Of a stretch of DNA of 64,000 nucleotides, positions 1 to 64,000 are shown piece after piece (positions within the stretch are counted from its first letter, which is position 1; each line of letters starts with the position of its first letter). The position numbers and the translations under genes are program-made. Origin of the DNA: a virus (lineage: Duplodnaviria; Caudoviricetes); IMG/VR virus record IMGVR_UViG_3300028797_000108, positions 64,001-128,000 of that record, one strand, 5' to 3'. The notes under the pieces are model-generated. The model made no database searches. It worked only from the letters and a program-made list of their open reading frames with translations, and had not been told where the DNA came from.

Positions 1-1284
1 ATCTACGGCAACTCTTTCATCTACTCACAAGAAAACGAATTGCCGACATCAGCGTTTGATAACACATTCATCAACTCTGATAGCAACATCCTTTATGCTC
101 ACGCGGCAAACAACATCTCCTTCATCAACTCGAACTTTAACGTCGTTCAGTCTGGGACGGAATCGGTATTCCATCAGTTCCCAGGCACAAACAATGTGAC
201 ATTCATGGAGACTGATAACTCTGTTGTCACACCGTGGTATTCAACTTACTACACCTCTAGCTACTCTGGAGACAAGGGAGTCAAGGGTCATAAGGGTAGA
301 GTTGTTTGGACACCGTATACCGTTGGTGGTCACTTGTCACAGCACTTCTTGCTTGACTCTGACTACTCATTCATCAACGGTCACAACAACGATGACTTCC
401 ACGGCACATACATTTCAACGCCGTCAGCAAAGCACGTGTTCAGTGAATACTCACAGCACGATCTTGAAATCGGTAATATGTATGGCTACACGAATAACAA
501 CAGTGGCAACCTAATTGCTATCGGTCGTGGCTTGACATATGTCAAGGGTCAGGGCGATAAGATCCTTCTTGGTCATTTCAACTTGAATGACAAGGATCCT
601 GACAATGTGCTCATTGTTGGTGACGGTTTCGTATCGGAAGATTATTTGAAGAAGATTAGCCACTTGCTTGATGGCTCAAATGACAATAACCGCTTCTTCA
701 ATGCCATCGGCTGTAAGGGCGAAGGCGAACGCGGCGATATGGTTAACTTCTATCGCCATAACTTGTTCACCGTCAACCGTAAGGGTTGGGTGGGTATCTC
801 TGATTATACACATCCTGAAAACTCTGCACGATATGGCTTTAGCGGTATCACGGCCTTCTGTAAGGGTGCAAGATATGACATCCCGTTCTCATCAGTGTAT
901 GCTAAGTTGAACGTCTATGACTCTATGAAGGAGTTCCAGAACGTCATTGACAGCTACACCGATAAGGTTCAGGCAATTAACAACACAATGCCTACTAACA
1001 AGAGCATTGTTATCAGCGCTGCCACAAACCTTGAAGAATACTTCAAGACTGATATTTCGGCTCTTAAGTCCAACTCAATAATCAACGTTACCTATCAGAC
1101 AACGGCAACAAAGGCTGACCCTGACTTTAGAACAACCGTTACATCATACCGTATGTATAGAAATGGCGATGGTCTAACAAAGACATACGACATTCGCAGA
1201 GTCTCTGCTTATAACTCTCTTCAGTATTTGTATCTGAGAGATACCAGCAACAACATGACTGGTTTCTTCAGTATAAATAATTAA
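1..1284 (+). CDS. Tail-fibre/virion structural protein, 5' truncated by window
   Basis: Frame open from base 1; beta-repeat N/S/F-rich segments, short collagen-like GDKGVKGHKG, fibre-head-like GHFN..VLIVGDG..RHNLFTV motif; paralogous to the next gene. Confidence 0.6.
   Translation: MYGNSFIYSQENELPTSAFDNTFINSDSNILYAHAANNISFINSNFNVVQSGTESVFHQFPGTNNVTFMETDNSVVTPWYSTYYTSSYSGDKGVKGHKGRVVWTPYTVGGHLSQHFLLDSDYSFINGHNNDDFHGTYISTPSAKHVFSEYSQHDLEIGNMYGYTNNNSGNLIAIGRGLTYVKGQGDKILLGHFNLNDKDPDNVLIVGDGFVSEDYLKKISHLLDGSNDNNRFFNAIGCKGEGERGDMVNFYRHNLFTVNRKGWVGISDYTHPENSARYGFSGITAFCKGARYDIPFSSVYAKLNVYDSMKEFQNVIDSYTDKVQAINNTMPTNKSIVISAATNLEEYFKTDISALKSNSIINVTYQTTATKADPDFRTTVTSYRMYRNGDGLTKTYDIRRVSAYNSLQYLYLRDTSNNMTGFFSINN
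1272..1279 (+). promoter_or_regulatory. T4-type late promoter TATAAATA
   Basis: Exact consensus about 20 nt before ATG 1299. Confidence 0.7.
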
Positions 1285-1298
1285 AGAAGAGTTATAAC

Positions 1299-4200
1299 AT
1301 GAAGATTATACATACATCAGATTTCAAAAACAACACTATCCTCGCTGAACGCGGTATCAAATGCGTGATCCGAGGATATGCTTTTGTCAATGACACAAAG
1401 AAGTGGCTTGAAAAGAAGTATGCTGATGCATACGCCTTTGAGGATATTACTCTTGAAGAATTGTGTGACAACTGTGTTCTTGTGACTGATGAAGACAAGC
1501 ACGACTCTGACATCCTAAACAACCTGTTTGATGTCACTTTTGAACCGTGCTTGGAATTGACGGTTCCTGAAACAACAGATGATAAAGGCACAGTCCTTGG
1601 TGGGGAAAAGTTTGGTACTTACAAGATTCGCATCAACTCAGCATTGAACAACAAGACAAGAAACGGTATCATGGGCACATACCGTGCTATCGTTCTAATC
1701 GGTGAAAAATACACCGAAGATAAGTGGCATGTTATCACACAGAAGAAATCCTACATCGCTATGTGGATTTGGTTCGGCGCAGGTGACAGCCCTTGCTTTG
1801 CTGAAAAGTCAAAAGGCTTGGTAATTACAAAGGACACTGCATTTACGATTAACGTGCAGTTCTCTTTGTCGCAGCTCGGTGAGCTTCCTTCTCCGGTTGA
1901 GCTTGATGAAGACTATGCCGAAATCATGAAGAACTCAAATCAGAAGGACCAGACTACAATTAAGTTGGACCTTCCAGGCGCATTCCTTGTTCCATCGGGC
2001 AAGGAATATAAGACTCGTGTTGAACTTGAAAACGGCAAGAAGATTGAAAACGAAGGCATTGCCTATATGGATAAGACGCTCAATCTTATCCCTAATACAT
2101 ACAAGAACAACAACATCTTCAATGTCACTCCGAGAGTGAACATCTTTGACGAACATGATGATAAGTTCGTCAAGCCTCAGTTGTTGCTTTCTTACGGTGG
2201 TAAGACATCGGGCGATATTTTCGCAGCTCAGAGCATCGGCTTTGAATATGATCCGAGCTATTTCAAGATGAATGAAAAGGCTCCTACTGCTGCGACAAGA
2301 ATTGACTTGTTCGGCGGAGCAACGAAGCGCGAAAACGCAAACTACGATGACTCTAAGTTTGACCAGACCTCTGGTTATATGCGTCTATTGTGTGACCGTG
2401 GCTATCACGAAATTGGTGAGAACGATTTGTTCATCAAGTCAAATGACAATACCGCTGGTATGTTTGACGGCTCAATGATTTTGAGCGAAGACAACAGAAT
2501 CGTAACCTCATCATACGACACTCATGTGATTGACTCACGCGGAACATCTGCATCTGCAATTTCCGGTGGTTTAATCATTGACTCTGAAAAGATTTTTGGA
2601 CAAGACCAATTTGGCTTGACAGCTATTGCTGCTCAGCGTGCTTCGGCATTCACAGCAACAAACGGCTATGATCCTGTCAGTGGTGATGTTTATCGTTGTC
2701 CTGATTGTGACGGCACAGGTAAGATTGGTACTGACCTGTATTTCGTTGTCATTGAATATAACGGATTTGCGTATGATTCCGTTGTTTATAAGGAAGATGA
2801 TACATTCCAGCACAGCGGTGACATCGGTCGTGAAATACCTACGAATTATCCTAACCCAAGAATAAATGTTTTGGCAGAAGAAGTTGCCAATGCTTTGAAC
2901 ACAGGCGACCCATACATTGACCCAGCATGGGGTTTCACAACGCTGGAAGACGCAGAAGCATTTGCGGCTGATGTAAGAGCTAACTGCTCATTCGCAGTAA
3001 GCAACCTCGCATTCGTCGTTAAGCTAGCGGCACAAGAATGCTCACGCTGTGGCGGCGATGGACACTTCGGTGCATACGGTCTCCCTGGCCGTTTGTCAAT
3101 GATGGGCTTGAACGTTTCATCAGTTGAGTTCAACGGCTACAACAACTTCTTCATTGGCCATAAGGGATTGCTTTCAAACTTCGGTCATGACGCCGTTGTA
3201 TTTGGTAATCATAACGCTTGCGGCAATAAAGAATATGAAATGTGTGAACACTGTGAAGGTACTGGCCGTATCCTATGTACTACATGTACTGGTGAAGATG
3301 GTAGACCTCGCGGTGTTGTCACCGGACATCCTACTGTCACTTGCTCTAGCTGTTATGGATTTGGCTATGTGAACTACTCAGCTGACATCTGCACTAACTG
3401 TAGCGGTAAGGGTTATTTGAATGATGACCCATCACAGGTTTGCCCAATATGTTTAGGTAAGAATTCTCATTCAGGTGTTAACCCTGATGATTGGGAAGGC
3501 TTCTACACATGCCAAGATTATGTTTCGGCAAATGACGCTATTTACGAATGCCGACTTTGCTCAGGTAAGAAGGAAATTATTGACACATCAACCACCGCAT
3601 GGCTGCCTTGTCCTGATTGTTCAGGCTATGGTCAAATGATTGACCCTGACTGTGGTGGCTTGGGCTACATTGAAAGCTATGAACATGCACCGAGATACTC
3701 TGCATGCCCTACTTGCCATGAAACATTGATGACATGTACCGCATGTAGCGGTCAGGGCTACACCGGCGATGATCCGACAATTCCTTGTGAATTGTGTGGC
3801 GGTGACAAACAAGTTTGCTCAACCTGTTCAGGAACAGGCGGATATGAATGCCCTGAATGCCACGGCACACAAATTGTTGAATGTCCTGAATGTGTGGTAC
3901 ATGCTCAAACTGCGCTGTGCCCTCTATGTAGCGGCTTGCTTGTTGAACCCGATCCTGCATCATTGTCTGATGATGGTAATATCTCATGGGCAAGCACTGA
4001 TAATAGAGAAAAGATTCTTGCATGGCTACCTACATGTAGTGGTATGGGTGACCGCGATAGTGCCAGCGGTGCATTCTCAGCATCTATCGGACTTAAGATT
4101 TATGCATCATTGGTGAAAAACCCATGTACTGCATGTGAAGGTACTGGTATTGATGAAAACACTTGCTACGGTGAATTTTATGAAGTATACACCGATGAAG

Positions 4201-6242
4201 ATGGTGAACACAACGATCTGATTGGCTTCACAAAGCAAACTGAAAGAGCACCAACTTGGGTACCTAACTTTGAAGACGCTACCATTTACACTAGCAAGCA
4301 AACCTGTTCAGCACAAACATCATATGTATATCCTTATGCACCTCACGGCGGACGCATAACAAAAACACTTGTTTCTATACCTAAGGTTTGTGAACACTGT
4401 GGTGGCGGTGGTGGCTATGATGAAACAAATCACACGGTTGATAAGAGAATCATTTGTCCTTGCTGTAATAAGCTCTTCACTTATACCACAAGCTCACGTC
4501 CTGACGTATATAAAGTTGGTCCAACAACTGCACATTCAGTAGACGGAACTTACACATATTCGGCAATGTATCGTGATATGTTAAGCTTGGCGAATAACAG
4601 ATACTGCGGAACTCCGGGTTACTATTATAAAGTTAAGCCAAATGTTGGTTATCATGAATGCGACCTATGTCATGGTACTCAGGTACTTACATGGGATCAG
4701 GCTCGTGAACTAGAAGGCTGGGACGAAGAAATGATGAAGAACGTAATTGGTTCTCGTCCTGAAAGCCCATTATATCACATGATACTTGTTGGCGAAGACT
4801 GGTATTCAGTTACTGGTGGTAAAGCTGACGGCATGATTTGTCCTAAGTGCATGAACATGAAACCGCTTAAGAGCGAAGTTGACTATCAAACTAGCCATAG
4901 CTATAATTCTACACTAACCGATTGGTATCGTGCATTCTCAGGCATTAACATGCATGATACATTCTCGCATGAAAACATGCAGGACTTTGAAAGCAACATT
5001 GAACTTGATGGTATTGTCAATTTAGACGGTGGTTATACCGCAGCTTGCGATGCATGTAACTATAGAGGTACTCAGCCTTATACAAAATGGGGTCAGATTA
5101 AGTGTCCTACTTGCGTAGAAGGCATTGTTCCTTGTGATGCTTGTGACGGCGTAAAACATTGGCTATGTCCAACATGTTCCGGCGAAGGAAAGGTCAAGTA
5201 TCGCCCAATCGTTGCATACGAAGACGGCGGTGTTGTTAAGGTCGGTGATGGCTACTTCTATAAGAACCTGATGTCAAATCAGCAGGCATTTAACTTGTAT
5301 GACGATTACATCAACATCAAACCTGAAAACAACTGTGACCTAGACATTGGTCAGTACTTGAAGCGTATGAACGTATTCTCTGTTGAGAATCACGGTATGC
5401 TCTTAACACATAACAACAACTACGATGAAATCCCTGACTCAAATGTGACACACCGCGAGGCAGTTGACTTCTTCGCAGTTCGTAATTGGGCTAAGTATGA
5501 TTCGTTGTCAGAACGCTTTGCTAACCTGCAGAATGGTTGCTATTCACCTGACACAATCTACTTCACGAAGCGCACCGCTCATAACGAACAGTGGAAGCTC
5601 CGTATCCGTGAACTTGACTACTTGATACACGACAACTACATCAAGACTAACGCAAGCATGTTGAAGACAGCAGCATTGAATAAGGCTATCTCTGACTTCT
5701 ACAAGAAGAACACATCATTCTTGCTAACGCTTGGTCCTATCATCACCTACCGTTGGGACTACATCAAGGGTTCAAAGGGTGCTAAGGGAACCAAGGGTTG
5801 GAAGGGTCGTAAAGGTATCAAGGGAGTTACCCTAGGTCTTAAGGGTAAGAAGGGACTTGCCGGTCTTAAGGGTCTCAAGGGAACTAAGGGCTATAAGGGA
5901 ATGGAATTGAAAATTCTCGATATGCGCTACAAGTTCTACATTGAAGATATCTTGAAGGCAACACAGGCTGAATTTGGAAGATACATTTCAAATAACGGCA
6001 ACCTTGGTAAGAACCCGAACACTTATACCTTCTACTGCGTAAACGGTGACCCGAAGGAAAACCTATACTTCAAGGGCGTTCGTCTCCGTAAGATGTCAAA
6101 CGGTAACTACCAGACCTTGAACGCTGTCAAGGGTATCCGCCCGGCAGAAGTTCAACGCATCCTTTATAAGGATAATGGTTACTACGGTGAATACGGTGTA
6201 ATGAACTTCAACTACGCTTACAATAATAAGTTCCTAACCTAA
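1299..6242 (+). CDS. 1647-aa fibre-like protein with about 25 DnaJ-type CxxC(xGxG) Zn-finger motifs and a Lys-rich collagen-like repeat
   Basis: CPDCDGTG, CEHCEGTG, CTNCSGKG, CPTCSGEG etc.; about 15 (GxK) triplets near the C-terminus; late promoter. Confidence 0.75.
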   Translation: MKIIHTSDFKNNTILAERGIKCVIRGYAFVNDTKKWLEKKYADAYAFEDITLEELCDNCVLVTDEDKHDSDILNNLFDVTFEPCLELTVPETTDDKGTVLGGEKFGTYKIRINSALNNKTRNGIMGTYRAIVLIGEKYTEDKWHVITQKKSYIAMWIWFGAGDSPCFAEKSKGLVITKDTAFTINVQFSLSQLGELPSPVELDEDYAEIMKNSNQKDQTTIKLDLPGAFLVPSGKEYKTRVELENGKKIENEGIAYMDKTLNLIPNTYKNNNIFNVTPRVNIFDEHDDKFVKPQLLLSYGGKTSGDIFAAQSIGFEYDPSYFKMNEKAPTAATRIDLFGGATKRENANYDDSKFDQTSGYMRLLCDRGYHEIGENDLFIKSNDNTAGMFDGSMILSEDNRIVTSSYDTHVIDSRGTSASAISGGLIIDSEKIFGQDQFGLTAIAAQRASAFTATNGYDPVSGDVYRCPDCDGTGKIGTDLYFVVIEYNGFAYDSVVYKEDDTFQHSGDIGREIPTNYPNPRINVLAEEVANALNTGDPYIDPAWGFTTLEDAEAFAADVRANCSFAVSNLAFVVKLAAQECSRCGGDGHFGAYGLPGRLSMMGLNVSSVEFNGYNNFFIGHKGLLSNFGHDAVVFGNHNACGNKEYEMCEHCEGTGRILCTTCTGEDGRPRGVVTGHPTVTCSSCYGFGYVNYSADICTNCSGKGYLNDDPSQVCPICLGKNSHSGVNPDDWEGFYTCQDYVSANDAIYECRLCSGKKEIIDTSTTAWLPCPDCSGYGQMIDPDCGGLGYIESYEHAPRYSACPTCHETLMTCTACSGQGYTGDDPTIPCELCGGDKQVCSTCSGTGGYECPECHGTQIVECPECVVHAQTALCPLCSGLLVEPDPASLSDDGNISWASTDNREKILAWLPTCSGMGDRDSASGAFSASIGLKIYASLVKNPCTACEGTGIDENTCYGEFYEVYTDEDGEHNDLIGFTKQTERAPTWVPNFEDATIYTSKQTCSAQTSYVYPYAPHGGRITKTLVSIPKVCEHCGGGGGYDETNHTVDKRIICPCCNKLFTYTTSSRPDVYKVGPTTAHSVDGTYTYSAMYRDMLSLANNRYCGTPGYYYKVKPNVGYHECDLCHGTQVLTWDQARELEGWDEEMMKNVIGSRPESPLYHMILVGEDWYSVTGGKADGMICPKCMNMKPLKSEVDYQTSHSYNSTLTDWYRAFSGINMHDTFSHENMQDFESNIELDGIVNLDGGYTAACDACNYRGTQPYTKWGQIKCPTCVEGIVPCDACDGVKHWLCPTCSGEGKVKYRPIVAYEDGGVVKVGDGYFYKNLMSNQQAFNLYDDYINIKPENNCDLDIGQYLKRMNVFSVENHGMLLTHNNNYDEIPDSNVTHREAVDFFAVRNWAKYDSLSERFANLQNGCYSPDTIYFTKRTAHNEQWKLRIRELDYLIHDNYIKTNASMLKTAALNKAISDFYKKNTSFLLTLGPIITYRWDYIKGSKGAKGTKGWKGRKGIKGVTLGLKGKKGLAGLKGLKGTKGYKGMELKILDMRYKFYIEDILKATQAEFGRYISNNGNLGKNPNTYTFYCVNGDPKENLYFKGVRLRKMSNGNYQTLNAVKGIRPAEVQRILYKDNGYYGEYGVMNFNYAYNNKFLT

Positions 6243-6256
6243 TTCCTTCTCAGCCA

Positions 6257-6264
6257 TATAAATA
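6257..6264 (+). promoter_or_regulatory. T4-type late promoter TATAAATA
   Basis: Exact consensus before ATG 6273. Confidence 0.7.
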
Positions 6265-6272
6265 CAATAAGT

Positions 6273-7208
6273 ATGGCTGAGATTTTTATTAAGAACGATG
6301 ATGGCGAAATGAAAAAGGTCGGCAACGCTTCTGCCGACCAGTTTTCGCGCATACAGAATGACACTAACATCGGTGACATTAAGAAAGAGCTTGATGATTA
6401 CTGGACCGAAGAAAAGCTTGGTAAGCACACCGACTTAAAGTCAAAGCACGGCACAATCCTTATGAAGGACTTGAAGGTGCCTGCGTCGGATTTCTTTGAA
6501 CAGGTAAAAGAAAATCATTTCAAGTTTCAGGACTTTGGACCGATCTCTCTAGGTTCATTCTTAAAGAAAGCAAAGATTGATTTGTATGTGCAGCCTTCTT
6601 ATGTTGAGGACTGCTTGAAGGTGACTACTCCACGCCCTGCTATTGGACGAGGGGAATTCTTGTTTGTTGCTACATTCAACAACATACGCTTCTCAGCAGG
6701 GAAGGGTGACTTGGTTGACTCTGATGGCAACCGTATAGAAGTTAAGGGCAAGCATGCCAACTTCGGTTCAGAAGGACCATACAAGCAAATGAACCAATCA
6801 TTGATGTATGGCATCTATTCGCAGTTTGGAACAAACACAGAAGCAAAGGACCTAACCCTTGAAACAATGGAAGAACTCCAGAATTTGTTGCTGAAGAACC
6901 CACAAAAGGTGGCGAAGGTTATGGCACTGCTTCAAAATCTCAAAAACCCTAGCGCAAGTCTTACTAATCAAATGGTCGAGTTGTTTAACAATACCCACGA
7001 CCTCAAGCTTGTAATAGCGGCTACACACTTTTTGACATATATGAAAGTTCAAAAGGCAAACTTCCTTTTGGCTATCAATGACAAGGTATTCTGGGGTTTC
7101 AAGGCACCAGCCGGTCTTTCACAGGCTGCTGAAATCATGAAGAATTTCAACATCAACGGCTGGATGACAGGCAACAAAGGTATTTCATTTACGGTAAAGA
7201 ATGGCTAA
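6273..7208 (+). CDS. Hypothetical protein with PD-(D/E)xK nuclease-like motif
   Basis: IGRGE...GKGDLVDSDGNRIEVKG. Confidence 0.5.
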   Translation: MAEIFIKNDDGEMKKVGNASADQFSRIQNDTNIGDIKKELDDYWTEEKLGKHTDLKSKHGTILMKDLKVPASDFFEQVKENHFKFQDFGPISLGSFLKKAKIDLYVQPSYVEDCLKVTTPRPAIGRGEFLFVATFNNIRFSAGKGDLVDSDGNRIEVKGKHANFGSEGPYKQMNQSLMYGIYSQFGTNTEAKDLTLETMEELQNLLLKNPQKVAKVMALLQNLKNPSASLTNQMVELFNNTHDLKLVIAATHFLTYMKVQKANFLLAINDKVFWGFKAPAGLSQAAEIMKNFNINGWMTGNKGISFTVKNG

Positions 7209-8595
7209 GGAAGGACAAACAATAGTTGGCGGTGGCAATACTGGAGGTTCATATGTTGACCTTCAGGTTTGGATTGGCGACCCTAAAGATGCTACGAAAG
7301 GCATTACTATTGAGAATGAAGCCATTGACTCAATAGACATTACAGAGAACTTGTTTACAACCCTGCCAACCATTAACATGGTCCTGACAGACTCAGGCCG
7401 TTTCTTCTTCCGTTATAATGTTCGCATCGGCGATACATTGAATGTGCGTATGGCTCCGGCTGCTACATTGAAGGAAGAGGAAGACCAAGTCGCAGCTCCG
7501 TATGTCTCTGCATCATTCACAGTTCAGTCAGTGACTGATGTGCCTGACCACCGCAATAACCTTTACATTCACAGAATTACAGGCGTGTATGCTGCTGTAG
7601 GGTTCATCAATAAGATTATCCAGTACCCGCAGGATACGAACATTCTAAACCCTGTCCCACTCAAGAAAGCATCGTGGGAAGCAATGAAAGATGTATGTGC
7701 TCAAGCAGGCATTGGCTTTGTCAATGATGTTGCTACTGCTGACTATTCATTCTGGCTTAATGCCAATGAAACGGCTGCTGACTTCTGCGAACGAATTCTG
7801 CAGCATGTATGGATAACTGATGATGACGCTCCAGTGTTCTATACAGATGTTAAAGGCACTGCGCATTTGTCTTCAGTCAAGACTATCGTAGACAACAAGA
7901 CATTGATACAGTTTGCAGATATGCAAGCAACTGTGAATGGTGAAGACGCTGACACTGTGCCGACGATTACGATTGCCGATGTATTCTGTTTGAATGCCGG
8001 CGGTCCTATCTCGAACATGGGCGGCTATAAGGTTCAAACAAGTTTCTATACTCCGAAGAATAACCGTTCTTCGCAGACAATGTTTGAGTTCCCGCAACAC
8101 GGACAAGGAATGCTTGGTGCTGCTCTCGGCGCTGTTGCATCTGTATTCGGCGCAGGCACAAAGGATAGAACTGAAGCATATCGTGAAAAGGAATATCAGC
8201 GTAAAGATCCTTACCTTGGCGGTATCTCGAACAAGCAACAGTCTGAAATTGACAATGTGACAATTCATAAAGATGGCGGCATGCACTTTGATGAGTTGCA
8301 TGATCATTATGAAGTCGCGCCATCTCACAATGAAATGATTCGTCGCTCATTCTTCCAGAACTTTGTTCGCATTATGGTTGATACTTCAAAGCAAGGCAAC
8401 CTTTATGAAAAGGAGTCACATCGTCCTGTGCTTGGCACATCAGTCAAATGTGACTTCTCAAGCAGCGAAAGAATTGATTCTATTCACTCCGGTGAGTATG
8501 CCATCGCAGAGATTACTCACAAGTACTCAAGGGGTGAACCGTATACACAAGCCATTACATTGGTTAATGATGGCTATTTTGATGTAGGTGAATAA
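7201..8595 (+). CDS. Baseplate hub protein (gp27/contractile-tail hub-like)
   Basis: IDSIDITENLF..P.INMVLTDSG start, C-terminal SGEYAIAEITHKY; lies directly upstream of the gp5-like spike. Confidence 0.65.
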   Translation: MAKEGQTIVGGGNTGGSYVDLQVWIGDPKDATKGITIENEAIDSIDITENLFTTLPTINMVLTDSGRFFFRYNVRIGDTLNVRMAPAATLKEEEDQVAAPYVSASFTVQSVTDVPDHRNNLYIHRITGVYAAVGFINKIIQYPQDTNILNPVPLKKASWEAMKDVCAQAGIGFVNDVATADYSFWLNANETAADFCERILQHVWITDDDAPVFYTDVKGTAHLSSVKTIVDNKTLIQFADMQATVNGEDADTVPTITIADVFCLNAGGPISNMGGYKVQTSFYTPKNNRSSQTMFEFPQHGQGMLGAALGAVASVFGAGTKDRTEAYREKEYQRKDPYLGGISNKQQSEIDNVTIHKDGGMHFDELHDHYEVAPSHNEMIRRSFFQNFVRIMVDTSKQGNLYEKESHRPVLGTSVKCDFSSSERIDSIHSGEYAIAEITHKYSRGEPYTQAITLVNDGYFDVGE

Positions 8596-9344
8596 TGGTT
8601 AGTGATATTGAACAGTACCGTAAGATTCTTGAAGGTGACAGCAAGGCTGTTGTCAAGGACATGATACAGACGCCGAAGACTGTTCCGCAAAATGAGCGTT
8701 GGACAGGTAAGGTGGTTGACACGGCTGACCCAGACCGTTTAGGCCGAGTTCGTATTAAGATCATCGGTTATTATGACAACATTGAAGATAAGCAGCTACC
8801 TTGGGCTATCCCTGACATTGCATGGCTTGGCGGCAAATGCGGGTCACAGATCATTCCTGAAGTTGACTCGATGGTTCGTGGCTACTTTGACCAAGGCGAT
8901 GTGCAGCGTCCCGTATATGACTCGCTAGCATTCAACCAATACAACAGCGAAAGCGATTATACCTCAAGACAGAACCGTGCTGACTATCCGCACATGATGG
9001 TGCTGATGGAGACTGACCAAGGCGACTTCTTGACGCTGAACCGTAAGGATGGCAACTTGTGCTTTACACACCGCACCGGCGCCACAACCGTTATTGACAA
9101 GAACGGCAACATCTCAATCAAGACAGGCACTAACATGAAGTCATGGCTTGATGTGACTGTAAACGGTGACTGCAACATCAATGTTAGCGGTAATGCAAAT
9201 GTTTACGCAACGCAGAATGTGACTGTTGATGCAGGCATGTTCGTTGACCTTGGCAACAATCCAGCAAAGCAATTCGTAAACAACTTGACGAATTGCCCAA
9301 TCTGCGGGATTTTACATAGCACTCAGCAAAAAGTTAGAGCCTAA
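8595..9344 (+). CDS. gp5: Baseplate central spike, T4 gp5 N-terminal OB-fold-like, no lysozyme domain
   Basis: WTGKVVDTADPDRLGRVRIKIIGYY...LPWAIP, then beta-helix repeats. Confidence 0.8.
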   Translation: MVSDIEQYRKILEGDSKAVVKDMIQTPKTVPQNERWTGKVVDTADPDRLGRVRIKIIGYYDNIEDKQLPWAIPDIAWLGGKCGSQIIPEVDSMVRGYFDQGDVQRPVYDSLAFNQYNSESDYTSRQNRADYPHMMVLMETDQGDFLTLNRKDGNLCFTHRTGATTVIDKNGNISIKTGTNMKSWLDVTVNGDCNINVSGNANVYATQNVTVDAGMFVDLGNNPAKQFVNNLTNCPICGILHSTQQKVRA

Positions 9345-9400
9345 TAATATCATAAGGACAGGCAAAATATAAAAACAGTATTAGGATAAATATAATTGGT

Positions 9401-10006
9401 ATGCCTCTAGTCAAAGCAAACAATTATTTCAACACGAAGTCAATAAAGCTCAGCGATAGCTTTATCGTTCGCTTGGACGGTAAAGAATGTTTTCGCTGTG
9501 CGTCTTTCACTGTTCCTAAAGTTGCTGAATGGACTGAAGAAGAATACAGCTATGGCAATGTTTCGCAGAAGTTCTTGATACCGAAGATTGATATTCAGCA
9601 GGAACTACAGCTTGAACTTTATGAAGGCTATGTTGCAGATGGTAAAGAGCGTGAAGCACACTTGATGACAAAGGAAGCACTGTTTAACCAAAATCCCGAT
9701 GGACAATCATTGGGCAAAGGGTTTACATCTAATCAGAATTTCTCAACAGACGGCTACACGGCGCTTAACGGCACATACAATGTTGATAAGCACGACTACA
9801 CTAACATTGACATTTTCATTCTTGATAACCGTCTTGCTAAGGTTGTGTATGAATACCACTTCCATAACCTGAAGTTGACAAAGGCTGAACCTTATGAACT
9901 TAGCTATCAGGACGAAGCACTGACGAAGTGGAGTTTGGGATTTGTGTTTGAGTCAATGGAAAAGGGCGTGCCCGAAAGCGGACCTTATTCAGTAAACAAG
10001 TTATAA
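9401..10006 (+). CDS. Tail tube-like protein (gp19/gp54 fold)
   Basis: F.V...FRCASFTVP...YSYGN...ILDN...YEYHF.N....ELSY....KWSLGFVFE pattern. Confidence 0.6.
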   Translation: MPLVKANNYFNTKSIKLSDSFIVRLDGKECFRCASFTVPKVAEWTEEEYSYGNVSQKFLIPKIDIQQELQLELYEGYVADGKEREAHLMTKEALFNQNPDGQSLGKGFTSNQNFSTDGYTALNGTYNVDKHDYTNIDIFILDNRLAKVVYEYHFHNLKLTKAEPYELSYQDEALTKWSLGFVFESMEKGVPESGPYSVNKL

Positions 10007-10007
10007 A

Positions 10008-10190
10008 ATGGCATTAGCAGTTAAACAATTCTTTGACTTCAGACCTCACCTACCTTTCAGGTTTGAGGTTGAGATATTCGGTGCGGGAGACGCCCTTACC
10101 GAAACGCTGAAGTATTCTGTGCAGTCAGTTAAGATCTCAGGCACTGAATGCGATACATCAAAGGCTGCTTTGTATTTGGGTAATGGCTAA
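10008..10190 (+). CDS. N-terminal part of a second tail-tube-like protein (apparently frameshifted into 10183)
   Basis: RPHLPFRFEVEI...YSVQSVKISG...YLGNG then TAA. Confidence 0.5.
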   Translation: MALAVKQFFDFRPHLPFRFEVEIFGAGDALTETLKYSVQSVKISGTECDTSKAALYLGNG

Positions 10191-11415
10191 GACCATTCCT
10201 ATCTTTAACATTGCTTCCCGCACATTGACGATTACATTTGAAGAAACTGATGGCTTAAGAGTTATCAGCTGGTTAGATACGATTATCGCATTACAGCGTA
10301 ATGCTTTGCCTTATGTGGTCGGCATCCGTGTTAAAGAATTCAATACACGCTTCAATAAAATCGTATCTGACAAGTATTACAAGTGCGTCCTTTCAACATA
10401 CGATGAACCCGCCTTCTCAAGAACAGGAGGTCCGGGTATTGTTGCTGTGTCGGCAACATTCAATATCATGTCAGAACAGCCTTGGTCTCAAAACCTCGCA
10501 GATGCACACGATGTTGGTAGAGGTAAAGCTATTGAAGATGACGCTGGCTTGACAACCGCTCTTGCTGCTGCAACTGATAATACACAGCCAGTCAAGCCTC
10601 TTGTTGAAAATCTTACACAATGGACAAATGAATTTAAGGATGCTTACGAAGCTGGTAAGAAAGATGAACAAGCCAGCTCAACAACTGAACATGGCAACAC
10701 CGTGCCTACAGGCGTCAAAGTCGCAGGTAAGGGCGCTGCAGGTGTATCAGATGTCAAAGGCATTCAGGCAGCTGGTGCTGCTGAAGTTTACGGCACAAAT
10801 GGTATGGGCAGAAAGGAAGGCTCAAAGAACGCCGTTTACTTCAACAAGATGGACGAAGGCAAACAGGCAGGCAAGTTGAATTTTGGCGCCGGTAATACTC
10901 AAGTATTCCTTGAAGGTACTGACCTCAAGAATACACAGCTGACAATCATCAATGCTAAGACTGGTGAAAAGCTCACGGGTACTATGGACCAGCTGACTAA
11001 ACAGCTCTCAAGCCGCAGCGATGCAAACAGTTCACAATCTCAATGGAAGATGGACGATGTTTCAGCTCAGAAGGTTGAAGATATCGCTCTAGGCAAAGTT
11101 GCTCGAAATGTTCAGAGGAATGTTGACGCTGATATCTTGAAGGCTATGGACACTGATACTCTCGGTGGTTTGTTCCATCAGGAATATGGCTCTGGTGGCA
11201 GCACAGCAGCAACTGGTAGATATCTGCGTGAGAATAAAGCAGCGGCTCTGGAAGATCTTAGAAAGAACAATGGTAAGTTCTCCGAAGAGTTCGCTAACAA
11301 GATGGCGGCTAGCCTTGGTGCTAACATGCGAAAAGAAACAAAGAACTCGTATGTTGACCGAACCAAATACTTCACTGGAAGAACTGGCTACGCGGTTTCA
11401 CACAAGCACGCCTAA
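10183..11415 (+). CDS. C-terminal part of the tail-tube-like domain plus an extended C-terminal region
   Basis: RTLTITFEETD..RVISWLD...Y.KCVLSTYDEPAFSRTG..IVAVSATF completes a gp19/gp54-like fold. Confidence 0.55.
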   Translation: MAKTIPIFNIASRTLTITFEETDGLRVISWLDTIIALQRNALPYVVGIRVKEFNTRFNKIVSDKYYKCVLSTYDEPAFSRTGGPGIVAVSATFNIMSEQPWSQNLADAHDVGRGKAIEDDAGLTTALAAATDNTQPVKPLVENLTQWTNEFKDAYEAGKKDEQASSTTEHGNTVPTGVKVAGKGAAGVSDVKGIQAAGAAEVYGTNGMGRKEGSKNAVYFNKMDEGKQAGKLNFGAGNTQVFLEGTDLKNTQLTIINAKTGEKLTGTMDQLTKQLSSRSDANSSQSQWKMDDVSAQKVEDIALGKVARNVQRNVDADILKAMDTDTLGGLFHQEYGSGGSTAATGRYLRENKAAALEDLRKNNGKFSEEFANKMAASLGANMRKETKNSYVDRTKYFTGRTGYAVSHKHA

Positions 11416-11425
11416 AGACTATAAA

Positions 11426-11447
11426 AGCGGCGTTTTTCAACGCCGCT
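11426..11447. terminator. Hairpin between convergent genes (probable bidirectional terminator)
   Basis: AGCGGCGTT-TTTC-AACGCCGCT flanked by A/T runs. Confidence 0.65.
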
Positions 11448-11452
11448 ATGTT

Positions 11453-11965
11453 TTACTTAACTTGAGGTTTTGTAATGATGCCCACAATCTTCGGCGGGAC
11501 GCCGTCAGGAATATCTTCTAAGTCGCAAGCACAGATCTTAACCTTGACCTTTTGCTTGAGGAAGTCGTAGTTCTTTTCATCCTTGTGCATGATCTTATCA
11601 TTGAGCTCGGCGTATTCCCTATCCAGCTTTTCTGTTTCATTCTGGAACTCAACATTCATGTCAGTAATGACCGGCTGTTTGTTCTCATCAAAAACAGGAT
11701 TGCCTTGTTCATCACGGTCAACATACTTCATAATGATGGATTTCATCTTCTGGCAGTATTCGTGATACTTAGGGTCGTTCTGTTCATCGTAGGTGCCTTG
11801 TGCGATTTGGGCATAAGGTGTGCCCAATAGTAGAACATTGTTGTAAATTACCAGGCCCCACTTAGCAGGAAGGTTTGTTGCTTCCAAGTTCTTGTGGCTG
11901 TATTCAAACAATGCTTTAATTTCAAACAAAGCAACTTCTATATCTTTTTCGTAGATGTTTGCCAT
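11453..11965 (-). CDS. Hypothetical protein, 170 aa
   Basis: RBS GGAGAGG; continuous with the gp55 operon. Confidence 0.75.
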   Translation of the reverse strand: MANIYEKDIEVALFEIKALFEYSHKNLEATNLPAKWGLVIYNNVLLLGTPYAQIAQGTYDEQNDPKYHEYCQKMKSIIMKYVDRDEQGNPVFDENKQPVITDMNVEFQNETEKLDREYAELNDKIMHKDEKNYDFLKQKVKVKICACDLEDIPDGVPPKIVGIITKPQVK

Positions 11966-11973
11966 ATCCTCTC

Positions 11974-12576
11974 CTATTCTAGGAATCTTGCAAGTCCAGA
12001 GACACCGTCGGTCGGATCATCAATGGTGTTGATGTTGTCAAAGTAGTCAAGGCCACTGACCATTCTCTTTTCTCTGTCCTTAATTTGGTTGACGCTTAAA
12101 ATGATACTGTTCGAGACGATCTGGGTGATAAATGCAAATGCAGAGGAACCGCGAGCAGGATCATATCTGTTTATGTAGCTAAATGCACAAATAAGTGCGT
12201 CTTGAATGATGTCATTTATGTCATCAGGATTCCGCAACGAGGTTCTTAACTTATATGAATTTATACGACCATTGATGATTAGCAGAAAGTCTTCACAGAG
12301 TTCATTCTTTATCTTTTCAAACTCAGCGTCAAACGCTTTCTTCTCTTCGGGCGTAAATGCTTCATACTTAGCTTGAAGCGCCTCAATGCTTTTGACTTTG
12401 TTGATGATAAAATCTTTACCTAGTTCAAACTTCTGTCCGTCAATCTTTTCATTGTTCTTCTTGTGTTCAAGTCGTGCGAGATAGGCAGCACACCAATCTC
12501 CCTTGTCGTTGATGTTCATACTATTGTAAAGATTCACCACCTCGCGTAAGCGTTTATTATTAACGTATTCGGGCAT
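11974..12576 (-). CDS. gp55: Late-transcription sigma factor, T4 gp55-like
   Basis: YVNNKRL N-terminus, DIIQDAL...YINRYDP..GSSAFAFITQI; start moved to MPEY after RBS AAGGAG; TATAAATA promoters in window. Confidence 0.8.
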   Translation of the reverse strand: MPEYVNNKRLREVVNLYNSMNINDKGDWCAAYLARLEHKKNNEKIDGQKFELGKDFIINKVKSIEALQAKYEAFTPEEKKAFDAEFEKIKNELCEDFLLIINGRINSYKLRTSLRNPDDINDIIQDALICAFSYINRYDPARGSSAFAFITQIVSNSIILSVNQIKDREKRMVSGLDYFDNINTIDDPTDGVSGLARFLE

Positions 12577-12627
12577 AGAATCTCCTTTATCTATTTTGTA
12601 GCATGTTATATGCTGGTATAAAAATAA

Positions 12628-12656
12628 CAAAAAAATGGGATCTTTGAAGACCCCAT
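12628..12656 (-). terminator. Rho-independent terminator
   Basis: ATGGG..CCCAT hairpin followed by a U-run on the minus strand. Confidence 0.5.
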
Positions 12657-12677
12657 GAAAATTTTCCGAGGCTGTGC

Positions 12678-13538
12678 TTAATGGGTTCTGAAGTTACGGC
12701 TATGTGCCTGAGCCTGTGCTGCTTGAGCCTTTGCCTTGGCAGCAGATTCTTGTTTTGCCATTTCCTCGTTTTCTTCCTTAATCATTACATTTGTCAATTC
12801 GGCTATCATCTCAAATTCAGGCCACGGAGTGTCATCGCTGATTTGATATGTAAGGTACTTGGTGATCTTCATTGACAAGGATATGATATCTCGCATGTTT
12901 ATCTGTCCGAACAATGCGCTTTCTGATATCATACACTGCATAGGGTTGATACCGTGACAGTGCGGACACTCAAGATCAAAGTGCATGTCAAAGCCAGCGT
13001 CATACTGCTTGCATGTATTCAAAAGGAATGTGAAGTCCATCACCTTCAAGTTCATAATGTACCTGACGGGGTCAGGCTTGCGTATCATTCTAGCCATCAA
13101 CTGCACATCAGGGTCTTCATCAACAATCTTCAAGTCAGCGACTGTTGACAGTTTAAGGCTAACCCATTCTCCAGATCTTGGAAGTTTGATGTTCCCAGGT
13201 GCTGACTGCAACTGTTTCAATGGAATGTCATCTAGCTTGATGGTAAAGTCAAACGGACGGCGACAATAATTGCATTTGCCGACGCTGACGCGGTATCCGT
13301 TTTCCTTCATGAACGAGTTTGCTCGCAACCAGAAGATCAAGTATGTGCGGTCACACAAAGCCAAGTCTTCCACTTGAATGTTCATGTAGAAGCATCGGTC
13401 AATGATTTCGTTAATGATTGTCTGCGCTGTGGCATCTGTCAATAGAGCAAGGAACTTAATGTCTCGAATGTTCAAGAACCTGCCCTTGATGAATGTACCT
13501 TCAGGATAGACCAACCCTCTTGATGGAAGATCTTCCAT
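12678..13538 (-). CDS. Baseplate hub assembly protein, T4 gp26/gp51-like
   Basis: LPSRGLVYP..IKGRFLNIRD...DRTYLIFWLRANS, CxxC pairs, IKLPRSG; start taken at MEDLPS. Confidence 0.7.
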   Translation of the reverse strand: MEDLPSRGLVYPEGTFIKGRFLNIRDIKFLALLTDATAQTIINEIIDRCFYMNIQVEDLALCDRTYLIFWLRANSFMKENGYRVSVGKCNYCRRPFDFTIKLDDIPLKQLQSAPGNIKLPRSGEWVSLKLSTVADLKIVDEDPDVQLMARMIRKPDPVRYIMNLKVMDFTFLLNTCKQYDAGFDMHFDLECPHCHGINPMQCMISESALFGQINMRDIISLSMKITKYLTYQISDDTPWPEFEMIAELTNVMIKEENEEMAKQESAAKAKAQAAQAQAHSRNFRTH

Positions 13539-13554
13539 TTCAATAGGTAGATAA

Positions 13555-14238
13555 TTATACTGTTGCTGCTGCTGCAAAATGTGCCTCCAATGTTCCTGTA
13601 AAAATACCATTAACGACAATGCCGTTCGTAGACAAGCATGTGCCAGCAATGAAAGCAGGACAAGGCGGCGTTGATGTGACAGCCATCTGCAGATATCTTG
13701 ATTCTAGCTCACAGAACTTATATGCGTCAAGCGCTGTGCCTAACGCCTTTACCGCAGCCATGAACTGAGCGCCATACATTGCGTAATGCGCCGAGCTCAT
13801 CATAACAACGCCCATACTGTTGCATACATAAGGAACAACAGGAGCAGACTGCAGCTCAGCAACGCTTCGGGTCGTTGATGATACGCGGTTAAAGTTCAAT
13901 GACATCTTGCTGCCGAACAGGTTAAACAGGTTGATGAACGACATTTCTGGAACACCACACCACAAGGCAGCCTTCACCTCACTTTCAGTCAAACGAATAT
14001 GATTTGGAACGAAGTATCCAAAATTGTTAGCCACAGGAGTCGTAATCGGCGGGGAGAATGGAAGGACAGTCACTCCAGTCACTGGTAAGTGCCTTTTACC
14101 AAACTCATCTTCAAGTTCCTTCATATACTTGTTCAGCGCTTTTGTGGTATTCCTGATATAGAATTCCATATCGGGATTGTCACCTTCCAATCGCAACTGC
14201 GGATTTATCAACGGTCTCATGTGGGTTTCAAAACTCAT
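13555..14238 (-). CDS. Hypothetical late protein, 227 aa
   Basis: Preceded by a late promoter. Confidence 0.7.
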   Translation of the reverse strand: MSFETHMRPLINPQLRLEGDNPDMEFYIRNTTKALNKYMKELEDEFGKRHLPVTGVTVLPFSPPITTPVANNFGYFVPNHIRLTESEVKAALWCGVPEMSFINLFNLFGSKMSLNFNRVSSTTRSVAELQSAPVVPYVCNSMGVVMMSSAHYAMYGAQFMAAVKALGTALDAYKFCELESRYLQMAVTSTPPCPAFIAGTCLSTNGIVVNGIFTGTLEAHFAAAATV

Positions 14239-14242
14239 GTTA

Positions 14243-14250
14243 TATTTATA
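14243..14250 (-). promoter_or_regulatory. T4-type late promoter TATAAATA
   Basis: TATTTATA on + strand just upstream of ATG 14238. Confidence 0.65.
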
Positions 14251-14305
14251 ACCCGCAAACCACCCTACAAATGTACATTATAATTCCATTGGTAATTCAA
14301 CAGAC

Positions 14306-14334
14306 AAAAAAGAGGACACCCGTAGATGTCCTCT
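14306..14334 (-). terminator. Rho-independent terminator
   Basis: AGAGGACA-loop-TGTCCTCT with U-run on the minus strand. Confidence 0.7.
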
Positions 14335-14357
14335 ATCATCATAATTGCTGTATTTAA

Positions 14358-14693
14358 TTACTGGTCCTGATACCATTCTTCAAAGTAATCATCAATGAGT
14401 TCTTCCCATTCATAGAACATATCAACAGTATCGGGATTGTCCTTTTCTGGGTCAAACTTTCTATTTTTAGTTACATCATACAAGTAATCAAGAATGCTAA
14501 GGCACGGGCGTTCCTTCATCTTGTCTTGCATAGATTCTTTTACCCATTTCTGCAACAGAGCAGTAGTCACTTTATACTTAGTTAGACCATACTTTGCGAT
14601 AAAGCCTCTAAGTTTCTGCATCAGTCCATTTGTTCCTGCCTCACAGATAAACCCTGCTTGCTGCAACTTTGTCAATGCTTCATTTAATTCCAT
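14358..14693 (-). CDS. Hypothetical late protein (possible internal head protein)
   Basis: RBS AAGGAG, late promoter, MELNEA...ICE N-terminus. Confidence 0.7.
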   Translation of the reverse strand: MELNEALTKLQQAGFICEAGTNGLMQKLRGFIAKYGLTKYKVTTALLQKWVKESMQDKMKERPCLSILDYLYDVTKNRKFDPEKDNPDTVDMFYEWEELIDDYFEEWYQDQ

Positions 14694-14727
14694 TTTGAAA
14701 ATCTCCTTTGAAAAATTCCTTCTATTC

Positions 14728-14735
14728 TATTTATA
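14728..14735 (-). promoter_or_regulatory. T4-type late promoter TATAAATA
   Basis: TATTTATA on + strand. Confidence 0.6.
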
Positions 14736-14738
14736 CTT

Positions 14739-15881
14739 TTAGTTCAATCCTTTCCAGAATGAATTGGCGTCAATGCCAGCACCGAACATCGAGTCGCCTG
14801 GCAAGCTCATATACATCGGCGGCGGCAAAGCGTCATCACCAGTTGCCTTCACTTCAGCCACACAAACTCCGTCAAGGTCTATCTCCGGCTGCTGTAAGCA
14901 GTAGGCTGCCCAATACAACCCACTCACCAAGTCATCGTGATTATCACCAGTCGCACGATACACACCAGTGCTCACTTCTTCAAACCTTGAAAGCTCCTTC
15001 ACAGTTTCCGAATCTACGACTTCAAGCTCCCCTCTTTCAATCATCGTCTTCAGTATCTTACAAGCATCAATCTTCGTTGAGCGGTCCGCACGAGTACCAA
15101 GGTTCCCTCTTTTGTCCGTCGAGATCATTCCGTTGTCGCCAATCTCGTAATATAGAACATCCGCTACTGTTCTGCCAATATCATTATTTTCAATAATGTA
15201 CATAGCAGAGTTATACATCTCACTAATGTCATGAACGACTTCAGCAAAGTCCTCTGGGCGAATCGTATTTCTGTGATACACCGCAACCTGTTTATACTTT
15301 CCTTTCGCTACCACTCGCAGCACCTGCACCACTGAATAGTCAGCAGCAACACCCATCGCTGAATCCACGCCCATAACATACAATGCTTTCGGATCCGGCT
15401 TTTCATATATCAAGAAGTCATACCCCAGCTTATATTCAACCGGGTCACAGATTTTCATCTTATCCAAACCTTCTTCCGAAATCAAAGTCGATGTAGAACC
15501 ACCAAACGCACAGTTATGGTTTATTACTCCATTTACTTCCAAGTACCTTATTCCATCAACATTTAATGGGGTATATACGTCATTTAATCCTATTTGCTTA
15601 ATTTCAACAACAGTTCCGTCAAATAACTTCCCATCAACTGATATTGCTAATCTATCCCCTTTTTCTATCTTATCTAGTCTAATCCATTTACAACTATCAA
15701 TAGTCAAATCCCATTCTTTTCCACGGGGGATAATTAACACCTGATGATCATTACTGCCTTTAATACAATTTAATGTACCGTCAGGTTCTCCATTTACTTT
15801 ATATCTAATCTCGAGGCATTTTGCTTTTTTTCGCACAATACCGTCAAAATCCTTAAACCCATCATCTGTAAGTATCTGCAT
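14739..15881 (-). CDS. terL: Split-intein C-fragment fused to the terminase large subunit C-terminal nuclease half
   Basis: Extein CAFGGSTSTLI..YVMGVDSAMG..DYS..IIENNDIG..HDDLV resembles T4 gp17 nuclease; preceded by about 123 aa of intein ending NGVINHN. Confidence 0.85.
   Translation of the reverse strand: MQILTDDGFKDFDGIVRKKAKCLEIRYKVNGEPDGTLNCIKGSNDHQVLIIPRGKEWDLTIDSCKWIRLDKIEKGDRLAISVDGKLFDGTVVEIKQIGLNDVYTPLNVDGIRYLEVNGVINHNCAFGGSTSTLISEEGLDKMKICDPVEYKLGYDFLIYEKPDPKALYVMGVDSAMGVAADYSVVQVLRVVAKGKYKQVAVYHRNTIRPEDFAEVVHDISEMYNSAMYIIENNDIGRTVADVLYYEIGDNGMISTDKRGNLGTRADRSTKIDACKILKTMIERGELEVVDSETVKELSRFEEVSTGVYRATGDNHDDLVSGLYWAAYCLQQPEIDLDGVCVAEVKATGDDALPPPMYMSLPGDSMFGAGIDANSFWKGLN
15513..15881 (-). 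mobile_element. Intein C-fragment (IntC), AceL/GOS-TerL-type atypical split
   Basis: Starts MQILTDDGFKDFDGI, block B SNDH, block F VYTPLNV, terminal HN|C; no Cys1/block A; in-frame TAA upstream; AT-richer than the extein. Confidence 0.85.
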
Positions 15882-16331
15882 TATAATTACTCCTTATATC
15901 ACTTCACTACCCCTATTTAATAATCTGTTATCTAACTGTTGATAAGTTGTATACTCGGGGTTATCTAAAAGTGCATCTATTTCTTTATTTATTCCTATTA
16001 TCTCCTTGGGTTATTTTTGTTGCTATCTTTGGGGTAGGGGTGGCTTTTTGTTGCTATCTTAAGATGTTGGGATATCTTTGGGTTGCTGTTGAACCCCTGG
16101 GTTAACTTTGGGAATCTTAGAACTTTTATTAAATCCGTGTATGACATTCGGAAGCGCCACCGCGGCACCCGCAGAAAAAACCTCAGGTTCTACCCTTGAC
16201 AGTGACAAAATTTGGTCAAGCGCATCATTTCCCCTATGGTTTTTTCATATTTTACACAAAATGCCCAAATTTCATCAATTCCGCAGATCTGTAAATTTTT
16301 AAGAAAAATCGTCATTATTTCCCCTATACCA

Positions 16332-16360
16332 TTTACAGTTATTCCGAAAATTGTTATATT
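16332..16360 (+). promoter_or_regulatory. Early sigma70-type promoter
   Basis: TTTACA-17-TATATT with TG extension. Confidence 0.7.
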
Positions 16361-16390
16361 TTGATTGTTGAAATAATAGAGGTACTCAAT

Positions 16391-16813
16391 ATGGCAAAAA
16401 GACAGATCAAACTTTCCGCACTCGCACAGCTTTTCGCTGACAACCTTAACGCTCACGCAAAGAACAACGGGTATGAACTGGACTATACGACCGCGGGCCA
16501 GATGGGTACCGACTACGATGAAATTCAAATTTACAACAAGGACGTTCTCGTAAGAGTCAGCGTTGGCCTGGGTCACATGGACTTCGGCGACGGCACGACC
16601 TATCCGTCCAACAACAAAGGAAAGATCGGGGTATATCCATCCTTCCGTCACGCACCTGGCGGCTGCTACTCCACGGTGCAGCTGAAGGGCAATGTTGAAC
16701 TGGACTACAGCGATCTGCGACCGGTTGACGTTGCGCCGATCCTCAAAATGTGGAAGGCGGTCGGTGAACGCTTCGCTGCGGTGAAGGCACTTATTGAGGA
16801 ACCGATCTGCTAA
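16391..16813 (+). CDS. Hypothetical early protein
   Basis: RBS GAGG; start MAKRQ. Confidence 0.75.
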   Translation: MAKRQIKLSALAQLFADNLNAHAKNNGYELDYTTAGQMGTDYDEIQIYNKDVLVRVSVGLGHMDFGDGTTYPSNNKGKIGVYPSFRHAPGGCYSTVQLKGNVELDYSDLRPVDVAPILKMWKAVGERFAAVKALIEEPIC

Positions 16814-16825
16814 GGAGATTTGAAA

Positions 16826-17317
16826 ATGGCTACCGATATTATTGAAATGGTAAAGCAGAACCCCGAAGTCAAATCTTGGGTCATTCACGACTCGACGGAG
16901 TTCAAAATCCGAGGGGAGCATTTTGACAACATTCGCTTGAAGCTCATGGAAGCGCTGGATGTGCCGCCTAAGAGCGTGGTTGTCTACGATATGCGCCGCG
17001 CTGAATTGGGCGACATTGACTGCCTGATTGATTTTTTCCAAGACATTCGCATGAAGACCGTTGAAGAATCTGCGGATGGCGAAGTCGGTCCGATGCCGAC
17101 CTTGATCTTGCACGGCATGAGCGGCGGTGATCTTAATGATGAAGCCATGGAACGCCTAGGTGATTACATTTCCCGTATTATGGGTAACAGCAGCGTTCCG
17201 GCTCGAGTGATGCTTTGGGTCACTAAGGCCGGCGACTCGCTCGCAAATGAAAAGAAACTGTTGCGCTATTTTGACAACATTGAAGGCGCATTTACCTGCT
17301 GTGGAGAGGTATACTAA
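16826..17317 (+). CDS. Hypothetical protein
   Basis: RBS AAGGAG. Confidence 0.75.
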   Translation: MATDIIEMVKQNPEVKSWVIHDSTEFKIRGEHFDNIRLKLMEALDVPPKSVVVYDMRRAELGDIDCLIDFFQDIRMKTVEESADGEVGPMPTLILHGMSGGDLNDEAMERLGDYISRIMGNSSVPARVMLWVTKAGDSLANEKKLLRYFDNIEGAFTCCGEVY

Positions 17318-17871
17318 TGGCTGAAGAAAACATCTATGAACACACTTTCTCGCACCCCGACTTTCGAGATATTGAATATGGAATGAGGGTGCTTCGCAAG
17401 TTTTGCGAACTGATGGGTATTACCGAAGACTTGCTCCTTCCTGAAGGAAGCGGCTGGTGCGTCAAATTGTCTAACTTGCCGAACAAGGAGGACTGGGATT
17501 TTCTCGAGTATGAATGGAGCTATTTGTTCCAGTGCTCGCCGAACCACAGTTTGGACTATCGCTGTTTGGACCACGATCTGACCGCTGGAAAGGTCGTTGA
17601 GGACTTGCTGGTAAACAACTTCAAGCTCAGCAAAAAGTACCCCCGTGGTTTCTCGTTCTATTGGGGACGAGATGACAAGACTGGTGAATTCTGGGTCAGA
17701 GATCAGTTCACTGGAACTTATCACAACGATATGGCTGCAGAAACCGTTGCGGAAATTGCAGCAAACAGACAGAAGGCAATGGGTGCTTTCTATGGTAAAC
17801 TGGTCGCCAATTTGACTAAGTTCAGAAAGAAAATGGAACTGACTGTTGAAAAGGCATTTTACAAGGAATAA
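17317..17871 (+). CDS. Hypothetical protein with C-terminal helix
   Basis: Coupled TAATG junction. Confidence 0.75.
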   Translation: MAEENIYEHTFSHPDFRDIEYGMRVLRKFCELMGITEDLLLPEGSGWCVKLSNLPNKEDWDFLEYEWSYLFQCSPNHSLDYRCLDHDLTAGKVVEDLLVNNFKLSKKYPRGFSFYWGRDDKTGEFWVRDQFTGTYHNDMAAETVAEIAANRQKAMGAFYGKLVANLTKFRKKMELTVEKAFYKE

Positions 17872-17873
17872 CA

Positions 17874-18428
17874 ATGTTTGACCAATTCGTGCTCGCAGAG
17901 CAAATTGAAATGGAGATGATTATGCAGAAGTTCAAAGGAATGAAGTTCGCTTGCGAAATGATGGACATTATCGCTAAGGAATTTGGCGGAGCCGATCCGA
18001 CGGTTGGCGCCTGCTCTAACAACGGAAGCAATTACATGTGCTTTTCGTTGAAGGAGAAAGACATCGGTGGTATCAGTAACTGGCTTGCTGGTATTGAACG
18101 AGGAAATGACGCTGACATGATTCGCATTTGGCCGACTCGTCAGGTGTTCGAGTACTGGGTTGTCGCCATGCCTCGCAAGCAGTTGATTGAGAACTTTATT
18201 GCTCACGGCTGCACCCTTTATAATAACAGGGAAAACCGAATCGTCAAGTGGAGCGCTGACATCAAGTTTGATGATTTCAAGACTCCTGCAGAAGCTGCAG
18301 AAAAGGTGGTGACTGAATTCCGTAATTTAGTTAGCCTCGGTGAAATCAACGACCGTCTGCACAGCAAGATTGAAAAACTCGTTGGTATTGAATTTGAAAA
18401 GATCGTGTGTCCGACAAAGAAGCAATAA
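17874..18428 (+). CDS. Hypothetical protein, paralogue of 18428
   Basis: Shared F..FK...EA.E....EFEK C-terminus. Confidence 0.75.
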   Translation: MFDQFVLAEQIEMEMIMQKFKGMKFACEMMDIIAKEFGGADPTVGACSNNGSNYMCFSLKEKDIGGISNWLAGIERGNDADMIRIWPTRQVFEYWVVAMPRKQLIENFIAHGCTLYNNRENRIVKWSADIKFDDFKTPAEAAEKVVTEFRNLVSLGEINDRLHSKIEKLVGIEFEKIVCPTKKQ

Positions 18429-18898
18429 TGAACGTTCAAGAAAGACTCCGGTTTACGGCTGACTTCATTGACGCTGCTATCCGTGAGACTAATTCAACCT
18501 GCTTTCAGCACAGAATCGTCGATCACGAGCCTGCGTATGAGCTGTTTGTAAAGGACTGTCCTCGTGCCCATAATTTATATGGGTCTGGCAATGACGCCTG
18601 CTGGATCATATTGTTAAAGCCGCATCAGGAACATTTCAGGTGCTATACAGTAGTTTCTTCTAGAGCGGATGCGATTAAGTTTTTCATCGAGAACGACCTA
18701 GAACTGCAGTATACAAAGATCTGCGACGGTAAAGATGTGATCCCATTCTCGCAATTTAAGAATGGCACGGAAGCCGGTGAATTTGCGGCAGCTAAAATAA
18801 ACGCAGTTTTTGATCTTATGGATATTGCTGAAAAACTGTCCAAAAAGGCCAAAAAACTGGCAGAAGCTGAATTTGAGAAAGTTCCGTTCTTAAAATGA
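18428..18898 (+). CDS. Hypothetical protein, paralogue of 17874
   Basis: TAATG coupling; shared C-terminus. Confidence 0.75.
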   Translation: MNVQERLRFTADFIDAAIRETNSTCFQHRIVDHEPAYELFVKDCPRAHNLYGSGNDACWIILLKPHQEHFRCYTVVSSRADAIKFFIENDLELQYTKICDGKDVIPFSQFKNGTEAGEFAAAKINAVFDLMDIAEKLSKKAKKLAEAEFEKVPFLK

Positions 18899-18957
18899 TG
18901 GAAACACAACTAAAGAAGACGGGTGGAAAAATAATGATTTTGACTCAATTTTGACCA

Positions 18958-18986
18958 TTGACGGCGTATTGAAAAATAATTATATT
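18958..18986 (+). promoter_or_regulatory. Early sigma70-type promoter
   Basis: TTGACG-17-TATATT-TTACTCGTAAA. Confidence 0.8.
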
Positions 18987-19043
18987 TTACTCGTAAATTG
19001 AAAACAAACTGATAACTGAAACCCCTTTAACCAAGGACAAAAC

Positions 19044-20291
19044 ATGGCTGATATTGCTACTGTGAAATCTTTGCTCCGTAAGATGAGCCCCTCCCACACC
19101 CCGATGATTCAGGGTATCCACGGTACTGGAAAGACCGAAGTTGTTCGCCAGCTTTGCGCTGAACCGGACGGCTGGAACCTTCGCTGCTGCGAACTTCAGG
19201 GTTCTCAGCTCTCTGACGTTGGTGACCTTATCGGTCTCCAGAAGATCATTGAATATGAAGAAGAAGTGGAAGTCTTCGTAGACGGCAAACCCGTGAAGAC
19301 CACGGTGAAGCGTCAGGAAACTGCGTGGATTCCGCCTTACTGGTTCCCGAAGGACGGCAAGCCGTTCTGCCTCTTCTTGGACGAAATCAACCGTGCTGCG
19401 CCGCCTATCAAGCGTGCAATGATGCAGATCGGTAACGACCATCGCCTCTTGAATTTTGAACTTCCGGAAGGCTCCCGCGTGGTTTGCGCCATCAACCCGG
19501 ACAATGAAGGTAACTACGACGTTGAAGAATTTGACGACGCCGAAAACGACCGTTACTGGAAGATCTTGTTCACCCCGACCATTCAGGAATGGATTTTCCA
19601 TGCCCGCAAGATCGGCGTTCTGGACTGTATCATTTCCTACATTGAAGCCCATGAAGAAGACCTTGACCCGTATGCAATGGCAGGCAAGGTGAAGACCAAG
19701 GGCTCCAACGACGAAGTTGACCAGCTCGGCGTTAAGCAGTCTCGCCGTTCTTGGGTTCGCCTTTCCAAGGATATGGTTCGTGCCCTTGAAATTGACCCGG
19801 ATGCTTACAGCGGTCCTAAGGGCAACGCTGAACTCCGTTTGCTCGCTGCCGGTTGGGTAGGTGAAGCGATTGCTCAGAACTTCGCTTCCTGGTACCAGCA
19901 GCACGGCGCTGGCTTGCAGCCTAACCAGATTATTGAAGCTGACCCGAGCGACAAGAAGATCTGGGCAAAGCTCAAGAAGATGGGTGAAGCTCAGTCGCTC
20001 GAAACCCTTCGCCTCGGCTCCGCAATTTGCGGCTACCTCCAGAAGGTTGAAGATAAGCTCGTAGAAAAGTCCAAGCCGACTGAATACGGTAAGCTTGTCG
20101 CCGACAACTGGTATAAGTTCCTTACCAGCATCCCGAAGGAAGTGGCTGCTCAGGTGAACATGCAGGGCGTGGAAGCTGCTCGTAAGCAGAACCAAAAGGA
20201 CCCGTCCACCTGCAAGTGGGTTGCTCGCCTCTCGGCGATAAATGAAAAGGTCTGCGACTTCTACATTGACCTCGCTGACTACGATGTGTAA
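19044..20291 (+). CDS. MoxR-like AAA+ ATPase
   Basis: Walker A GIHGTGKT, Walker B LFLDEINRA, CAINP, D.A..DR, SRRSW. Confidence 0.9.
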   Translation: MADIATVKSLLRKMSPSHTPMIQGIHGTGKTEVVRQLCAEPDGWNLRCCELQGSQLSDVGDLIGLQKIIEYEEEVEVFVDGKPVKTTVKRQETAWIPPYWFPKDGKPFCLFLDEINRAAPPIKRAMMQIGNDHRLLNFELPEGSRVVCAINPDNEGNYDVEEFDDAENDRYWKILFTPTIQEWIFHARKIGVLDCIISYIEAHEEDLDPYAMAGKVKTKGSNDEVDQLGVKQSRRSWVRLSKDMVRALEIDPDAYSGPKGNAELRLLAAGWVGEAIAQNFASWYQQHGAGLQPNQIIEADPSDKKIWAKLKKMGEAQSLETLRLGSAICGYLQKVEDKLVEKSKPTEYGKLVADNWYKFLTSIPKEVAAQVNMQGVEAARKQNQKDPSTCKWVARLSAINEKVCDFYIDLADYDV

Positions 20292-20332
20292 AACCCTGCG
20301 GGAGGGTAATTCCCGCAATTTCCTTGGTTGGG

Positions 20333-20360
20333 ATGGGCGGCAGCAATGCCGCCCATTTTT
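20333..20360 (+). terminator. Rho-independent terminator
   Basis: ATGGGCGGCA-GCAA-TGCCGCCCAT-TTTT. Confidence 0.85.
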
Positions 20361-20419
20361 CGTCAATTCCGCAGATATGTAAATTTTTTGACAAAAATCA
20401 TATTTTTTCATATCAACTA

Positions 20420-20448
20420 TTGACAAAAACCGTGGAAATTGTTATTAT
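20420..20448 (+). promoter_or_regulatory. Early sigma70-type promoter
   Basis: TTGACA-17-TATTAT-TTACTCGTAAA. Confidence 0.8.
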
Positions 20449-20476
20449 TTACTCGTAAACTAAGGGATTTTGAATT

Positions 20477-22450
20477 ATGGCTGAAAAGAACTACTACCTT
20501 GATACAACTGGCATGGCTTGGGAACCCGTCCTCGCACATGCCCGCAACACTATCGCGGAAGCGATGAAAATTCTGCAGCTTGAACCGGCTGCAATGCTTT
20601 ACCTTTCAATTTGTGAAATGGTTCCCATCAATGATAAGGATGTGACGCTGCGTCTTGCGACTGCGAACGCTGGCGGTCAAATTCAGCTCCAGTATAACCC
20701 GTATTGGATTTGCCGTTTGAATGACGCATCCGAATTGGCTTTCGCATTTTTCGGCGAAAGTTTGCGCATCGCCTTGCACCACGCCACTCACCGCCGTGCT
20801 ATGCCGGCTGCGCCGCACAAGTTCGCCTCCGACTTGATTTGCTTTGAAAACCAGAAGCTCTTGTCCAAGTGGCGTTCCGATGTTAAAGAAATTTTGAAAA
20901 ACCTGCCGTCTTACAGTCAGATCGCCCCTGCCATTGAACCGATGGGCTTCAAGAAGCGCGATATGTGGCAGCTTGAAAAGATCCGCGACTACCTGCGCCG
21001 CGTGCAGGAACAAATGCAACAGAAGAAGCAGGGTCAGGGTCAACCCCAGCAGGGTCAAGGCCAGGGCCAGCAGGGCCAGAGCTCCCAAAATCAAAATGGG
21101 CAGGGCCAGCAGTCGCAGCAGGGCCAAGGACAAGGACAACAGCAACAGTCCGGTCAGGGTCAGGGTCAGCAACAGCAGGGCCAAGGACAAGGACAACAGC
21201 AACAGTCCGGTCAGGGTCAGGGTCAGCAACAGCAGGGCCAAGGACAAGGACAACAGCAACAGCAGCAAGGCCAAGGAAACGGCCAAGGCCAACAGCAGCA
21301 GGGTCAGGGCCAGAACGGTCAGCAACAGCAGGGCCAAGGACAAGGTCAGCAGCAGCAAGGCCAAGGACAGGGACAGGGCCAAGGTCAGAACGGCGAAGGC
21401 CAAGATCAAAACGGTCAGGGTCAGGGCCAGGGACAGGACGGTCAGGGTCAGGGTCAAAACGGACAAGGCTCCGGTAACGGCCAAGATCAACAGCAGGGCC
21501 AGAACGGTCAGGGACAAGGTGGCGGCCAAGGCGGCCAGCAGGGTCAAGACCAGGGTCAGGGCGATGACGGTTCTTCCTCGGGTGACCAGGGTGCCAACCA
21601 GGGTGACCGCAGCGATCCGTCCCACGGTTCCAACGGCCTTGACAGCTCGGCAGACTGCGGTGACCTTCGCGGCGACAATGCTCCGAAGAACAGCAGCAAT
21701 GATACGGGCAACGCCTTGAATGAACACTTTGCGGCTGACGAACGCCACGCTCGTAAGGCTACCCAAGAATGGGGTGAAAACACTCTTGTCCAGCAGGAAA
21801 TCCGTAGCATCACCAAGCACCTCGGTTCTAACCCTGAACTTTGGGGTTCCATGCCTGGTGAACTTCAGGAAATGATTCGCCGTGCCAACACGCCGAAGTT
21901 TGACCCGACTCCGATTATCAAGCACTGGAAGCAGACTATTCAGTCTGAAGAATACTATGATACTCGTGCCAAGGCAAACAGACGCCACGGCTTTGACAGA
22001 CCTGGCTGGCGCCACAAGATGAAGAGCTCGATGGTGGAATGCGTGGACGCTTCCGGTTCTATGAGCGACCGCGATGTTGCGGCAGGTGAAGCATTTGTGA
22101 ACCTGTTCATCAAGCACTGCGAAACTTGGTTCTGTTATTGGGACGCTGCCTGCGGTCCGATTGAACCTGTCAAGAAGAAGCGTAAGGGTGACCTCAACCT
22201 CGAGAACATGAGAGGCGGTACCGATCCCCGTTGCATCATTGACAGAATTGAAAAGGAAAGATTGCAGTTCGGCGGTATCTTGGTGTTCACTGACTGTGGC
22301 TTTGACTGGCCGCGTCCGAAGACTAAGTACCTGAACAAGATCTTCATCATCGGCACGGAAAACTGCTGTGCTCCTCCGAGCTGGTGCCGCCACTTCCTGA
22401 ACATCAAGGACATCAAGAAGTGGATGAAGGACCAGAACTTCGAGTTCTAA
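20477..22450 (+). CDS. DUF2201-type metallopeptidase-like + VWA protein (MoxR partner) with long Gln/Gly linker
   Basis: LQYNP...GESLRIALHH, MIDAS VDASGSMS, RGGTD, VFTDC; adjacent to the AAA ATPase. Confidence 0.85.
   Translation: MAEKNYYLDTTGMAWEPVLAHARNTIAEAMKILQLEPAAMLYLSICEMVPINDKDVTLRLATANAGGQIQLQYNPYWICRLNDASELAFAFFGESLRIALHHATHRRAMPAAPHKFASDLICFENQKLLSKWRSDVKEILKNLPSYSQIAPAIEPMGFKKRDMWQLEKIRDYLRRVQEQMQQKKQGQGQPQQGQGQGQQGQSSQNQNGQGQQSQQGQGQGQQQQSGQGQGQQQQGQGQGQQQQSGQGQGQQQQGQGQGQQQQQQGQGNGQGQQQQGQGQNGQQQQGQGQGQQQQGQGQGQGQGQNGEGQDQNGQGQGQGQDGQGQGQNGQGSGNGQDQQQGQNGQGQGGGQGGQQGQDQGQGDDGSSSGDQGANQGDRSDPSHGSNGLDSSADCGDLRGDNAPKNSSNDTGNALNEHFAADERHARKATQEWGENTLVQQEIRSITKHLGSNPELWGSMPGELQEMIRRANTPKFDPTPIIKHWKQTIQSEEYYDTRAKANRRHGFDRPGWRHKMKSSMVECVDASGSMSDRDVAAGEAFVNLFIKHCETWFCYWDAACGPIEPVKKKRKGDLNLENMRGGTDPRCIIDRIEKERLQFGGILVFTDCGFDWPRPKTKYLNKIFIIGTENCCAPPSWCRHFLNIKDIKKWMKDQNFEF
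21116..21262 (+). repeat. 57-bp perfect tandem repeat (about 2.5 copies) within a Q/G low-complexity tract (about 21020-21570)
   Basis: CAGCAGGGCCAAGGACAAGGACAACAGCAACAGTCCGGTCAGGGTCAGGGTCAGCAA repeated. Confidence 0.85.
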
Positions 22451-22460
22451 GGAGGGCGCC

Positions 22461-23105
22461 ATGAGCTTTACAGACGCCATCAACGAGCGCTGGGTGGAAG
22501 AAGGCTTGAAGTACCAATTCAAGACTGTCCCGAAGGAGGCTCGTGAGTCCTTCTATGTGCCAGACGATCGGAAGAACCCCTACGGAGGCGGCAAATACAT
22601 TCAGTCCGGCTTCGAGCACGTAATCTATGTGGAAGACATCCTAGGGCCTAACTGGCTTTACTACAAAGGCTTGCTACCGAAGTGGTATCAGTGGGGTCCA
22701 TGGAAGGAGAAAGGTCCTCCGGTTATCCGTTGGGTTCCCAAGGAGCACCCGCTGAACGCTGATGATAACATTCGTGCACGCGTATGGTATCTGATGTGTC
22801 CAGCGGCGTTGAACCTGACAAGTCTATCAATGGACTTCACGGATGACGGCATGATCCTCTATCAGCAGCACCGCCCGTTCCGCGAAAACACCTCTACGGA
22901 AATGCCCGTGGACCCCAAGGATGTAAAGAAGTGCCTTGACAATGTGGTGAGATCAATACGCGGTTTAGAGCGAGTGAAGGAATTTGCCGAGCCATATCTG
23001 GTGCAGATAAATGATGCAGTAACGGGTTTTCGCCAACAAATAAACAAAATAAAGATTAAAAATAGCCTAATAAACGAGCGCGAAAAACCTAAATTTAAGC
23101 AGTAA
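22461..23105 (+). CDS. Hypothetical protein
   Basis: RBS AAGGAGG. Confidence 0.75.
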   Translation: MSFTDAINERWVEEGLKYQFKTVPKEARESFYVPDDRKNPYGGGKYIQSGFEHVIYVEDILGPNWLYYKGLLPKWYQWGPWKEKGPPVIRWVPKEHPLNADDNIRARVWYLMCPAALNLTSLSMDFTDDGMILYQQHRPFRENTSTEMPVDPKDVKKCLDNVVRSIRGLERVKEFAEPYLVQINDAVTGFRQQINKIKIKNSLINEREKPKFKQ

Positions 23106-23227
23106 AATTACAGTTTTTGGCAGAAAACCTCGTATTTTATGTTAAAATAAGCGATTGTCCATAATTCCCCTGAATACTCTGTAAACGAAAGTTTACAGAG
23201 TTTTTTCATATATTTTTGATTTTTCCA

Positions 23228-23256
23228 TTGACGGCGCGGGTGGAATTTGTTATATT
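23228..23256 (+). promoter_or_regulatory. Early sigma70-type promoter
   Basis: TTGACG-17-TATATT-TTACTCGTAAA. Confidence 0.8.
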
Positions 23257-23283
23257 TTACTCGTAAACCAAGGGAATCTGACT

Positions 23284-23637
23284 ATGAGCAATATCGAGAA
23301 ATTTTTCAACGCCGTCACCCACGAGCTTACCCCCGCCATTTTGAACGGCTCTAGCTTCCAGATTATTGACAACTGTTTGAACATTGAAAAGAAAATGCCG
23401 AATCCGGCGCCCTACATGAGCATTCATTCCAAGTTGCTCCATGTCACCGTTGATCCCTATGCAAAGCACCGCGTCGTGATTGACGAGGTTTGGGTCGGCC
23501 GCGACGGCGAAGGCTCTATGTGGAGCGACAACATGGGCGGTCGCTATATTGACTGCACCGGCAAGAAATACAAAGACGGCGCAAAATTCGTCGCCGACAA
23601 GATCAATGAATTTTACGGAGAAATGCTCAATGGCTAA
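23284..23637 (+). CDS. Hypothetical protein
   Basis: First gene after promoter. Confidence 0.75.
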   Translation: MSNIEKFFNAVTHELTPAILNGSSFQIIDNCLNIEKKMPNPAPYMSIHSKLLHVTVDPYAKHRVVIDEVWVGRDGEGSMWSDNMGGRYIDCTGKKYKDGAKFVADKINEFYGEMLNG

Positions 23638-23833
23638 GGCAATGATCGGCACTGTCAAGTTTGATACACTTGACTATTTGACCCGCGAAGAAATCATCGA
23701 GACCGCACAGTGGAACGACTTCGCTGCATACGTCTTTGAGGTGTTCAACTTTGACTTGACGCATTGCCCGTCTACCGCACTTTTCTCTATCACCGACATG
23801 CTCGAATGGGCTGACTCTTACAGAGGTATCTAA
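23630..23833 (+). CDS. Hypothetical protein (MAKAMIG...)
   Basis: RBS GGAG, overlapping coupling. Confidence 0.65.
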   Translation: MAKAMIGTVKFDTLDYLTREEIIETAQWNDFAAYVFEVFNFDLTHCPSTALFSITDMLEWADSYRGI

Positions 23834-23834
23834 C

Positions 23835-23933
23835 ATGAAGAAAATCAAATTTTACACCACCAAGGCAATGCTCGCCATCGCTTGCGTGCCCGTTGACTTC
23901 CTCGCCTTAATCGTCTGGAGTTGCTGTGGCTGA
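23835..23933 (+). CDS. Small hydrophobic peptide, 32 aa
   Basis: RBS GAGG; MKKIKFYTTKAMLAIACVPVDFLALIVWSCCG. Confidence 0.5.
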   Translation: MKKIKFYTTKAMLAIACVPVDFLALIVWSCCG

Positions 23934-24633
23934 TATTCGTATACATAAGCACTTCACCGACATTACGCTTGCGACCGATAACCCAGGCCGTCAGCTCTGG
24001 TGGTATGAGGTGATGACCCAGCTGGAGAAGGAGCCGTTCGCAGTCATTAAGATCGGCGTTCCGATGCCGCCACTTTGCGGTGCTTACTTCGGCGTTCGTA
24101 AGGGTATCACCACGCTCTGCCTTTCAGCGGAAGCAGCCACCTTTGAAGACAATATGATCACCTTTGCCGATGATCGGTATTTCGCCATGTTTGTCCACGA
24201 AGCGAGCCACTTCCAGCACTTCTGCGTTGACCGCGGAACATTCAAGTCGCCGTCGCTTATCAACAAGTGTCCGATTGATTTTGACAGAATGGACCAGATT
24301 GCCAGCGGGGATAATCTTGTTGACCGTGTGAGCAATTCAGAGCTCCGTGACATTGAATATGAAGCCGGCTGGCGAGCAATGTTCAGCGACAAGAAGTTCA
24401 AGCTTTTCCCGGGATCAAGGCTTTTGCTCGAAATGATGATGGGCAACCTGTTCCTGTATGACATCAAGAACCAGACCGTTGAATGGGCCACCAAGATGAG
24501 AGAACTTCTCGCAAACGGCGAAGACATTCAGGAATGGCTCGTAAAGAATTCGCTGCCCCTCTACAAGAAGTATTCTGAATGGGCAGACCCAAACCACATT
24601 ATCAAAGGAGTATTAAATGATGAAGCTGTATGA
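23926..24633 (+). CDS. Putative Zn metallopeptidase
   Basis: FVHEASHFQH (HExxH) plus downstream EYEA. Confidence 0.6.
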   Translation: MADIRIHKHFTDITLATDNPGRQLWWYEVMTQLEKEPFAVIKIGVPMPPLCGAYFGVRKGITTLCLSAEAATFEDNMITFADDRYFAMFVHEASHFQHFCVDRGTFKSPSLINKCPIDFDRMDQIASGDNLVDRVSNSELRDIEYEAGWRAMFSDKKFKLFPGSRLLLEMMMGNLFLYDIKNQTVEWATKMRELLANGEDIQEWLVKNSLPLYKKYSEWADPNHIIKGVLNDEAV

Positions 24634-24892
24634 CACTTTCCAGGAAGACTGCCTTCTTGCCATCCGTAAGATCAAGGAGGCGAAGACCACCGAAGATCGG
24701 ATCAAGGCGTCACTCAACCTCGCAAAGATCAAGGTTGACTATTACGAACAGCACGCCAACGCGGACGGAATCAAGAAGAATCAGGAGTACTATGCTTCGC
24801 AGCTGAAGAATGCACTCTGGAGCTATCAGGCGGTTCTTGATGAAGCTCATGATGCCGGCGTATGTTTGGCCGGATTGACCTACGCGGCGTAA
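24617..24892 (+). CDS. Hypothetical protein
   Basis: RBS AAGGAG. Confidence 0.7.
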   Translation: MMKLYDTFQEDCLLAIRKIKEAKTTEDRIKASLNLAKIKVDYYEQHANADGIKKNQEYYASQLKNALWSYQAVLDEAHDAGVCLAGLTYAA

Positions 24893-24901
24893 AATTTACC
24901 C

Positions 24902-24930
24902 TTGACAGATGTCGGAATAGTTGTTATATT
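24902..24930 (+). promoter_or_regulatory. Early sigma70-type promoter
   Basis: TTGACA-17-TATATT. Confidence 0.8.
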
Positions 24931-24954
24931 TTACCTGTAAAATTGAGGTGATTT

Positions 24955-25095
24955 ATGACAAAAGCTAAAGAATCTGAACGCCAGCGCTCCGAACGCATTC
25001 AAAACAGTAACAACGGAGCAACGCTTCGCACCCGCACGGTGCCCAATAAGAAGGGCTACAAGCGCAAAAAGAAGGTTGACGAGGAAGATCTGTAA
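24955..25095 (+). CDS. 46-aa basic peptide with ArfA-like motif
   Basis: Own promoter and RBS GAGGTG; MTKAKESERQRSERIQNSNNGATLRTRTVPNKKGYKRKKKVDEEDL. Confidence 0.6.
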   Translation: MTKAKESERQRSERIQNSNNGATLRTRTVPNKKGYKRKKKVDEEDL

Positions 25096-25127
25096 ACGAA
25101 AATTTACATTTTTTCCCATTTTAACCC

Positions 25128-25156
25128 TTGACAAGATCCGCGACAGTTGTTAAATT
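25128..25156 (+). promoter_or_regulatory. Early sigma70-type promoter
   Basis: TTGACA-17-TAAATT. Confidence 0.7.
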
Positions 25157-25186
25157 TTAACTGTAAAATTGAATTAGAGGTGTCTC

Positions 25187-25786
25187 ATGGCTAACTTTAC
25201 CCCGTTCCGACAGATTGACAAACTTGCACAGCGCAACTTCAAGACCGACTTCTATGGCCTTGACGGCATTTGGTTCAATAAGATCTACGGGCGCTATGTT
25301 GAGCCCTCTAAGAAGGTGCCGTCTGAAGGCTGGGAATTGACTGATCTCAAGCAGCATATTGTCTACGGGTTCCGCTATCATACCCGCATGCCGCACGCTG
25401 ACTACGAGAAGAACGCCACCCGTGTGGTTGAACTGCTCTCGCAGGCGTTCAACGCCATCAATAAGGCCAACAAGAAGGCCGCCCTCATGGCGGAAGCTGC
25501 GGGCCAGTTGAGCTTTGACGCCATCAAGGCGAAGTTCAACAAGATCGCCTATATTGAAAAGTGCTGCAAGAAGTTCCACAAGGTTCACCTCGTTGTTGAG
25601 GTAAATGATGACGGCAGCTGGCGTTATGACAACAGCTGGGAAAAGCTTGACAACAAGGAGTACTACTCCGTTGATGATGTCAAGGCAGTCGTTAACAAGC
25701 TCGTGGACAACCGCTGCGCATGGTATGATCAGCGCAAGCAGCTGATGCTTGGGATCAAGGCGAAGGCGGCTGCCGTGGAAATTTAA
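25187..25786 (+). CDS. Hypothetical protein
   Basis: RBS GAGGTG. Confidence 0.75.
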   Translation: MANFTPFRQIDKLAQRNFKTDFYGLDGIWFNKIYGRYVEPSKKVPSEGWELTDLKQHIVYGFRYHTRMPHADYEKNATRVVELLSQAFNAINKANKKAALMAEAAGQLSFDAIKAKFNKIAYIEKCCKKFHKVHLVVEVNDDGSWRYDNSWEKLDNKEYYSVDDVKAVVNKLVDNRCAWYDQRKQLMLGIKAKAAAVEI

Positions 25787-25799
25787 TTCAAATTTACCA

Positions 25800-25835
25800 T
25801 TGACGGAGATTTGAAAATTTGTTAAATTATAAATA
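25800..25835 (+). promoter_or_regulatory. Early promoter overlapping a late TATAAATA
   Basis: TTGACG-17-TAAATT; TATAAATA at 25828. Confidence 0.65.
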
Positions 25836-25858
25836 CTTACAACTGAGAGGTTGAACTC

Positions 25859-26281
25859 ATGATGACAAAAGACGAAGTTATCGCTTGGATGCGAGACACG
25901 GCGTCACTGTCAGGCTTGAACTTTGAGACCGAGAGTGCTATGAACGGTACTCGCTATCACCTATTGAAGCGAGTCCAGAAATACAATTCTTGGATGGGTA
26001 ACATGCGTGACGTAATGTTCGCCACTTTTTACGAAGATGGCAGCATGACCTTGCATCACCCACACAATTTCAGGTTCAGTCAAAAGGATGAACTTATTGA
26101 CTACGAACGGACATACGCAGAAGGTTTCGGCGATCTGAACGAAATTGATCCTAAGGTCCTGAATGAATACCGAGCATATGTATGTAAGGGCGCAGCCGAT
26201 ATGGACAAGCAAAAAGTGCTAGGCCATCAGGAACGTAAGATCAAACAGCTCCGCGCCGAAAGGGCGAATGGATTGAAATAA
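25859..26281 (+). CDS. Hypothetical protein
   Basis: RBS GAGG. Confidence 0.7.
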   Translation: MMTKDEVIAWMRDTASLSGLNFETESAMNGTRYHLLKRVQKYNSWMGNMRDVMFATFYEDGSMTLHHPHNFRFSQKDELIDYERTYAEGFGDLNEIDPKVLNEYRAYVCKGAADMDKQKVLGHQERKIKQLRAERANGLK

Positions 26282-26297
26282 CAACAAGAGGCAAAAG

Positions 26298-26447
26298 ATG
26301 AAACAGAAACGTGAAAAACATATTGAAACTCAAGAAGAAAAAGAAGCTCGCTGGGCAAAAGCCAAAAAGCAAGCGAGGTCTTTTGCCAGACAAGCGGGCA
26401 TAAAGATTGACCGCAAACCGAAGCTTACAGAATTATACGACTACTAG
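26298..26447 (+). CDS. Small basic protein, 49 aa
   Basis: RBS GAGG; MKQKREKHIETQEEKEARWAKAKK... Confidence 0.55.
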   Translation: MKQKREKHIETQEEKEARWAKAKKQARSFARQAGIKIDRKPKLTELYDY

Positions 26448-26452
26448 TCTCA

Positions 26453-26536
26453 GGCCTTATGGCGGAACTGGTAGACGCTGGGGACTTAAAATCCCCTGCC
26501 AGTAATGGCGTCCGGGTTCGAGTCCCGGTGGGGCCA
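26453..26536 (+). tRNA. trnL: tRNA-Leu(TAA)
   Basis: GGGGA-CT-TAA-AA-TCCCC, long variable arm. Confidence 0.9.
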
Positions 26537-26545
26537 TACATTTTT

Positions 26546-26677
26546 CGGGCGATAGTTCAAGCGGTCGGGAATACTTTCCGAGTAAAACAGAACGATCTCA
26601 GACCTTCGTGCTAGGTCGCGAGAAAACACGAAGTTAGGACGATAGACTTCCCTGGGTTCAAGTCCTGGGGCGCTCGC
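26546..26677 (+). ncRNA. Expanded tRNA-like RNA without a canonical anticodon loop
   Basis: Acceptor, D-stem GTTC/GAAC and T-arm GGTTCAAGTCC present; inserted hairpins. Confidence 0.6.
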
Positions 26678-26687
26678 TAGCTTTTAT

Positions 26688-26761
26688 ACCCTAGTAGCTC
26701 AACTGGATAGAGCAACGCTCTTCTAAAGCGTGGGTTGCAGGTTCGAGTCCTGCCTAGGGTA
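26688..26761 (+). tRNA. trnR: tRNA-Arg(TCT)
   Basis: ACGCT-CT-TCT-AA-AGCGT. Confidence 0.9.
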
Positions 26762-26768
26762 CTTCTTT

Positions 26769-26840
26769 GAGGGTAAAGCTTTGACGGTGAAGCAATAGAC
26801 TTTTAATCTATGGAACCGGCTTCGAGCTCCGGTACCCTCA
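26769..26840 (+). tRNA. trnK: tRNA-Lys(TTT)
   Basis: ATAGA-CT-TTT-AA-TCTAT; atypical T arm. Confidence 0.8.
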
Positions 26841-26850
26841 CTAAATTTCT

Positions 26851-26921
26851 TGCCGGTTCGTATAGCGGTAGTATAGGGGACTTTGAATCCTTTGGCGTTG
26901 GTCCGACTCCAGCACCGGCAG
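26851..26921 (+). tRNA. trnQ: tRNA-Gln(TTG)
   Basis: GGGGA-CT-TTG-AA-TCCTT. Confidence 0.85.
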
Positions 26922-26985
26922 CTATAGATCACGAGGTGTGCAAATCCCTCAAGCAGAGTGAACTGCGATAACAAGTTAAACTCAA

Positions 26986-27058
26986 CGGCAGATAGCACAA
27001 TGGTTAGTGCAGCGGACTCATAACCCGCCGGTTGAAGGTTCAAATCCTTCTTTGCCGA
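26986..27058 (+). tRNA. tRNA(CAT), Met or Ile2
   Basis: GCGGA-CT-CAT-AA-CCCGC. Confidence 0.85.
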
Positions 27059-27119
27059 TAGTTAATAAACTGTTGATAAAACTGTGCATTAACTGTATAA
27101 TTCAAATTTTGAACTATTC

Positions 27120-27145
27120 ATGGCGCCCTAAAAAGCGCCATTTTT
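27120..27145 (+). terminator. Rho-independent terminator
   Basis: ATGGCGC-loop-GCGCCAT-TTTT. Confidence 0.7.
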
Positions 27146-27286
27146 CTATCTCAAAACGATGAAATTTAAGCAGTTATATTACAGTAATTTACAGTAAACC
27201 GCGTAGATTGTGTTGATTTAAGCACTGTTGATATATTGTCAATTTGATCATAAATCACTGTAAATAAAAAATTTACATTTCTACCA

Positions 27287-27315
27287 TTGACGGACTTCCA
27301 GATAGTTGTTATATT
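27287..27315 (+). promoter_or_regulatory. Early sigma70-type promoter
   Basis: TTGACG-17-TATATT-TTACTCGTAAA. Confidence 0.8.
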
Positions 27316-27351
27316 TTACTCGTAAATTGAAAACAACAAGGAAACTGGAAT

Positions 27352-27543
27352 ATGAACAAACAAGAACTGATCCGCGCGCTGATTGAAACCGCCGAAAAGG
27401 AAGGCTCAAACATTCATTTTGACCATCAATTTGGGTGGGACGGTTTTGTTGATTCCAACGGCGAATTCTGGGCTACCGACGGTCACTCCGTCTCCGAAAT
27501 TTGTCGCAGAATTTTCAGTGCCTGTCAGGAAGAATTCATCTAA
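27352..27543 (+). CDS. Hypothetical protein
   Basis: First gene after promoter. Confidence 0.7.
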   Translation: MNKQELIRALIETAEKEGSNIHFDHQFGWDGFVDSNGEFWATDGHSVSEICRRIFSACQEEFI

Positions 27544-27555
27544 GGAGAACCGACA

Positions 27556-28128
27556 ATGATTTTGAAAATCAACTACGCTCGTGCCCTTTACGTTGAATCT
27601 GACACGATCTATCCGGAAGGTCCCAACAGCGACCACACCTATCAAACGGTGCGCTGCGACGGCCGCATCCGCAAGACCTGTTGGTTCCGCCTCGGTGAAG
27701 CATTCTTGAAGTTCCCCGAACATCGCGCGGTCACCCGCAAGGAAATCGCCGCAGTGATGGAACATACCTTCAGCCCTGACGGCACAAAGGATTGGGGCAC
27801 GGGTATCTGGAGTCCGGATATGTGGACGACCTTCGTTCATGATGGCTTCATCAAGAAGTTTCAGAACGGAAATCGCTTCACCTATATGCTCTCCGATTGG
27901 GGTCGCAGGACTACCATCGCAGCGCAGCGCGACTTCAGCAAGGAATTCACGAAGGCAACGCTTCGCATTCAGGCTATGCCCAAATCGGTTGAAGAAGCCA
28001 AGCAGCTCGTCAAGATCAAGTTTGACAAGCACGAGAATTACCTCGCCCGCAAGGCCGCAGGTTTTCCGAAAAAGAAGGCTCGCCTCGCAAAGGCTGCCCT
28101 CCGCGCTGAAGCAAAAATTTTGAAATAA
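27556..28128 (+). CDS. Hypothetical basic protein (possible winged-helix)
   Basis: RBS AAGGAG; TRKEIA...GFIKK..Y.LSDWG. Confidence 0.7.
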   Translation: MILKINYARALYVESDTIYPEGPNSDHTYQTVRCDGRIRKTCWFRLGEAFLKFPEHRAVTRKEIAAVMEHTFSPDGTKDWGTGIWSPDMWTTFVHDGFIKKFQNGNRFTYMLSDWGRRTTIAAQRDFSKEFTKATLRIQAMPKSVEEAKQLVKIKFDKHENYLARKAAGFPKKKARLAKAALRAEAKILK

Positions 28129-28153
28129 AATGAAAAAAATTCAAAATTTACCC

Positions 28154-28182
28154 TTGACAGTTCAAAATTAAATTGTTATATT
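28154..28182 (+). promoter_or_regulatory. Early sigma70-type promoter driving a non-coding stretch
   Basis: TTGACA-17-TATATT. Confidence 0.75.
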
Positions 28183-28496
28183 TTAACTGTTGAAATTGAA
28201 CAACTACTGCCTCTGGTTCAACGCCGCGGGCCACGCAGGACAACAAAAACCCACGCGGTTCACCTACTGCCCATCCTAGGAAGGGCGACAACTTGGAGAT
28301 TGAAATGAAACTTTTGACGTGTATGTAGAACGGTTTGAGCTTTCATCGTATCAGCTCATCAATGATTGGGGCGATGAAGGCGAGCGGATTTTGATCCCAC
28401 CGTTGCGGTAGGCCTAGATGAGCGTTGCTCGAGTTGCAGAAGATCCTCGGAAAAATCTTCACGGGCGTCACCCGGAAAAAATTGACAAAAATACCC

Positions 28497-28525
28497 TTGA
28501 CAGTTTCAGAAAACTATTTTATATT
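28497..28525 (+). promoter_or_regulatory. Early promoter of the main tRNA array
   Basis: TTGACA-17-TATATT; late TATAAATA also at 28612-28619. Confidence 0.75.
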
Positions 28526-28637
28526 TGATACTGTCAAAACAAAATCAATCCCGAGCGGATTTGATTGCAGCTTGAAATAGCGGAAACACAAGATTTTGAA
28601 AAGTTGTTGTTTATAAATATGAATAACAACTGAACAT

Positions 28638-28710
28638 GCCTCGGTGGCGCAATTGGTAGCGCAGCGGACTCTTAATCCGTGGGTTGAAGGTTCGAGTCCT
28701 TCCCGGGGCA
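28638..28710 (+). tRNA. trnK: tRNA-Lys(CTT)
   Basis: GCGGA-CT-CTT-AA-TCCGT. Confidence 0.9.
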
Positions 28711-28910
28711 CTACTGGACAAGATCGCGTCAAACTGAAGAGGATTGTTAGTAGTAGCGAAGTACAAGCTATGAACAGGGTTGCTAGTAGGTTTGATGGCA
28801 ACGCGTGCAGACCCCACCGATGAGGAGGGGTGAACTGCAGAGGAACCCGACCTGGGGGCGCATCGGGGTGAGTCTTGACAATTTGATGAAAGCGAATCAT
28901 CGCAAGTCGT

Positions 28911-28986
28911 TGGATGTAGTTATAAATGGAAAAACAGGGTCCGCTTCGGCGAGCTCATAATTGTGGGTCCGACTCCCACCGTCCGT
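28911..28986 (+). ncRNA. tRNA-like RNA with a UUCG tetraloop in place of the anticodon loop
   Basis: TGGATG/CGTCCG acceptor, T-arm GTGGG-TCCGACT-CCCAC, CGC-TTCG-GCG. Confidence 0.55.
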
Positions 28987-29117
28987 AAAACGATTCTGTG
29001 AGTAGTCAAAGGGCTAATCTAAAGCTTGCCTCCAATGCGAAAAAAGCTGAGCGTGCCACCGGCGAGCGATGGTGGGGTTACAGCATAACCACAAAGCTGC
29101 ACAATGCAAGATCGCCT

Positions 29118-29198
29118 TCGGCAGATAGTTCAAGCGTAGAACATCGGGTTGTCCCCGAAGATTACTGGGTAAAAGCCAAGGCTACCAGAAGTCACCGA
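29118..29198 (+). ncRNA. tRNA-like RNA with 5-nt anticodon loop and altered T arm
   Basis: GTTC-AAGCGTA-GAAC D arm; TCGGG-TTGTC-CCCGA. Confidence 0.45.
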
Positions 29199-29326
29199 TT
29201 GTTGCATATCCTGCTTGGGTCGCGGTTGGTCCCGTGAGACTCGCTCAGGCTTGGTTGAAGGTTCAACAAGTAAAAGAGGACTTAGGCTTGCTTGGCGCCT
29301 TAAGCCTAACCAGCACAAGCATTATT

Positions 29327-29400
29327 GGGGTCATAGCTCAATTTGGTAGAGCACTAGCTTTGCAAGCTAGGGGTTCCGGGTTCGAGTCCCGGTGGCTCCA
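29327..29400 (+). tRNA. trnA: tRNA-Ala(TGC)
   Basis: CTAGC-TT-TGC-AA-GCTAG, G3:U70. Confidence 0.92.
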
Positions 29401-29411
29401 CGAAACATTTC

Positions 29412-29773
29412 GGGCTCCCTCCGCCATTTGCAAGTAAGACAAAGAAGGCACGACAAACCGAAAGTAGTTACATTGGTTGCTCTTTGTGGCTGCGATCTTG
29501 GTCCTTCCTAATGAAAGTACCATACAAAGGAGTAGGTAGATCCGTGAAGGAATCGCTCTAAGCTGGAGTAGATCGGATCGGGAATCGCTGAAACGACCGA
29601 AGATGCCTATAACAGAAAGGTTGATGGTGTGCAGCTAGCACTGTCGCTGAAGTAAATGTGCGGCATTGGAAGGATGGAAACGGTGAGGCGGTATACTGAT
29701 GGGACAGGGATAAGCTCCTGACTTTTAGGTATATGTGGTAGCCACTGTGGAGGTTCAAATCCTTCGGTGCCCA
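29412..29773 (+). ncRNA. About 360-nt structured RNA ending in a T-arm/acceptor-like module
   Basis: GGGCTCC ... GGAGG-TTCAAAT-CCTTC-GGTGCCC-A-CTA. Confidence 0.5.
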
Positions 29774-29784
29774 CTAATTATTAT

Positions 29785-29858
29785 TGGATTGTAGCTCAGT
29801 TTGGTAGAGCGGTCGGCTGTTAACCGATTGGTCGCAGGTTCGAGTCCTGCCTTTCCAG
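29785..29858 (+). tRNA. trnN: tRNA-Asn(GTT)
   Basis: GTCGG-CT-GTT-AA-CCGAT; two acceptor mismatches. Confidence 0.85.
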
Positions 29859-29885
29859 CTAAACGCCGATTAGGCAACATTTTCT

Positions 29886-29961
29886 GTGCTATAGCCGTCC
29901 GCAGGAATCGGACGCCGGCAGTCGCCGGAAATCAGTGGTTCAATTCCACTCGTAGCCACCA
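29886..29961 (+). ncRNA. tRNA-like RNA with 4-nt anticodon loop and encoded CCA
   Basis: CCGGC-AGTC-GCCGG; AGTGG-TTCAATT-CCACT; ends GTAGCCACCA. Confidence 0.55.
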
Positions 29962-30075
29962 AAGGAAATGGCTTGGTTAAGATAACCTCAACATCAAGTA
30001 GCCGAAAGGTGTGGGACACTTGACGATCAGACAACTCGAGTAATGCTGAACGCTTGAGTCCCAGCGCTTTTGATT

Positions 30076-30148
30076 GCCTGTATAGCTCAGCTGGTAGAGC
30101 AGCGGCTTTGTAACCCGCAGGTCGGGGGTTCGGATCCCTCTGCAGGCG
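30076..30148 (+). tRNA. trnT: tRNA-Thr(TGT)
   Basis: GCGGC-TT-TGT-AA-CCCGC. Confidence 0.88.
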
Positions 30149-30286
30149 CTAATGGTTGAATGTTGGGTATCCTATAGGAATAAACAATAGCCTATAGGTG
30201 GACCGAGCCCCGTTCTGTAATGGGATGGGTGCCCGCATTTCACAATGCCGGTAGTCCGGTGGTGGCGGAACCACCTTAAAAACTTG

Positions 30287-30361
30287 CGGGCTGTAGCTCA
30301 GTCTGGCTAGAGCACTTGATTTGGGATCAAGGGGTCGTGGGTTCAAATCCCGCCAGCCCGA
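30287..30361 (+). tRNA. trnP: tRNA-Pro(TGG)
   Basis: CTTGA-TT-TGG-GA-TCAAG. Confidence 0.92.
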
Positions 30362-30370
30362 TAACATTAT

Positions 30371-30443
30371 TGCGGAGTGGAGCAGTGGTTAGCTCGGCAG
30401 CCTCATAAGCTGAAGGTCGTGGGTTCAAGTCCCACCTCCGCTA
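30371..30443 (+). tRNA. trnM: tRNA-Met(CAT), initiator-like
   Basis: 1:72 mismatch, GGAGCAG..TAGCTCG D arm. Confidence 0.85.
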
Positions 30444-30455
30444 CTAAAAGTATTT

Positions 30456-30541
30456 GCCAGTGCGCCGACGTTGGAGAGTCGGACCGGACTGTAAATCCGG
30501 GGCCCTCACGGGCTTTGGTGGTTCAAATCCACCCTCTGGCA
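30456..30541 (+). tRNA. trnY: tRNA-Tyr(GTA)
   Basis: CCGGA-CT-GTA-AA-TCCGG, long variable arm. Confidence 0.88.
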
Positions 30542-30555
30542 CGAAAAGAATTTTT

Positions 30556-30627
30556 GGCTCCTTGGTCTAGAGGTTAGGACACCACATTTTCAATGTGAGA
30601 ACCCGGGTTCGAGTCCCGGAGGAGCTA
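30556..30627 (+). tRNA. trnE: tRNA-Glu(TTC)
   Basis: CACA-TT-TTC-AA-TGTG. Confidence 0.88.
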
Positions 30628-30635
30628 CTAAGCCT

Positions 30636-30708
30636 CGGATGGCATCGTTTGATTATGGCAAGACGCCCACGCGAAGTGGGAAAGAGCGGTCCGAATCCGC
30701 TTGCCTGA
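30636..30708 (+). ncRNA. tRNA-like RNA with 5-nt anticodon loop
   Basis: D arm GTTT/AGAC; CCCAC-GCGAA-GTGGG; AGCGG-TCCGAAT-CCGCT. Confidence 0.6.
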
Positions 30709-30786
30709 ACAGTGAGTACACGGTCTGGGGCTAGGAGCAAAAAGCTGAGAGACGTCGTAGGTGTATTGCTCCGGTACTTTTGAATT

Positions 30787-30857
30787 GGGTTCATAGTTTA
30801 ATGGATGAATACCGGCTTGTCACGCCGGCGGTACGGGATCGTGACCCGTTGGACCCG
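30787..30857 (+). tRNA. trnD: tRNA-Asp(GTC)
   Basis: CCGGC-TT-GTC-AC-GCCGG; atypical T loop. Confidence 0.82.
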
Positions 30858-30864
30858 CTAAAAA

Positions 30865-31082
30865 TTGCTGTTTGACAAATCAGGTGAACTGCAGATAGCC
30901 TGAGGCGTTGATTGCGGTTTGAGGTCCGGCGACGGCTGGATGCAAAGGAATAGCCGGAAGCGCGGTTCTAGAGGAAGTTCCTCAGGAGCCGGTGAAGGGA
31001 GGCCCCAAAAGGGCATTAAAACAACGGCGGGAAGGCACCCTCTAAAGAGCTCTGAATATGCAGCCCTCAGAGCAAACAGCAA
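30865..31082 (+). ncRNA. About 218-nt structured RNA with a 10-bp terminal stem
   Basis: TTGCTGTTTG pairs with CAAACAGCAA; fills the gap between two tRNAs. Confidence 0.55.
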
Positions 31083-31086
31083 CTAT

Positions 31087-31160
31087 CGGCATGCATAACG
31101 ATTGGTTCGTTTGCCACTCTGATAAGGTGGAGATTGAAGGTTCAACTCCTTCCGTGCCGA
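31087..31160 (+). tRNA. trnI: tRNA-Ile(GAT)
   Basis: CCACT-CT-GAT-AA-GGTGG; atypical D arm. Confidence 0.8.
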
Positions 31161-31163
31161 CTA

Positions 31164-31223
31164 AAGATACTTACAGCAAAGTTATCAACATTCTTTTTTT
31201 GGTAGAATCGCAAAGGTATCTTG
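31164..31223 (+). ncRNA. Stem-ACAGCAA element copy 1 (no tRNA cargo)
   Basis: AAGATACTT-ACAGCAAA...AGGTATCTTG. Confidence 0.65.
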
Positions 31224-31228
31224 ATTAT

Positions 31229-31301
31229 GCCGCGGTAGCCTAGGTGGTCATGGCGCGGGACTGAAAATCCTGAGATGTTGGTCCGATTCCAACCCTCGGC
31301 A
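31229..31301 (+). tRNA. trnF: tRNA-Phe(GAA)
   Basis: CGGGA-CT-GAA-AA-TCCTG. Confidence 0.88.
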
Positions 31302-31314
31302 CTAAAACAATTAT

Positions 31315-31386
31315 AGCGGGGAGAGGATGGTTCCTCCGCCGGTCTCATAAGCCGTGCTTCTGCAGGTTCGAGTCCTGCCGCCGCTA
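31315..31386 (+). tRNA. trnM: tRNA-Met(CAT)
   Basis: CGGT-CT-CAT-AA-GCCG; short D loop. Confidence 0.78.
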
Positions 31387-31390
31387 CTAT

Positions 31391-31474
31391 GGCCTACTGG
31401 CGGAACTGGTAGACGCGCCTGACTTAGGATCAGGTGCCCGTGAGGGCGTGGGAGTTCGAGTCTCTCGTAGGTCA
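31391..31474 (+). tRNA. trnL: tRNA-Leu(TAG)
   Basis: CCTGA-CT-TAG-GA-TCAGG. Confidence 0.9.
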
Positions 31475-31494
31475 CTAAAACACAAGGAGTTATT

Positions 31495-31701
31495 ATGACT
31501 GAACAAGAAGCAAAAAGAGCAAAAGAAATTGAAGCAATGCTGAATTGGAATTTGCAGCGATCCCAGGCCTTGGGTGAATTCCCTTTGCCCGTCACTTGTG
31601 GTATCACTCAGATCTTTAACTGCGTTCAGTCTGAAAGGGCGGCTGCTTGGAAGCGCAAGAATGATATTGCGAACGGGCGAGTCCCTGATTCGGTTCCGTA
31701 G
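31495..31701 (+). CDS. Small protein inside the tRNA array, 3' end overlapping tRNA-Arg
   Basis: RBS AAGGAG; 68 aa. Confidence 0.6.
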   Translation: MTEQEAKRAKEIEAMLNWNLQRSQALGEFPLPVTCGITQIFNCVQSERAAAWKRKNDIANGRVPDSVP

Positions 31702-31767
31702 CTCAGTCGGATTTAGAGCGCCACGCTACGAACGTGGAGGTCCCAGGTTCGAGTCCTGGCGGAACTA
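31692..31767 (+). tRNA. trnR: tRNA-Arg(ACG)
   Basis: CCACG-CT-ACG-AA-CGTGG. Confidence 0.9.
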
Positions 31768-31824
31768 CTAAAGCGGTTTGGGTGGAGGTACGTCGCCGTT
31801 ATAAATATCTCAAATCGCTTTTAT

Positions 31825-31908
31825 GCTTACATGAATCCGAGCGGCAAAGGACGCAGTCTGCAAAACTGCGGGCGAAAGCCTTCGCAGGTTCGAGTCCTGC
31901 TGTAAGCT
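31825..31908 (+). tRNA. trnC: tRNA-Cys(GCA) with long variable arm
   Basis: GCAGT-CT-GCA-AA-ACTGC, U73, GGC-GAAA-GCC arm. Confidence 0.8.
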
Positions 31909-31914
31909 CTAATA

Positions 31915-32040
31915 AAGATAGAGACAGCAAAATTAAATGCTATCCCAAGGCTGAAACGAGGGGTCCGAATCCCCTCATGGAGGTTGGTCTTCCATTCGTC
32001 TAGTGGTCTAGGACTCAGCCAAAGCAAAAAATCTATCTTG
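31915..32040 (+). ncRNA. Stem-ACAGCAA element copy 2 with circularly permuted tRNA domain (YrlA-like)
   Basis: GGCTGA, T arm, ATGGAGG-TTGGT-CTTCCAT, D arm, TCAGCC. Confidence 0.75.
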
Positions 32041-32044
32041 TCTT

Positions 32045-32128
32045 GGAGGGTTAGCCTAACGGTAAGGCAGCGGTCTTGAAAACCGCCGCGGGGAAACTCG
32101 CTTGTAGGTTCAAATCCTGCACCCTCCG
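32045..32128 (+). tRNA. trnS: tRNA-Ser(TGA)
   Basis: GCGGT-CT-TGA-AA-ACCGC. Confidence 0.9.
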
Positions 32129-32142
32129 CTAAAACATTTTAA

Positions 32143-32214
32143 GTCCCATTGGTGTAGTGGTAGCACGTCTCCTTGCCATGGAGAAGGTCGCCGGTCCGAA
32201 TCCGGCATGGGGCT
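32143..32214 (+). tRNA. trnG: tRNA-Gly(GCC)
   Basis: TCTCC-TT-GCC-AT-GGAGA. Confidence 0.88.
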
Positions 32215-32218
32215 CTAT

Positions 32219-32345
32219 AGATACGCACAGCAATGTTAAAGCATGGTCTGATAAACCCCGTGTTGCAGGTTCGAGTCCTGTCGGGTCGCTGAAAGGTGAC
32301 CTGTAGCTCAATCGGTAGAGCAGGAAAAGCAAAAAACGTATCTTG
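32219..32345 (+). ncRNA. Stem-ACAGCAA element copy 3 with circularly permuted tRNA domain
   Basis: GGT-CTGATAA-ACC, T arm, CGGGTCGCT-GAAA-GGTGACCTG, D arm. Confidence 0.75.
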
Positions 32346-32350
32346 TATAA

Positions 32351-32421
32351 GTCCTATTGGTGTAGTGGTAACATTTCTGCCTTCCAAGCAGGTGTGGCGA
32401 GTTCGAGTCTCGCATAGGGCT
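32351..32421 (+). tRNA. trnG: tRNA-Gly(TCC)
   Basis: CTGC-CT-TCC-AA-GCAG. Confidence 0.88.
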
Positions 32422-32424
32422 CTA

Positions 32425-32547
32425 AAGGTGCTCTCAGCTAAATTTTCATAGGAAAATTCTAGAGTAGTATAATTGGTTATTACACCCTCCGATAAAAGAG
32501 GGAGATCCTGGTTCGAGTCCAGGCGCCAGACCCCGAAAGGCATCTTG
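32425..32547 (+). ncRNA. Stem-(A/T)CAGC element copy 4 with degenerate non-permuted tRNA domain
   Basis: AAGGTGCT...GGCATCTTG; 8-nt anticodon loop, broken acceptor. Confidence 0.6.
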
Positions 32548-32555
32548 ATCTTACC

Positions 32556-32627
32556 CCCGTGGTAGTGTAATGGTTAGCACACGAGCTTGTGGCGCTCGTA
32601 GTTCGGATTCGAGTTCCGGCCTTGGGA
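32556..32627 (+). tRNA. trnH: tRNA-His(GTG) without encoded G-1, A73
   Basis: CGAGC-TT-GTG-GC-GCTCG. Confidence 0.8.
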
Positions 32628-32630
32628 TAT

Positions 32631-32704
32631 ACCTCCGTGGCGCAGTGGTTTAGCGCGGCTGCCCTACAAGCAGCGGGTCGTAGGTTCAACTCCTACCGGG
32701 GGTA
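32631..32704 (+). tRNA. trnV: tRNA-Val(TAC)
   Basis: GCTGC-CC-TAC-AA-GCAGC (C33). Confidence 0.85.
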
Positions 32705-32708
32705 CTAT

Positions 32709-32780
32709 TGGGGCGTGGTGTAATTGGTAACACGCATGACTCTGACTCATGAATTCTTGGTTCAAGTCCAGGCGCCCCAA
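32709..32780 (+). tRNA. trnQ: tRNA-Gln(CTG)
   Basis: CATGA-CT-CTG-AC-TCATG. Confidence 0.9.
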
Positions 32781-32860
32781 CTATGGTGACCCAAAGCCAA
32801 AACAAATTGGGTCGTTTCTAGTGAGTAGCCTTGTAGCTAGATCTGTAATTAAAGGCCCTT

Positions 32861-32933
32861 AGGGATATAGTTCAATTGGTAGAACGGCGGACTCCAAACC
32901 CGCGTGTTAGAGGTTCAAATCCTTTTGTCCCTG
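32861..32933 (+). tRNA. trnW: tRNA-Trp(CCA)
   Basis: GCGGA-CT-CCA-AA-CCCGC. Confidence 0.88.
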
Positions 32934-32937
32934 TTAT

Positions 32938-33021
32938 GGCCGAGTGGCGGAATTGGTAGACGCGGCGGACTCAAAATCCGCTGACCGCGAGGTCGTGAGA
33001 GTTCAAGTCTCTCCTTGGCCA
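32938..33021 (+). tRNA. trnL: tRNA-Leu(CAA)
   Basis: GCGGA-CT-CAA-AA-TCCGC. Confidence 0.92.
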
Positions 33022-33025
33022 CTAT

Positions 33026-33143
33026 AGATACCAACAGCAAAAATGCGTCTTGCTCCTCCTGGGGTTATAGCTCAATTGGTAGAGCACCGCCGACATACTG
33101 GCGGGGGTTGCGGGTTCGAGTCCCGATATGCAATGGTATCTTG
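33026..33143 (+). ncRNA. Stem-ACAGCAA element copy 5 with degenerate tRNA domain
   Basis: AGATACCA-ACAGCAAA...TGGTATCTTG; D and T arms intact, 8-nt anticodon loop, no acceptor 3' strand. Confidence 0.7.
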
Positions 33144-33148
33144 ACTTT

Positions 33149-33234
33149 GGAGGAATACACTAATTGGTTAAGTGGCCACCCTGCTAAGGTGGTGTCCCGA
33201 AAGGGGCGTGAAGGTTCAAGTCCTTCTTCCTCCG
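33149..33234 (+). tRNA. trnS: tRNA-Ser(GCT)
   Basis: CCACC-CT-GCT-AA-GGTGG. Confidence 0.9.
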
Positions 33235-33263
33235 TATTGACATTTTTTGACAATTTCTTGTTA

Positions 33264-33294
33264 GCGCCCGAATTGATGAAATTCGGGCGTTTTT
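33264..33294 (+). terminator. Terminator of the tRNA array
   Basis: GCGCCCGAATT-GATGA-AATTCGGGCGT-TTTT. Confidence 0.8.
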
Positions 33295-33345
33295 GTTATG
33301 TAAACTTTATTTTACATATTTTTTCATATTTTGCGGATTATTTAG

Positions 33346-33374
33346 TTGACAGGTGGCGTGGAAATTGTTATATT
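33346..33374 (+). promoter_or_regulatory. Early sigma70-type promoter
   Basis: TTGACA-17-TATATT-TTACTCGTAAA. Confidence 0.8.
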
Positions 33375-33409
33375 TTACTCGTAAACAAAACAACTGAAGG
33401 ATTTGAACT

Positions 33410-33886
33410 ATGAGTATTGATTCCAAACGCCGCTCCGATATCGCCTCCACCCCGTGGGAAAAGCTTGAATATGGCCGTGACCTTACCGATTGTCTTCGCA
33501 ATGACTACCCCGAAAATTATTGTTCTGTTGAAGACCGAAATGAATGGAACGGTTTTGTTTGCGGAAAAGATAAGATGCCGAAGCGCGTCCTGATCCGTGA
33601 CTCCTTCATGCGCCGTATGCCTGACGGTCACTGGGTTGAACAGCGTAAGGATTGGGAAGCCCTTGAACTCCTTGATTTTGAAATGAAGGACGCCTACATG
33701 ATGGGCAAAACTCCTGAAGGAGAAGAAATTTGGGTGAACCGCACCGTTCACGTCGCAGCCCGTGACTGGGACGAAGCAACGAGAATTTACAACTGGCACA
33801 AGGATCGCTGGATGAGCTGCGGCTTGATTTCTGGCTGGATGAATTTCTGGACTGACCGTGCCATCAACGCTGAAAAGAAGGCTTAA
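33410..33886 (+). CDS. Hypothetical protein
   Basis: RBS AAGGA after promoter. Confidence 0.75.
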   Translation: MSIDSKRRSDIASTPWEKLEYGRDLTDCLRNDYPENYCSVEDRNEWNGFVCGKDKMPKRVLIRDSFMRRMPDGHWVEQRKDWEALELLDFEMKDAYMMGKTPEGEEIWVNRTVHVAARDWDEATRIYNWHKDRWMSCGLISGWMNFWTDRAINAEKKA

Positions 33887-33888
33887 TC

Positions 33889-34107
33889 ATGAAGCGAACC
33901 GTTTACATCCCCATTGAAATTGAATGCAACGACGAATACCCGTTAACCGACAGCGAAGCCTGCGCTATTGCCAGCTCAATGGCTGAGGATTGCCGCGACG
34001 GTTTCTTCAGCAGCGACAATATGTGGGATCGTGCGAGCGAGACCCTCGGCGAATACGGCATGATTGATTTTGGTTACACAATTAAGAACCCCGTCAGCAA
34101 CATTTAA
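33889..34107 (+). CDS. Hypothetical acidic protein
   Basis: Operon continuity. Confidence 0.65.
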   Translation: MKRTVYIPIEIECNDEYPLTDSEACAIASSMAEDCRDGFFSSDNMWDRASETLGEYGMIDFGYTIKNPVSNI

Positions 34108-34124
34108 CAAAAGGACATACCACT

Positions 34125-34574
34125 ATGGCTTACAAAGAAGTTGTTTCCAAACGTCGCACCGTCACCTTTGATCTTGGCGCTGAAAAGGTGACCATGACCC
34201 TCCGTCGCTTTGAAGGCAAGGTCCGTCAGCGCGACCCGGTGACCTTTAAGAACCTGGGCTGGGGTAAGTCCGGTTACACTTGCGTCAAGTGCGACCACTT
34301 CCCGCATGCTGACTGGCGCCCCTACATTGACTTCGGCACCAAGATGGCTGACTGTTCGTTGGACGGCTGGGAAGCTGAAAAGCCTGAGTGGCCGTTGATT
34401 GACCAGCTCGCTGAAAGCATGATCTTTGAATATAAGGGCTGGACCGATGATGAAGGTTACATCTCGGTTGAAACGGCACTGGCAGACATTGCCAAGTTCA
34501 ATGAAAACCTTGTCAAGGAAATCGCCCGCAAGGAACTTGCTGAAGCCGGCGAAATCCTGAAGGAGATCAAGTAA
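34125..34574 (+). CDS. Hypothetical protein
   Basis: RBS AAGGA. Confidence 0.75.
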   Translation: MAYKEVVSKRRTVTFDLGAEKVTMTLRRFEGKVRQRDPVTFKNLGWGKSGYTCVKCDHFPHADWRPYIDFGTKMADCSLDGWEAEKPEWPLIDQLAESMIFEYKGWTDDEGYISVETALADIAKFNENLVKEIARKELAEAGEILKEIK

Positions 34575-34653
34575 TGAAGTAATTTACATTCAGTGCTTAA
34601 ATTTCATCAAAACCGCAGTTGTGTAAACTTTCATATTTTTCCTACAATTACCC

Positions 34654-34682
34654 TTGCCACGCGTCCGAATAGTTGTTATATT
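34654..34682 (+). promoter_or_regulatory. Early sigma70-type promoter
   Basis: TTGCCA-17-TATATT-TTACTCGTAA. Confidence 0.75.
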
Positions 34683-34716
34683 TTACTCGTAATCAAAAAC
34701 AACAAAAGGAAATCCA

Positions 34717-34848
34717 ATGGAATTTAATGAGTTTGAATCTTGGTCCATCCGCCGCCGTCGCGCCATTCGCGCCGAAAGAATTGAAAAGATCAAGGCTTGG
34801 GCTGGCCTCGCACTCATTTTCGCTGCCATGATTTTTGTAGGAGACTAA
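34717..34848 (+). CDS. Small membrane peptide, 43 aa
   Basis: RBS AAGGA; basic stretch then hydrophobic C-terminus. Confidence 0.55.
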   Translation: MEFNEFESWSIRRRRAIRAERIEKIKAWAGLALIFAAMIFVGD

Positions 34849-34849
34849 C

Positions 34850-35299
34850 ATGCTTTACACTGCGACAAAAGGTGAACATCAGGGCGAAGCCCACAGCGTT
34901 GCCGAATGGCATTTGATTATCCGTCAGGTTACGGACAAGACTGCGAAAGGCACTCATGTGGCCGTCTGGAAGAAGGGCGTTGCCGATGGCTTGTATGTCA
35001 AAATGTCCGGCAAGGGCACGGGCGCACCCCGCAAGGCTGCCGTCAAGCAGGCCGCTGCACCGGCGCCCGCAAAAGATCAAACCTGGCACCCGCACGGCTC
35101 TGACATCAAGCCTGTCAAATGGTGCGTGAGCGATCCTACGGATACCCGCAAGTGGGAGTACGTCAAGGAAGAATTTGATACGGAAGCAGCTCGTGATAAG
35201 CGACTCGCCGAAGTTCTCGCTGACAAAGAAAAGTATGATTATCGCTCCAAGGGTTGGGGCGACAAGAAGTTCAACCTCTGCTACTGGAAGGTAAAATAA
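34850..35299 (+). CDS. Hypothetical protein
   Basis: RBS AGGAG. Confidence 0.75.
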   Translation: MLYTATKGEHQGEAHSVAEWHLIIRQVTDKTAKGTHVAVWKKGVADGLYVKMSGKGTGAPRKAAVKQAAAPAPAKDQTWHPHGSDIKPVKWCVSDPTDTRKWEYVKEEFDTEAARDKRLAEVLADKEKYDYRSKGWGDKKFNLCYWKVK

Positions 35300-35535
35300 T
35301 GAATGAAGCTGAAATGAAATTTGTCTCCGACGCTATTGCCAAGTATAACTTGCAGAGCACTGAAAATCACCATACCATTCAGATTGTTGATTTTACGGTA
35401 TATCCGGAAGAACAGGCAAACGGCGCACAGATGGCGCTGAAGTTCAAGGAACACCGCTGGAAGGGTGATGTGGAAACAACCCTTGAATACAGAAATTTTG
35501 AACAGTTGAAAAATTGGTTCAATTTCCATACTTAA
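35299..35535 (+). CDS. Hypothetical protein
   Basis: TAATG coupling. Confidence 0.65.
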   Translation: MNEAEMKFVSDAIAKYNLQSTENHHTIQIVDFTVYPEEQANGAQMALKFKEHRWKGDVETTLEYRNFEQLKNWFNFHT

Positions 35536-35689
35536 TTTGAGGAAATTTAAGCAGTTTTATTACAGATTTTTGCAGTTATCTTACGAGAATATGATGGATG
35601 GCGCAGTGCTGTATAATTACCAATTGAACACAAAATTACAGTGTAAATGAAAGTTTACAGAAAAAAATCATTTTTTCCTTTACAATTGG

Positions 35690-35718
35690 TTGACAGCTCA
35701 GCGATAAATTGTTATATT
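35690..35718 (+). promoter_or_regulatory. Early sigma70-type promoter
   Basis: TTGACA-17-TATATT-TTACTCGTAAA. Confidence 0.8.
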
Positions 35719-35763
35719 TTACTCGTAAACAAAACAAACAACAATTTTTCAAAGGATTGAACT

Positions 35764-36033
35764 ATGGCTAACAACACCGCTGCCCTCAAGAACCTCGCAA
35801 AGAACCTCAAGGCCTCCGCTGTCAAGGTTCCGAAAAGCGTCAAGCTTTGCCCGAAGGTCTCCAAGCTTCCTCGCACCTGGTGCGGCGGTCACAGCGATCT
35901 GCCGACTGACACGAAGTGGGAAAAGCTTCGCTACGGCATCTTTGACGCCATGAAGAAGGACAAGGGTGACAACCGCGCCCTCTGCGCAGCGGTCGCTCAG
36001 ATGGCCCACAACAAGAAGTTCGGTATCCGTTAA
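35764..36033 (+). CDS. Small Lys-rich protein
   Basis: RBS AAGGA. Confidence 0.7.
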   Translation: MANNTAALKNLAKNLKASAVKVPKSVKLCPKVSKLPRTWCGGHSDLPTDTKWEKLRYGIFDAMKKDKGDNRALCAAVAQMAHNKKFGIR

Positions 36034-36058
36034 TCACTTTTCAAAAAGGAAACATCTT

Positions 36059-36634
36059 ATGAGAGCAAATTACAAGGAATTCATCAACGCCAACCGTTCC
36101 AAGCTCACCCACGCAGAAAAGCGGGCCATGAAGCAGGCCTCCTCGCACATCCATCAGTTGAACAGCGACATCAAGCTCGCCAAGCTTATTCGCCGTATTG
36201 AAGATCTGCCGGAACTCAGCGAACTTCAGGCTGAAAAGCGCGACACTCAGGCCCACCTGACTCGTTTGATTGCGGGTATTCACGACCGCCTCACCCGTGC
36301 AGAAAAGCGCAAGCTTGAAGCAAAGCGCCCCGCACCGAAGACCGAGGCTAATCGCCCCCGCTTGACAAAGGCATTCGTTGAAGCAGCAGCTGCAGCCGGT
36401 GACCCGTGGGCACAGGTTTTGATGGCAGTCGCCGATCCTGATACCACTTGTTGCCGTGAGGTGCCGGTGGCAAAGATCAACCCCAAGAAGATCGCCGTGC
36501 TGAAGTCCGGTTCCTTCACTGTCAACCGCAAAACCGCTGTGGAACTGTTCAATAAGCTCCATGAGCTCATTCAAAACAAGGATTGGATTGAACATCCGGA
36601 AAACCGAGCTGTTGTGGATTTCAAATCTGTGTAA
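36059..36634 (+). CDS. Hypothetical basic protein
   Basis: RBS AAGGA; start MRANY. Confidence 0.7.
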   Translation: MRANYKEFINANRSKLTHAEKRAMKQASSHIHQLNSDIKLAKLIRRIEDLPELSELQAEKRDTQAHLTRLIAGIHDRLTRAEKRKLEAKRPAPKTEANRPRLTKAFVEAAAAAGDPWAQVLMAVADPDTTCCREVPVAKINPKKIAVLKSGSFTVNRKTAVELFNKLHELIQNKDWIEHPENRAVVDFKSV

Positions 36635-36673
36635 AAACTCGGAAAATTTGTGAAAAAAACTCACAAATATCCC

Positions 36674-36702
36674 TTGACAAGATCAACAAACTTTTTTATA
36701 TT
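36674..36702 (+). promoter_or_regulatory. Early sigma70-type promoter
   Basis: TTGACA-17-TATATT. Confidence 0.75.
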
Positions 36703-36777
36703 ATACTCGTTGCCTGATTGAAACAGCACTGACGCCAATCAACTGGCAACATTCACTTCAAACCGAAAGGTAAAACT

Positions 36778-37494
36778 ATGGCTAACAAGAACGCTAAGGC
36801 TATCGCTCAGGCCTCTAAGGTGAGCAAGAACGCTGCAACCGCTACCGCTAAGGCTGCTGCCCCGAAGTCCAAGATTGAACTGTTTGGTGCTGCACTCGTG
36901 AACTTTGTTCGCTCCAACTTCGCTTGTGTTGAACACAAGGAAGGCTCCCACGACTATTTCCTCCGTGGCGTTGACCTCGGCAACGGGGTGAAGATTGACT
37001 ATCGCCTCAGCATCGCTGAAGCTCCGGCTAAGGAAGGCAAGCGTGCCTCCCACAAGCGTGAGCTCTACCGTATTGACGCTGAAGGCAAGGAACGCCTCGT
37101 TCAGTTCGGTACCTTCAAGAAGAAGTACCTCTACCCGCTCATGGGCATGGTCGTGGCCGGCAAGCCGTCCAAGGTCTCCAAGATGGTGATTGACAAGGAA
37201 CTGACCGGCAAGATCGCCGACGCTATCCGCGCCGACCGCAAGAGCTTCAAGCTCGCTGACGGTGTCCTCTCCGGTAAGGTGAAGGATGTGGGTTCCTTCC
37301 GCATGGTTGAAACCACAAAGACCCTCAAGAACGGCAAGACCCAGCTTGTCCGCCAGTTGTTCATTGACGGCGTGCTCAAGCTTGAAGGCGGCCAGCTTGG
37401 CAAGATCAAGAACGCCTTCACCAAGGTCGGTGCCCACCGCACCATGAAGGATATTCTGGCCGACGCTAACGACGCCGTGTCCGACCTCATCTAA
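36778..37494 (+). CDS. Lys/Ala-rich protein with strongly biased codon usage (possible nucleic-acid-binding)
   Basis: Own promoter and terminator. Confidence 0.75.
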   Translation: MANKNAKAIAQASKVSKNAATATAKAAAPKSKIELFGAALVNFVRSNFACVEHKEGSHDYFLRGVDLGNGVKIDYRLSIAEAPAKEGKRASHKRELYRIDAEGKERLVQFGTFKKKYLYPLMGMVVAGKPSKVSKMVIDKELTGKIADAIRADRKSFKLADGVLSGKVKDVGSFRMVETTKTLKNGKTQLVRQLFIDGVLKLEGGQLGKIKNAFTKVGAHRTMKDILADANDAVSDLI

Positions 37495-37510
37495 GGGATT
37501 TACCTCCCCA

Positions 37511-37557
37511 GTGGGGTGCCGGGTTTTTGATTGTTGTTACCGGCGCCCCACTTTTTA
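37511..37557 (+). terminator. Rho-independent terminator
   Basis: GTGGGGTGCCGG...CCGGCGCCCCAC-TTTTT. Confidence 0.7.
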
Positions 37558-37587
37558 TTTCTTTTTAACAGCACAGAGGTAATCAAA

Positions 37588-38121
37588 ATGAATCTTACTG
37601 CTCCAGTAGTTATCACAGGCCAGGATGGCAACCCGCAAAAGACTGAAGTTGCTTTCCGCGTAAAGTTTATCCACTCCCCGTTCGTCCAGAAGGCTGGTGC
37701 CGACCAGGGTACTCCCGATCCTAAGGCTACCCGTTCAACGACTTGCACGATTGCAGTTGTTTCCCCGGGTCCCATCAACTCCAACTCCGAAAAGTTTGAG
37801 GCAGAAGGCAAGGACACCGTGTTCCTGACCCCGCTCGTTGAAGCCAAGTCAATTTGTAAGGGCCGTGATGTGGTTCTATTCTCTGCTGCTTATGGCCGCA
37901 AGAATTCCCTTGAAAAGGCTCTGCGTGTTCTCGTTGACCGCACGAAGTATACCACTGAAAACGCCCATGTTCTTGAAGGTCTTGAAGGCTGCCCGTTTGG
38001 GTTCACCGACGAAACCGTAAAGGCGTTCATCAAGGCGCTCCGCGAGCGTTATCCTCGTGGTTGGGATGTGGCTGCAAACCTCAGCAAAACCGCCCCGACG
38101 GTCTACCCTTTTCAGGGTTAA
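37588..38121 (+). CDS. Hypothetical protein
   Basis: RBS GAGG; C...D..F....GRKNSL.KAL pattern typical of small phage proteins. Confidence 0.7.
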   Translation: MNLTAPVVITGQDGNPQKTEVAFRVKFIHSPFVQKAGADQGTPDPKATRSTTCTIAVVSPGPINSNSEKFEAEGKDTVFLTPLVEAKSICKGRDVVLFSAAYGRKNSLEKALRVLVDRTKYTTENAHVLEGLEGCPFGFTDETVKAFIKALRERYPRGWDVAANLSKTAPTVYPFQG

Positions 38122-38275
38122 ATAAGCTGTTTTATTACAGTTAAAAGCAGAAAACCTTCCATTTTGGGTTGTATCTGGCAGTTCCGTATAATTTGCCGAT
38201 ACAACCCGTTTTCGTGTATTCTGTCAATGTAAATGTAAATTTACATAAAAATATGAAAAATCCTTTGAATTACCC

Positions 38276-38304
38276 TTGACGGTTGTCCGAATAGTTGTTA
38301 TATT
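38276..38304 (+). promoter_or_regulatory. Early sigma70-type promoter
   Basis: TTGACG-17-TATATT-TTACTCGTAAA. Confidence 0.8.
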
Positions 38305-38335
38305 TTACTCGTAAAACAAAACAAATGGGTATAAC

Positions 38336-39493
38336 ATGGCAACTTTGGCACAAACCCTCACTTCTGATCTTATCGCCTGTCTCGTTGATATTGACGCCGC
38401 GAATGCTAATGACAAGCTCTCTGGCAGCGTCCGTTCAAACATTAAGTGGTTCTGCAACAACTTCAGCGATCTTAGCAAGCTCAAGTTCAAAAAGTTCCTT
38501 GACCGATTGCTGGATGACGCGGACGCTCTGGGCGTCACTGTGACCGTCACCGATGTTGAAGATGAAGCTGTTGAACTTTATATGTCGCACGAACCCTGGG
38601 ACACCCCCGACGAAGAAAAGCCGTCAAAGTTCAAGATCCGCGTCTATTACCGCGGCGACATGCAGATTATCGTGTTCGCCCTCAACAAGGGTAAGTACCC
38701 CTCTGTGAAGTGGGTGAAGCAGACCCAGGCTATCCTCAAGGGCAAGGGTTGGCAGAAGTCCTATCGCGGCAACGACCTCAAGGGCACAGATTTCAACTTC
38801 CGCCTCGTATGGTTCAAGAACTGGCTGAAGCAGGCTAAGATTCAGCACGACCGCCTGATGCAGGAAAAGCGTGAGTACATCAAGTTCAAAAAGCGTCAGG
38901 AACTCAAGTGCGAGTGGTCCCTTGGTCAGATCGCCCCGATTGCGGAAATGATTGAGGAAAGGATCCCTGGCCTTCATGTGACTGTTGAACACAATGAGGC
39001 TGGTGATGCCTTCTGGCTCCGTCTCTGGAATGTTGAATATAGTGATCCTTGGGGTGGCAAGCGCCACGCTATCTTCATGCCGATTGAAGCGTATGAAAGG
39101 TTCAAACTTTATCAGGGCAACATCGGCTGGCGTGACTTCACTTACCTCAAGCTCAAGGAAGCTAACCCCTGCCTCGTGCCCATGTACAGCCTTGTCCGTC
39201 GCTGCGGCACCAGGGTTGAAAGAAACTATTACTGGGAACGCCCGACGATCTATATCGGTAAGGATAAGGGCGTTGACTCGGATGACTGCTACGTCACCAT
39301 TGAATGCGATCTTCCTGAAGGTTCTGCCTTCCAGAAGGCATTGCATATCAAACTCGACAAGATTGAGGAATATGTCAACGCTTGGCTGAGCTACGAAGAA
39401 AAGTGCTACCACACGTTGATGGACTACGATGCAAAGCTTCGCATCATCAACACAACAATACCTGAAGAATTCAAGATCAGTGAGGTAAAGTAA
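38336..39493 (+). CDS. Hypothetical protein, 385 aa
   Basis: First gene after promoter. Confidence 0.75.
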   Translation: MATLAQTLTSDLIACLVDIDAANANDKLSGSVRSNIKWFCNNFSDLSKLKFKKFLDRLLDDADALGVTVTVTDVEDEAVELYMSHEPWDTPDEEKPSKFKIRVYYRGDMQIIVFALNKGKYPSVKWVKQTQAILKGKGWQKSYRGNDLKGTDFNFRLVWFKNWLKQAKIQHDRLMQEKREYIKFKKRQELKCEWSLGQIAPIAEMIEERIPGLHVTVEHNEAGDAFWLRLWNVEYSDPWGGKRHAIFMPIEAYERFKLYQGNIGWRDFTYLKLKEANPCLVPMYSLVRRCGTRVERNYYWERPTIYIGKDKGVDSDDCYVTIECDLPEGSAFQKALHIKLDKIEEYVNAWLSYEEKCYHTLMDYDAKLRIINTTIPEEFKISEVK

Positions 39494-40203
39494 TGGAACT
39501 CGAAACCTTTAAGCGCAAACTGTGGAATCAGTTCAAGATCAAACTCCACGACGTTGTTGTCAATACAGACGTAATCCCTCAGAAGGGTAAGCGAACCCCT
39601 GTATGGACAGAGATCAGGTGGAAGGATATTCCTGCGCTCGTTGAACTGTCGGGGCATAAGTACTCGACACCGATCATCAAGGTGCTCATCGGCTACAGCT
39701 CTAAAGACAATTACTCGCGGCAGCGATACGTCTACCAGATAGCCTTCATGAAACCTCTCGGCGAACCGTCAAGGGTAGATCAGGTTATCATGCAGTATCA
39801 GATGGGATATCTCAATTCCATTCCGCGTGAGCGCAGCTGGTTGAATAGGGTGACGAAGATTGGTTCGGAACTCAACAGCGATCCTGATACAGAACTCGAA
39901 TCTGAAAGCTGGGCGTTCCACATTCAGGAAATACTTAAGGGCGTGCTGCTCTGGGAATCTATTATCAAGGATCCGGAGATCGCTGCAGCTCGTAAGGCTT
40001 ATGCAGAAGCAAAGGCCAAGGTCCGCGAAGCTCAGAAGGTTACCACGAAGATCCGCAGGGATTTCTATTCAAATGGATATTCCGAGCAGCACCTTGAGCA
40101 TTACCAGCAGCTAAAGACCTGGAAGGTCAAGGCATGTAAGCAGCTGGCGTTGAAGTGCGAGTCGAGACCCCGCACATACGGTGGAGGTAAATGCTACGTC
40201 TAA
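39493..40203 (+). CDS. Hypothetical protein with C-terminal coiled coil
   Basis: TAATG coupling. Confidence 0.7.
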   Translation: MELETFKRKLWNQFKIKLHDVVVNTDVIPQKGKRTPVWTEIRWKDIPALVELSGHKYSTPIIKVLIGYSSKDNYSRQRYVYQIAFMKPLGEPSRVDQVIMQYQMGYLNSIPRERSWLNRVTKIGSELNSDPDTELESESWAFHIQEILKGVLLWESIIKDPEIAAARKAYAEAKAKVREAQKVTTKIRRDFYSNGYSEQHLEHYQQLKTWKVKACKQLALKCESRPRTYGGGKCYV

Positions 40204-40574
40204 GCGTTGATCTCGCTGGGGTATCTATAGGCCGGCTGCTCCTGTACCCATGCCTTTAGATCCCTGCACACCTTGAGCAATTCCCATTTGGTATACGTTG
40301 CCCCCGCTAGATCTTCCTCAAACAGTCTAACGGGATCGTATTCCTTTCCCTGTTCCTTTTTAGATAGATAAAGGAAATGGAACGTATCGTTGGCGATCTC
40401 GTCAATGGTTGCATCAATACTCATTAGGGTTTTCTTTTTGTCGTGCAGCATCAAACGTTTCAAATGCAATAAGGTGGTAAAGCTATTGCAGTTATCCAAT
40501 AACGATTCAATAGTGACGGACCTGTATGTATTGGCTACGAGATATTGGCGCAGCACTTGTGGTATTATTCTCAT
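40200..40574 (-). CDS. Hypothetical protein, lone minus-strand gene
   Basis: RBS GAGG before MRIIPQ. Confidence 0.55.
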   Translation of the reverse strand: MRIIPQVLRQYLVANTYRSVTIESLLDNCNSFTTLLHLKRLMLHDKKKTLMSIDATIDEIANDTFHFLYLSKKEQGKEYDPVRLFEEDLAGATYTKWELLKVCRDLKAWVQEQPAYRYPSEINA

Positions 40575-40618
40575 GGTAACCTCGTGGTATAATTTGTTTG
40601 ACAATAGGGGCAATACTA

Positions 40619-40647
40619 TTGATATATTGCCGCAAAATTGTTATATT
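40619..40647 (+). promoter_or_regulatory. Early-type promoter
   Basis: TTGATA-17-TATATT. Confidence 0.55.
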
Positions 40648-41134
40648 TGAATAAAATAACGAATAATCTATATATTTAGGCAAAACTCATGAAAAAGTAA
40701 GAAAACTAAAGAATTTCACCGAAAACATGGGTAGATCATGGGTATGAGCCCGGGTCTTACTAGGTGGGTGGGCATGACGATGGGTCTTGGGAGAACTACC
40801 CATACTGTCAGTATTGCTGATAGGGTTGCTGACAATACAAATTGACCATATTTTGACCCATTGCCGAAAACCAAAGGTGGAAACACGAAAAAATGTATTC
40901 AGTCCCCTAGCCGGATAAAAAGAGGGGGTTGTCAACCTCAGGCTACTATAGCAAAAGAAGACATCTCTTTCTTGAGGACGCGGCGGAGAAAAGCAGCGGC
41001 GGCGGATTGAAAAAATCAAAAAATTTTCAAAAGATGAACCTCGGATTTTTAATGGTCCCTAATAAAAAAATTACAAAAATTTCAAAAATGATGGATTGAC
41101 AAATAACCCTCTTCTTCAAACAACGGAGAAAACA

Positions 41135-41404
41135 ATGATCGGAAAAGTTGGACAGGACGACGAACGGATTACCCCTACCCCTAGAACTCAAAAGGAGGAA
41201 TATCACAGGGATGGATTTTTGGGGCTCGTTTCAGAACTCGGTACATTTGGCATGATCTTCATGTCTATTGTATTTGTGGTGTTCTCTATACCTTTGGGGA
41301 TCTTTGTATTTTCGGAATTGAGTTATATGGTACTTCTGATATTGGCTATCGTATGTATCTTAACTATGATTGTAATTTTATTATTGACTGAAATGGAGAG
41401 ATAG
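41135..41404 (+). CDS. Membrane protein (2 TM)
   Basis: RBS GGAG; hydrophobic segments. Confidence 0.6.
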   Translation: MIGKVGQDDERITPTPRTQKEEYHRDGFLGLVSELGTFGMIFMSIVFVVFSIPLGIFVFSELSYMVLLILAIVCILTMIVILLLTEMER

Positions 41405-41409
41405 GACAG

Positions 41410-41784
41410 ATGAAAACAACAATTCAGAAATTTACCGTTGATAAAAACGGAAACAAGAAAAAAGCAAATGGAACTGTTAACCATATACGCAATGCCGCTA
41501 TGTACACGGAAGGGTTGACCGTGGAGGTTGACGGGATTAGCGCTAGCGGGAAGAAGTTCATGACGACGATGACATTGAAAGCTAGCGACAGCGAAGCGGT
41601 GATGAATCGGATTGCGATGCAGAAGTTGGGCGCTGACGGGATTGCTCAGTGTCTTGGCTTTGGATTGCCGATTTTGTCAAAGCCGGTTAAGCGCTGTTAT
41701 GGAATTGAAATTGACGGGCAGCACTTCTTTGTCATTAGGACGATGGCTGACCTGCAGAACTTGTGTACCTTTATTAACACTTAA
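41410..41784 (+). CDS. Hypothetical protein
   Basis: Operon continuity. Confidence 0.7.
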   Translation: MKTTIQKFTVDKNGNKKKANGTVNHIRNAAMYTEGLTVEVDGISASGKKFMTTMTLKASDSEAVMNRIAMQKLGADGIAQCLGFGLPILSKPVKRCYGIEIDGQHFFVIRTMADLQNLCTFINT

Positions 41785-41795
41785 GGGAGGAACTT

Positions 41796-42461
41796 ATGGG
41801 ATTTAATACTCCGACGGCAGAACTTATTGGATTGCCTACAGCAAAGAAGGAAAACGGCGAAGCCAGATATGATCGTATCTGGGCTTACATTCAAGATGTG
41901 GTGGCGAAGATTGACAAGGTCTTTGAGGAAGAAGCGAACACTGATCTCGTTTATACGAAGAAGGTGAAGGACTTTAAGCGCTATCCGGGTGGCTACCGTT
42001 GTAAGATTACTTATCGTTTCCGTTTGGGGACGGAAGAGCTTGTTTACCGTTTGGTGGCGTCAGAGACTGAAACCTTTGTGATGCATGCGAAGATTATCCT
42101 TGGACCGGCTGATACCGGATATGCTTGTCCGATCCGAACAGCGGTTGCGGGCTTGCTTAACACTAATCCGAGAAATGTTTATCCAGATATGATCGGCGCC
42201 GCGCAGACATTCAATATGTCGGACTACTCTGTATTCAACACTGCAGAAAAGGTCGCGCCGAAGATTGAATTTGTCAGATGCTGGCTGCAGAATGCTAAGC
42301 GCTGGATGCGTTGGATTCGTCTTGTGAAGGAGAAGGCAGAAGAGGAACTTGTGGTTTACCGTAAGGAATCGGAAGAGCTTGAACATCTTCTTTCTATCAA
42401 CCGTATGAGAAGGGAGAGCTTGGCGATTAAGCTGCACAACCTTATGAAGGTCCTACCTTAA
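41796..42461 (+). CDS. Hypothetical protein with C-terminal coiled coil
   Basis: RBS GGAGG. Confidence 0.75.
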   Translation: MGFNTPTAELIGLPTAKKENGEARYDRIWAYIQDVVAKIDKVFEEEANTDLVYTKKVKDFKRYPGGYRCKITYRFRLGTEELVYRLVASETETFVMHAKIILGPADTGYACPIRTAVAGLLNTNPRNVYPDMIGAAQTFNMSDYSVFNTAEKVAPKIEFVRCWLQNAKRWMRWIRLVKEKAEEELVVYRKESEELEHLLSINRMRRESLAIKLHNLMKVLP

Positions 42462-42474
42462 AGGAGAACTTAAA

Positions 42475-42729
42475 ATGGAAATCTATTTAGGTTTTATGTC
42501 GGCGTTCTGTGCGCTGCTTGCACTGATCTTTATCATCATGCTTTTCCGTCATAAGACGGTTAACCTGATGCAGAAACGATTGGCGCTTGCCATCATTATC
42601 TGCTTGCTTGAGTTTGCGAGTTTCCATTGGGTCTTGGGATGTATCTGGATTGGTACATCTTTTATTCAATGGCTTGACTTGCGGGAAGCGCAAGAGAAGA
42701 ATGAAAATGGACACATAAGGATTGAGTGA
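42475..42729 (+). CDS. Small membrane protein
   Basis: RBS AAGGAG; hydrophobic. Confidence 0.65.
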   Translation: MEIYLGFMSAFCALLALIFIIMLFRHKTVNLMQKRLALAIIICLLEFASFHWVLGCIWIGTSFIQWLDLREAQEKNENGHIRIE

Positions 42730-42992
42730 TGGGCGCCAACATTGAAATCAAGCGTGTACATATTGCTGAGAATGACGATTCATTCTATCGGCACCGTATG
42801 CGCATTCCGTATGATGGCGGAAATTCAGATAGAGGAACGATGTGGTTCTTTTACATAGCCATAGCGGTATCTTTATTGCTTGTCTTTTATGCCATACACA
42901 TCGGACATGATGTGCCTAACGAACCCACAGAACCTAAACCTTTAATTGAAAATTCATTCCAACAGATGGACACGGATTATGAAACATATTAA
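42726..42992 (+). CDS. Small membrane protein
   Basis: One TM segment. Confidence 0.6.
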   Translation: MMGANIEIKRVHIAENDDSFYRHRMRIPYDGGNSDRGTMWFFYIAIAVSLLLVFYAIHIGHDVPNEPTEPKPLIENSFQQMDTDYETY

Positions 42993-43191
42993 GATTGAAC
43001 CGTTTGACGGAATGCCAGATGACGAAAAGCTGAAGATCCTGTTAAAGCAGATGAAGCGTAAGCGCCGCATTGCTATGATTATTATGTGGGCATGCATCAT
43101 TGGATTTGCCTTCACGCTTAACTCGGTCATTATGGACGCACACGAAAAAGCTAAGCAACAGGTGGAAATTACACATGAGACCGGACATTGA
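42979..43191 (+). CDS. Small membrane protein
   Basis: Basic stretch then TM segment. Confidence 0.6.
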   Translation: MKHIKIEPFDGMPDDEKLKILLKQMKRKRRIAMIIMWACIIGFAFTLNSVIMDAHEKAKQQVEITHETGH

Positions 43192-43251
43192 CAGATTGCT
43201 TGCCCGCATTATCATGGTTGTGATGGTTATCATTATAATAGGATGGTTAAT

Positions 43252-43545
43252 ATGAGCAATAAAATTACCAAGAAGGATGTTCTCGATGTGCTTTCTAAGA
43301 TTGAAGGCATCATCATAACTCAGAATGATGACCGCAGGGTCGCATTCACGCATAATGTGTATGGCGGCGATGGCTGGGTTACATTTAAAGATGGCAAATT
43401 TGAAAAGGGCAACTTGTCACCTTGGGAGGAGGCAGACTTGTTTTTTGATTTTGCTATTGATGAACCGAACGAAATTTATTATATTATTAAGGCGGGATTG
43501 ACCGCAGCGAAATGGAAAAGGAAACAACAACATGAACGAACTTGA
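43252..43545 (+). CDS. Hypothetical protein
   Basis: Operon continuity. Confidence 0.65.
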   Translation: MSNKITKKDVLDVLSKIEGIIITQNDDRRVAFTHNVYGGDGWVTFKDGKFEKGNLSPWEEADLFFDFAIDEPNEIYYIIKAGLTAAKWKRKQQHERT

Positions 43546-44368
43546 CGAATGGCTTGCTACTATGGGCGCGATTGGCGTCTTTGGCGATAAAGATGCTAAG
43601 GAAACAATGGCGCATGCCCTGAAGATGGCAGGCATACTTGCACGAGGAAAGAGCGAAGCAAAGCCAGATCCTCGTAATGCTCCTAATCCTGAAGGATATA
43701 TTTGGACAAGAGCAAAGGTGGCTAAAGTAGACAACATGCTTATGGCTGCCAAGGACGATAATTTCAATTACAGAAAGATTGTTCATACCGACGAAGCGCC
43801 GACCGAGAATGATAAGCATTGGTTCATCTTCGTTGAATGGGATGTTCAGATTGGCGATACTGCTTACTGGGAAATCAAGATCCGAGCAAATAACAATACC
43901 GCCAACTTTTATGCGGCACCGGTAGAATTTGATTTATCGGCTGTTCAAGACGCATTGAACGGAATGATGTTTGAAGAATTCGGTTGGAATAAAGACGAAT
44001 TTGAACGCCGCTTCGTTGAGAAGTTGACAAAGCACCGTCGTGAATGGGCACTGTATGACACGATTGAAGATAAGGACATTGAACATACTCAGAAATACAT
44101 AAACGCAACAAAGGCTGCTAACCGTTATCTGAAAAAGGCAATGCCCTTCATTGAAAAGACTGTCACCGAACATCAAGACATGCTTAACAGGGCTAAGCAA
44201 CTGCAGAATGATGCGACCGCATTAAGGAACGCTGCGATTACGAAAGCAGGTAAGATCTTTGAAGTGGTCAATGATATGCAGGTGAATACCGAACCTCAAG
44301 AAAAAGATGAAGATGATGAAGATGATGAACAGTTGTTCACAGACGACTTATCTTGGGATTTCACATAA
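43532..44368 (+). CDS. Hypothetical protein, coiled coil plus acidic tail
   Basis: RBS AAGGA. Confidence 0.75.
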   Translation: MNELDEWLATMGAIGVFGDKDAKETMAHALKMAGILARGKSEAKPDPRNAPNPEGYIWTRAKVAKVDNMLMAAKDDNFNYRKIVHTDEAPTENDKHWFIFVEWDVQIGDTAYWEIKIRANNNTANFYAAPVEFDLSAVQDALNGMMFEEFGWNKDEFERRFVEKLTKHRREWALYDTIEDKDIEHTQKYINATKAANRYLKKAMPFIEKTVTEHQDMLNRAKQLQNDATALRNAAITKAGKIFEVVNDMQVNTEPQEKDEDDEDDEQLFTDDLSWDFT

Positions 44369-45099
44369 TGAGAGCTGACGCAATTTTACCTCTAGAAGGT
44401 ATACCGCCTTTTACAAGAGAGGCGGTTATTGAAATGATACTTAAAAGATACGCTCATTACTTTCCGGAGCTGGGTTATGACAGCACGAAAGTCGCTGCGT
44501 TGCTTGACAAGATGAATATGCGAGACATCATTGTCTTCAATTCATTCGTCACGGAAATTATGAGGGTCTTTACGGTTGACCAGATTGACTTTGCTGTTGA
44601 GAAGGTCTCAAGTATCACGAATGCGATAACACTTCGCTTCTCTTTGAAGGACACAGGATTGACTTTGGGTATCCTTCACCTTGATAAGGATGTAGGTCAT
44701 ATCCTTCGCGGTTCTTTTGCCATTCCTAAATACTTGTATCACGGTAAGCTGGGAATGACTCCTCGTCAGATTGAAGACTGGGAGAAGAATGTTGAACCGA
44801 TTACCGATTGCTATTGGATAAATTATAACCATGCGACATCTGGAAGAACAGATGCGATGGGTGTATGCCATGCAACCGAAGATTGTGTAAGCATGTGGAA
44901 GAAGATGCAGAAGTGGCGTGAAGTTGTCATTCCTAATGATGTTAAAACAGCAGAAAAACTTGAGAACATTTCAAAGAAGATTCAAGATCTTGAGGAACAG
45001 CGTAAACAAGTTATCAAGCTACACTTTGAAAAGATAAACAAGATTGCAGACGCACTTGAATTAAAGGATGTAGATAAAGATGTCGCAAGAAAATGGTGA
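44368..45099 (+). CDS. Hypothetical protein with C-terminal coiled coil
   Basis: TAATG coupling. Confidence 0.75.
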   Translation: MRADAILPLEGIPPFTREAVIEMILKRYAHYFPELGYDSTKVAALLDKMNMRDIIVFNSFVTEIMRVFTVDQIDFAVEKVSSITNAITLRFSLKDTGLTLGILHLDKDVGHILRGSFAIPKYLYHGKLGMTPRQIEDWEKNVEPITDCYWINYNHATSGRTDAMGVCHATEDCVSMWKKMQKWREVVIPNDVKTAEKLENISKKIQDLEEQRKQVIKLHFEKINKIADALELKDVDKDVARKW

Positions 45100-45712
45100 A
45101 GTAGATGAAAGAAAGTTAAGTCTGGCGGAGGCTGAACGAAGATACGCAGACTTCAGACGAGGCTTGCCTTATGACAGGCGTGTTGTCTGCGAAAGAATTC
45201 AGTACATCTTGAATTCTTGTTTTCCGCACGGCAAAGTTTTCTTCAGACATCTAGCTTTGGGTCCTGACAGATACCGAGGACAATGGTCGCTTGGTGAATT
45301 AGGACAATACATTGCTTTGTATGAATGGTGGAAAGATGGGCGGGCAGAAGACACGATTATTTTGTATGCGCCGAATATCCCAAAAGCAGACAGATTTGAA
45401 ACATTTAACCAAAATCATACCGTAAACCGTGTGCAGGGCGACATTGAATATCTAATGCTTTGTAGCCTCTCGCCGCTTGTGTGTGGAGAATCCATTTGGG
45501 ATGAAGACCAAGTCAATAAGCTAAGAGACCGTTGGGCATCTTGGCTGGCAGGCATGGATAAAATCACCAAGCTTGAAAAAGATTACCGAGACGACATCAA
45601 AGCAGACGTCGCATACATTGAAGGACTGATTGAAAAATTGCGAGACCGCAATAAGGCTCAGTACACAAAGTACATAAACATTTTGAATGCATCTAAAAGA
45701 GGATTAGACTAA
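45080..45712 (+). CDS. Hypothetical protein, paralogue of 45712
   Basis: Alignable over most of its length with the next ORF. Confidence 0.8.
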   Translation: MSQENGEVDERKLSLAEAERRYADFRRGLPYDRRVVCERIQYILNSCFPHGKVFFRHLALGPDRYRGQWSLGELGQYIALYEWWKDGRAEDTIILYAPNIPKADRFETFNQNHTVNRVQGDIEYLMLCSLSPLVCGESIWDEDQVNKLRDRWASWLAGMDKITKLEKDYRDDIKADVAYIEGLIEKLRDRNKAQYTKYINILNASKRGLD

Positions 45713-46344
45713 TGGCGGTTTATGATCTTCGTTCAATGATAGCACGGCAAGAGTCGGAAACCTACTGGAATACTTACCGTAGAGCAATTCCGGATAAGAA
45801 CCGTGTCATCGCTGAAAGAATTCATCACATTATGAACACAAGCCTTGATACTGAGGATGTCTATTTCAAATTTTCAACAACTGGCATTCCTTACAAAAGG
45901 TTTTATGCAGAATGGAAATATAAAAGCACAGGATGCACTGTTGCTTTTTATGATGTCAGCTCTGAAGAGAAAGACGGTCCAGATATTGTTTGCTTATATT
46001 CACCTTACTTTGATGAACGTTCATTCATTCCTTATAACAAGTCACATGGTAGTGACGCAGGGGAATACCGTGCCATAGAACATGTGTTGTTGACTAATGC
46101 AGAATCAACCATTGGCTTAGAACAACTTTGGGATGAAGAAAAGGTTGACGCTTTCCGCGATAAATGGATTGGTTGGTATAAGGCGATGAAGATCATCAAA
46201 GAACTTGACATCAAGTATCGTGATGATACAGCAGATGACATTGCTACGATTAGAAAACTTCAACACGATTTAGAAGAAAGAAACAAAATTCAGTTTAAGA
46301 AATATCAGAACATTTTTAATGCAACTCAAAAGGGATTATCATGA
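45712..46344 (+). CDS. Hypothetical protein, paralogue of 45080
   Basis: Both 210 aa; shared ERI..I.N, WDE..V..RD.W..W, YRDD...RNK.Q..KY.NI.NA..GL. Confidence 0.8.
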   Translation: MAVYDLRSMIARQESETYWNTYRRAIPDKNRVIAERIHHIMNTSLDTEDVYFKFSTTGIPYKRFYAEWKYKSTGCTVAFYDVSSEEKDGPDIVCLYSPYFDERSFIPYNKSHGSDAGEYRAIEHVLLTNAESTIGLEQLWDEEKVDAFRDKWIGWYKAMKIIKELDIKYRDDTADDIATIRKLQHDLEERNKIQFKKYQNIFNATQKGLS

Positions 46345-47192
46345 ACTACCGAGATGAAGACTTTGAAGAAGCATACCGTCGCTGGGGCGATGAATATATG
46401 ATTGACCCGTATGATGGTAGAATGATTCGTCGCCGCGACATGGCTGACTACTTGAGATGGCAGCGTGAAAAGTATGGCTACAGATATAATGAGCCTTATT
46501 ATGGCGGTCCTTGGAGTCGCCGTGAATTTGAAGATGAAGTCTTTGAACACATGCGCCGCCGAGAAGAACTTGAAGCATATAGGAAGAGCCTTTGGTTCAA
46601 GCGTGAGGCCGTTGAAGATGCAGTCAAAACTGTTCGTGAACTTATCGCCGAACAGACACAAGATTATCCTTATGTAAGAGAAGCGGTTATTTCAAACAAG
46701 CCGCCTAAAGAAGAGGGCGACAGACATCACATGCATGTTGTGTGGTCTTTCAAGATTGGCCCAATGGGCAAAGACTTGATTTCAGTAGACGGTGATGAAA
46801 ACGGTTTAAGAGTAGAAGTTTTTGACCCTGCTTTCATTAACGGCGATAACATAAAGAAGCTCGCTCATGACTTCCTATGGTATAGAAATAAAGATGAAGG
46901 CGATGGTTATGTGTCCATTTGTTTGAAGAACCTCTTTAAGCGTGATGATCATAGGACATTTCGTGGCGATGCATCTCGTGACGATTGTAAGACCGCAATA
47001 AAGGAATGCGTTCTAAAGATTAAAAGATTTAACAAGTTCCTTGAGAAGATGGAAAAGTCGCCGCTTGAAAAAGTTGTCGCTGAAAAGGACGCTCTTGAAG
47101 CAAAGATTGCTGAACTGCGTGACGAACAGAAGCAACTTGTTGAAGTAGCCGAAACAAAAATCCTTAAAATGACAAGTGCATTGGAGCTATGA
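46341..47192 (+). CDS. Hypothetical protein, R/E/Y-rich N-terminus, C-terminal coiled coil
   Basis: ATGA coupling. Confidence 0.75.
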   Translation: MNYRDEDFEEAYRRWGDEYMIDPYDGRMIRRRDMADYLRWQREKYGYRYNEPYYGGPWSRREFEDEVFEHMRRREELEAYRKSLWFKREAVEDAVKTVRELIAEQTQDYPYVREAVISNKPPKEEGDRHHMHVVWSFKIGPMGKDLISVDGDENGLRVEVFDPAFINGDNIKKLAHDFLWYRNKDEGDGYVSICLKNLFKRDDHRTFRGDASRDDCKTAIKECVLKIKRFNKFLEKMEKSPLEKVVAEKDALEAKIAELRDEQKQLVEVAETKILKMTSALEL

Positions 47193-47998
47193 TGGACATT
47201 ACAAAATTCTTTTTTGAGCCAAACACACCAGGCGTTGATAAAGACCTAATCGCTCGCACAAACGAACAGCGAGTTGCATTGTGCGGGTTGATTGGTACTT
47301 GTCTAGCAGCCTACATGGACCGTTCGGTCTTACCTTTCTCTTACCGTTGCTCGCCTACATACCAAAGCAATTGGTTTGAGATAACCTTTGACATGAACCT
47401 GAAGAACCGAACACAGTTCTTCAAGATTGCTCGTGTTCGTTATGAAGTTGAAAAGACTGAAAGCGGCGGGCTCAAAGAAGATGGCTTTGTGGAGTTCATC
47501 ATCCCAGATGAATTCAGTGATAAGCAGTCTTACATTGACAATGAAGGCGATGAAATGCGATACACATTAACCAAGGACGGTTTCCGTGGCGGTGAATGTG
47601 AAGAATTGTTGAAATATCGTGACCCGAAAATTTTGCTTCATAACTTTAACTGGAAGAAGGTAAGAATTCCGCTACGAGATTTCCTATCACAGGAATATCA
47701 AGATTTTGTCAATAAGACTTTGAAGAATTGGTCTTATGTAAGCAAGCTCATGAAGAATGTTATGACATGGGATCTTGAAAAGACAAGCACAGAGCTTGCT
47801 AAAATCCGTGATGAAATAAATGCTCTTCAGGAACGACGCCGTAATATGATACAGGCAGTAGGTAAAAAGTTCGGCATGGTAGGACGAACATTACCTATGC
47901 AAGGATTGCCGACAGTTCCTGAAGAAGATTATGATGATGGCGATGAAAATGCACCTAAGTGGCAATTCAAAATTGAAAACACTTATGTGATGGATTAA
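47189..47998 (+). CDS. Hypothetical protein with C-terminal coiled coil
   Basis: ATGA coupling. Confidence 0.75.
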   Translation: MMDITKFFFEPNTPGVDKDLIARTNEQRVALCGLIGTCLAAYMDRSVLPFSYRCSPTYQSNWFEITFDMNLKNRTQFFKIARVRYEVEKTESGGLKEDGFVEFIIPDEFSDKQSYIDNEGDEMRYTLTKDGFRGGECEELLKYRDPKILLHNFNWKKVRIPLRDFLSQEYQDFVNKTLKNWSYVSKLMKNVMTWDLEKTSTELAKIRDEINALQERRRNMIQAVGKKFGMVGRTLPMQGLPTVPEEDYDDGDENAPKWQFKIENTYVMD

Positions 47999-48060
47999 AA
48001 TTTCTAACTGACCAATTTACAAATGTCTTTTAATTTGTTATTTTTGAACTAGAGGAACTT

Positions 48061-48786
48061 ATGATTGAAATTACAAAGACAATAGATGGACATGATATGG
48101 GTCCAGGCGTTGATGAAGCAATTGAGCACATCAAGAACATTGAAGCAACTGTGAATGCTTGCTTGGACAGATATTTTCCAAATGAGAAATTTGATACCAC
48201 AGAATTTCAAGAAGCGGTTAGGACACACTTCCATGAACAAGGAATTGAAATTCAATGCAGGTTCAAGTTTGACAATTATGATCTTAGCCCGCTTAAGATG
48301 TTTTCCAATCGTTGGCGAGAAGGCGTCATACCTTTTGTGATTTCATACCGCCGAGACAGAGGAGTAACTCTTACCTATTATAATTTATTTGGACTGAATG
48401 ATGAAGACACATTGAGCAATGTGAATCGTCTCATTATATCTGACAAAAATTATTTGGCAACTAATGACAACCTCATATTTGACCTTCGCACACGAATGAT
48501 TAAGTTCAATGATAGCGATGTTAATTATGATTCTATCAGACACAGTTTTAAGGAAAGTGTCATTGACCCAATGATGGGTATTTTCTACCGTTTGAAGTGG
48601 GCATCAAAATTTAATGATGAACTAACGAAAGCTGAAAAGCAAGTAATGGAGGCCACACAAAAGTTTCATGAACTTGCTGATGCGGTTGAGACCGCGAAGA
48701 AAACACGCGATGAATATGTAACGACAAAGGCTAAGAAGATTGCTCAAAAGATCAAACTTTTAATGGAGAAATGTAAAGATGCCTGA
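48061..48786 (+). CDS. Hypothetical protein with C-terminal coiled coil
   Basis: Promoter TTTACA-17-TATTTT at 48016-48044; RBS GAGG. Confidence 0.75.
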   Translation: MIEITKTIDGHDMGPGVDEAIEHIKNIEATVNACLDRYFPNEKFDTTEFQEAVRTHFHEQGIEIQCRFKFDNYDLSPLKMFSNRWREGVIPFVISYRRDRGVTLTYYNLFGLNDEDTLSNVNRLIISDKNYLATNDNLIFDLRTRMIKFNDSDVNYDSIRHSFKESVIDPMMGIFYRLKWASKFNDELTKAEKQVMEATQKFHELADAVETAKKTRDEYVTTKAKKIAQKIKLLMEKCKDA

Positions 48787-49468
48787 GGAATTGCAGTTTA
48801 AGGCTAGCGGCTCACTTGTTCTTACGATGATTCAAGACAAGGACTTGCTTGCTGATTACATTACACGATTGCTCAATGATTGGGGAATTACAACAAAATG
48901 CAGTTATACTTCCGATGGGGCAAAAGGTGAAGATGCGTCTGGCACATTCGTTTGGAAGTTGACCGATAAAAAGCTGCAAGATCTTTTGAAAAAGTCTGCA
49001 AGGATTGATAGCGGGACCAGATCTTCAATGTCGCCGCTTTCTATGCTTTATTCACCTAGCGGACTTTTCGCAAAAGGATGTAAGTACTGCATTCAATTTT
49101 ATTACCCAGCTTTTGATCCGCGTGATATGAGAAGCATGACTGCGACGATAATGAACAGCGAGGACCCAGTTGCTGCTATGCAGCAATATGGGCCACAGTT
49201 CAAGGTCCAGCGAGTCACAACGATTGATGACTTAAAGTATGCTGCCGACAAGTGGTTTGCTGTGCTTCAGATGCAAAAGCACATTCTTGAAATCGTGACG
49301 ACAACGGATGTTCATAAGCGCTATCAAGGTTTAATGGCGAAAAAGAGAAAATTGGAATCTGATTTGCGGCAAGTTGAAGATGAAATGCTTTCATTGATGA
49401 ACTTGACAATTAAAAAGTGCGAAAAATACTGCGAAATTGAAAATGAAAAACTGAACGGCCTAAAATAG
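48779..49468 (+). CDS. Hypothetical protein with C-terminal coiled coil
   Basis: Overlap coupling. Confidence 0.75.
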   Translation: MPEELQFKASGSLVLTMIQDKDLLADYITRLLNDWGITTKCSYTSDGAKGEDASGTFVWKLTDKKLQDLLKKSARIDSGTRSSMSPLSMLYSPSGLFAKGCKYCIQFYYPAFDPRDMRSMTATIMNSEDPVAAMQQYGPQFKVQRVTTIDDLKYAADKWFAVLQMQKHILEIVTTTDVHKRYQGLMAKKRKLESDLRQVEDEMLSLMNLTIKKCEKYCEIENEKLNGLK

Positions 49469-49576
49469 GCGCTTATTTTTACGAAATTTAAGCGCTTTTA
49501 TTACAGTTTTTTGCAGAGTTCCTGCGAGATTGTGTTATTTTGGGCTAACCGTATAATTGACCGTGAGGTATGAAAA

Positions 49577-50350
49577 ATGGCGATTGTTCATGAAGTCCGT
49601 GAAGGAGATTCTTATCGGTGGACTGACCGCCCTGACCGCGATATAGACACATGGAAATTCCGAAAGAGGTATGAAATGAAAAGACCGATACTTACAGGAA
49701 ACGTTATGACCGGAGAAACCGGCATTGAAATCTTCTGGAAGATTGTTCACGAAGAATTGGGCACTAATGTTGTTGCTTTCGCCAACACATACATGATAGA
49801 TGTTGACTGTTCTTATAAAGCATCATTGAAGGCACATCAAATTCCGTGTCTTGCTAAGTTCTCAAGATGGGTCGGTTCTTCAGAAATCATTGATGTGCTG
49901 TTCAACCAACGAACTGGAGAACTTTACAGCGTTTGGATTGATGCACCATATCTTGATGAACAGCATGTAAGCAAAATTTACAAAGATATCGTTGGAGATG
50001 ACAGTTTCTTTGATGAACAGACTAAGCAGGATAAATGGGTTAACGGTTCAGGCACCATTCAGTGGCAACCGCTGGAATTAGAAACCAGCACGCACATGCT
50101 TGATGTATCTGCCTTAAGATCTGCGCTGCAAAGAATTAGACGCTTAGGCGACATTCTTAAAGATGCAAGACAAAATGAAAGCATCAAAGCACTGCATCAA
50201 GAACTCAAAGATATCATTGAAGAAAATACAAGACGCTTGGCTGAATTTGAAACGAAAAGACAGACTATGCTTGCGAAGGAAGTCAAGAAAGCAGTCATTA
50301 AAGATGAACGAGCAAAAGAATGTTTGACACCAGACGAACAACAAGATTAA
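49577..50350 (+). CDS. Hypothetical protein with C-terminal coiled coil
   Basis: RBS GAGG. Confidence 0.75.
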   Translation: MAIVHEVREGDSYRWTDRPDRDIDTWKFRKRYEMKRPILTGNVMTGETGIEIFWKIVHEELGTNVVAFANTYMIDVDCSYKASLKAHQIPCLAKFSRWVGSSEIIDVLFNQRTGELYSVWIDAPYLDEQHVSKIYKDIVGDDSFFDEQTKQDKWVNGSGTIQWQPLELETSTHMLDVSALRSALQRIRRLGDILKDARQNESIKALHQELKDIIEENTRRLAEFETKRQTMLAKEVKKAVIKDERAKECLTPDEQQD

Positions 50351-51003
50351 AATTTCCGCTACTGCAGAAGTATATCACCGAAACGCTTGGAGTAGATTTT
50401 TCCAAGCTTAACCCGGCGATACTTTCAGAAGAGGATGACGCTTGGGGTGAGTTGAGGTACTCCATAACCGTCAATGACATACCAGAATTTGGTAAGACAC
50501 TGTTTATCAAAGGAACAGCAGAGGTCATTACGATTGTGATGCGAAAATGCCCTGAGGATCCTGACGGCTATGTTCGTGTAGTTGACATTTGGTCGCCGTG
50601 CATTCCTGAAGACAAGTACTTACACGATTGGATTGATAAAGAAAATCTTCGTTGCTTGTATTATCAGCTTGCATACAACAAAGGTAAGATTGACGCTTAC
50701 GATGTTAATGACGAACAACACATCACTTGGCGAAACCAGACCTTCGGGGAAGAACATATGAATGATATTCATTGTGTTCTGCTGTCAGAGTTTTCTGATG
50801 TCACTTACGGCATAAGAACGATGATAAATGAGTTCATGAGAACCTATGCTTGGGTTGGCGCAGCAAGAGAAACGATTCATTTTGACAACATGGTCGAGAT
50901 GGAACATGTGGAAGACATTGAGGCTTTCATTGAAAAACAAATAGACAGACACTATAAGAAACTTGAATTACAAAATGAAAGGAAGATGGGACTAACTTTA
51001 TGA
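50320..51003 (+). CDS. Hypothetical protein
   Basis: Operon continuity; start uncertain. Confidence 0.7.
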   Translation: MFDTRRTTRLKFPLLQKYITETLGVDFSKLNPAILSEEDDAWGELRYSITVNDIPEFGKTLFIKGTAEVITIVMRKCPEDPDGYVRVVDIWSPCIPEDKYLHDWIDKENLRCLYYQLAYNKGKIDAYDVNDEQHITWRNQTFGEEHMNDIHCVLLSEFSDVTYGIRTMINEFMRTYAWVGAARETIHFDNMVEMEHVEDIEAFIEKQIDRHYKKLELQNERKMGLTL

Positions 51004-51617
51004 AAAGAGGAAACAACAAGGAATTCCTTTACATCTCGGAAGTCTTTGACACATTTAAGGAATGTGGCCTTGAACTTTCTAAGGAATCAAAGGAACGCAT
51101 TCTTAAGTCACTTCACAAGGAAGGTCATGCGCTTGTGACTTGGAATGATACTTTCAAGTCTAAGTGGGGTACTAACTCCCATGCCAGACTTTGGTTCATT
51201 GAATATGAGGACCACTGGGCTTCCCGTTATCATGACGGAACTTCGCTCGGTCAGACCATTCACATGACTGCTTACACGCAGCCCGACATGGATGATGCAA
51301 AGTTCATCAGGCAGCTAGTCACTCGTCCTCGTAAGATGGCGTTCGGCGCGAATGACTTTGACCTTACATATCCGTATAATCACACGATTAAGTGCAAGAA
51401 GCAACTGTCGGCGTCAATCTTTCAGGTATCAAAGGTCATCAATGAACGAAATGGTTTGATGCACTCGGAGTCCTTCAATGAAGGCGTTAGGCACTATAAG
51501 GAAAACGCGAAGAAGATCGGCGAGCTAAGAAAGGAAAACACTGCGTTCTTGACTTCGTATGTAGGCAAAATTTCAAAGAAGCTTGCCTTGAAGCGTGAAG
51601 CAGAAAATTTACATTAA
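51000..51617 (+). CDS. Hypothetical protein with C-terminal coiled coil
   Basis: ATGA coupling. Confidence 0.75.
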   Translation: MKRGNNKEFLYISEVFDTFKECGLELSKESKERILKSLHKEGHALVTWNDTFKSKWGTNSHARLWFIEYEDHWASRYHDGTSLGQTIHMTAYTQPDMDDAKFIRQLVTRPRKMAFGANDFDLTYPYNHTIKCKKQLSASIFQVSKVINERNGLMHSESFNEGVRHYKENAKKIGELRKENTAFLTSYVGKISKKLALKREAENLH

Positions 51618-51693
51618 CCTTTTCAATTTCTTCTAAACATTGTTATATTTTATAAGGTCATATATAACTATGTAAAACATTATAGGAGACGAT

Positions 51694-53004
51694 ATGAACA
51701 TCGCGATTGGAAAATTTGGAAGAAGTATGTTCTTTGATGAAAGTTCTTGGAGCATCTATGCGGGTGATGACTCGCCTAAGATTGTTTATCTTGAACTTGC
51801 AAGAAAGCATCCGAATGACACATTCTACATTTTGGGTGCATCTGACTTTACAAAGTGGAAGGAAAAGAACTCCGGATTCTTTGCAGAAGAACAAGTGCCT
51901 GAAAACATTGTTGATGTGTGGAATACCGCAAAGGCCGAACTTGGACCTAAATACAATTTCGGCAAGAAGGGCTACACAGAAGAAATGATGTATAAGATTG
52001 AAGGCAAGGAACCATGGCGCATGCTTGACGAATATGTTGACACGCATGGCTTGCATTTTGACCTTGGCATTTTCATGCAGGGTCCTGATGCTCGTGTTTC
52101 AGTCATGGGTGAACATATTCCTTGTAAGAACAAGAAGGGTTCTTTCTCACAGTGCTTGATGATGGCTGCTTTGTATAACGGCCCAATGCGTCACTTGATT
52201 AACAAGCACAAGTTCCCTTGGTATAACATTATTGAAGACCCACGCTATGTTCCTATTCAGGATGTGGATGTTATTCATCATGAAATTTTCAACCTTTCAC
52301 AGTGTAATGAAACATATCAGATTTCATCAATGGATTCTTACACACAAGATCCTGACACTTATGAAAAGAAACCGTTCATTTTGAAATACAGCCAGACCGA
52401 AAGATGGTTCTTGCGTAATTTGAAGAAGGTTGACTTTACCAATCCTGATGCGATTAAGGTCGGTAAGCATACATACCAGAAGAAGACTCCGTTCATCTTG
52501 ACATTGAACGGCGGTTATGACCGTTTGGAATTCTTGGAGAACTGGGTTTTGAACAAATTGCCGAACTGTAAGGTTTATGGTAAGTGGTCAGACGAAGCAC
52601 AGGAAAAACATCCGGGTACATTTATCAAGAAGGGTATCGTTGAAATTCAGGACAAGATGTGGGAAGCAATGTTCACATTTGTGCCTTCATTCATGAAGAG
52701 CCGAAAGAACTTCGTAACCCAGAAGGTCTGGAAGATGATGTATTATGGCATCATTCCGTTCTGGGATAAGAATTCATACGATGTGGATAACCTGTTCCAC
52801 GACCTGCCTGATTTCTTCAAGGTTGACTCACCTGAACAGATGTGGGAACGCATTAAGTACTTGATGCAGAACCCTGAAGAATACAAGAAGTATCTCGGTA
52901 TCATGTATAAGCTCTTGGAAGATAAATACTTCAATGGGGACTTTATTGACGAAGTCTTTAATCCGCTCATTGAAAAGCATCGTCCGGAAGCTGAAAAGAA
53001 ATGA
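51694..53004 (+). CDS. GT-B glycosyltransferase, T4 DNA beta-glucosyltransferase-like
   Basis: MNIAI, EDPRYVP, LSQ, VYGKW, NFVTQKVWKMM, FKVDSPEQMWERIKYL parallel recalled BGT motifs. Confidence 0.65.
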   Translation: MNIAIGKFGRSMFFDESSWSIYAGDDSPKIVYLELARKHPNDTFYILGASDFTKWKEKNSGFFAEEQVPENIVDVWNTAKAELGPKYNFGKKGYTEEMMYKIEGKEPWRMLDEYVDTHGLHFDLGIFMQGPDARVSVMGEHIPCKNKKGSFSQCLMMAALYNGPMRHLINKHKFPWYNIIEDPRYVPIQDVDVIHHEIFNLSQCNETYQISSMDSYTQDPDTYEKKPFILKYSQTERWFLRNLKKVDFTNPDAIKVGKHTYQKKTPFILTLNGGYDRLEFLENWVLNKLPNCKVYGKWSDEAQEKHPGTFIKKGIVEIQDKMWEAMFTFVPSFMKSRKNFVTQKVWKMMYYGIIPFWDKNSYDVDNLFHDLPDFFKVDSPEQMWERIKYLMQNPEEYKKYLGIMYKLLEDKYFNGDFIDEVFNPLIEKHRPEAEKK

Positions 53005-53387
53005 CCTATCACAACGCTTTGATATTTCTCAAAGACACCGCTGACGAACTAACCGCCAGCGGTTTTTCTGTATGTGAAGATGAAGAAAGGTCAACAGTCT
53101 TTCCGCAATACATTTTCAAAGTTGATGATACGGTTGTCGGCAAAATCGAGATATCCCATATTGACCCCTACAAGGATGATTGTAGCATTAAATGGGAATG
53201 TCAATGGTATTCAATGCCTGACCCCACAAAGGGAGAATACCGCGGTCTATATAAACATGACACAGGTTATTGGGACAGCGTGGGCAGGTTCTTAGGCGAA
53301 ATGTGCTATCTGGCTATGCCTGGAGAGAAACGAAAACGACGAGATTTGAAAGTAAAACAACTGAAAGAGGAAAGGGAAACGCTTTAG
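53001..53387 (+). CDS. Hypothetical protein
   Basis: ATGA coupling. Confidence 0.7.
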   Translation: MTYHNALIFLKDTADELTASGFSVCEDEERSTVFPQYIFKVDDTVVGKIEISHIDPYKDDCSIKWECQWYSMPDPTKGEYRGLYKHDTGYWDSVGRFLGEMCYLAMPGEKRKRRDLKVKQLKEERETL

Positions 53388-53403
53388 GGCGTTTCCCTTT
53401 TTT
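53371..53403 (+). terminator. Rho-independent terminator ending the early/middle region
   Basis: AAAGGGAAACGC-loop-GCGTTTCCCTTT-TTT. Confidence 0.8.
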
Positions 53404-53405
53404 GT

Positions 53406-53413
53406 TATAAATA
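53406..53413 (+). promoter_or_regulatory. T4-type late promoter TATAAATA
   Basis: Exact consensus heading the structural operon. Confidence 0.75.
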
Positions 53414-53445
53414 AATTGAGAAAGATTTTATAAAGAGGATTTCAG

Positions 53446-54408
53446 ATGTTAATTAGCGGTGGACAAGTTATTGCTATTGATAAGGTGGCACATGACACTA
53501 CCTTGTCAGGTGACGGCCTATTCAATAAGCTCGGCGTCAATACATCTCTCTTGCTGACGAAGCAGGAAGCTGCTAGTTCATATCAACCTAAGGGTGACTA
53601 TGCATACCGCAGTGAACTGGCATCATACTATACAAAGTCGGAGGTCAACACGACCTTCGCTAAAATTGCGAATGTTTATAGCAAGTCGGACATTGATAAC
53701 AACTTCCAGCGTAAAGGCAATTATGCTACGGTTGCTGCCGTTCAGGCGGTTCAAAATGACTTGAACCAGGTTAAGTATGATCTTCCAAGAACATATTTGA
53801 CAAAGGTAGACGCAGCGAGCCTTTATGCCTCAAAGACGGACCTTTCAAATCAGTACACAAGAATTACGGATGAAACTGACAATAAGTTGCAGATCATGCG
53901 TGAAGAAGAAGCTGATTTGAGACATCTAACTGAAGAACACATTTCTGATGAAACTCGTCACTTGGTTGAAGAGTCATGGAATTTCATTAATCAGTTGTCG
54001 GCGGCAGGCATAGATCATATCGTCACTACGGTTGGTCTTGACGAACTAGACAACAATACATTGTATGGCGTCTTTAACATCGGTCCGGGTCAATGGGAAT
54101 GGCGCGAAATTGCCGGTGGTGGCCAAGGCATTATGGGCATTGACGCTGACCGCCCATTAAATGCAGTTAGAACAGATGATACATATCGCATTTACATGGA
54201 CTTCAGCGCGGTTGATGTTATTGACCGAGCAAAGGCTTTGGTCGAGAATACAAATGTCGGCGCAAGCGGTATATTCATTGATACTCCTGAACCGAAGGTG
54301 ACACGATTCTATTCTGACCGAACAAAGGTAATCTTTACCGACGCCGAACCAACAACGGCAGTGAATGAAATCTATATGATGACTATGACAGCGGATTTGT
54401 TGGAATAA
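53446..54408 (+). CDS. Fibre/collar-like structural protein
   Basis: VAHDTTLSGDG, YQPKGDY, YYTKSEV repeats. Confidence 0.65.
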   Translation: MLISGGQVIAIDKVAHDTTLSGDGLFNKLGVNTSLLLTKQEAASSYQPKGDYAYRSELASYYTKSEVNTTFAKIANVYSKSDIDNNFQRKGNYATVAAVQAVQNDLNQVKYDLPRTYLTKVDAASLYASKTDLSNQYTRITDETDNKLQIMREEEADLRHLTEEHISDETRHLVEESWNFINQLSAAGIDHIVTTVGLDELDNNTLYGVFNIGPGQWEWREIAGGGQGIMGIDADRPLNAVRTDDTYRIYMDFSAVDVIDRAKALVENTNVGASGIFIDTPEPKVTRFYSDRTKVIFTDAEPTTAVNEIYMMTMTADLLE

Positions 54409-54428
54409 ATACACAAAGGGAATAGGAA

Positions 54429-56753
54429 ATGGCAAATAAAGAAGTATTTTATCAGGTCGTAAGCGGTGACAAGATCCTACCCGTGTATGATGTTGATGCT
54501 CATAATCGCATCGCCGCAGAAGGTCAAGCACTCGAAGGCCTATCTGGCGAGTTCAAGACATTCTCCGGAGCTATCTCTGGTAAGGTCTCAGGACTAAGTG
54601 GCGAGTTCAAAGATTTCGTAACCCAAACAAATCAGGAGTTCATTAACACATCTTCGTGGGCAAATGAAACATTTCAGCCGACAGGTGATTATGTTTCAGC
54701 GTCAGATTTCTCAGCCTTCCAACAGCAGGTTGAAGATGCTCTAGATACGAAAGTTGACAAATCTACTTATAATGATTTTGTTGAAGAGGCTAGAGCGTGG
54801 GATAATGAATTTTATACAGCCGGTGCTGACATTGAAATTTCAGGGCATGAAATTTCAGTTAAAAGTGATTTTGTAAGATTACCCTACTTACAAGCAAATT
54901 ATTATGACAAAGACACCGTTGATGAAAAGATAGCAAATTTCGGCGGGTTCCAAAAGGCGTCACCGACTGGCGCTGATAATCATCCTGATGTCAGCGAACC
55001 TCGCACAAATATCATTTATCTTGTAAAGGTCGGCACATCTGAAAAGGATCCTTACTACGAATGGATTTATGATGCCGTAAACGGATGGGAGTGTATTGGC
55101 GAAATGTCAGTGCCGCTTGCTGACTATTACACAAAGATTGAAGCCGATGCAAGGTTCCAACCTATTGGCGATTATGTTTCAGCAAGTGACCTCAACAATT
55201 ATTACACGGTACCTGAAGTAAATGATATTGTCAGTGACCTTGAAGACCGTGTTGAGTCTGCTTATGGTGACTTGTTTAACACAACGCTCAAGGCCGGCAC
55301 AAAGATCACAATAACAACAGCAGCTGGTGCTAAGCCGGATGATATTGAATACACAATCAATGCTGATGCACCTGATATTCCTACGCTTGAAGGCGAAAGC
55401 GGTATCAGCGCACAATACATCACTGCACAAAATAAGTGGAAGGTAGGTCTTGAAAGATTTGATGACGCTGGCTTTGCCAAGTTCTCAACATCAGCAAACA
55501 CATTTGCGACAAGCGCTAAGCTTATTGGCTATCATCAAGATCTTAACTTAAACGAAAACAAGATATCACTTGTTGAAGACAAAATCATTATGCAGCCTGG
55601 CTTGTATCACGTTGACATGCAGATCACGCTGTCAACTACTGGTGCTGAAAATGCTTATTATGAAACTATCATCAGATCATTGGCAGGATCTTGCTCAGAC
55701 ACCAAGATCATTGATGCATCATTCCAGCATAGTGAAACCGTTGACCTATCTTATGACATTAAGATTGCCAATGATGATACTCCACTTGAAACAACCATTG
55801 AAGGTTTCCAGGTTGGTGGTACCGCTACAGTTAATAACTTGAACATCCATGAAATTTTGCAGATGCCTTCTAAGATTAACGGAGGCGGCGGCAATTATGT
55901 GGCTGGTGATGGTATTAACATTATCAATGACACGGTTTCAGTTAAGATAGGCGACGGTCTTTGGGTTCCGGCATCATCAAACAATTTGGAAGTTAAGCTC
56001 GGCAAGGGTTTGACATTCTCAAGCGACGGCGGCATTAACGCATTGACGATTGACAATAAGGTTGAAGATGTTGTGGACACAGTTGAAAAATTGTCAGAAG
56101 ACCTTGACACAAAGGTGACGGTTAACATGCCAGTTGCTTCAATTACCGACGTGTTCCATTCAGAGTACTGGCAAAACATTGACCAAGGTCAAGATGACGA
56201 AGGCTTGTATATTGCTCAGCTATTCTCAGTGCCTATCAACAATAAACTTTATGTTAGCGCGGCTGACGCAGAAATGATTACGAACATCGCAATTTATTCA
56301 CATCAGGCATTCAGCAATTCAGATGTTATTTTCGGATTGCTTGAATTTGACTTTGATGGCAACGGCGGAACTGGTGATACGAACTGGGTAGCCGATACTG
56401 GTCCTGTTAGTTGGAACGCCGCTGGTAGACATGAATTCCCGCTAATTCATATGCATCCTGACCGTGCTGAACTTCAGGCTAACAAGATGTATTATGCAGT
56501 CGCTTGCGTTAAGAAAGGCTCTAGAAACAATTTGTGGCTGGCTGGAACAACAGGCTATTCACAAGCATTTAACAGTGACCCACGCATTGCATTTGGTTTT
56601 GGTAACTGCACTACTGGCACTGGTGAGAACGCATTGAGATTTGACACATCGGCTGGTACGATTAGAAACGTTTCACGTTCTTATAATGAAACATGCCACT
56701 CTAACCCAAGATTCTTTATGCAAATAAGAAACAAGAAGGTACCGAAGGCTTAA
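54429..56753 (+). CDS. Tail-fibre-like protein
   Basis: FQPxGDYVSASD x2, YYTK.E.D, YVAGDGINI, VKxGxGL repeats. Confidence 0.7.
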   Translation: MANKEVFYQVVSGDKILPVYDVDAHNRIAAEGQALEGLSGEFKTFSGAISGKVSGLSGEFKDFVTQTNQEFINTSSWANETFQPTGDYVSASDFSAFQQQVEDALDTKVDKSTYNDFVEEARAWDNEFYTAGADIEISGHEISVKSDFVRLPYLQANYYDKDTVDEKIANFGGFQKASPTGADNHPDVSEPRTNIIYLVKVGTSEKDPYYEWIYDAVNGWECIGEMSVPLADYYTKIEADARFQPIGDYVSASDLNNYYTVPEVNDIVSDLEDRVESAYGDLFNTTLKAGTKITITTAAGAKPDDIEYTINADAPDIPTLEGESGISAQYITAQNKWKVGLERFDDAGFAKFSTSANTFATSAKLIGYHQDLNLNENKISLVEDKIIMQPGLYHVDMQITLSTTGAENAYYETIIRSLAGSCSDTKIIDASFQHSETVDLSYDIKIANDDTPLETTIEGFQVGGTATVNNLNIHEILQMPSKINGGGGNYVAGDGINIINDTVSVKIGDGLWVPASSNNLEVKLGKGLTFSSDGGINALTIDNKVEDVVDTVEKLSEDLDTKVTVNMPVASITDVFHSEYWQNIDQGQDDEGLYIAQLFSVPINNKLYVSAADAEMITNIAIYSHQAFSNSDVIFGLLEFDFDGNGGTGDTNWVADTGPVSWNAAGRHEFPLIHMHPDRAELQANKMYYAVACVKKGSRNNLWLAGTTGYSQAFNSDPRIAFGFGNCTTGTGENALRFDTSAGTIRNVSRSYNETCHSNPRFFMQIRNKKVPKA

Positions 56754-56754
56754 T

Positions 56755-57075
56755 ATGTTAAGAAATTATAACAGATTATATTTGAACAAGCAAACCGATC
56801 ATGAGGCAAGCAAAGTCATTTATGATTCTCACGGCGTCACTGGTCTAGAATGGAACCAATACATCGGACGAATCATCATTAATGATTTCATCAAGCAGCT
56901 TGATGACCATGTTGGTACTGAATTTGCGCCTTACATGGGCGTGCTGCCTTTCATTGAGTATGGAATGTTTCAGTCAGCGATAGGCGTCATACAGCAGATT
57001 GAAATCCCTGGTTTGGAACGCCAGAAAGCTTGGCTGCTTGAAGCGTTGAAGGAAGGTGAGGACCGTTATGAGTAA
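56755..57075 (+). CDS. Small protein, possible fibre assembly chaperone
   Basis: Position between fibre genes. Confidence 0.55.
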   Translation: MLRNYNRLYLNKQTDHEASKVIYDSHGVTGLEWNQYIGRIIINDFIKQLDDHVGTEFAPYMGVLPFIEYGMFQSAIGVIQQIEIPGLERQKAWLLEALKEGEDRYE

Positions 57076-58693
57076 GTTAAATAAAATTATTACCAATCTT
57101 CCGGTTTCATTGACAACGGAAGAAAATGAAGCGCTTAGCCAAACCTTCTCAGCCGTAACTGCTGCTGGAGGTGGTGGCGGCGGACAAAGCATTCGTTATG
57201 CTGGTGACGGCACTACTATTGTGTTGAACACAACGCAGAATACTTTCAGCTTGCATCAAGACTACATTAACGCAGTTCAGGGAATACCTACGAAAGTTAC
57301 TGATCTTACTGACTCAGCGAATTATGAACTTACATCACATGCATCATCAACATATTTGACAAAGGCAAGCGCCGATAATGATTATGGCGCTAAGGCTGAT
57401 GTTACTGCGCTTAAGGAAGCATCGGCCGGTTGGGATAAAGGTGCTGCACTTACTGCATATAGTGCGAATGGTAAATGGCTTATTGCTGATGATATTACTG
57501 GAAAACAAGATACGCTTACATTTGGATATAATGGTTCTAAGATTAGTGCCATCAATGAAACAGCCATTGACCAACCTGATGTCAGCAACTTCTTAACAAA
57601 AGAAATTGCAGACACTTATTATCAGCCGACTGGAAATTATCAGCCCGCCGGTGCTTATGCAACAAGCAGCACTATTGCTGGTGACAGCGTGTATGGATTG
57701 ACTACCGCTGGATGGCAAATTGTTGAAGGCGGCGGAGGCGGAGGCGGCGGAATGATTGCCGTCACGCATGATGATACACTAAGTGGCGACGGAACAGACG
57801 CAGCACACAAGCTAGGTGTTGTTTGGTCAACATTAAGTGCAGGCACAGTAAATTCTGCATTAAGCGCAGGAAGCGCAGCGAAGGCAGCATTATTGGGTAC
57901 ATCAAGCTTGGCTGATATTACAGCTGCCATCAATTTGAAAGCTGATGCAACTGATATTTCTGATATGTTAACCAAGACGCTTGCTGCGTCATTATATCAG
58001 GCAAAAACTGATATGACTGCATATCAAACAACGGCTGGTATGACAGCATATCAGACAACAGCTAGCATGTCAGATTACTGGAAGAAAACTGAAACAAGTA
58101 GTGATGCACAGATTTCGGCAGCTTTAGCTGCTAAGCAAGAAACATTGACATTCAATTTTGCTGATGCTAGCACTACACAAATATCAGGCATAAACGGATA
58201 TGACTTTGTTATTCCTTCTTTGCCGCACATCACAGTTATTCCTGGTACATATATTTCTGCCTCTGAAGGCACTGGTAGCGATGCTGGTAAATGGACAGTT
58301 GGAGTAAATGCTACTGCTAAAAACTACATAGACGCAATACCAAATAAAGTTACCAAGCCTGATGTTGCTGATAAGAACTTTATTTACACAACGTCTGGAA
58401 GCACTTCGGGATGGACTGATGCTGATGCGATTTATGCAACAACGGCAGCGGTTGATGCTAAGCTAAGTAAGGCTGACATTAGCATTACAGGCGCTGATAA
58501 CGTTTTGAGAATAAAAGAAGCCGCAAATACATCGGCTACATTCTCAGCTGTTTCATGGTATGCTAATACCGCGGTCAATGCATTTAAGGCACAGAAGATA
58601 TTTGTCGTTCGTAATGACGATGATATTATGGCTCATGCCCAATTTGCGAATAACCAAGGTTGCCTGTTCTTTGTTGTGTCAGGTCACTCGTAA
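57068..58693 (+). CDS. Tail-fibre-like protein
   Basis: VTHDDTLSGDG, KQDTLTF x2, MTAYQTTA repeats, poly-Gly hinges. Confidence 0.7.
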   Translation: MSKLNKIITNLPVSLTTEENEALSQTFSAVTAAGGGGGGQSIRYAGDGTTIVLNTTQNTFSLHQDYINAVQGIPTKVTDLTDSANYELTSHASSTYLTKASADNDYGAKADVTALKEASAGWDKGAALTAYSANGKWLIADDITGKQDTLTFGYNGSKISAINETAIDQPDVSNFLTKEIADTYYQPTGNYQPAGAYATSSTIAGDSVYGLTTAGWQIVEGGGGGGGGMIAVTHDDTLSGDGTDAAHKLGVVWSTLSAGTVNSALSAGSAAKAALLGTSSLADITAAINLKADATDISDMLTKTLAASLYQAKTDMTAYQTTAGMTAYQTTASMSDYWKKTETSSDAQISAALAAKQETLTFNFADASTTQISGINGYDFVIPSLPHITVIPGTYISASEGTGSDAGKWTVGVNATAKNYIDAIPNKVTKPDVADKNFIYTTSGSTSGWTDADAIYATTAAVDAKLSKADISITGADNVLRIKEAANTSATFSAVSWYANTAVNAFKAQKIFVVRNDDDIMAHAQFANNQGCLFFVVSGHS

Positions 58694-58711
58694 ATAATCT
58701 GAGGACTATTT

Positions 58712-60352
58712 ATGGCTTGGAAAATTGATGGAAAAATTGGGTTGCTTGCATCTAATTATGAAGGCAACCCACAGCAAGATACTTACCGTATTGCATATAA
58801 AGATGCAAGCGGTAATGATTATGAAATTGAAAAGGTGTATTTTCTATCGGCTGATGACATTGCATATTTTGAGACGTTGACACAACAGGAACAACTTGCA
58901 GAACTTGCTACAGGTAAATATAATGTATGGCATCGTTATTGGGATCCTATGTATTACTTTGCACACTGTTATACTTATCAGAGCAATTCTTTACCTTCAT
59001 TTTTATTCTCACCTGAAAAATCTGGTGAACTTAAATCATTTACCGTTTATACCAAATCAGCCTGTAATGCAAAGTCACACTTGATTTTGGCAAGGTATGA
59101 TGGCGATGATATTGCTACATTAGATTATTCAAAGTTTTATGTCATTGCGAATAATAACGACTTCACAATTCGTTCATCAACGCTTTGCGATTTCAAAACA
59201 CAATATAATGAAGATGTTTATGAAACGGTCATAGAATACACAGGCTCATCGCCAATGCTGCTGAGCAAAAGCACGCATTACATGTTTGTAGCTAGGATGC
59301 GTCATGATAATGATAATAATTATGATCTTGTGTATGACGCTGACTTGTCCGCAACAGAACCTGTTGCCCGTTCGTTGCAGTATGATAACTATAACATTCA
59401 TGATAATAAAAATCAGTACTGGCGTGATGCAGTAAATGCAACTGTTGAAAACGGATTTGTAAAATTCGGCATATCGGCTGATGATCTACAGTGGGCTAAT
59501 GAAAACGAACCGTTTTCAGCGTGTTATGTTGAATGGGATCAGTATGATGATTCCACAAAAACATTATCATGGCATACATTGTGTAATTATCCGGTAGGTT
59601 CAAATAATCCTATTGATGTTAGCGATGATGTTGAATGGTATAGACTTAACAATGTCAATCCCAGAATTTCAGCTACATCAATTAAGACATCAGCATATAC
59701 TGCATTTGCTGATGATGGCATGCGCTTTGCATCAATACTTGCTTGTAATGAACACAAGTCACCTACTGCACGCGGCGGATTCCGTTATCCTTATAATGAA
59801 CCTGATGACCAAACATATTCATCATGTATAGATACATATCAGTACTATAGGATATCTGGTGAACAGTATGCATGCTTGCTGTATACGCCTACAACTGACT
59901 GTCGTCTTGTTTCTTTCTCATTCTTCAATAACTCGACTTGCGCATATAATGTTGACAACCGCGCAATAATTGAACTTAATGATGCAAAGACCCAAGGAAC
60001 GGCATACGGCGCATTAACAGAAGACCATCGCATTGAATATAAGAAATCACGAGTTATAACGATGACTGGAACAACTGAAGTAAGTAGCCAAGTTGAAATG
60101 ATTTATAAGCATTACATGGTTCCTTCGCAAACAATAAATTTGTCAGCAGGAAAAACTTATGCATTTGCTTTGTATAATGATTTCAATGATTCTAAACATG
60201 GCATAGCATATTTTAGAAAAAATGCTTCAGCAGACGAAAGACACTATAACATCATACGAAGTAATCCTTATTACCTTGGCGGATGGACAGCTACTGACTA
60301 TAATGCATACGCAATTATTACAACGGCAGCAGTTGAAGACGCACAAGCATAA
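58712..60352 (+). CDS. Structural/receptor-binding-like protein with two related beta-sandwich modules
   Basis: Internal duplication (TYQ...F.P...L.SF..., LS.GKTY.F..., N.Y). Confidence 0.55.
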   Translation: MAWKIDGKIGLLASNYEGNPQQDTYRIAYKDASGNDYEIEKVYFLSADDIAYFETLTQQEQLAELATGKYNVWHRYWDPMYYFAHCYTYQSNSLPSFLFSPEKSGELKSFTVYTKSACNAKSHLILARYDGDDIATLDYSKFYVIANNNDFTIRSSTLCDFKTQYNEDVYETVIEYTGSSPMLLSKSTHYMFVARMRHDNDNNYDLVYDADLSATEPVARSLQYDNYNIHDNKNQYWRDAVNATVENGFVKFGISADDLQWANENEPFSACYVEWDQYDDSTKTLSWHTLCNYPVGSNNPIDVSDDVEWYRLNNVNPRISATSIKTSAYTAFADDGMRFASILACNEHKSPTARGGFRYPYNEPDDQTYSSCIDTYQYYRISGEQYACLLYTPTTDCRLVSFSFFNNSTCAYNVDNRAIIELNDAKTQGTAYGALTEDHRIEYKKSRVITMTGTTEVSSQVEMIYKHYMVPSQTINLSAGKTYAFALYNDFNDSKHGIAYFRKNASADERHYNIIRSNPYYLGGWTATDYNAYAIITTAAVEDAQA

Positions 60353-60399
60353 CTAGATTATCATTTTCATGGCGGCGCTCACCGGCACCGCCTTTATAG

Positions 60400-60407
60400 T
60401 ATAAATA
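60400..60407 (+). promoter_or_regulatory. T4-type late promoter TATAAATA
   Basis: Exact consensus after a hairpin. Confidence 0.7.
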
Positions 60408-60423
60408 CAAAAAAGGGTAAGAT

Positions 60424-60873
60424 ATGCTAGTAGAAACATTTAATAAGATCGTTGATAACATCGCAGCACTGAATGAAAAAGAAGAAATTCATGTTTCTCC
60501 TCCTGATGAACAGCCGGTTGAACATGAGGAATCAACTGAATCCGCTGATCCGAGAACAGCACTTCGTGACTCTATCAAGTCTCAGGCAGAAATTGCTGAA
60601 AGCGTGATTAAGTCTATCGGAGAAGCATACGCTGACAAATGCAACCACATGACCATTATGGGCAACATGGAAGACCAGATTAAGAACTGGGAACAAACAA
60701 TGAAGGGTGCCTGTCATCAGGTTGTGCAGATGGTGAACTCAAAGAAGTTCACTGTTGATAAGCGCGTATGTAACCCACATGCATTTAATATGATTAAGGA
60801 TTGTGCTTCTCGTGATACTGACGCATTGAAGACTGCGGCTGCGGTTATCGTATTTTACAATTCTTTGGGATAA
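60424..60873 (+). CDS. Hypothetical late protein
   Basis: Late promoter. Confidence 0.7.
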   Translation: MLVETFNKIVDNIAALNEKEEIHVSPPDEQPVEHEESTESADPRTALRDSIKSQAEIAESVIKSIGEAYADKCNHMTIMGNMEDQIKNWEQTMKGACHQVVQMVNSKKFTVDKRVCNPHAFNMIKDCASRDTDALKTAAAVIVFYNSLG

Positions 60874-60883
60874 GAGGTAAGGA

Positions 60884-62575
60884 ATGGCGCTTGTTGAGCA
60901 ATTACAACCTATTGCTGGTTGGAGCCATGATACAGTTGCTGACGGCGACTGGATGCAGTCTAAGACCATCAAGCCGATTGATGCAAACATCAAGATGCTT
61001 GCAGCGGCCTGTGATGACAACGGATTAGACCAGATCCCAGCAATTTCGGCTGCGGCATTTTCAGGCGCTTCCGCATGGCAGCAAGTAAGCGCCTATGCCG
61101 ATAAATTTGATGACATGCAGGCAAGCGCTGCATCAGGCGCTTCTGCTTGGGACAAAATAAAGAACTATAACATGACGGCACTTTCTGCTAGTGCGATGTC
61201 AGGCGCATTGGCATGGAATAAGATTGGTGACCCTAGCATTGACCTTAAGGAAATACGCGGCTCAGCACAGAGCGGTTTTGCAGCATATCAAAAATTAGAA
61301 GGCTATGATCTTGCAGAAATTTCACAGTCCGCTGCTCTGGGTAAATCTGCGTATGATTACATCAGTCCGCGTGTTGGAGATTTGAATAGAGCACTTACAA
61401 CATACAATGCTGCCTACAGTGCAGGATTGTTGGGTGTATCTGCATGGAACACAGTTACATCAAATGAAGGTAAATGGAATAATGCTTACAGCGCGCTAAC
61501 ATCAAGAAGTGCGTCATGGAATGAAGGACGCATAACTGTTTGGATATACAGCGGCCTATGGAATGATGCGTCAAAATGGGTAACCGCAAATTCTGCTAAG
61601 TGGAACATTGACATTGATGTTTATAACAATAACTATCAAAAGTGGAATAATGCAACTGGTATTGTTGAAGCTGATTCGGCTAGATGGAATAGTGCAGCAA
61701 GCGTCATTGAAGGCGGCTCCGCAAAATGGAACAATGCGGTTGACACATTACGAAATTACTCTGCCGGATGGACGGCAGCTAAGAGCCAGCTTGATGCATC
61801 TGCTAAGTACTGGAACAGCGCTTATGATGTGATGAAGAATAACTCCGCAACATGGACGGCTATGTATGATGTTGTGAACCGCTCAGCAACAAACTGGAGC
61901 AACGCGGTCAACCAATTCAATACAAGCTCTTCAATTTGGACAACGACTGTCAATAACTACAACTCGAACACAGCTAAGTGGAACAGCGCAACGGCAACAC
62001 TCAGCGCTCGTTCAGGTGTATGGCTTGACACGGTTGGTACTGTTGCAGCAGGTAAGTCAAAATGGAATTCTGACTATAACACAGTTTGTGCAAACTCAGC
62101 CAAATGGAATTCTTGTGCTACAACGGTAAGTAATAACAGAGCTAAGTGGGACGCTGCTGGCACATATTTGGTTGACAAATATGTCAGTGCTTTGTCATCC
62201 ATCTATCTCACAATTACAGCTAAGTCTGGATATTGGGATTCAGCATACTCAGCATATGTATCAGCATTTGATAAGTTTGGAAACACGCTGACGATCGTTC
62301 AAAATAATGTCGGCGCATGGAATGATACCGCTGGCTGGTATAGATCTAACTCAGCAACTACGACTGCATTTACATACGCAGTCACTGCTGGTTCAGCAGC
62401 ATGGACAAATGCTGCGTCAAAGGTTGTCGCAAGTGCGAAGTATTGGGACCAAGCATACTCAGCATTGACTGGAAGCAGAGGAACTTATATTCAGGGCTGG
62501 GACATTACGGCCGCGGTCTATACAGGGTCTTATCCTTCTTCACCAAGTGCTAAAACGGTTTATTTCGTAGGTTAA
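60884..62575 (+). CDS. Fibrous coiled-coil protein with 14-residue SAxWN repeats
   Basis: NSAKWN, SARWNSA, SAKYWNSA repeated more than 20 times. Confidence 0.7.
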   Translation: MALVEQLQPIAGWSHDTVADGDWMQSKTIKPIDANIKMLAAACDDNGLDQIPAISAAAFSGASAWQQVSAYADKFDDMQASAASGASAWDKIKNYNMTALSASAMSGALAWNKIGDPSIDLKEIRGSAQSGFAAYQKLEGYDLAEISQSAALGKSAYDYISPRVGDLNRALTTYNAAYSAGLLGVSAWNTVTSNEGKWNNAYSALTSRSASWNEGRITVWIYSGLWNDASKWVTANSAKWNIDIDVYNNNYQKWNNATGIVEADSARWNSAASVIEGGSAKWNNAVDTLRNYSAGWTAAKSQLDASAKYWNSAYDVMKNNSATWTAMYDVVNRSATNWSNAVNQFNTSSSIWTTTVNNYNSNTAKWNSATATLSARSGVWLDTVGTVAAGKSKWNSDYNTVCANSAKWNSCATTVSNNRAKWDAAGTYLVDKYVSALSSIYLTITAKSGYWDSAYSAYVSAFDKFGNTLTIVQNNVGAWNDTAGWYRSNSATTTAFTYAVTAGSAAWTNAASKVVASAKYWDQAYSALTGSRGTYIQGWDITAAVYTGSYPSSPSAKTVYFVG

Positions 62576-62576
62576 T

Positions 62577-64000
62577 ATGGCGATTGAGATTACAGCTTTA
62601 GCAAACGTATCTAGGGAAACGCTAGCAGATGGTGTATGGTTTACCGACAAGATCATCGGCGTAGCGGACCAAGATCTTCAAAACATTGCTCAAGCGCTTG
62701 ATGATAATGACATTGCGAATTTACCGAATGTCATCGCTAGTGCTAAGCTAGGTGCTTCAGCATGGAACGCCGTTAAGAATCAAGACTTTGCCAAGATGTC
62801 GGCAAATGCCGTAAGTGGTGCATCTGCTTGGATGAATGTAAGCGCATTTGATTATGATGGCGTTTCACGCAGTGCTTATTCGGGTTTTAAGGCCGCAGAA
62901 AAAACATTGCCGTATGACATCACAACTATTAAAGAACAAGCCAAACTTGGTTATGTTGCATACCAAGATTGCAGTGCATATAATCTTTCAGCAATACAGA
63001 ACAGTGCTAAAAGTGCCCGCGGTGCATACAACAACATATCGGCTAACACTTCTACGATAAACAACCTCATTTCAACATGTTCTGCGTTTTCTAGCATATC
63101 AGCCTTTGGTCCAGTAACCATTTGGTATCTAAACGAAAATAGCGCCAGATGGAATGAAACAACAGCTAATCTTTCATTGTATGAAACTGCGTATGACGCA
63201 TTGCTTCCCTATGAAAAATGGAGGGAAGACCCGACTAAACGATACAATGAAATGACTGCATTCTGGAATAATGTGCAGCTTAAGTTTGGCCGCTTGCAGA
63301 CAAGCCTTGGTGAAATATCAGCTGATGCAAATAACATGCACAATGTAATAAGTGCATATTCAGCTCGTTGGAACCGTATGGACAGTGGGCAGCGCAGCGG
63401 ATATGGCGCAAGCGCTTGGAACCAGTTGCCTGGCGAGACTGCAACATTCTGGCATTTGTCATCTGTTTCAGCTAAGTCTGCTAACTGGACATGGGCACAT
63501 GACAAGACAAACCAAAGTGCTACAAAATTCACTAGCGCGGCAAACATCATTAGCACAAACAGAAATAAGTGGTTGTTGCCTTCTGCATTCAACACTTATA
63601 CAAATTTTGTGACAAGCTACCGTAAGAACTCTGAGATTTATAACCGTGCGTTCTATTCTGGTGCTTCATCTTTGTCAGCGTTGTCTGGATGGGCAGACAC
63701 CTGTAAGAGCGATGTTGATGCAAGTGCTTCAAAGTGGAATAGCATAACCGTTAATCCTGACTGGACGGCTACTTATGGAAAAGTAAATGCCAACTCAGCC
63801 AACTGGCAACGCTATTGGACAAGCGCAGATAACATGAGCAGTTGCGTCACCGTTTTCAGTTCGCATTCAGGTACACAAACTTCACCGATGTGGGAACAGA
63901 TGGCGTATGGCAAGAGCGATTGGTGGGGCAAGATTGGTTCTTGGACAGGTATAGTTGGAAGCAACTCAAGTTATTGGCTTGATCTTTCTGCAGTCCGTCG
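62577..64000 (+). CDS. Paralogue of 60884, runs off the window end (absent from ORF track)
   Basis: MAIEITALANVSRETLADGVW...SAKLGASAW; same frame still reads SNSSYWLDLSAVR at the window end. Confidence 0.75.
   Translation, partial: MAIEITALANVSRETLADGVWFTDKIIGVADQDLQNIAQALDDNDIANLPNVIASAKLGASAWNAVKNQDFAKMSANAVSGASAWMNVSAFDYDGVSRSAYSGFKAAEKTLPYDITTIKEQAKLGYVAYQDCSAYNLSAIQNSAKSARGAYNNISANTSTINNLISTCSAFSSISAFGPVTIWYLNENSARWNETTANLSLYETAYDALLPYEKWREDPTKRYNEMTAFWNNVQLKFGRLQTSLGEISADANNMHNVISAYSARWNRMDSGQRSGYGASAWNQLPGETATFWHLSSVSAKSANWTWAHDKTNQSATKFTSAANIISTNRNKWLLPSAFNTYTNFVTSYRKNSEIYNRAFYSGASSLSALSGWADTCKSDVDASASKWNSITVNPDWTATYGKVNANSANWQRYWTSADNMSSCVTVFSSHSGTQTSPMWEQMAYGKSDWWGKIGSWTGIVGSNSSYWLDLSAVR

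Follow-up and report, generated by a model that had tools for sequence, protein, structure and literature searches.

What are the tRNA-shaped RNAs that lie among the genuine tRNA genes of a large rumen phage, and what keeps them there if they do not decode? The window (the whole 64,000-nt stretch of DNA that was analyzed) contains an array of 29 genuine tRNA genes called by ARAGORN at 26453–33235, and all five elements in question (el1–el5, Table 1) lie inside it. Since the 1970s, the tRNA clusters of T4 and T5 have been known to encode tRNA-like stable RNAs, for which there has been no explanation. A preliminary description had proposed a set of five such elements; we find all of them where it placed them, on the + strand, which is the tRNA strand, and with non-canonical loops of the sizes it gave in the folds.

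Table 1. Coordinates, strand and structural features of the five elements and associated signals in the window. Hairpins and loops of el1–el5 were assigned from single-sequence folds.
Feature	Position	Strand	Arm or loop at anticodon position	T arm	Other features
el1	26547..26679	+	7-nt loop UCGUGCU (26606-26612), without U33 or purine 37	26652-26670	133 nt; acceptor stem, D stem (GUUC/GAAC) with extra hairpin inserted in D loop, long central arm, T arm, discriminator G, CUA trailer
el2	28910..28987	+	8 bp with one C.A mismatch, c(UUCG)g cap (28937-28956); loop UUCG	GUGGG-UCCGACU-CCCAC (28963-28979)	78-nt cloverleaf; acceptor 6/7 pairs; D loop with GG
el3	29120..29215	+	5-nt loop UUGUC (29149-29153)	none	tRNA 5' half (acceptor strand, D arm, 5-bp stem), then irregular hairpin; merely a bulged acceptor-like stem
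Orphan 14-nt fragment	29253..29266	+			Variable loop and T arm without T-stem 3' strand
el4	29886..29961	+	CCGGC-AGUC-GCCGG (29915-29928); 4-nt loop AGUC (29920-29923)	canonical (29934-29950)	Cloverleaf; 5-bp acceptor (7 with bulge), 6-bp D-like hairpin; 3' end ..GUAGCC-A-CCA
el5	30636..30708	+	CCCAC-GCGAA-GUGGG (30666-30680); loop GCGAA (30671-30675)	AGCGG-UCCGAAU-CCGCU (30685-30701)	D arm CGUUU/AGACG, GG in loop; weak acceptor
Putative sigma-70-type promoter	28497..28525	+			TTGACA, 17 nt, TATATT; 11/12 matches; would drive el2-el5 operon
Intrinsic terminator	27120..27141	+			End of first sub-array (Leu, el1, Arg, Lys, Gln, Met)
Intrinsic terminator	33263..33291	+			End of long tRNA operon

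A canonical 7-nt anticodon loop with U33 and purine 37 is absent from all five elements. The window copies of el1, el2, el4 and el5 retain an acceptor, a T arm and a GG-bearing D loop around a closed anticodon loop, and in these four, but not in el3, an acceptor stem is stacked on a consensus T arm. Acceptor, D- and T-like arms had previously been attributed to the whole set, but el3 has no T arm and el5 has an acceptor of just 4 contiguous pairs. el1, el2, el4 and el5 also contain a strictly defined T-arm motif (stem paired at 5/5 positions, loop T[TC]C[GA]ANN). Its 8 instances in the ~4.7 kb of non-tRNA array sequence compare with 5 in ~114 kb of strand beyond the array, an enrichment of about 40-fold. 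Fold energies of el1, el2, el3 and el5 are no better than those of shuffled sequences (z of -0.3 to -0.9); el4 is the sole outlier (z = -2.84).

Standard tools call none of these elements. With lowered ARAGORN thresholds, and false matches counted outside the array, el4 was detected at 90% (0 matches outside), el2 at 85% (7 outside) and el5 only at 80% (34 outside), while el1 and el3 went undetected at every threshold. All extra low-threshold matches in the array are on the + strand, and at such settings elements of this kind are mislabeled as tRNA-Ser or tRNA-Arg. The Rfam tRNA model (RF00005, gathering threshold 29 bits) had no match at E <= 10 for el1, el2, el4 or el5, and its highest score, for el3, was 16.1 bits (E = 7). 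The elements share cloverleaf topology with canonical tRNAs, and tRNA-Glu(UUC) is the parent of el4, but identity with canonical tRNAs was rejected: every element scores below 29 bits, and the loops measure 4, 5 or 8 nt or, where they have 7 nt, are without U33 and purine 37. A tmRNA tRNA-like domain was likewise rejected: ARAGORN made no call, and matches to the model were limited to 7-14-bit fragments at the el2 and el4 T arms. YrlA RNAs are Y-RNA-like, non-decoding tRNA mimics (RF02553; PMC4201824) that also occur in phages; el1–el5, by contrast, are not permuted and have no terminal Ro-binding handle. With no RF02553 match over any of the five and no permuted module with a Ro-binding stem, identity with YrlA or Y RNA was rejected too.

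The explanation that we consider somewhat probable is that el1–el5 are tRNA-framed, non-decoding RNAs excised from a tRNA operon, in the manner of T4 rnaC and T5 rna1-3. A signal search of the array found no promoter or terminator belonging to any of the five. The first sub-array, which includes el1, lies upstream of two predicted promoters (28154 and that in Table 1). The elements would thus be transcribed within the polycistronic tRNA operons of the phage, and host RNase P, RNase Z and CCA-adding enzyme would probably excise them as small stable RNAs, a prediction made because the acceptor/T-arm half of the tRNA is retained. The tRNA frame would then act as a scaffold for processing and stability, and whatever substitutes for the anticodon arm would be the working part, or a mere closed strut. 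An N-CUA trailer follows the discriminator in 18/29 genuine tRNAs and in every el1 copy; the 3' trailers of el2, el3 and el5 are not of this type. When flanking sequence is included, minimum free energy folds of el2, el4 and el5 have closing stems that run on into it, and for el5 the whole-spacer fold favors an outer stem of 10 bp, formed by 30631-30640 and 30723-30732; such extensions, if real, would impede both RNase P and RNase Z. Genes for Ro60/TROVE, a CCA-adding enzyme and RtcB were not found in the 139-kb record (~37% complete), nor was an Rnl1 gene, in a search run without a positive control.

The same observations might instead reflect decay, with the elements being neutral or near-neutral tRNA pseudogenes and recombination debris that have lost their anticodon loops and are carried in a hypervariable array. 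We regard this as rather unlikely for the set as a whole. Duplicated or transferred tRNA genes would be the source, and the array would often be rearranged, for example via homing endonucleases. Substitutions in neutral pseudogenes should be blind to base pairing, and in the el1 and el4 families they are not.

For el1, the window copy is 94.7% identical to the copies in related loci L012–L017. Between the window and L012, orthologous tRNAs are 62–100% identical and the array protein is 71% identical, so el1 is conserved on a par with genuine tRNAs, which argues against a pseudogene, and its differences from the L012 copy fall in loops or retain pairing. Homologues were also found in three IMG/VR loci (L059, L060 and L061) that represent a second phage lineage. 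There, a ~56-nt core is kept, the D-loop hairpin is replaced by another hairpin, and the acceptor and T stems are altered with pairing preserved. Family members across the two lineages are given as 134–151 nt long, the window copy being 133 nt. Within the core, four sequences differ solely at column 66 (A to C) and at column 115 (U to G), with which it is predicted to pair, and the consensus fold has 29 pairs, of which 0 are broken and 3 are changed on both sides. A covariance model of the family (R2) matched known el1 copies exclusively. This covariation favors a single long central arm rather than a hairpin with a 7-nt loop; the latter, as originally described, does appear in the single-sequence fold, but that description does not capture the 133-nt length, the D-loop hairpin or the fold favored by comparative data. 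The invariant portion is the central arm and not the tRNA body, and el1 would be the clearest case of the preferred reading, with a conserved frame and tRNA-type trailer holding an invariant arm on display. The invariance of the core could, however, stem from recent exchange between arrays instead of purifying selection.

The el4 family has homologues in the same slot past tRNA-Asn in nine lineages, with loops of 4, 5, 7 or 8 nt and stems that covary. Pairing is retained in 83.5% of cells vs. 74% in shuffles (0/500 shuffles as high), and 7 pairs are changed on both sides vs. 2.6–2.7 in shuffles (0–2/500); slid controls are 28–49% paired. Pairing in both families is kept through double and wobble changes, far above shuffled and slid controls, and the comparison with related phages that had been suggested as a check supports the view that neither family is simple decay. 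The earlier contention that random decay does not account for the elements accordingly holds for these two families, the other three being without comparators. The D arm of the el4 family is near-identical to that of the phage tRNA-Glu, and the array's genuine tRNA-Glu copies score 36–41 bits with the el4 covariance model (R1). el4 is the local copy of a tRNA-Glu-derived cloverleaf; the homologue in locus L053 has no RF00005 match. At this locus, the loop in five related lineages is the 7-nt CUUUCCG, with a Glu-like UUC, and the window copy could be a further decayed version, as expected of a pseudogene. That the anticodon loop had been specifically destroyed is therefore too strong a statement for el4. 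Intact tRNAs in relatives had been named as grounds for abandoning the whole idea, and the Glu-like loop goes part of the way, yet the stems covary. We suggest that el4 may be a tRNA-Glu paralogue retained for its four-helix fold rather than for decoding.

Support for decay also comes from the other elements: el2, el3 and el5 are confined to one strain. Homologues of el2 were absent from all relatives and from GenBank phages, and those of el3 and el5 from the relatives (L012 and L041 go straight from Thr to Asp at the el5 position); the only further copies of the three are 100% identical. The first 20 nt of el3 match the el1 5' end at 18/20 positions (repeat family D20), and 90 nt downstream of this 5' tRNA half lies the orphan T-arm fragment, identical to tRNA-Met at 27030–27043 (repeat family D14). 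Spacer length at a given tRNA junction differs greatly from relative to relative (Lys(ctt)>Ala, 62 to 615 nt; Glu>Asp, 9 to 287 nt), and homing-endonuclease-like and TnpB-like genes lie within their arrays. We conclude that el3 is probably recombination debris. Compared with shuffled controls, likeness to array tRNAs was 19 for el2 (null maximum 14.5) and 15 for el5 (null maximum 16), and el5 scores 17.1 bits with the R1 model. Decay fits these two less well: without clear likeness to array tRNAs, they nevertheless have perfect 5-bp T stems and closed stems at the anticodon position, and such intact stems argue against long neutral decay, which would be expected to break them. To arrive at an 8-bp stem capped by c(UUCG)g would also require a 3-nt gain and several substitutions. 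Among non-decoding tRNA-framed RNAs, el2 and el5 would probably be more recent cases restricted to this strain. The five do not, then, form the uniform set first envisaged: el1 represents one family and el4 another, unrelated one, el2 and el5 are strain-specific orphans, and el3 resembles debris.

Among the functions first proposed was processing punctuation, in which the elements would recruit RNase P or RNase Z to free neighboring spacer RNAs with defined ends. The position of el2, mid-way in a 615-nt gene-free spacer (~198 nt upstream, ~130 nt downstream), is compatible with this role, as is the spacer 3' of el4, which is conserved alongside it. However, el1 sits between two genuine tRNAs at 10 and 8 nt, and el4 and el5 start just 26 nt past tRNA-Asn and about 7–10 nt past tRNA-Glu, so the ends of the flanking RNAs are already defined by tRNAs and punctuation is unnecessary at these three; we give this reading little credence.

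Decoys or sponges are comparably improbable. Such RNAs would bind host factors that read the body of a tRNA rather than its anticodon (tRNA-cleaving defense nucleases, RNase P or Z, CCA-adding enzyme, tRNA modification enzymes, or synthetases that do not depend on the anticodon), and would shield or adjust the tRNA pools of phage and host. The retained tRNA body and closed anticodon loops of el1, el2, el4 and el5 in the window agree with this, and phage tRNA arrays are a known counter to tRNA-targeting defenses, but the characterized nucleases target anticodon loops (PMC10264068, PMC11464382, PMC11555353), which el1–el5 do not have. The el4 family does not keep the elbow, mimicry of which had been proposed: relatives have D loops without GG and T loops of UGCGAAU, AGCGUAG or AGCAAAG; if RNase P or Z require a canonical elbow, processing would also be weaker in these relatives. 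In el1, the invariance lies outside the tRNA body. It is unlikely, if a little less so, that el1-type RNAs are a new class of phage effector, in which the ~50-nt invariant arm would engage a host or phage factor such as a defense nuclease, the ribosome or a synthetase. The tRNA frame would secure RNase P/Z processing, CCA addition and perhaps anticodon-independent charging, and the sealed-anticodon cloverleaves el2, el4 and el5 would follow this strategy in simpler form.

The known systems offer the closest parallels for excised, non-decoding tRNA-framed RNAs. T4 rnaC (species 1 RNA) and rnaD (species 2 RNA) are small RNAs whose genes terminate the tRNA cluster of that phage, co-oriented with the tRNAs, and their role is stated as unknown (PMC3014915). 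As in el1, the ends of rnaC pair, its T arm is canonical (CCGGG-UUCGAAU-CCCGG), and long arms replace the D and anticodon arms; a T arm was not seen in rnaD. T5 rna1-3 are annotated as "tRNA-like stable RNA with unknown functions" or "putative tRNA-like RNA" (GenBank AY543070) and lie inside the tRNA cluster on the tRNA strand, with acceptor and T arm and no anticodon loop. Two are expanded, as is el1 (rna1, 144 nt; rna2, 125 nt), and rna3 (73 nt) lies directly past tRNA-Asn and ends in ACCA, as does el4. The T5 RNAs belong to another phage family and host and are annotated as stable RNAs, whereas el1–el5 are known from sequence alone. Neither R1 nor R2 matched T4 rnaC or rnaD or T5 rna1, rna2 or rna3, so the kind is defined by analogy and not by descent. 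What T4 rnaC and T5 rna1-3 have in common is found here as well (location in the cluster, same strand, no signals of their own, acceptor and T arm without anticodon function), and by this analogy el1–el5 may be regarded as further cases.

If so, large uncultured phages would have a richer repertoire of tRNA-like stable RNAs than T4 and T5: T4 has two, and the rumen phage array would have four or five. A single array holds el1 and el4, which represent no fewer than two conserved families of independent origin, and strain-specific copies, together with Y-RNA-like mimics and larger tRNA-framed RNAs. The ~56-nt invariant core of el1 on a variable tRNA frame would point to the working part, and the el4 family would be a tRNA-Glu paralogue under selection for shape and not decoding. 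Decoys or effectors, if that is what they are, would add a layer to phage tRNA genes as counter-defense; mere processed by-products would still matter for annotation, as tools miss or mislabel them. The Y-RNA-like mimics of the array are three YrlA-like elements at 31910–32044, 32216–32350 (42.8 bits) and 33023–33147, and larger tRNA-framed RNAs are encoded in the same array.

Most of the 29 tRNA genes that ARAGORN identified in the window were confirmed by Rfam; the window covers bases 64001-128000 of an IMG/VR virus record, which is 139 kb long and, according to CheckV, about 37% complete. The five tRNA-shaped elements within this array (el1–el5; coordinates of these and other features are collected in the table) are a real but heterogeneous feature. 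The preliminary description, made from sequence alone, had proposed five tRNA-shaped RNAs with destroyed anticodon loops, and this was confirmed in part. Single-sequence folds reproduced a non-canonical hairpin at the anticodon position of all five. Four elements, el1, el2, el4, and el5, have a T-like arm that satisfies a strict motif (a 5/5 paired stem with the loop T[TC]C[GA]ANN); el3 has no T arm. The acceptor arm of el5 comprises only four contiguous pairs, and its whole spacer folds preferentially with a 10-bp outer stem, and el1 is an expanded molecule of 133 nt.

Features of the tRNA array and its surroundings in the window, with the loop at the anticodon position given for the five elements
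Feature	Position	Characteristics	Basis
tRNA array	26453-33235	29 tRNA genes, all + strand	ARAGORN
el1	26547..26679 (+)	loop UCGUGCU, 7 nt	single-sequence fold
el2	28910..28987 (+)	loop c(UUCG)g, 4 nt; 8-bp stem with one C.A mismatch	single-sequence fold
el3	29120..29215 (+)	loop UUGUC, 5 nt	single-sequence fold
el4	29886..29961 (+)	loop AGUC, 4 nt	single-sequence fold
el5	30636..30708 (+)	loop GCGAA, 5 nt	single-sequence fold
Strong sigma-70-type promoters	27287, 28154, 28497		consensus scan
Intrinsic terminators	27120-27141, 33263-33291		consensus scan
Gln–Met spacer	26923-26985	63 nt	
Gene-free stretch	28190-28495	~300 nt	
Large spacer RNA	29412-29774	~360 nt; 3' part 29686-29774	ARAGORN at 90% (3' part)
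Part of spacer after tRNA-Thr	30150-30286		
tRNA-like gene, unannotated	31315-31387	CAU anticodon, A-CUA trailer	ARAGORN at 95%
Y-RNA-like elements	31910-32044, 32216-32350, 33023-33147	terminal stem AGAUA../..UAUCU, CAGCAA after 5' strand, UCUUG end, wrapped around tRNA parts	
tRNA with 4-base anticodon (ataa)	32458-32533	8-nt loop	ARAGORN

The strict T-arm motif occurs eight times in the ~4.7 kb of array sequence outside ARAGORN tRNAs, compared to five times in ~114 kb of strand beyond the array, an enrichment far beyond chance. When the ARAGORN threshold was lowered, el4 was called at 90%, where there were no false hits outside the array, el2 at 85% (7 outside hits), and el5 at 80% (34 outside hits); el1 and el3 were never called. 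At 80% the array yielded 11 extra hits, all on the + strand, vs. ~1.4 expected from the outside rate. None of the five elements reached the Rfam tRNA threshold (the best, el3, scored 16.1 bits), and no array spacer matched the GOLLD, ROOL, tmRNA, or skipping-rope-type families in Rfam.

Because of the positions of promoters and terminators, el1 is assigned to a predicted first short operon (Leu, el1, Arg, Lys, Gln, Met), and el2–el5 to a single long one from ~28530 to 33291. Consensus scans revealed no promoter or terminator belonging to any of the five elements individually. Two assemblies from different samples (L036 and L037) are 100% identical to the window across the array; the sequence is therefore not an assembly artefact, and these copies also bring no variation.

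Variation came from elsewhere. Searches of IMG/VR with the small proteins of the array, singly and as profiles, returned no relatives, but the 190-aa and 68-aa ORFs embedded in it have homologues in a large protein collection, and the contigs encoding these provided more than a dozen related arrays, with a few more found via DNA patterns. Their tRNA order is largely conserved, and their spacer content is cassette-like.

The element el1 is 94.7% identical between the window and the clade of contig L012, a comparison in which the array protein is 71% identical and orthologous tRNAs are 62–100% identical. All differences lie in loops or preserve pairing; in the latter group, the acceptor has three wobble-preserving changes and the T stem one double change. 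A 17-mer from the centre of el1 recovered three further IMG/VR contigs (L059–L061). These belong to another phage lineage, whose array is ordered differently and has the el1 homologue between tRNA-Tyr and tRNA-Met. Between the lineages, a core of ~56 nt is unchanged except for two substitutions, the acceptor and T stems have changed without loss of pairing, and the hairpin inserted in the D loop is swapped for a different, longer one. The two core substitutions, at alignment columns 66 (A to C) and 115 (U to G), are paired with each other by RNAalifold, whose consensus of 29 pairs has none broken and three changed on both sides. This covarying pair is part of a long central arm (AUCUC with GA(C)GAU, then CUUCGUG with CACGAAG) and is not in the small hairpin with the 7-nt loop. 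That hairpin, described earlier as a paired anticodon stem, is therefore probably not part of the native fold, as judged from a single covariation event.

A covariance model of the el1 family (R2) matched only the known copies among all loci compared, and BLAST of el1 against GenBank phages gave no match. Nine matches to the 17-mer in bacterial genomes fell in unrelated GC-rich genomes and were taken as chance, and contig L062 was rejected as a homologue since it has only the 17-mer in common. A search of the window for an antisense target of the apical loop matched only el1 itself.

All copies of el1 end in the discriminator followed by CUA, as do 18 of the 29 real tRNAs of the window, where C-U-A replaces an encoded CCA, and tRNAs of the L059 lineage (L059 3330-3910), which belongs to unrelated rumen phages. 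The same trailer is found on the large spacer RNA and the CAU tRNA-like gene. The shared trailer suggests a common RNase Z/CCA-addition route. Separated by 10 nt from tRNA-Leu upstream and by 8 nt from tRNA-Arg downstream, el1 looks like an array member matured as a tRNA would be.

The second conserved family is that of el4: all related lineages in which this part of the array was recovered have a tRNA-shaped element after tRNA-Asn. We aligned nine sequences, eight of them distinct, to a cloverleaf that we specified. Paired cells amounted to 83.5% vs. 74% in column shuffles (0 of 500 shuffles reached 83.5%), and seven pairs changed on both sides vs. 2.6–2.7 in shuffles (0–2 of 500 as high), though these numbers are small and the sequences related to one another; slid controls were 28–49% paired. 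In place of the window loop, relatives have GAGAG (L012), UCUAAUCU (two lineages), CUAUCCG (one), or CUUUCCG (4 of 9). The T loop is canonical in the window and reads UGCGAAU, AGCGUAG, or AGCAAAG in relatives, whose D loop has no GG. The D arm is nearly the same as in the phages' own tRNA-Glu, and CUUUCCG includes the Glu anticodon UUC; the family is therefore a tRNA-Glu paralogue. A real tRNA-Glu is also present in each el4-bearing array that extends far enough. No family member reaches the Rfam tRNA threshold or is called by default ARAGORN. It is the four-helix shape that is under selection in this family, and not decoding or, among the relatives, a canonical elbow. The ..A-CCA that ends the window copy at its 3' side lacks conservation and is therefore probably a coincidence. 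Two el4 patterns were also tried in IMG/VR; one had no matches, and the other had 10, all by chance and in sequences that have no tRNA array. Among array genes, the closest to el4 of the window is a tRNA in L019 (4646-4721) with the 8-nt anticodon loop UUGCAUAU and a Glu-type D arm, which matches at 54 of 62 aligned positions and scores 45 bits with the el4-family covariance model (R1).

RNase P, RNase Z, and the CCA-adding enzyme need no more of a substrate than the acceptor/T-arm stack. Since four of the five elements keep this half of the molecule within a tRNA operon, and el1 has a tRNA-type trailer, the most economical reading is that they would be excised and stabilised like tRNAs by the maturation enzymes, with the tRNA frame as a scaffold. 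The invariant central arm is then the likely working part of el1. Processing punctuation for neighbouring ncRNAs, as proposed in the preliminary description, need not be invoked for el1, el4, and el5, since these have real tRNAs at 8–26 nt; as a pure function it may apply to el2. We regard it as improbable that the elements are decoys for factors reading the tRNA body: the invariant part of el1 is not that body, and the elbow is not conserved in the el4 family, both of which weigh somewhat against it. Genes for TROVE/Ro60, a CCA-adding enzyme, and RtcB were not found in the record, which carries little weight at ~37% completeness; the search of this incomplete record for Rnl1 was run without a positive control.

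Searches of relatives and GenBank phages, and translated searches, found no homologue of el2, el3, or el5. Of these, el2 forms the best cloverleaf, with 6 of 7 acceptor pairs, a 3-bp D stem, GG in the D loop, an 8-bp capped arm, and a perfect T arm whose UCCGA loop variant also occurs in three real tRNAs of the array. Judged by sequence likeness, neither el2 (19 vs. a null maximum of 14.5, which is marginal) nor el5 (15 vs. 16) appears measurably closer to any array tRNA than shuffled controls. Their intact helices despite such divergence would argue against long neutral decay. The first 20 nt of el3 match the leader, acceptor strand, and D stem of el1 at 18 positions, and 90 nt downstream lies a 14-nt variable-loop/T-arm fragment identical to tRNA-Met, with no partner strand; el3 thus reads as a recombination patchwork.

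Spacers turn over between clades. The Lys(ctt)>Ala spacer is 615 nt in the window and 405, 238, 190, or 62 nt in relatives, and the Glu>Asp spacer 158 nt vs. 9 to 287 nt elsewhere; spacers of this type are 86–91% conserved within a clade but unalignable between clades. Whole-array BLAST against GenBank phages gave matches only through ordinary tRNAs, tblastx against relatives' arrays found no protein-coding remnants in the el2/el3, el4, and el5 spacers, and the motif GUGAACUGC, common to three spacers, is not above chance. Some relatives carry mobile-element genes within their tRNA arrays (L053 2070-2732, L044 6268-6906, L019 613-1548; NUMOD3/DUF559 endonuclease-like, Phage_endo_I-like, and IS605 OrfB/TnpB-like), which fits cassette-like turnover. 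Part of the spacer after tRNA-Thr is 82–84% identical to sequence before tRNA-Thr in the clade of L044 (4707-4787), L052, L054, L056, and L057; conserved modules therefore move relative to tRNAs.

Among known RNAs, the closest are the small stable ones encoded in the tRNA clusters of T4 and T5. In the T4 record, rnaC is 139 nt long with paired ends and a canonical T arm, and rnaD adjoins it; the roles of both are not known according to a review (PMC3014915). The T5 record annotates rna1 (144 nt) and rna2 (125 nt) as "tRNA-like stable RNA with unknown functions," and rna3 (73 nt) as "putative tRNA-like RNA"; the last lies immediately after tRNA-Asn and ends in ACCA, which parallels el4 strikingly. 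Neither R1 nor R2 detected homology with the T4/T5 RNAs (R2 misses T4 rnaC and T5 rna1 and rna2), and the likeness is therefore of kind, not descent. The elements are thus additions, including two new conserved families (el1 and el4), to a known, still unexplained kind of RNA. Nothing is overturned, and el1 offers a concrete, testable handle on a 50-year-old question. YrlA-type mimics occur elsewhere in the same array, but el1–el5 do not have the defining handle of YrlA.

The array holds other RNA-like features. The Gln–Met spacer, at 95–98% identity across all related clades, exceeds most flanking tRNAs in conservation, and its distant L019 version keeps CAAGCAGAGTRAACTGCGATAA while the upstream hairpin stem is changed with pairing kept (GAGG/CCUC vs. 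GGAAG/CUUCC); it is probably a small conserved RNA or processing signal. Bordered by two strong promoters that are nearly identical, the gene-free stretch may be a small RNA driven from a promoter; TCTGG-TTCAACG-CCGCG, at ~28212 within it, recurs in L009. Small ORFs in and around the array had no Pfam or PHROGs match. The large spacer RNA carries an A-CUA trailer and, as its T arm, the canonical GGAGG-UUCAAAU-CCUUC. The CAU tRNA-like gene scores ~25 bits with the Rfam tRNA and tRNA-Sec models and could be a third tRNA of the Met or Ile2 type whose D arm is odd. The three Y-RNA-like elements are conserved at 84–92% in relatives, and the middle one reaches 42.8 bits against Rfam YrlA, for which the gathering score is 69. 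The slot of the tRNA with the 4-base anticodon is occupied by tRNA-Val(aac) in L012 (13586-13662) and by a "???(ga)" tRNA in L044–L057.

What the first reader, a model, noticed from the sequence alone, without database searches (positions are those of the whole stretch)
32219..32345. Second permuted tRNA retaining an Ile-like GAT loop, acceptor capped by a GAAA tetraloop
GGT-CT-GAT-AA-ACC precedes a canonical T arm; the acceptor strands are joined as CGGGTCGCT-GAAA-GGTGACCTG, followed by a canonical D arm GCTC-AATCGGTA-GAGC. The GNRA cap suggests selection for a closed, unchargeable mimic that still presents an anticodon loop, a plausible anticodon-nuclease decoy (inference).
Basis: partly seen in the sequence, partly recalled or inferred. 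Interest (0 to 1): 0.72.

Follow-up and report, generated by a model that had tools for sequence, protein, structure and literature searches.

The report
Phage tRNA-shaped Y-like RNA
This stretch encodes a small RNA that is a whole tRNA with its ends moved and its acceptor end sealed, held by a conserved "handle"; in many other phages the same handle lies just upstream of a Ro60-like ring-protein gene, so it is most likely that protein's RNA partner, not a decoding tRNA.

Summary
Bases 32219-32345 encode a complete, circularly permuted tRNA-Ile(GAU)-like RNA with a sealed acceptor stem. ARAGORN calls it a 76-nt tRNA once the permutation is undone.

It is one of five elements in this tRNA array that share a handle: a 7-bp terminal stem (AGA+4 covarying pairs), CAGCAA, and a 3' UCUUG. 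My covariance model found 40 distinct permuted relatives in other phage arrays, with strong covariation.

The GAAA cap is not conserved, and the anticodon triplet changes between close relatives.

Starting from the protein alone, the handle lies on the same strand as, and mostly within 500 nt upstream of, a DUF2828/DUF7788 gene. Pfam's TROVE model misses this protein, but its predicted fold matches Ro60 over its full length.

The element is therefore best read as a YrlA-type Y RNA of a divergent phage Ro60 particle. It fails YrlA's own membership tests: 42.8 bits against a cut-off of 69, and no GNCGAA motif.

Caveat: the partner gene is absent from this 139-kb record, which is only 37% complete. 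No binding or expression data exist.

This scan has met the same family before on other DNA (notes in at least 256 genomes). I found no published description.

The parts
32219..32225 (+). Handle, 5' strand of the 7-bp closing stem P1 (AGATACG); AGA is invariant in the family and the inner positions covary
   Evidence: Pairs with 32337-32343. Family pair counts are; partner types include AGACAGT/ACTGTCT and AGATTCC/GGAATCT.
32228..32233 (+). Handle motif CAGCAA, 2 nt after P1, at the start of the large internal loop; it sits where the Ro-binding CGAA motif sits in known Y RNAs
   Evidence: Invariant in alignments A2 and A4. The ACAGCAA..TTAAA pattern occurs twice in the window against 0.12 expected. 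Motif position compared with PMC4201824 and PMC12135203.
32234..32244 (+). Variable linker
   Evidence: 0 of 13 columns identical to the nearest relative L021.
32245..32259 (+). Anticodon-arm mimic: GGT / loop CTGATAA / ACC, then CC (tRNA positions 29-43)
   Evidence: Among 32 relatives with 7-nt loops, U33 is kept in 26, R37 in 31 and A38 in 30, while positions 34-36 vary freely.
32260..32281 (+). Variable loop (GTGTT) and T arm GCAGG-TTCGAGT-CCTGT
   Evidence: T helix 99% paired with 4 covarying pairs. 23 of 24 columns identical to L021.
32282..32303 (+). Sealed acceptor: 3' strand CGGGTCG, then CT-GAAA-GG (2 extra pairs plus tetraloop), then 5' strand TGACCTG
   Evidence: Acceptor helix 95.7% paired, with double changes in 7 of 7 pairs. 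The cap sequence is not conserved.
32304..32324 (+). TA (positions 8-9), D arm GCTC-AATCGGTA-GAGC, A26, then GG (27-28) pairing with CC 32258-32259
   Evidence: The 27-28/42-43 pairs covary (CG, GC, UA and AU types).
32325..32336 (+). A-rich 3' side of the internal loop (AAAAGCAAAAAA)
   Evidence: Shared almost exactly with the copy at 31916-32040; A-rich across the family.
32337..32345 (+). Handle, 3' strand of P1 (CGTATCT) plus the conserved TG overhang
   Evidence: TCTTG is invariant in A2. The next tRNA (Gly-UCC) starts at 32351.
31165..31223 (+). Sister element A: handle with only a short hairpin insert
   Evidence: R1 model 37.1 bits.
31916..32040 (+). Sister element B: handle plus a permuted tRNA-Gly(CCC)-like core, broken at the 5' side of the anticodon loop
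   Evidence: R1 84.2 bits; ARAGORN calls Gly(ccc) after de-permutation; fold z-score -4.45.
32426..32547 (+). Sister element D: divergent handle (AGGTGCT.. CAGCTA .. GGCATCTTG) around a normal-order tRNA-like unit with an 8-nt anticodon loop
   Evidence: ARAGORN reports 'tRNA-???' (ataa) at 32458-32533.
33026..33143 (+). Sister element E: handle around a normal-order tRNA-like unit that lacks an acceptor stem
   Evidence: Rfam tRNA 30.7 bits, model positions 6-65 only.

Best explanation
The element is a non-decoding small RNA of the Y RNA kind, closest to the tRNA-mimicking YrlA type. It is transcribed within the phage's polycistronic tRNA array. Inferred: it is released by the same end-processing that frees the neighbouring tRNAs. 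Its two ends pair into a 7-bp stem that opens into a large internal loop carrying CAGCAA. This 'handle' is the conserved part of the family. Inferred: it is the docking site for a ring-shaped Ro60-like protein of the DUF2828/DUF7788 family, in the way the CGAA-bearing stem and loop of known Y RNAs dock Ro60. Shown by sequence and covariation: the distal part is a full L-shaped tRNA look-alike with an anticodon arm, T arm, D arm and an acceptor stem sealed into a 9-bp hairpin. Inferred by analogy with Rsr-YrlA-PNPase and phiLo Ro60-Yrl-PNPase: it stabilises the RNA and presents a tRNA-like surface to host tRNA-binding or RNA-decay enzymes, so that the particle redirects host RNA turnover or repair during infection. 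The Ile-like triplet is probably incidental, because selection keeps the loop's shape and not its three letters.
For: (1) Family membership: the handle occurs five times in this array. Model R1 finds 42 confident permuted relatives (40 distinct) in 21 sources, many of them not used in training, for example L027 2180-2310 at 118.7 bits. (2) Structure: 91.9% of pair cells are paired against 62% in shuffles, with 25 of 28 pairs changed on both sides. (3) YrlA-like topology: Rfam YrlA matches over its full model at E 4e-8 here and at 31-43 bits in every permuted relative tested. (4) Partner gene: an ORF family of about 500 aa recurs beside the RNAs. It matches PHROG 850 'RNA-binding protein' and Pfam DUF2828 plus DUF7788, and has an invariant MIDAS motif. 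Its AF2 model (pLDDT 76) matches Ro60/TROVE structures over the full length at Foldseek ranks 1-13 (9kop, 9l5y, 1yvr, 9nen, 2nvo; E 9e-8 to 4e-5). (5) Reverse test from the protein alone, on 79 new loci: all 59 RNA hits lie on the gene's strand, in 44 loci. A strict pattern gives 84 frames on the gene strand against 1 on the other, and 49 end within 500 nt upstream of the start codon. (6) All 6 related records that are at least 82% complete carry the gene. (7) Published precedent: phiLo Ro60 binds two upstream Y-like RNAs that have a 5'-3' stem and a large bulge with CGAA, and it recruits host PNPase (PMC12135203). YrlA is a tRNA mimic bound by Rsr (PMC4201824). (8) Not a decoder: in the nearest relative the T arm is 23 of 24 identical, but the triplet is UUU instead of GAU. 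The core resembles this array's tRNA-Arg(UCU) most, not its tRNA-Ile.
Against: The Ro60-like gene is absent from this phage's 139-kb record, by profile search, tblastn and an unfiltered six-frame HMM search. In complete relatives it lies 0.6-22 kb from the array, whereas here nothing lies within about 40 kb on either side. The record is only 37% complete, so this is not decisive, but the partner is unobserved for this genome. The element fails YrlA's curated score (42.8 against 69 bits) and lacks the GNCGAA(N)G motif. Protein-RNA binding rests on gene neighbourhood and a predicted fold, not on an experiment. No expression or end-mapping data could be obtained. R1's high score for this element is by construction, because it was in the training alignment, and P1 pairing was a selection criterion for the first set.
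Confidence: 0.68

Rival explanations
1. Anticodon-nuclease decoy: the sealed tRNA look-alike soaks up host tRNA-cutting defence enzymes and so protects real tRNAs, with or without a Ro-like protein.
For: The loop keeps the anticodon-loop signature (U33, R37, A38) while the triplet changes fast among relatives: GAU, UUU, GUU, UGU, UGA, GCA, GAA, GUC and GUA. That is the pattern an arms race over anticodon-specific nucleases could give. From general knowledge, several of these triplets (UUU, GUN) are classic nuclease targets. Even short family members carry a bare anticodon-stem-loop mimic.
Against: No nuclease, cleavage or competition data exist. The idea explains neither the invariant handle nor its tight link to the Ro60-like gene. 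The same triplet variation is expected under neutral drift with selection on loop shape only. Mimic anticodons match an ordinary tRNA in the same locus in only 11 of 25 cases, which is inconclusive.
Confidence: 0.12
2. True permuted tRNA gene: the handle brings the ends together for cleavage and ligation, the cap is opened by RNase P and 3' trimming, and a functional tRNA-Ile results, as in Cyanidioschyzon merolae or Thermofilum.
For: After de-permutation, 25 of 40 cores are called full-length tRNAs. Caps imitate the 3' trailers of ordinary tRNAs in the same array, and at least 8 carry N-CCA after a 7-bp stem. A relative's Ro-like gene lies near RtcB ligase and CCA-adding enzyme genes.
Against: The flanks form a conserved 7-bp stem with an asymmetric loop, not a bulge-helix-bulge. 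'Empty' handles and handles around normal-order tRNA-like units also exist, which a splicing signal does not explain. The anticodon differs between near-identical bodies, and the body does not match the cognate isoacceptor. Position 73 is a C paired inside a 9-bp hairpin. This array already has a tRNA-Ile(GAU). No RtcB gene is present in the record.
Confidence: 0.07
3. Two-piece tRNA-like RNA: RNase P cuts the cap, as in M. smegmatis YrlA. The two halves stay paired through the acceptor stem and handle and expose a 3' end that receives CCA, possibly with an amino acid. This would be a variant of the main reading.
For: A 7-bp acceptor stem is the main RNase P determinant, and M. smegmatis YrlA is cut and CCA-tailed in vivo (PMC4201824). 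N-CCA caps occur in the family.
Against: In this element and its closest relatives, pairing runs 2-3 bp beyond the 7-bp stem into a 3-5 nt loop with no CCA. That leaves no single-stranded leader for RNase P.
Confidence: 0.08
4. Passive punctuation: the stem-closed elements are only processing or stability spacers between tRNAs and have no function in trans.
For: Every copy sits exactly between two tRNAs, on the same strand as them.
Against: A spacer needs no invariant CAGCAA, no complete covarying tRNA body, and no conserved position upstream of one protein family across hundreds of contigs.
Confidence: 0.05

Closest known systems
YrlA (Rfam RF02553), the tRNA-like Y RNA bound by bacterial and mycobacteriophage Rsr/Ro60 (Chen et al. 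2014, PMC4201824)
   Same: A 5'-3' closing stem, a large internal loop with a short conserved motif on the 5' side, then T arm, closed acceptor-like stem and D arm in that permuted order. It is encoded in multiple copies near a Ro60-fold gene at family level. Rfam's model aligns over its full length (E 4e-8).
   Different: It scores 42.8 bits against a cut-off of 69. The motif is CAGCAA, not GNCGAA(N)G. The partner family is DUF2828/DUF7788, which Pfam TROVE does not detect. The mimic includes a complete anticodon arm, so it is a whole permuted tRNA. Copies are scattered through a tRNA array, and cargo modules are interchangeable: a bare hairpin, a permuted tRNA or a normal-order tRNA-like unit.
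Yrl1/Yrl2 of Thermus phage phiLo with phage Ro60 (PMC12135203; PDB 9KOP, 9L5Y)
   Same: A phage-encoded Ro60-fold protein with Y-like RNA genes directly upstream, each with a terminal stem plus a large bulge that carries a short purine-rich motif. The phiLo protein is among the top two structural matches to the DUF2828 model.
   Different: The phiLo protein is a recognisable Ro60 homolog, and its RNAs carry CGAA and are not described as complete tRNA mimics. Here the protein is annotated only as DUF domains and the RNAs carry whole tRNA bodies.
Circularly permuted tRNA genes of Cyanidioschyzon merolae and Thermofilum pendens (from general knowledge; reviewed in PMC4090602)
   Same: The 3' part of the tRNA precedes the 5' part, joined by a short intervening sequence at the acceptor end. 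De-permutation yields a canonical cloverleaf.
   Different: Those genes mature through a bulge-helix-bulge site, splicing endonuclease and a circular intermediate into decoding tRNAs. Here the flanks are a conserved protein-type handle, the anticodon is not conserved, and no such pathway is known in bacteria.
Stable RNAs of unknown function in T-even and T5 tRNA clusters (T4 rnaC/rnaD species 1 and 2)
   Same: Non-tRNA stable RNAs embedded in a phage tRNA cluster, with tRNA-like pieces.
   Different: T4 rnaC and rnaD lack the AGA..CAGCAA..TCTTG handle, and R1 gives only weak tRNA-junction hits on the T4 cluster.
Dictyostelium Class I RNAs (PMC7919456)
   Same: The architecture only: a short stem joining the 5' and 3' ends, a conserved 11-nt motif directly after the 5' strand, a variable remainder and a conserved 3' end of ...CUGU.
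   Different: These are eukaryotic RNAs of 42-65 nt with no tRNA body. I could not verify sequence identity of the motif because the paper's text does not spell it out. This is a lead from earlier notes, not a result.

Membership tests
YrlA (Rfam RF02553) | T arm, closed acceptor-like stem and D arm in permuted order, closed by a 5'-3' stem | tested here: met
   Rfam alignment over model positions 1-114; covariation.
YrlA (Rfam RF02553) | Score at or above Rfam's gathering cut-off (69 bits) | tested here: not met
   42.8 bits here; 31.6-39 bits in relatives.
YrlA (Rfam RF02553) | 5' GNCGAA(N0-1)G motif thought to contact Ro60 (PMC4201824) | tested here: not met
   The conserved motif at the equivalent place is CAGCAA.
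YrlA (Rfam RF02553) | Encoded next to a Ro60/TROVE (PF05731) gene | tested here: not met
   No PF05731 match in the own record or in 10 related records.
YrlA (Rfam RF02553) | Bound by Ro60/Rsr in vivo | not testable with these tools
   Needs immunoprecipitation or EMSA.
Handle-framed phage Y-like RNAs next to DUF2828 Ro60-like genes (uncatalogued family defined here and in earlier notes of this scan) | 7-bp terminal stem starting AGA and ending TCT, with covarying inner pairs | tested here: met
   32219-32225 pairs with 32337-32343.
Handle-framed phage Y-like RNAs next to DUF2828 Ro60-like genes (uncatalogued family defined here and in earlier notes of this scan) | CAGC(A/T)A 1-2 nt after the 5' strand, and a TG overhang after the 3' strand | tested here: met
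   32228-32233 and 32344-32345.
Handle-framed phage Y-like RNAs next to DUF2828 Ro60-like genes (uncatalogued family defined here and in earlier notes of this scan) | Significant match to covariance model R1 | tested here: met
   119.6 bits. This element was in the training set; relatives outside it score up to 118.7 bits.
Handle-framed phage Y-like RNAs next to DUF2828 Ro60-like genes (uncatalogued family defined here and in earlier notes of this scan) | A DUF2828/DUF7788 Ro60-fold gene in the same genome, usually within 0.1-22 kb on the same strand | tested here: inconclusive
   Absent from the 139-kb record, but the record is 37% complete. Present in 6 of 6 related records that are at least 82% complete.
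Functional circularly permuted tRNA genes | 3' part before 5' part; a canonical tRNA after de-permutation | tested here: met
   ARAGORN calls tRNA-Ile(gat), 76 nt.
Functional circularly permuted tRNA genes | Bulge-helix-bulge or another known splice signal at the junction | tested here: not met
   By inspection the junction is flanked by a 7-bp stem and an asymmetric loop of about 19 nt against 12 nt. The same flanks also enclose non-permuted and empty cargo.
Functional circularly permuted tRNA genes | Anticodon and identity elements conserved among orthologues | tested here: not met
   The same body carries GAU, UUU or GUU in close relatives, and the body is nearest to tRNA-Arg(UCU).

The most novel reading that the evidence does not exclude
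DUF2828/DUF7788 proteins are a second, much more widespread Ro60-type ring family in phages, and apparently in cells. Their Y-like RNAs use one fixed handle to carry exchangeable cargo, from a bare anticodon stem-loop to a whole permuted tRNA whose triplet evolves freely. These RNAs would act as programmable tRNA look-alikes that bait or tether host tRNA-directed enzymes (anticodon nucleases, repair, modification or decay enzymes) during infection. Some members would be opened by RNase P to expose a genuine CCA end.
Probability: 0.25. Interest if true: 0.85.

Novelty: new variant of a known kind. Interest (0 to 1): 0.6.

Why it matters
Ro60-Y RNA particles are known in animals, in roughly 5% of bacteria and in a few phages, and the purpose of the tRNA-like module in bacterial Y RNAs is still unknown. 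This locus belongs to a family that seems to extend that system in three ways.

- The protein partner is a large family listed only as domains of unknown function: at least 537 viral contigs and more than 5,000 protein clusters.
- The handle motif is different from the known one.
- The RNA cargo is a complete tRNA mimic with an anticodon arm, present in several copies inside phage tRNA arrays.

If binding is confirmed, many gaps in phage tRNA clusters would be explained. A DUF family would gain a function. The modular cargo would give a direct experimental route to the question of what the tRNA-like part of Y RNAs is for. For genome annotation, it also shows that tRNA finders and Rfam both miss these genes.

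Tried and rejected
- blastn of the region against 50,697 cultured phage records found no match.
- The Pfam TROVE (PF05731) search of the own record and 10 related records was negative. This first suggested there was no Ro partner, which was misleading because the partner is too divergent for that model.
- T4 rnaC and rnaD have no handle.
- Rfam at permissive thresholds, on the element, on 66 kb of related arrays and on short-form handles, gave nothing apart from sub-threshold YrlA.
- GNRA-cap selection is rejected.
- Testing whether mimic anticodons duplicate or complement the ordinary tRNAs gave 11 of 25 shared in mostly partial loci, which is inconclusive.
- Synteny with a 272-kb relative, to place the missing Ro-like gene, showed only the GH10 gene and array fragments in common.
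- RtcB and a CCA-adding enzyme are absent from the own record.
- Ten ORFs flanking the array have no Pfam or PHROG match.
- The Dictyostelium Class I motif could not be verified from the paper's text.
- The Burroughs and Aravind RNA-repair survey is not held, so I cannot say whether DUF2828 was linked to TROVE there.
- Complex prediction was not used because it does not take RNA chains.

Full report
**Context.** The window is bases 64001-128000 of a 139,105-bp IMG/VR viral record that CheckV rates 37% complete. It holds a tRNA array of about 7 kb with 29 ARAGORN tRNAs, all on the + strand. The finding lies in the 135-nt gap between tRNA-Gly(GCC) and tRNA-Gly(UCC).

**Observation.** The layout has three further parts.
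- CC 32258-32259 pairs with GG 32323-32324. Together with GGT/ACC this makes a 5-bp anticodon stem, so the tRNA is broken between positions 28 and 29.
- The outermost bases 32219-32225 and 32337-32343 pair as a 7-bp stem.
- CAGCAA follows the 5' strand after 2 nt, and TG follows the 3' strand.

RNAfold recovers the closing stem, T arm, sealed acceptor and D arm. Rfam's tRNA model and ARAGORN do not call the element. When the two parts are re-joined in tRNA order in a script, ARAGORN reports a 76-nt tRNA-Ile(GAU). The same treatment turns 25 of 40 relatives into tRNAs, against none in native order.

**A repeated handle.** The neighbouring element at 31916-32040 shares the flanks almost exactly but has an unrelated core. 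The cargo differs: a short hairpin, two permuted tRNAs, and two normal-order tRNA-like units that lack a proper acceptor stem. The handle is therefore the conserved unit, and the tRNA-like cargo varies.

**Relatives.** A 19-base pattern scan of IMG/VR returned 50 loci, about half of them true relatives in other phage tRNA arrays. A looser scan that checks pairing defined the frame:
- AGA plus four covarying positions,
- a 1-2 nt spacer, then CAGCAA,
- the cargo,
- the matching four positions plus TCT, then TG.

I aligned 18 permuted members and wrote the structure by hand. 89.7% of pair cells are paired, against 65% in shuffles and 37-48% with slid partners. The closing-stem figure of 100% is circular, because pairing was a selection criterion; the other helices were not. 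Covariance model R1 then found 42 matches at E < 1e-6 (40 distinct), many outside the training set and several per array. On that set 91.9% of cells pair and 25 of 28 pairs change on both sides. The acceptor stem shows double changes at all 7 pairs.

**What is and is not conserved.**
- The nearest relative (L021) is identical at 23 of 24 columns in the T arm region, 15 of 18 in the D arm, and 16/18 and 23/28 in the handle. It is identical at only 2/7 and 3/7 in the acceptor strands, which still pair, at 1/8 in the cap and 0/13 in the linker.
- Cap loops range from 3 to 42 nt, and a GNRA is possible in only 4 of 40. The GAAA tetraloop is therefore incidental.
- In this element's subgroup, pairing continues 2-3 bp past the canonical 7 bp into a 3-5 nt loop. 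A sealed hairpin is kept there.
- Other subgroups instead carry N-CCA directly after a 7-bp stem. Caps generally imitate the 3' trailers of ordinary tRNAs in the same array. This suggests an origin from tandem tRNA junctions. It also raises the possibility that some members are opened by RNase P, as shown for M. smegmatis YrlA (PMC4201824).
- The anticodon-like loop keeps U33 (26 of 32), R37 (31 of 32) and A38 (30 of 32), but positions 34-36 vary freely. Near-identical bodies carry GAU, UUU or GUU.

**What it resembles.** At a permissive threshold Rfam gives one relevant hit: YrlA, full model, 42.8 bits, E 4e-8, below the cut-off of 69. All permuted relatives tested score 31-43 bits. YrlA is defined by a tRNA-like T/acceptor/D module, a 5' GNCGAA(N)G motif and a neighbouring Ro60 gene (PMC4201824). 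The first feature is met here and the second is not. A Pfam TROVE search found no Ro60 gene in the own record or in ten related records.

**The partner.** Clustering the ORFs around the RNAs showed one family of about 500 aa in ten loci, often directly beside a framed RNA.
- It matches PHROG 850 'RNA-binding protein' over its full length, and Pfam DUF2828 plus DUF7788. It has only sub-threshold hints of Pfam's Ro60 vWA domain, and an invariant D-x-S-x-S-M MIDAS block.
- An AlphaFold2 model (pLDDT 75.9, pTM 0.67) matches Ro60/TROVE structures over its full length at Foldseek ranks 1-13. These include Thermus phage phiLo Ro60, Xenopus and human Ro60, and D. radiodurans Rsr (E 9e-8 to 4e-5, TM 0.4-0.6).
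- I then ran the reverse test. Starting from the protein profile alone, I fetched 80 loci out of at least 537 contigs that encode a relative. In the 79 new loci, all 59 R1 hits lie on the gene's strand, in 44 loci.
- A strict handle pattern gives 84 hits on that strand against 1 on the other in 1.5 Mb, and 49 end within 500 nt upstream of the start codon.
- The RNAs nearest the gene are mostly short forms, and many carry just the handle plus a 5-bp, 7-nt-loop anticodon-arm mimic.
- All six related records that are at least 82% complete carry the gene. The three without it, including this one, are 37-67% complete.

This mirrors rsr-yrlA, and also the phiLo Ro60 gene with its two upstream Y-like RNAs, which have a terminal stem and a large bulge with CGAA and which recruit host PNPase (PMC12135203).

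**Weak points.**
- The partner gene is not in this phage's 139 kb, even as a remnant. In complete relatives it lies 0.6-22 kb from the array.
- A 272-kb relative places the gene next to a GH10 xylanase, a CCA-adding enzyme and RtcB. That contig shares only the xylanase and array fragments with this record, and RtcB and the CCA-adding enzyme are also missing here.
- The whole block may lie in the unsampled 63% of the genome, or this phage may lack it.
- Binding is inferred, not shown, and no RNA data could be obtained.

**Known or new.** Y RNAs, YrlA tRNA mimicry and phage Ro60 are all published. I found no paper that links DUF2828 to Ro60 or describes this handle, and Rfam has no matching family. 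One relevant survey is not held. After I had reached the Ro60-like link on my own, a look-up showed that this scan has met the same family many times on other DNA, with follow-ups reading it the same way. Those notes are not independent evidence. Their lead to Dictyostelium Class I RNAs could be confirmed only at the level of architecture.

**Verdict.** The element is a real, selected RNA gene. It is a YrlA-type tRNA mimic on a new handle and most likely the RNA partner of a divergent Ro60-like protein. I class it as a new variant of a known kind.

Noticed in passing
window 32458-32533 (inside element 32426-32547): ARAGORN's 'tRNA-???' with a 4-base anticodon (ataa) is a normal-order tRNA-like unit with an 8-nt anticodon loop. 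It is enclosed by a divergent copy of the same handle, so it is probably another Y-like RNA and not a frameshift-suppressor tRNA.
   Followed up: partly
window 31087-31161: The array's only ordinary tRNA-Ile(GAU) is atypical: Rfam scores it at 29.3 bits, only just above the cut-off. It is followed immediately by the short handle element at 31165-31223.
   Followed up: no
window 22461-40200: Ten ORFs of 158-385 aa flanking the tRNA array have no Pfam or PHROG match at all. A small ORF at about 31496-31690 sits inside the array.
   Followed up: partly
L143 3653-16464 (272-kb contig): In this relative the Ro60-like gene lies in a block with a His_Phos_1 phosphatase, a GH10 xylanase, a cytidylyltransferase-like gene, a CCA-adding enzyme (PolyA_pol) and RtcB ligase. 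This looks like an RNA-repair neighbourhood.
   Followed up: partly
G010:C1:77679-80056: The Ro60-like gene is split into two open frames (profile positions 11-118 and 112-496) separated by about 900 nt. This could be an intron or a homing-endonuclease insertion.
   Followed up: no
L017 366-1043; L043 1691-2215; L019 3183-3860: HNH and DUF559/NUMOD3-type homing-endonuclease-like genes recur inside or beside these tRNA and Y-like RNA arrays.
   Followed up: no
L035 7441-7791 (- strand); L034 11497-11566: Related arrays also carry a phage tmRNA (107.8 bits) and a skipping-rope RNA (41.4 bits, above its cut-off).
   Followed up: no
L035, L039, L040, L021, L019, L024 acceptor caps: Caps of permuted members copy the 3' trailers of ordinary tRNAs in the same array. 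They are N-CCA plus a spacer where tRNAs encode CCA, and N-TA.. where they do not. This fits an origin from tandem tRNA junctions, shared end-processing, or both.
   Followed up: partly
L019 4219-4376: One permuted member has a 42-nt insertion in the acceptor cap that begins with ACCA. It is the longest cap seen.
   Followed up: no
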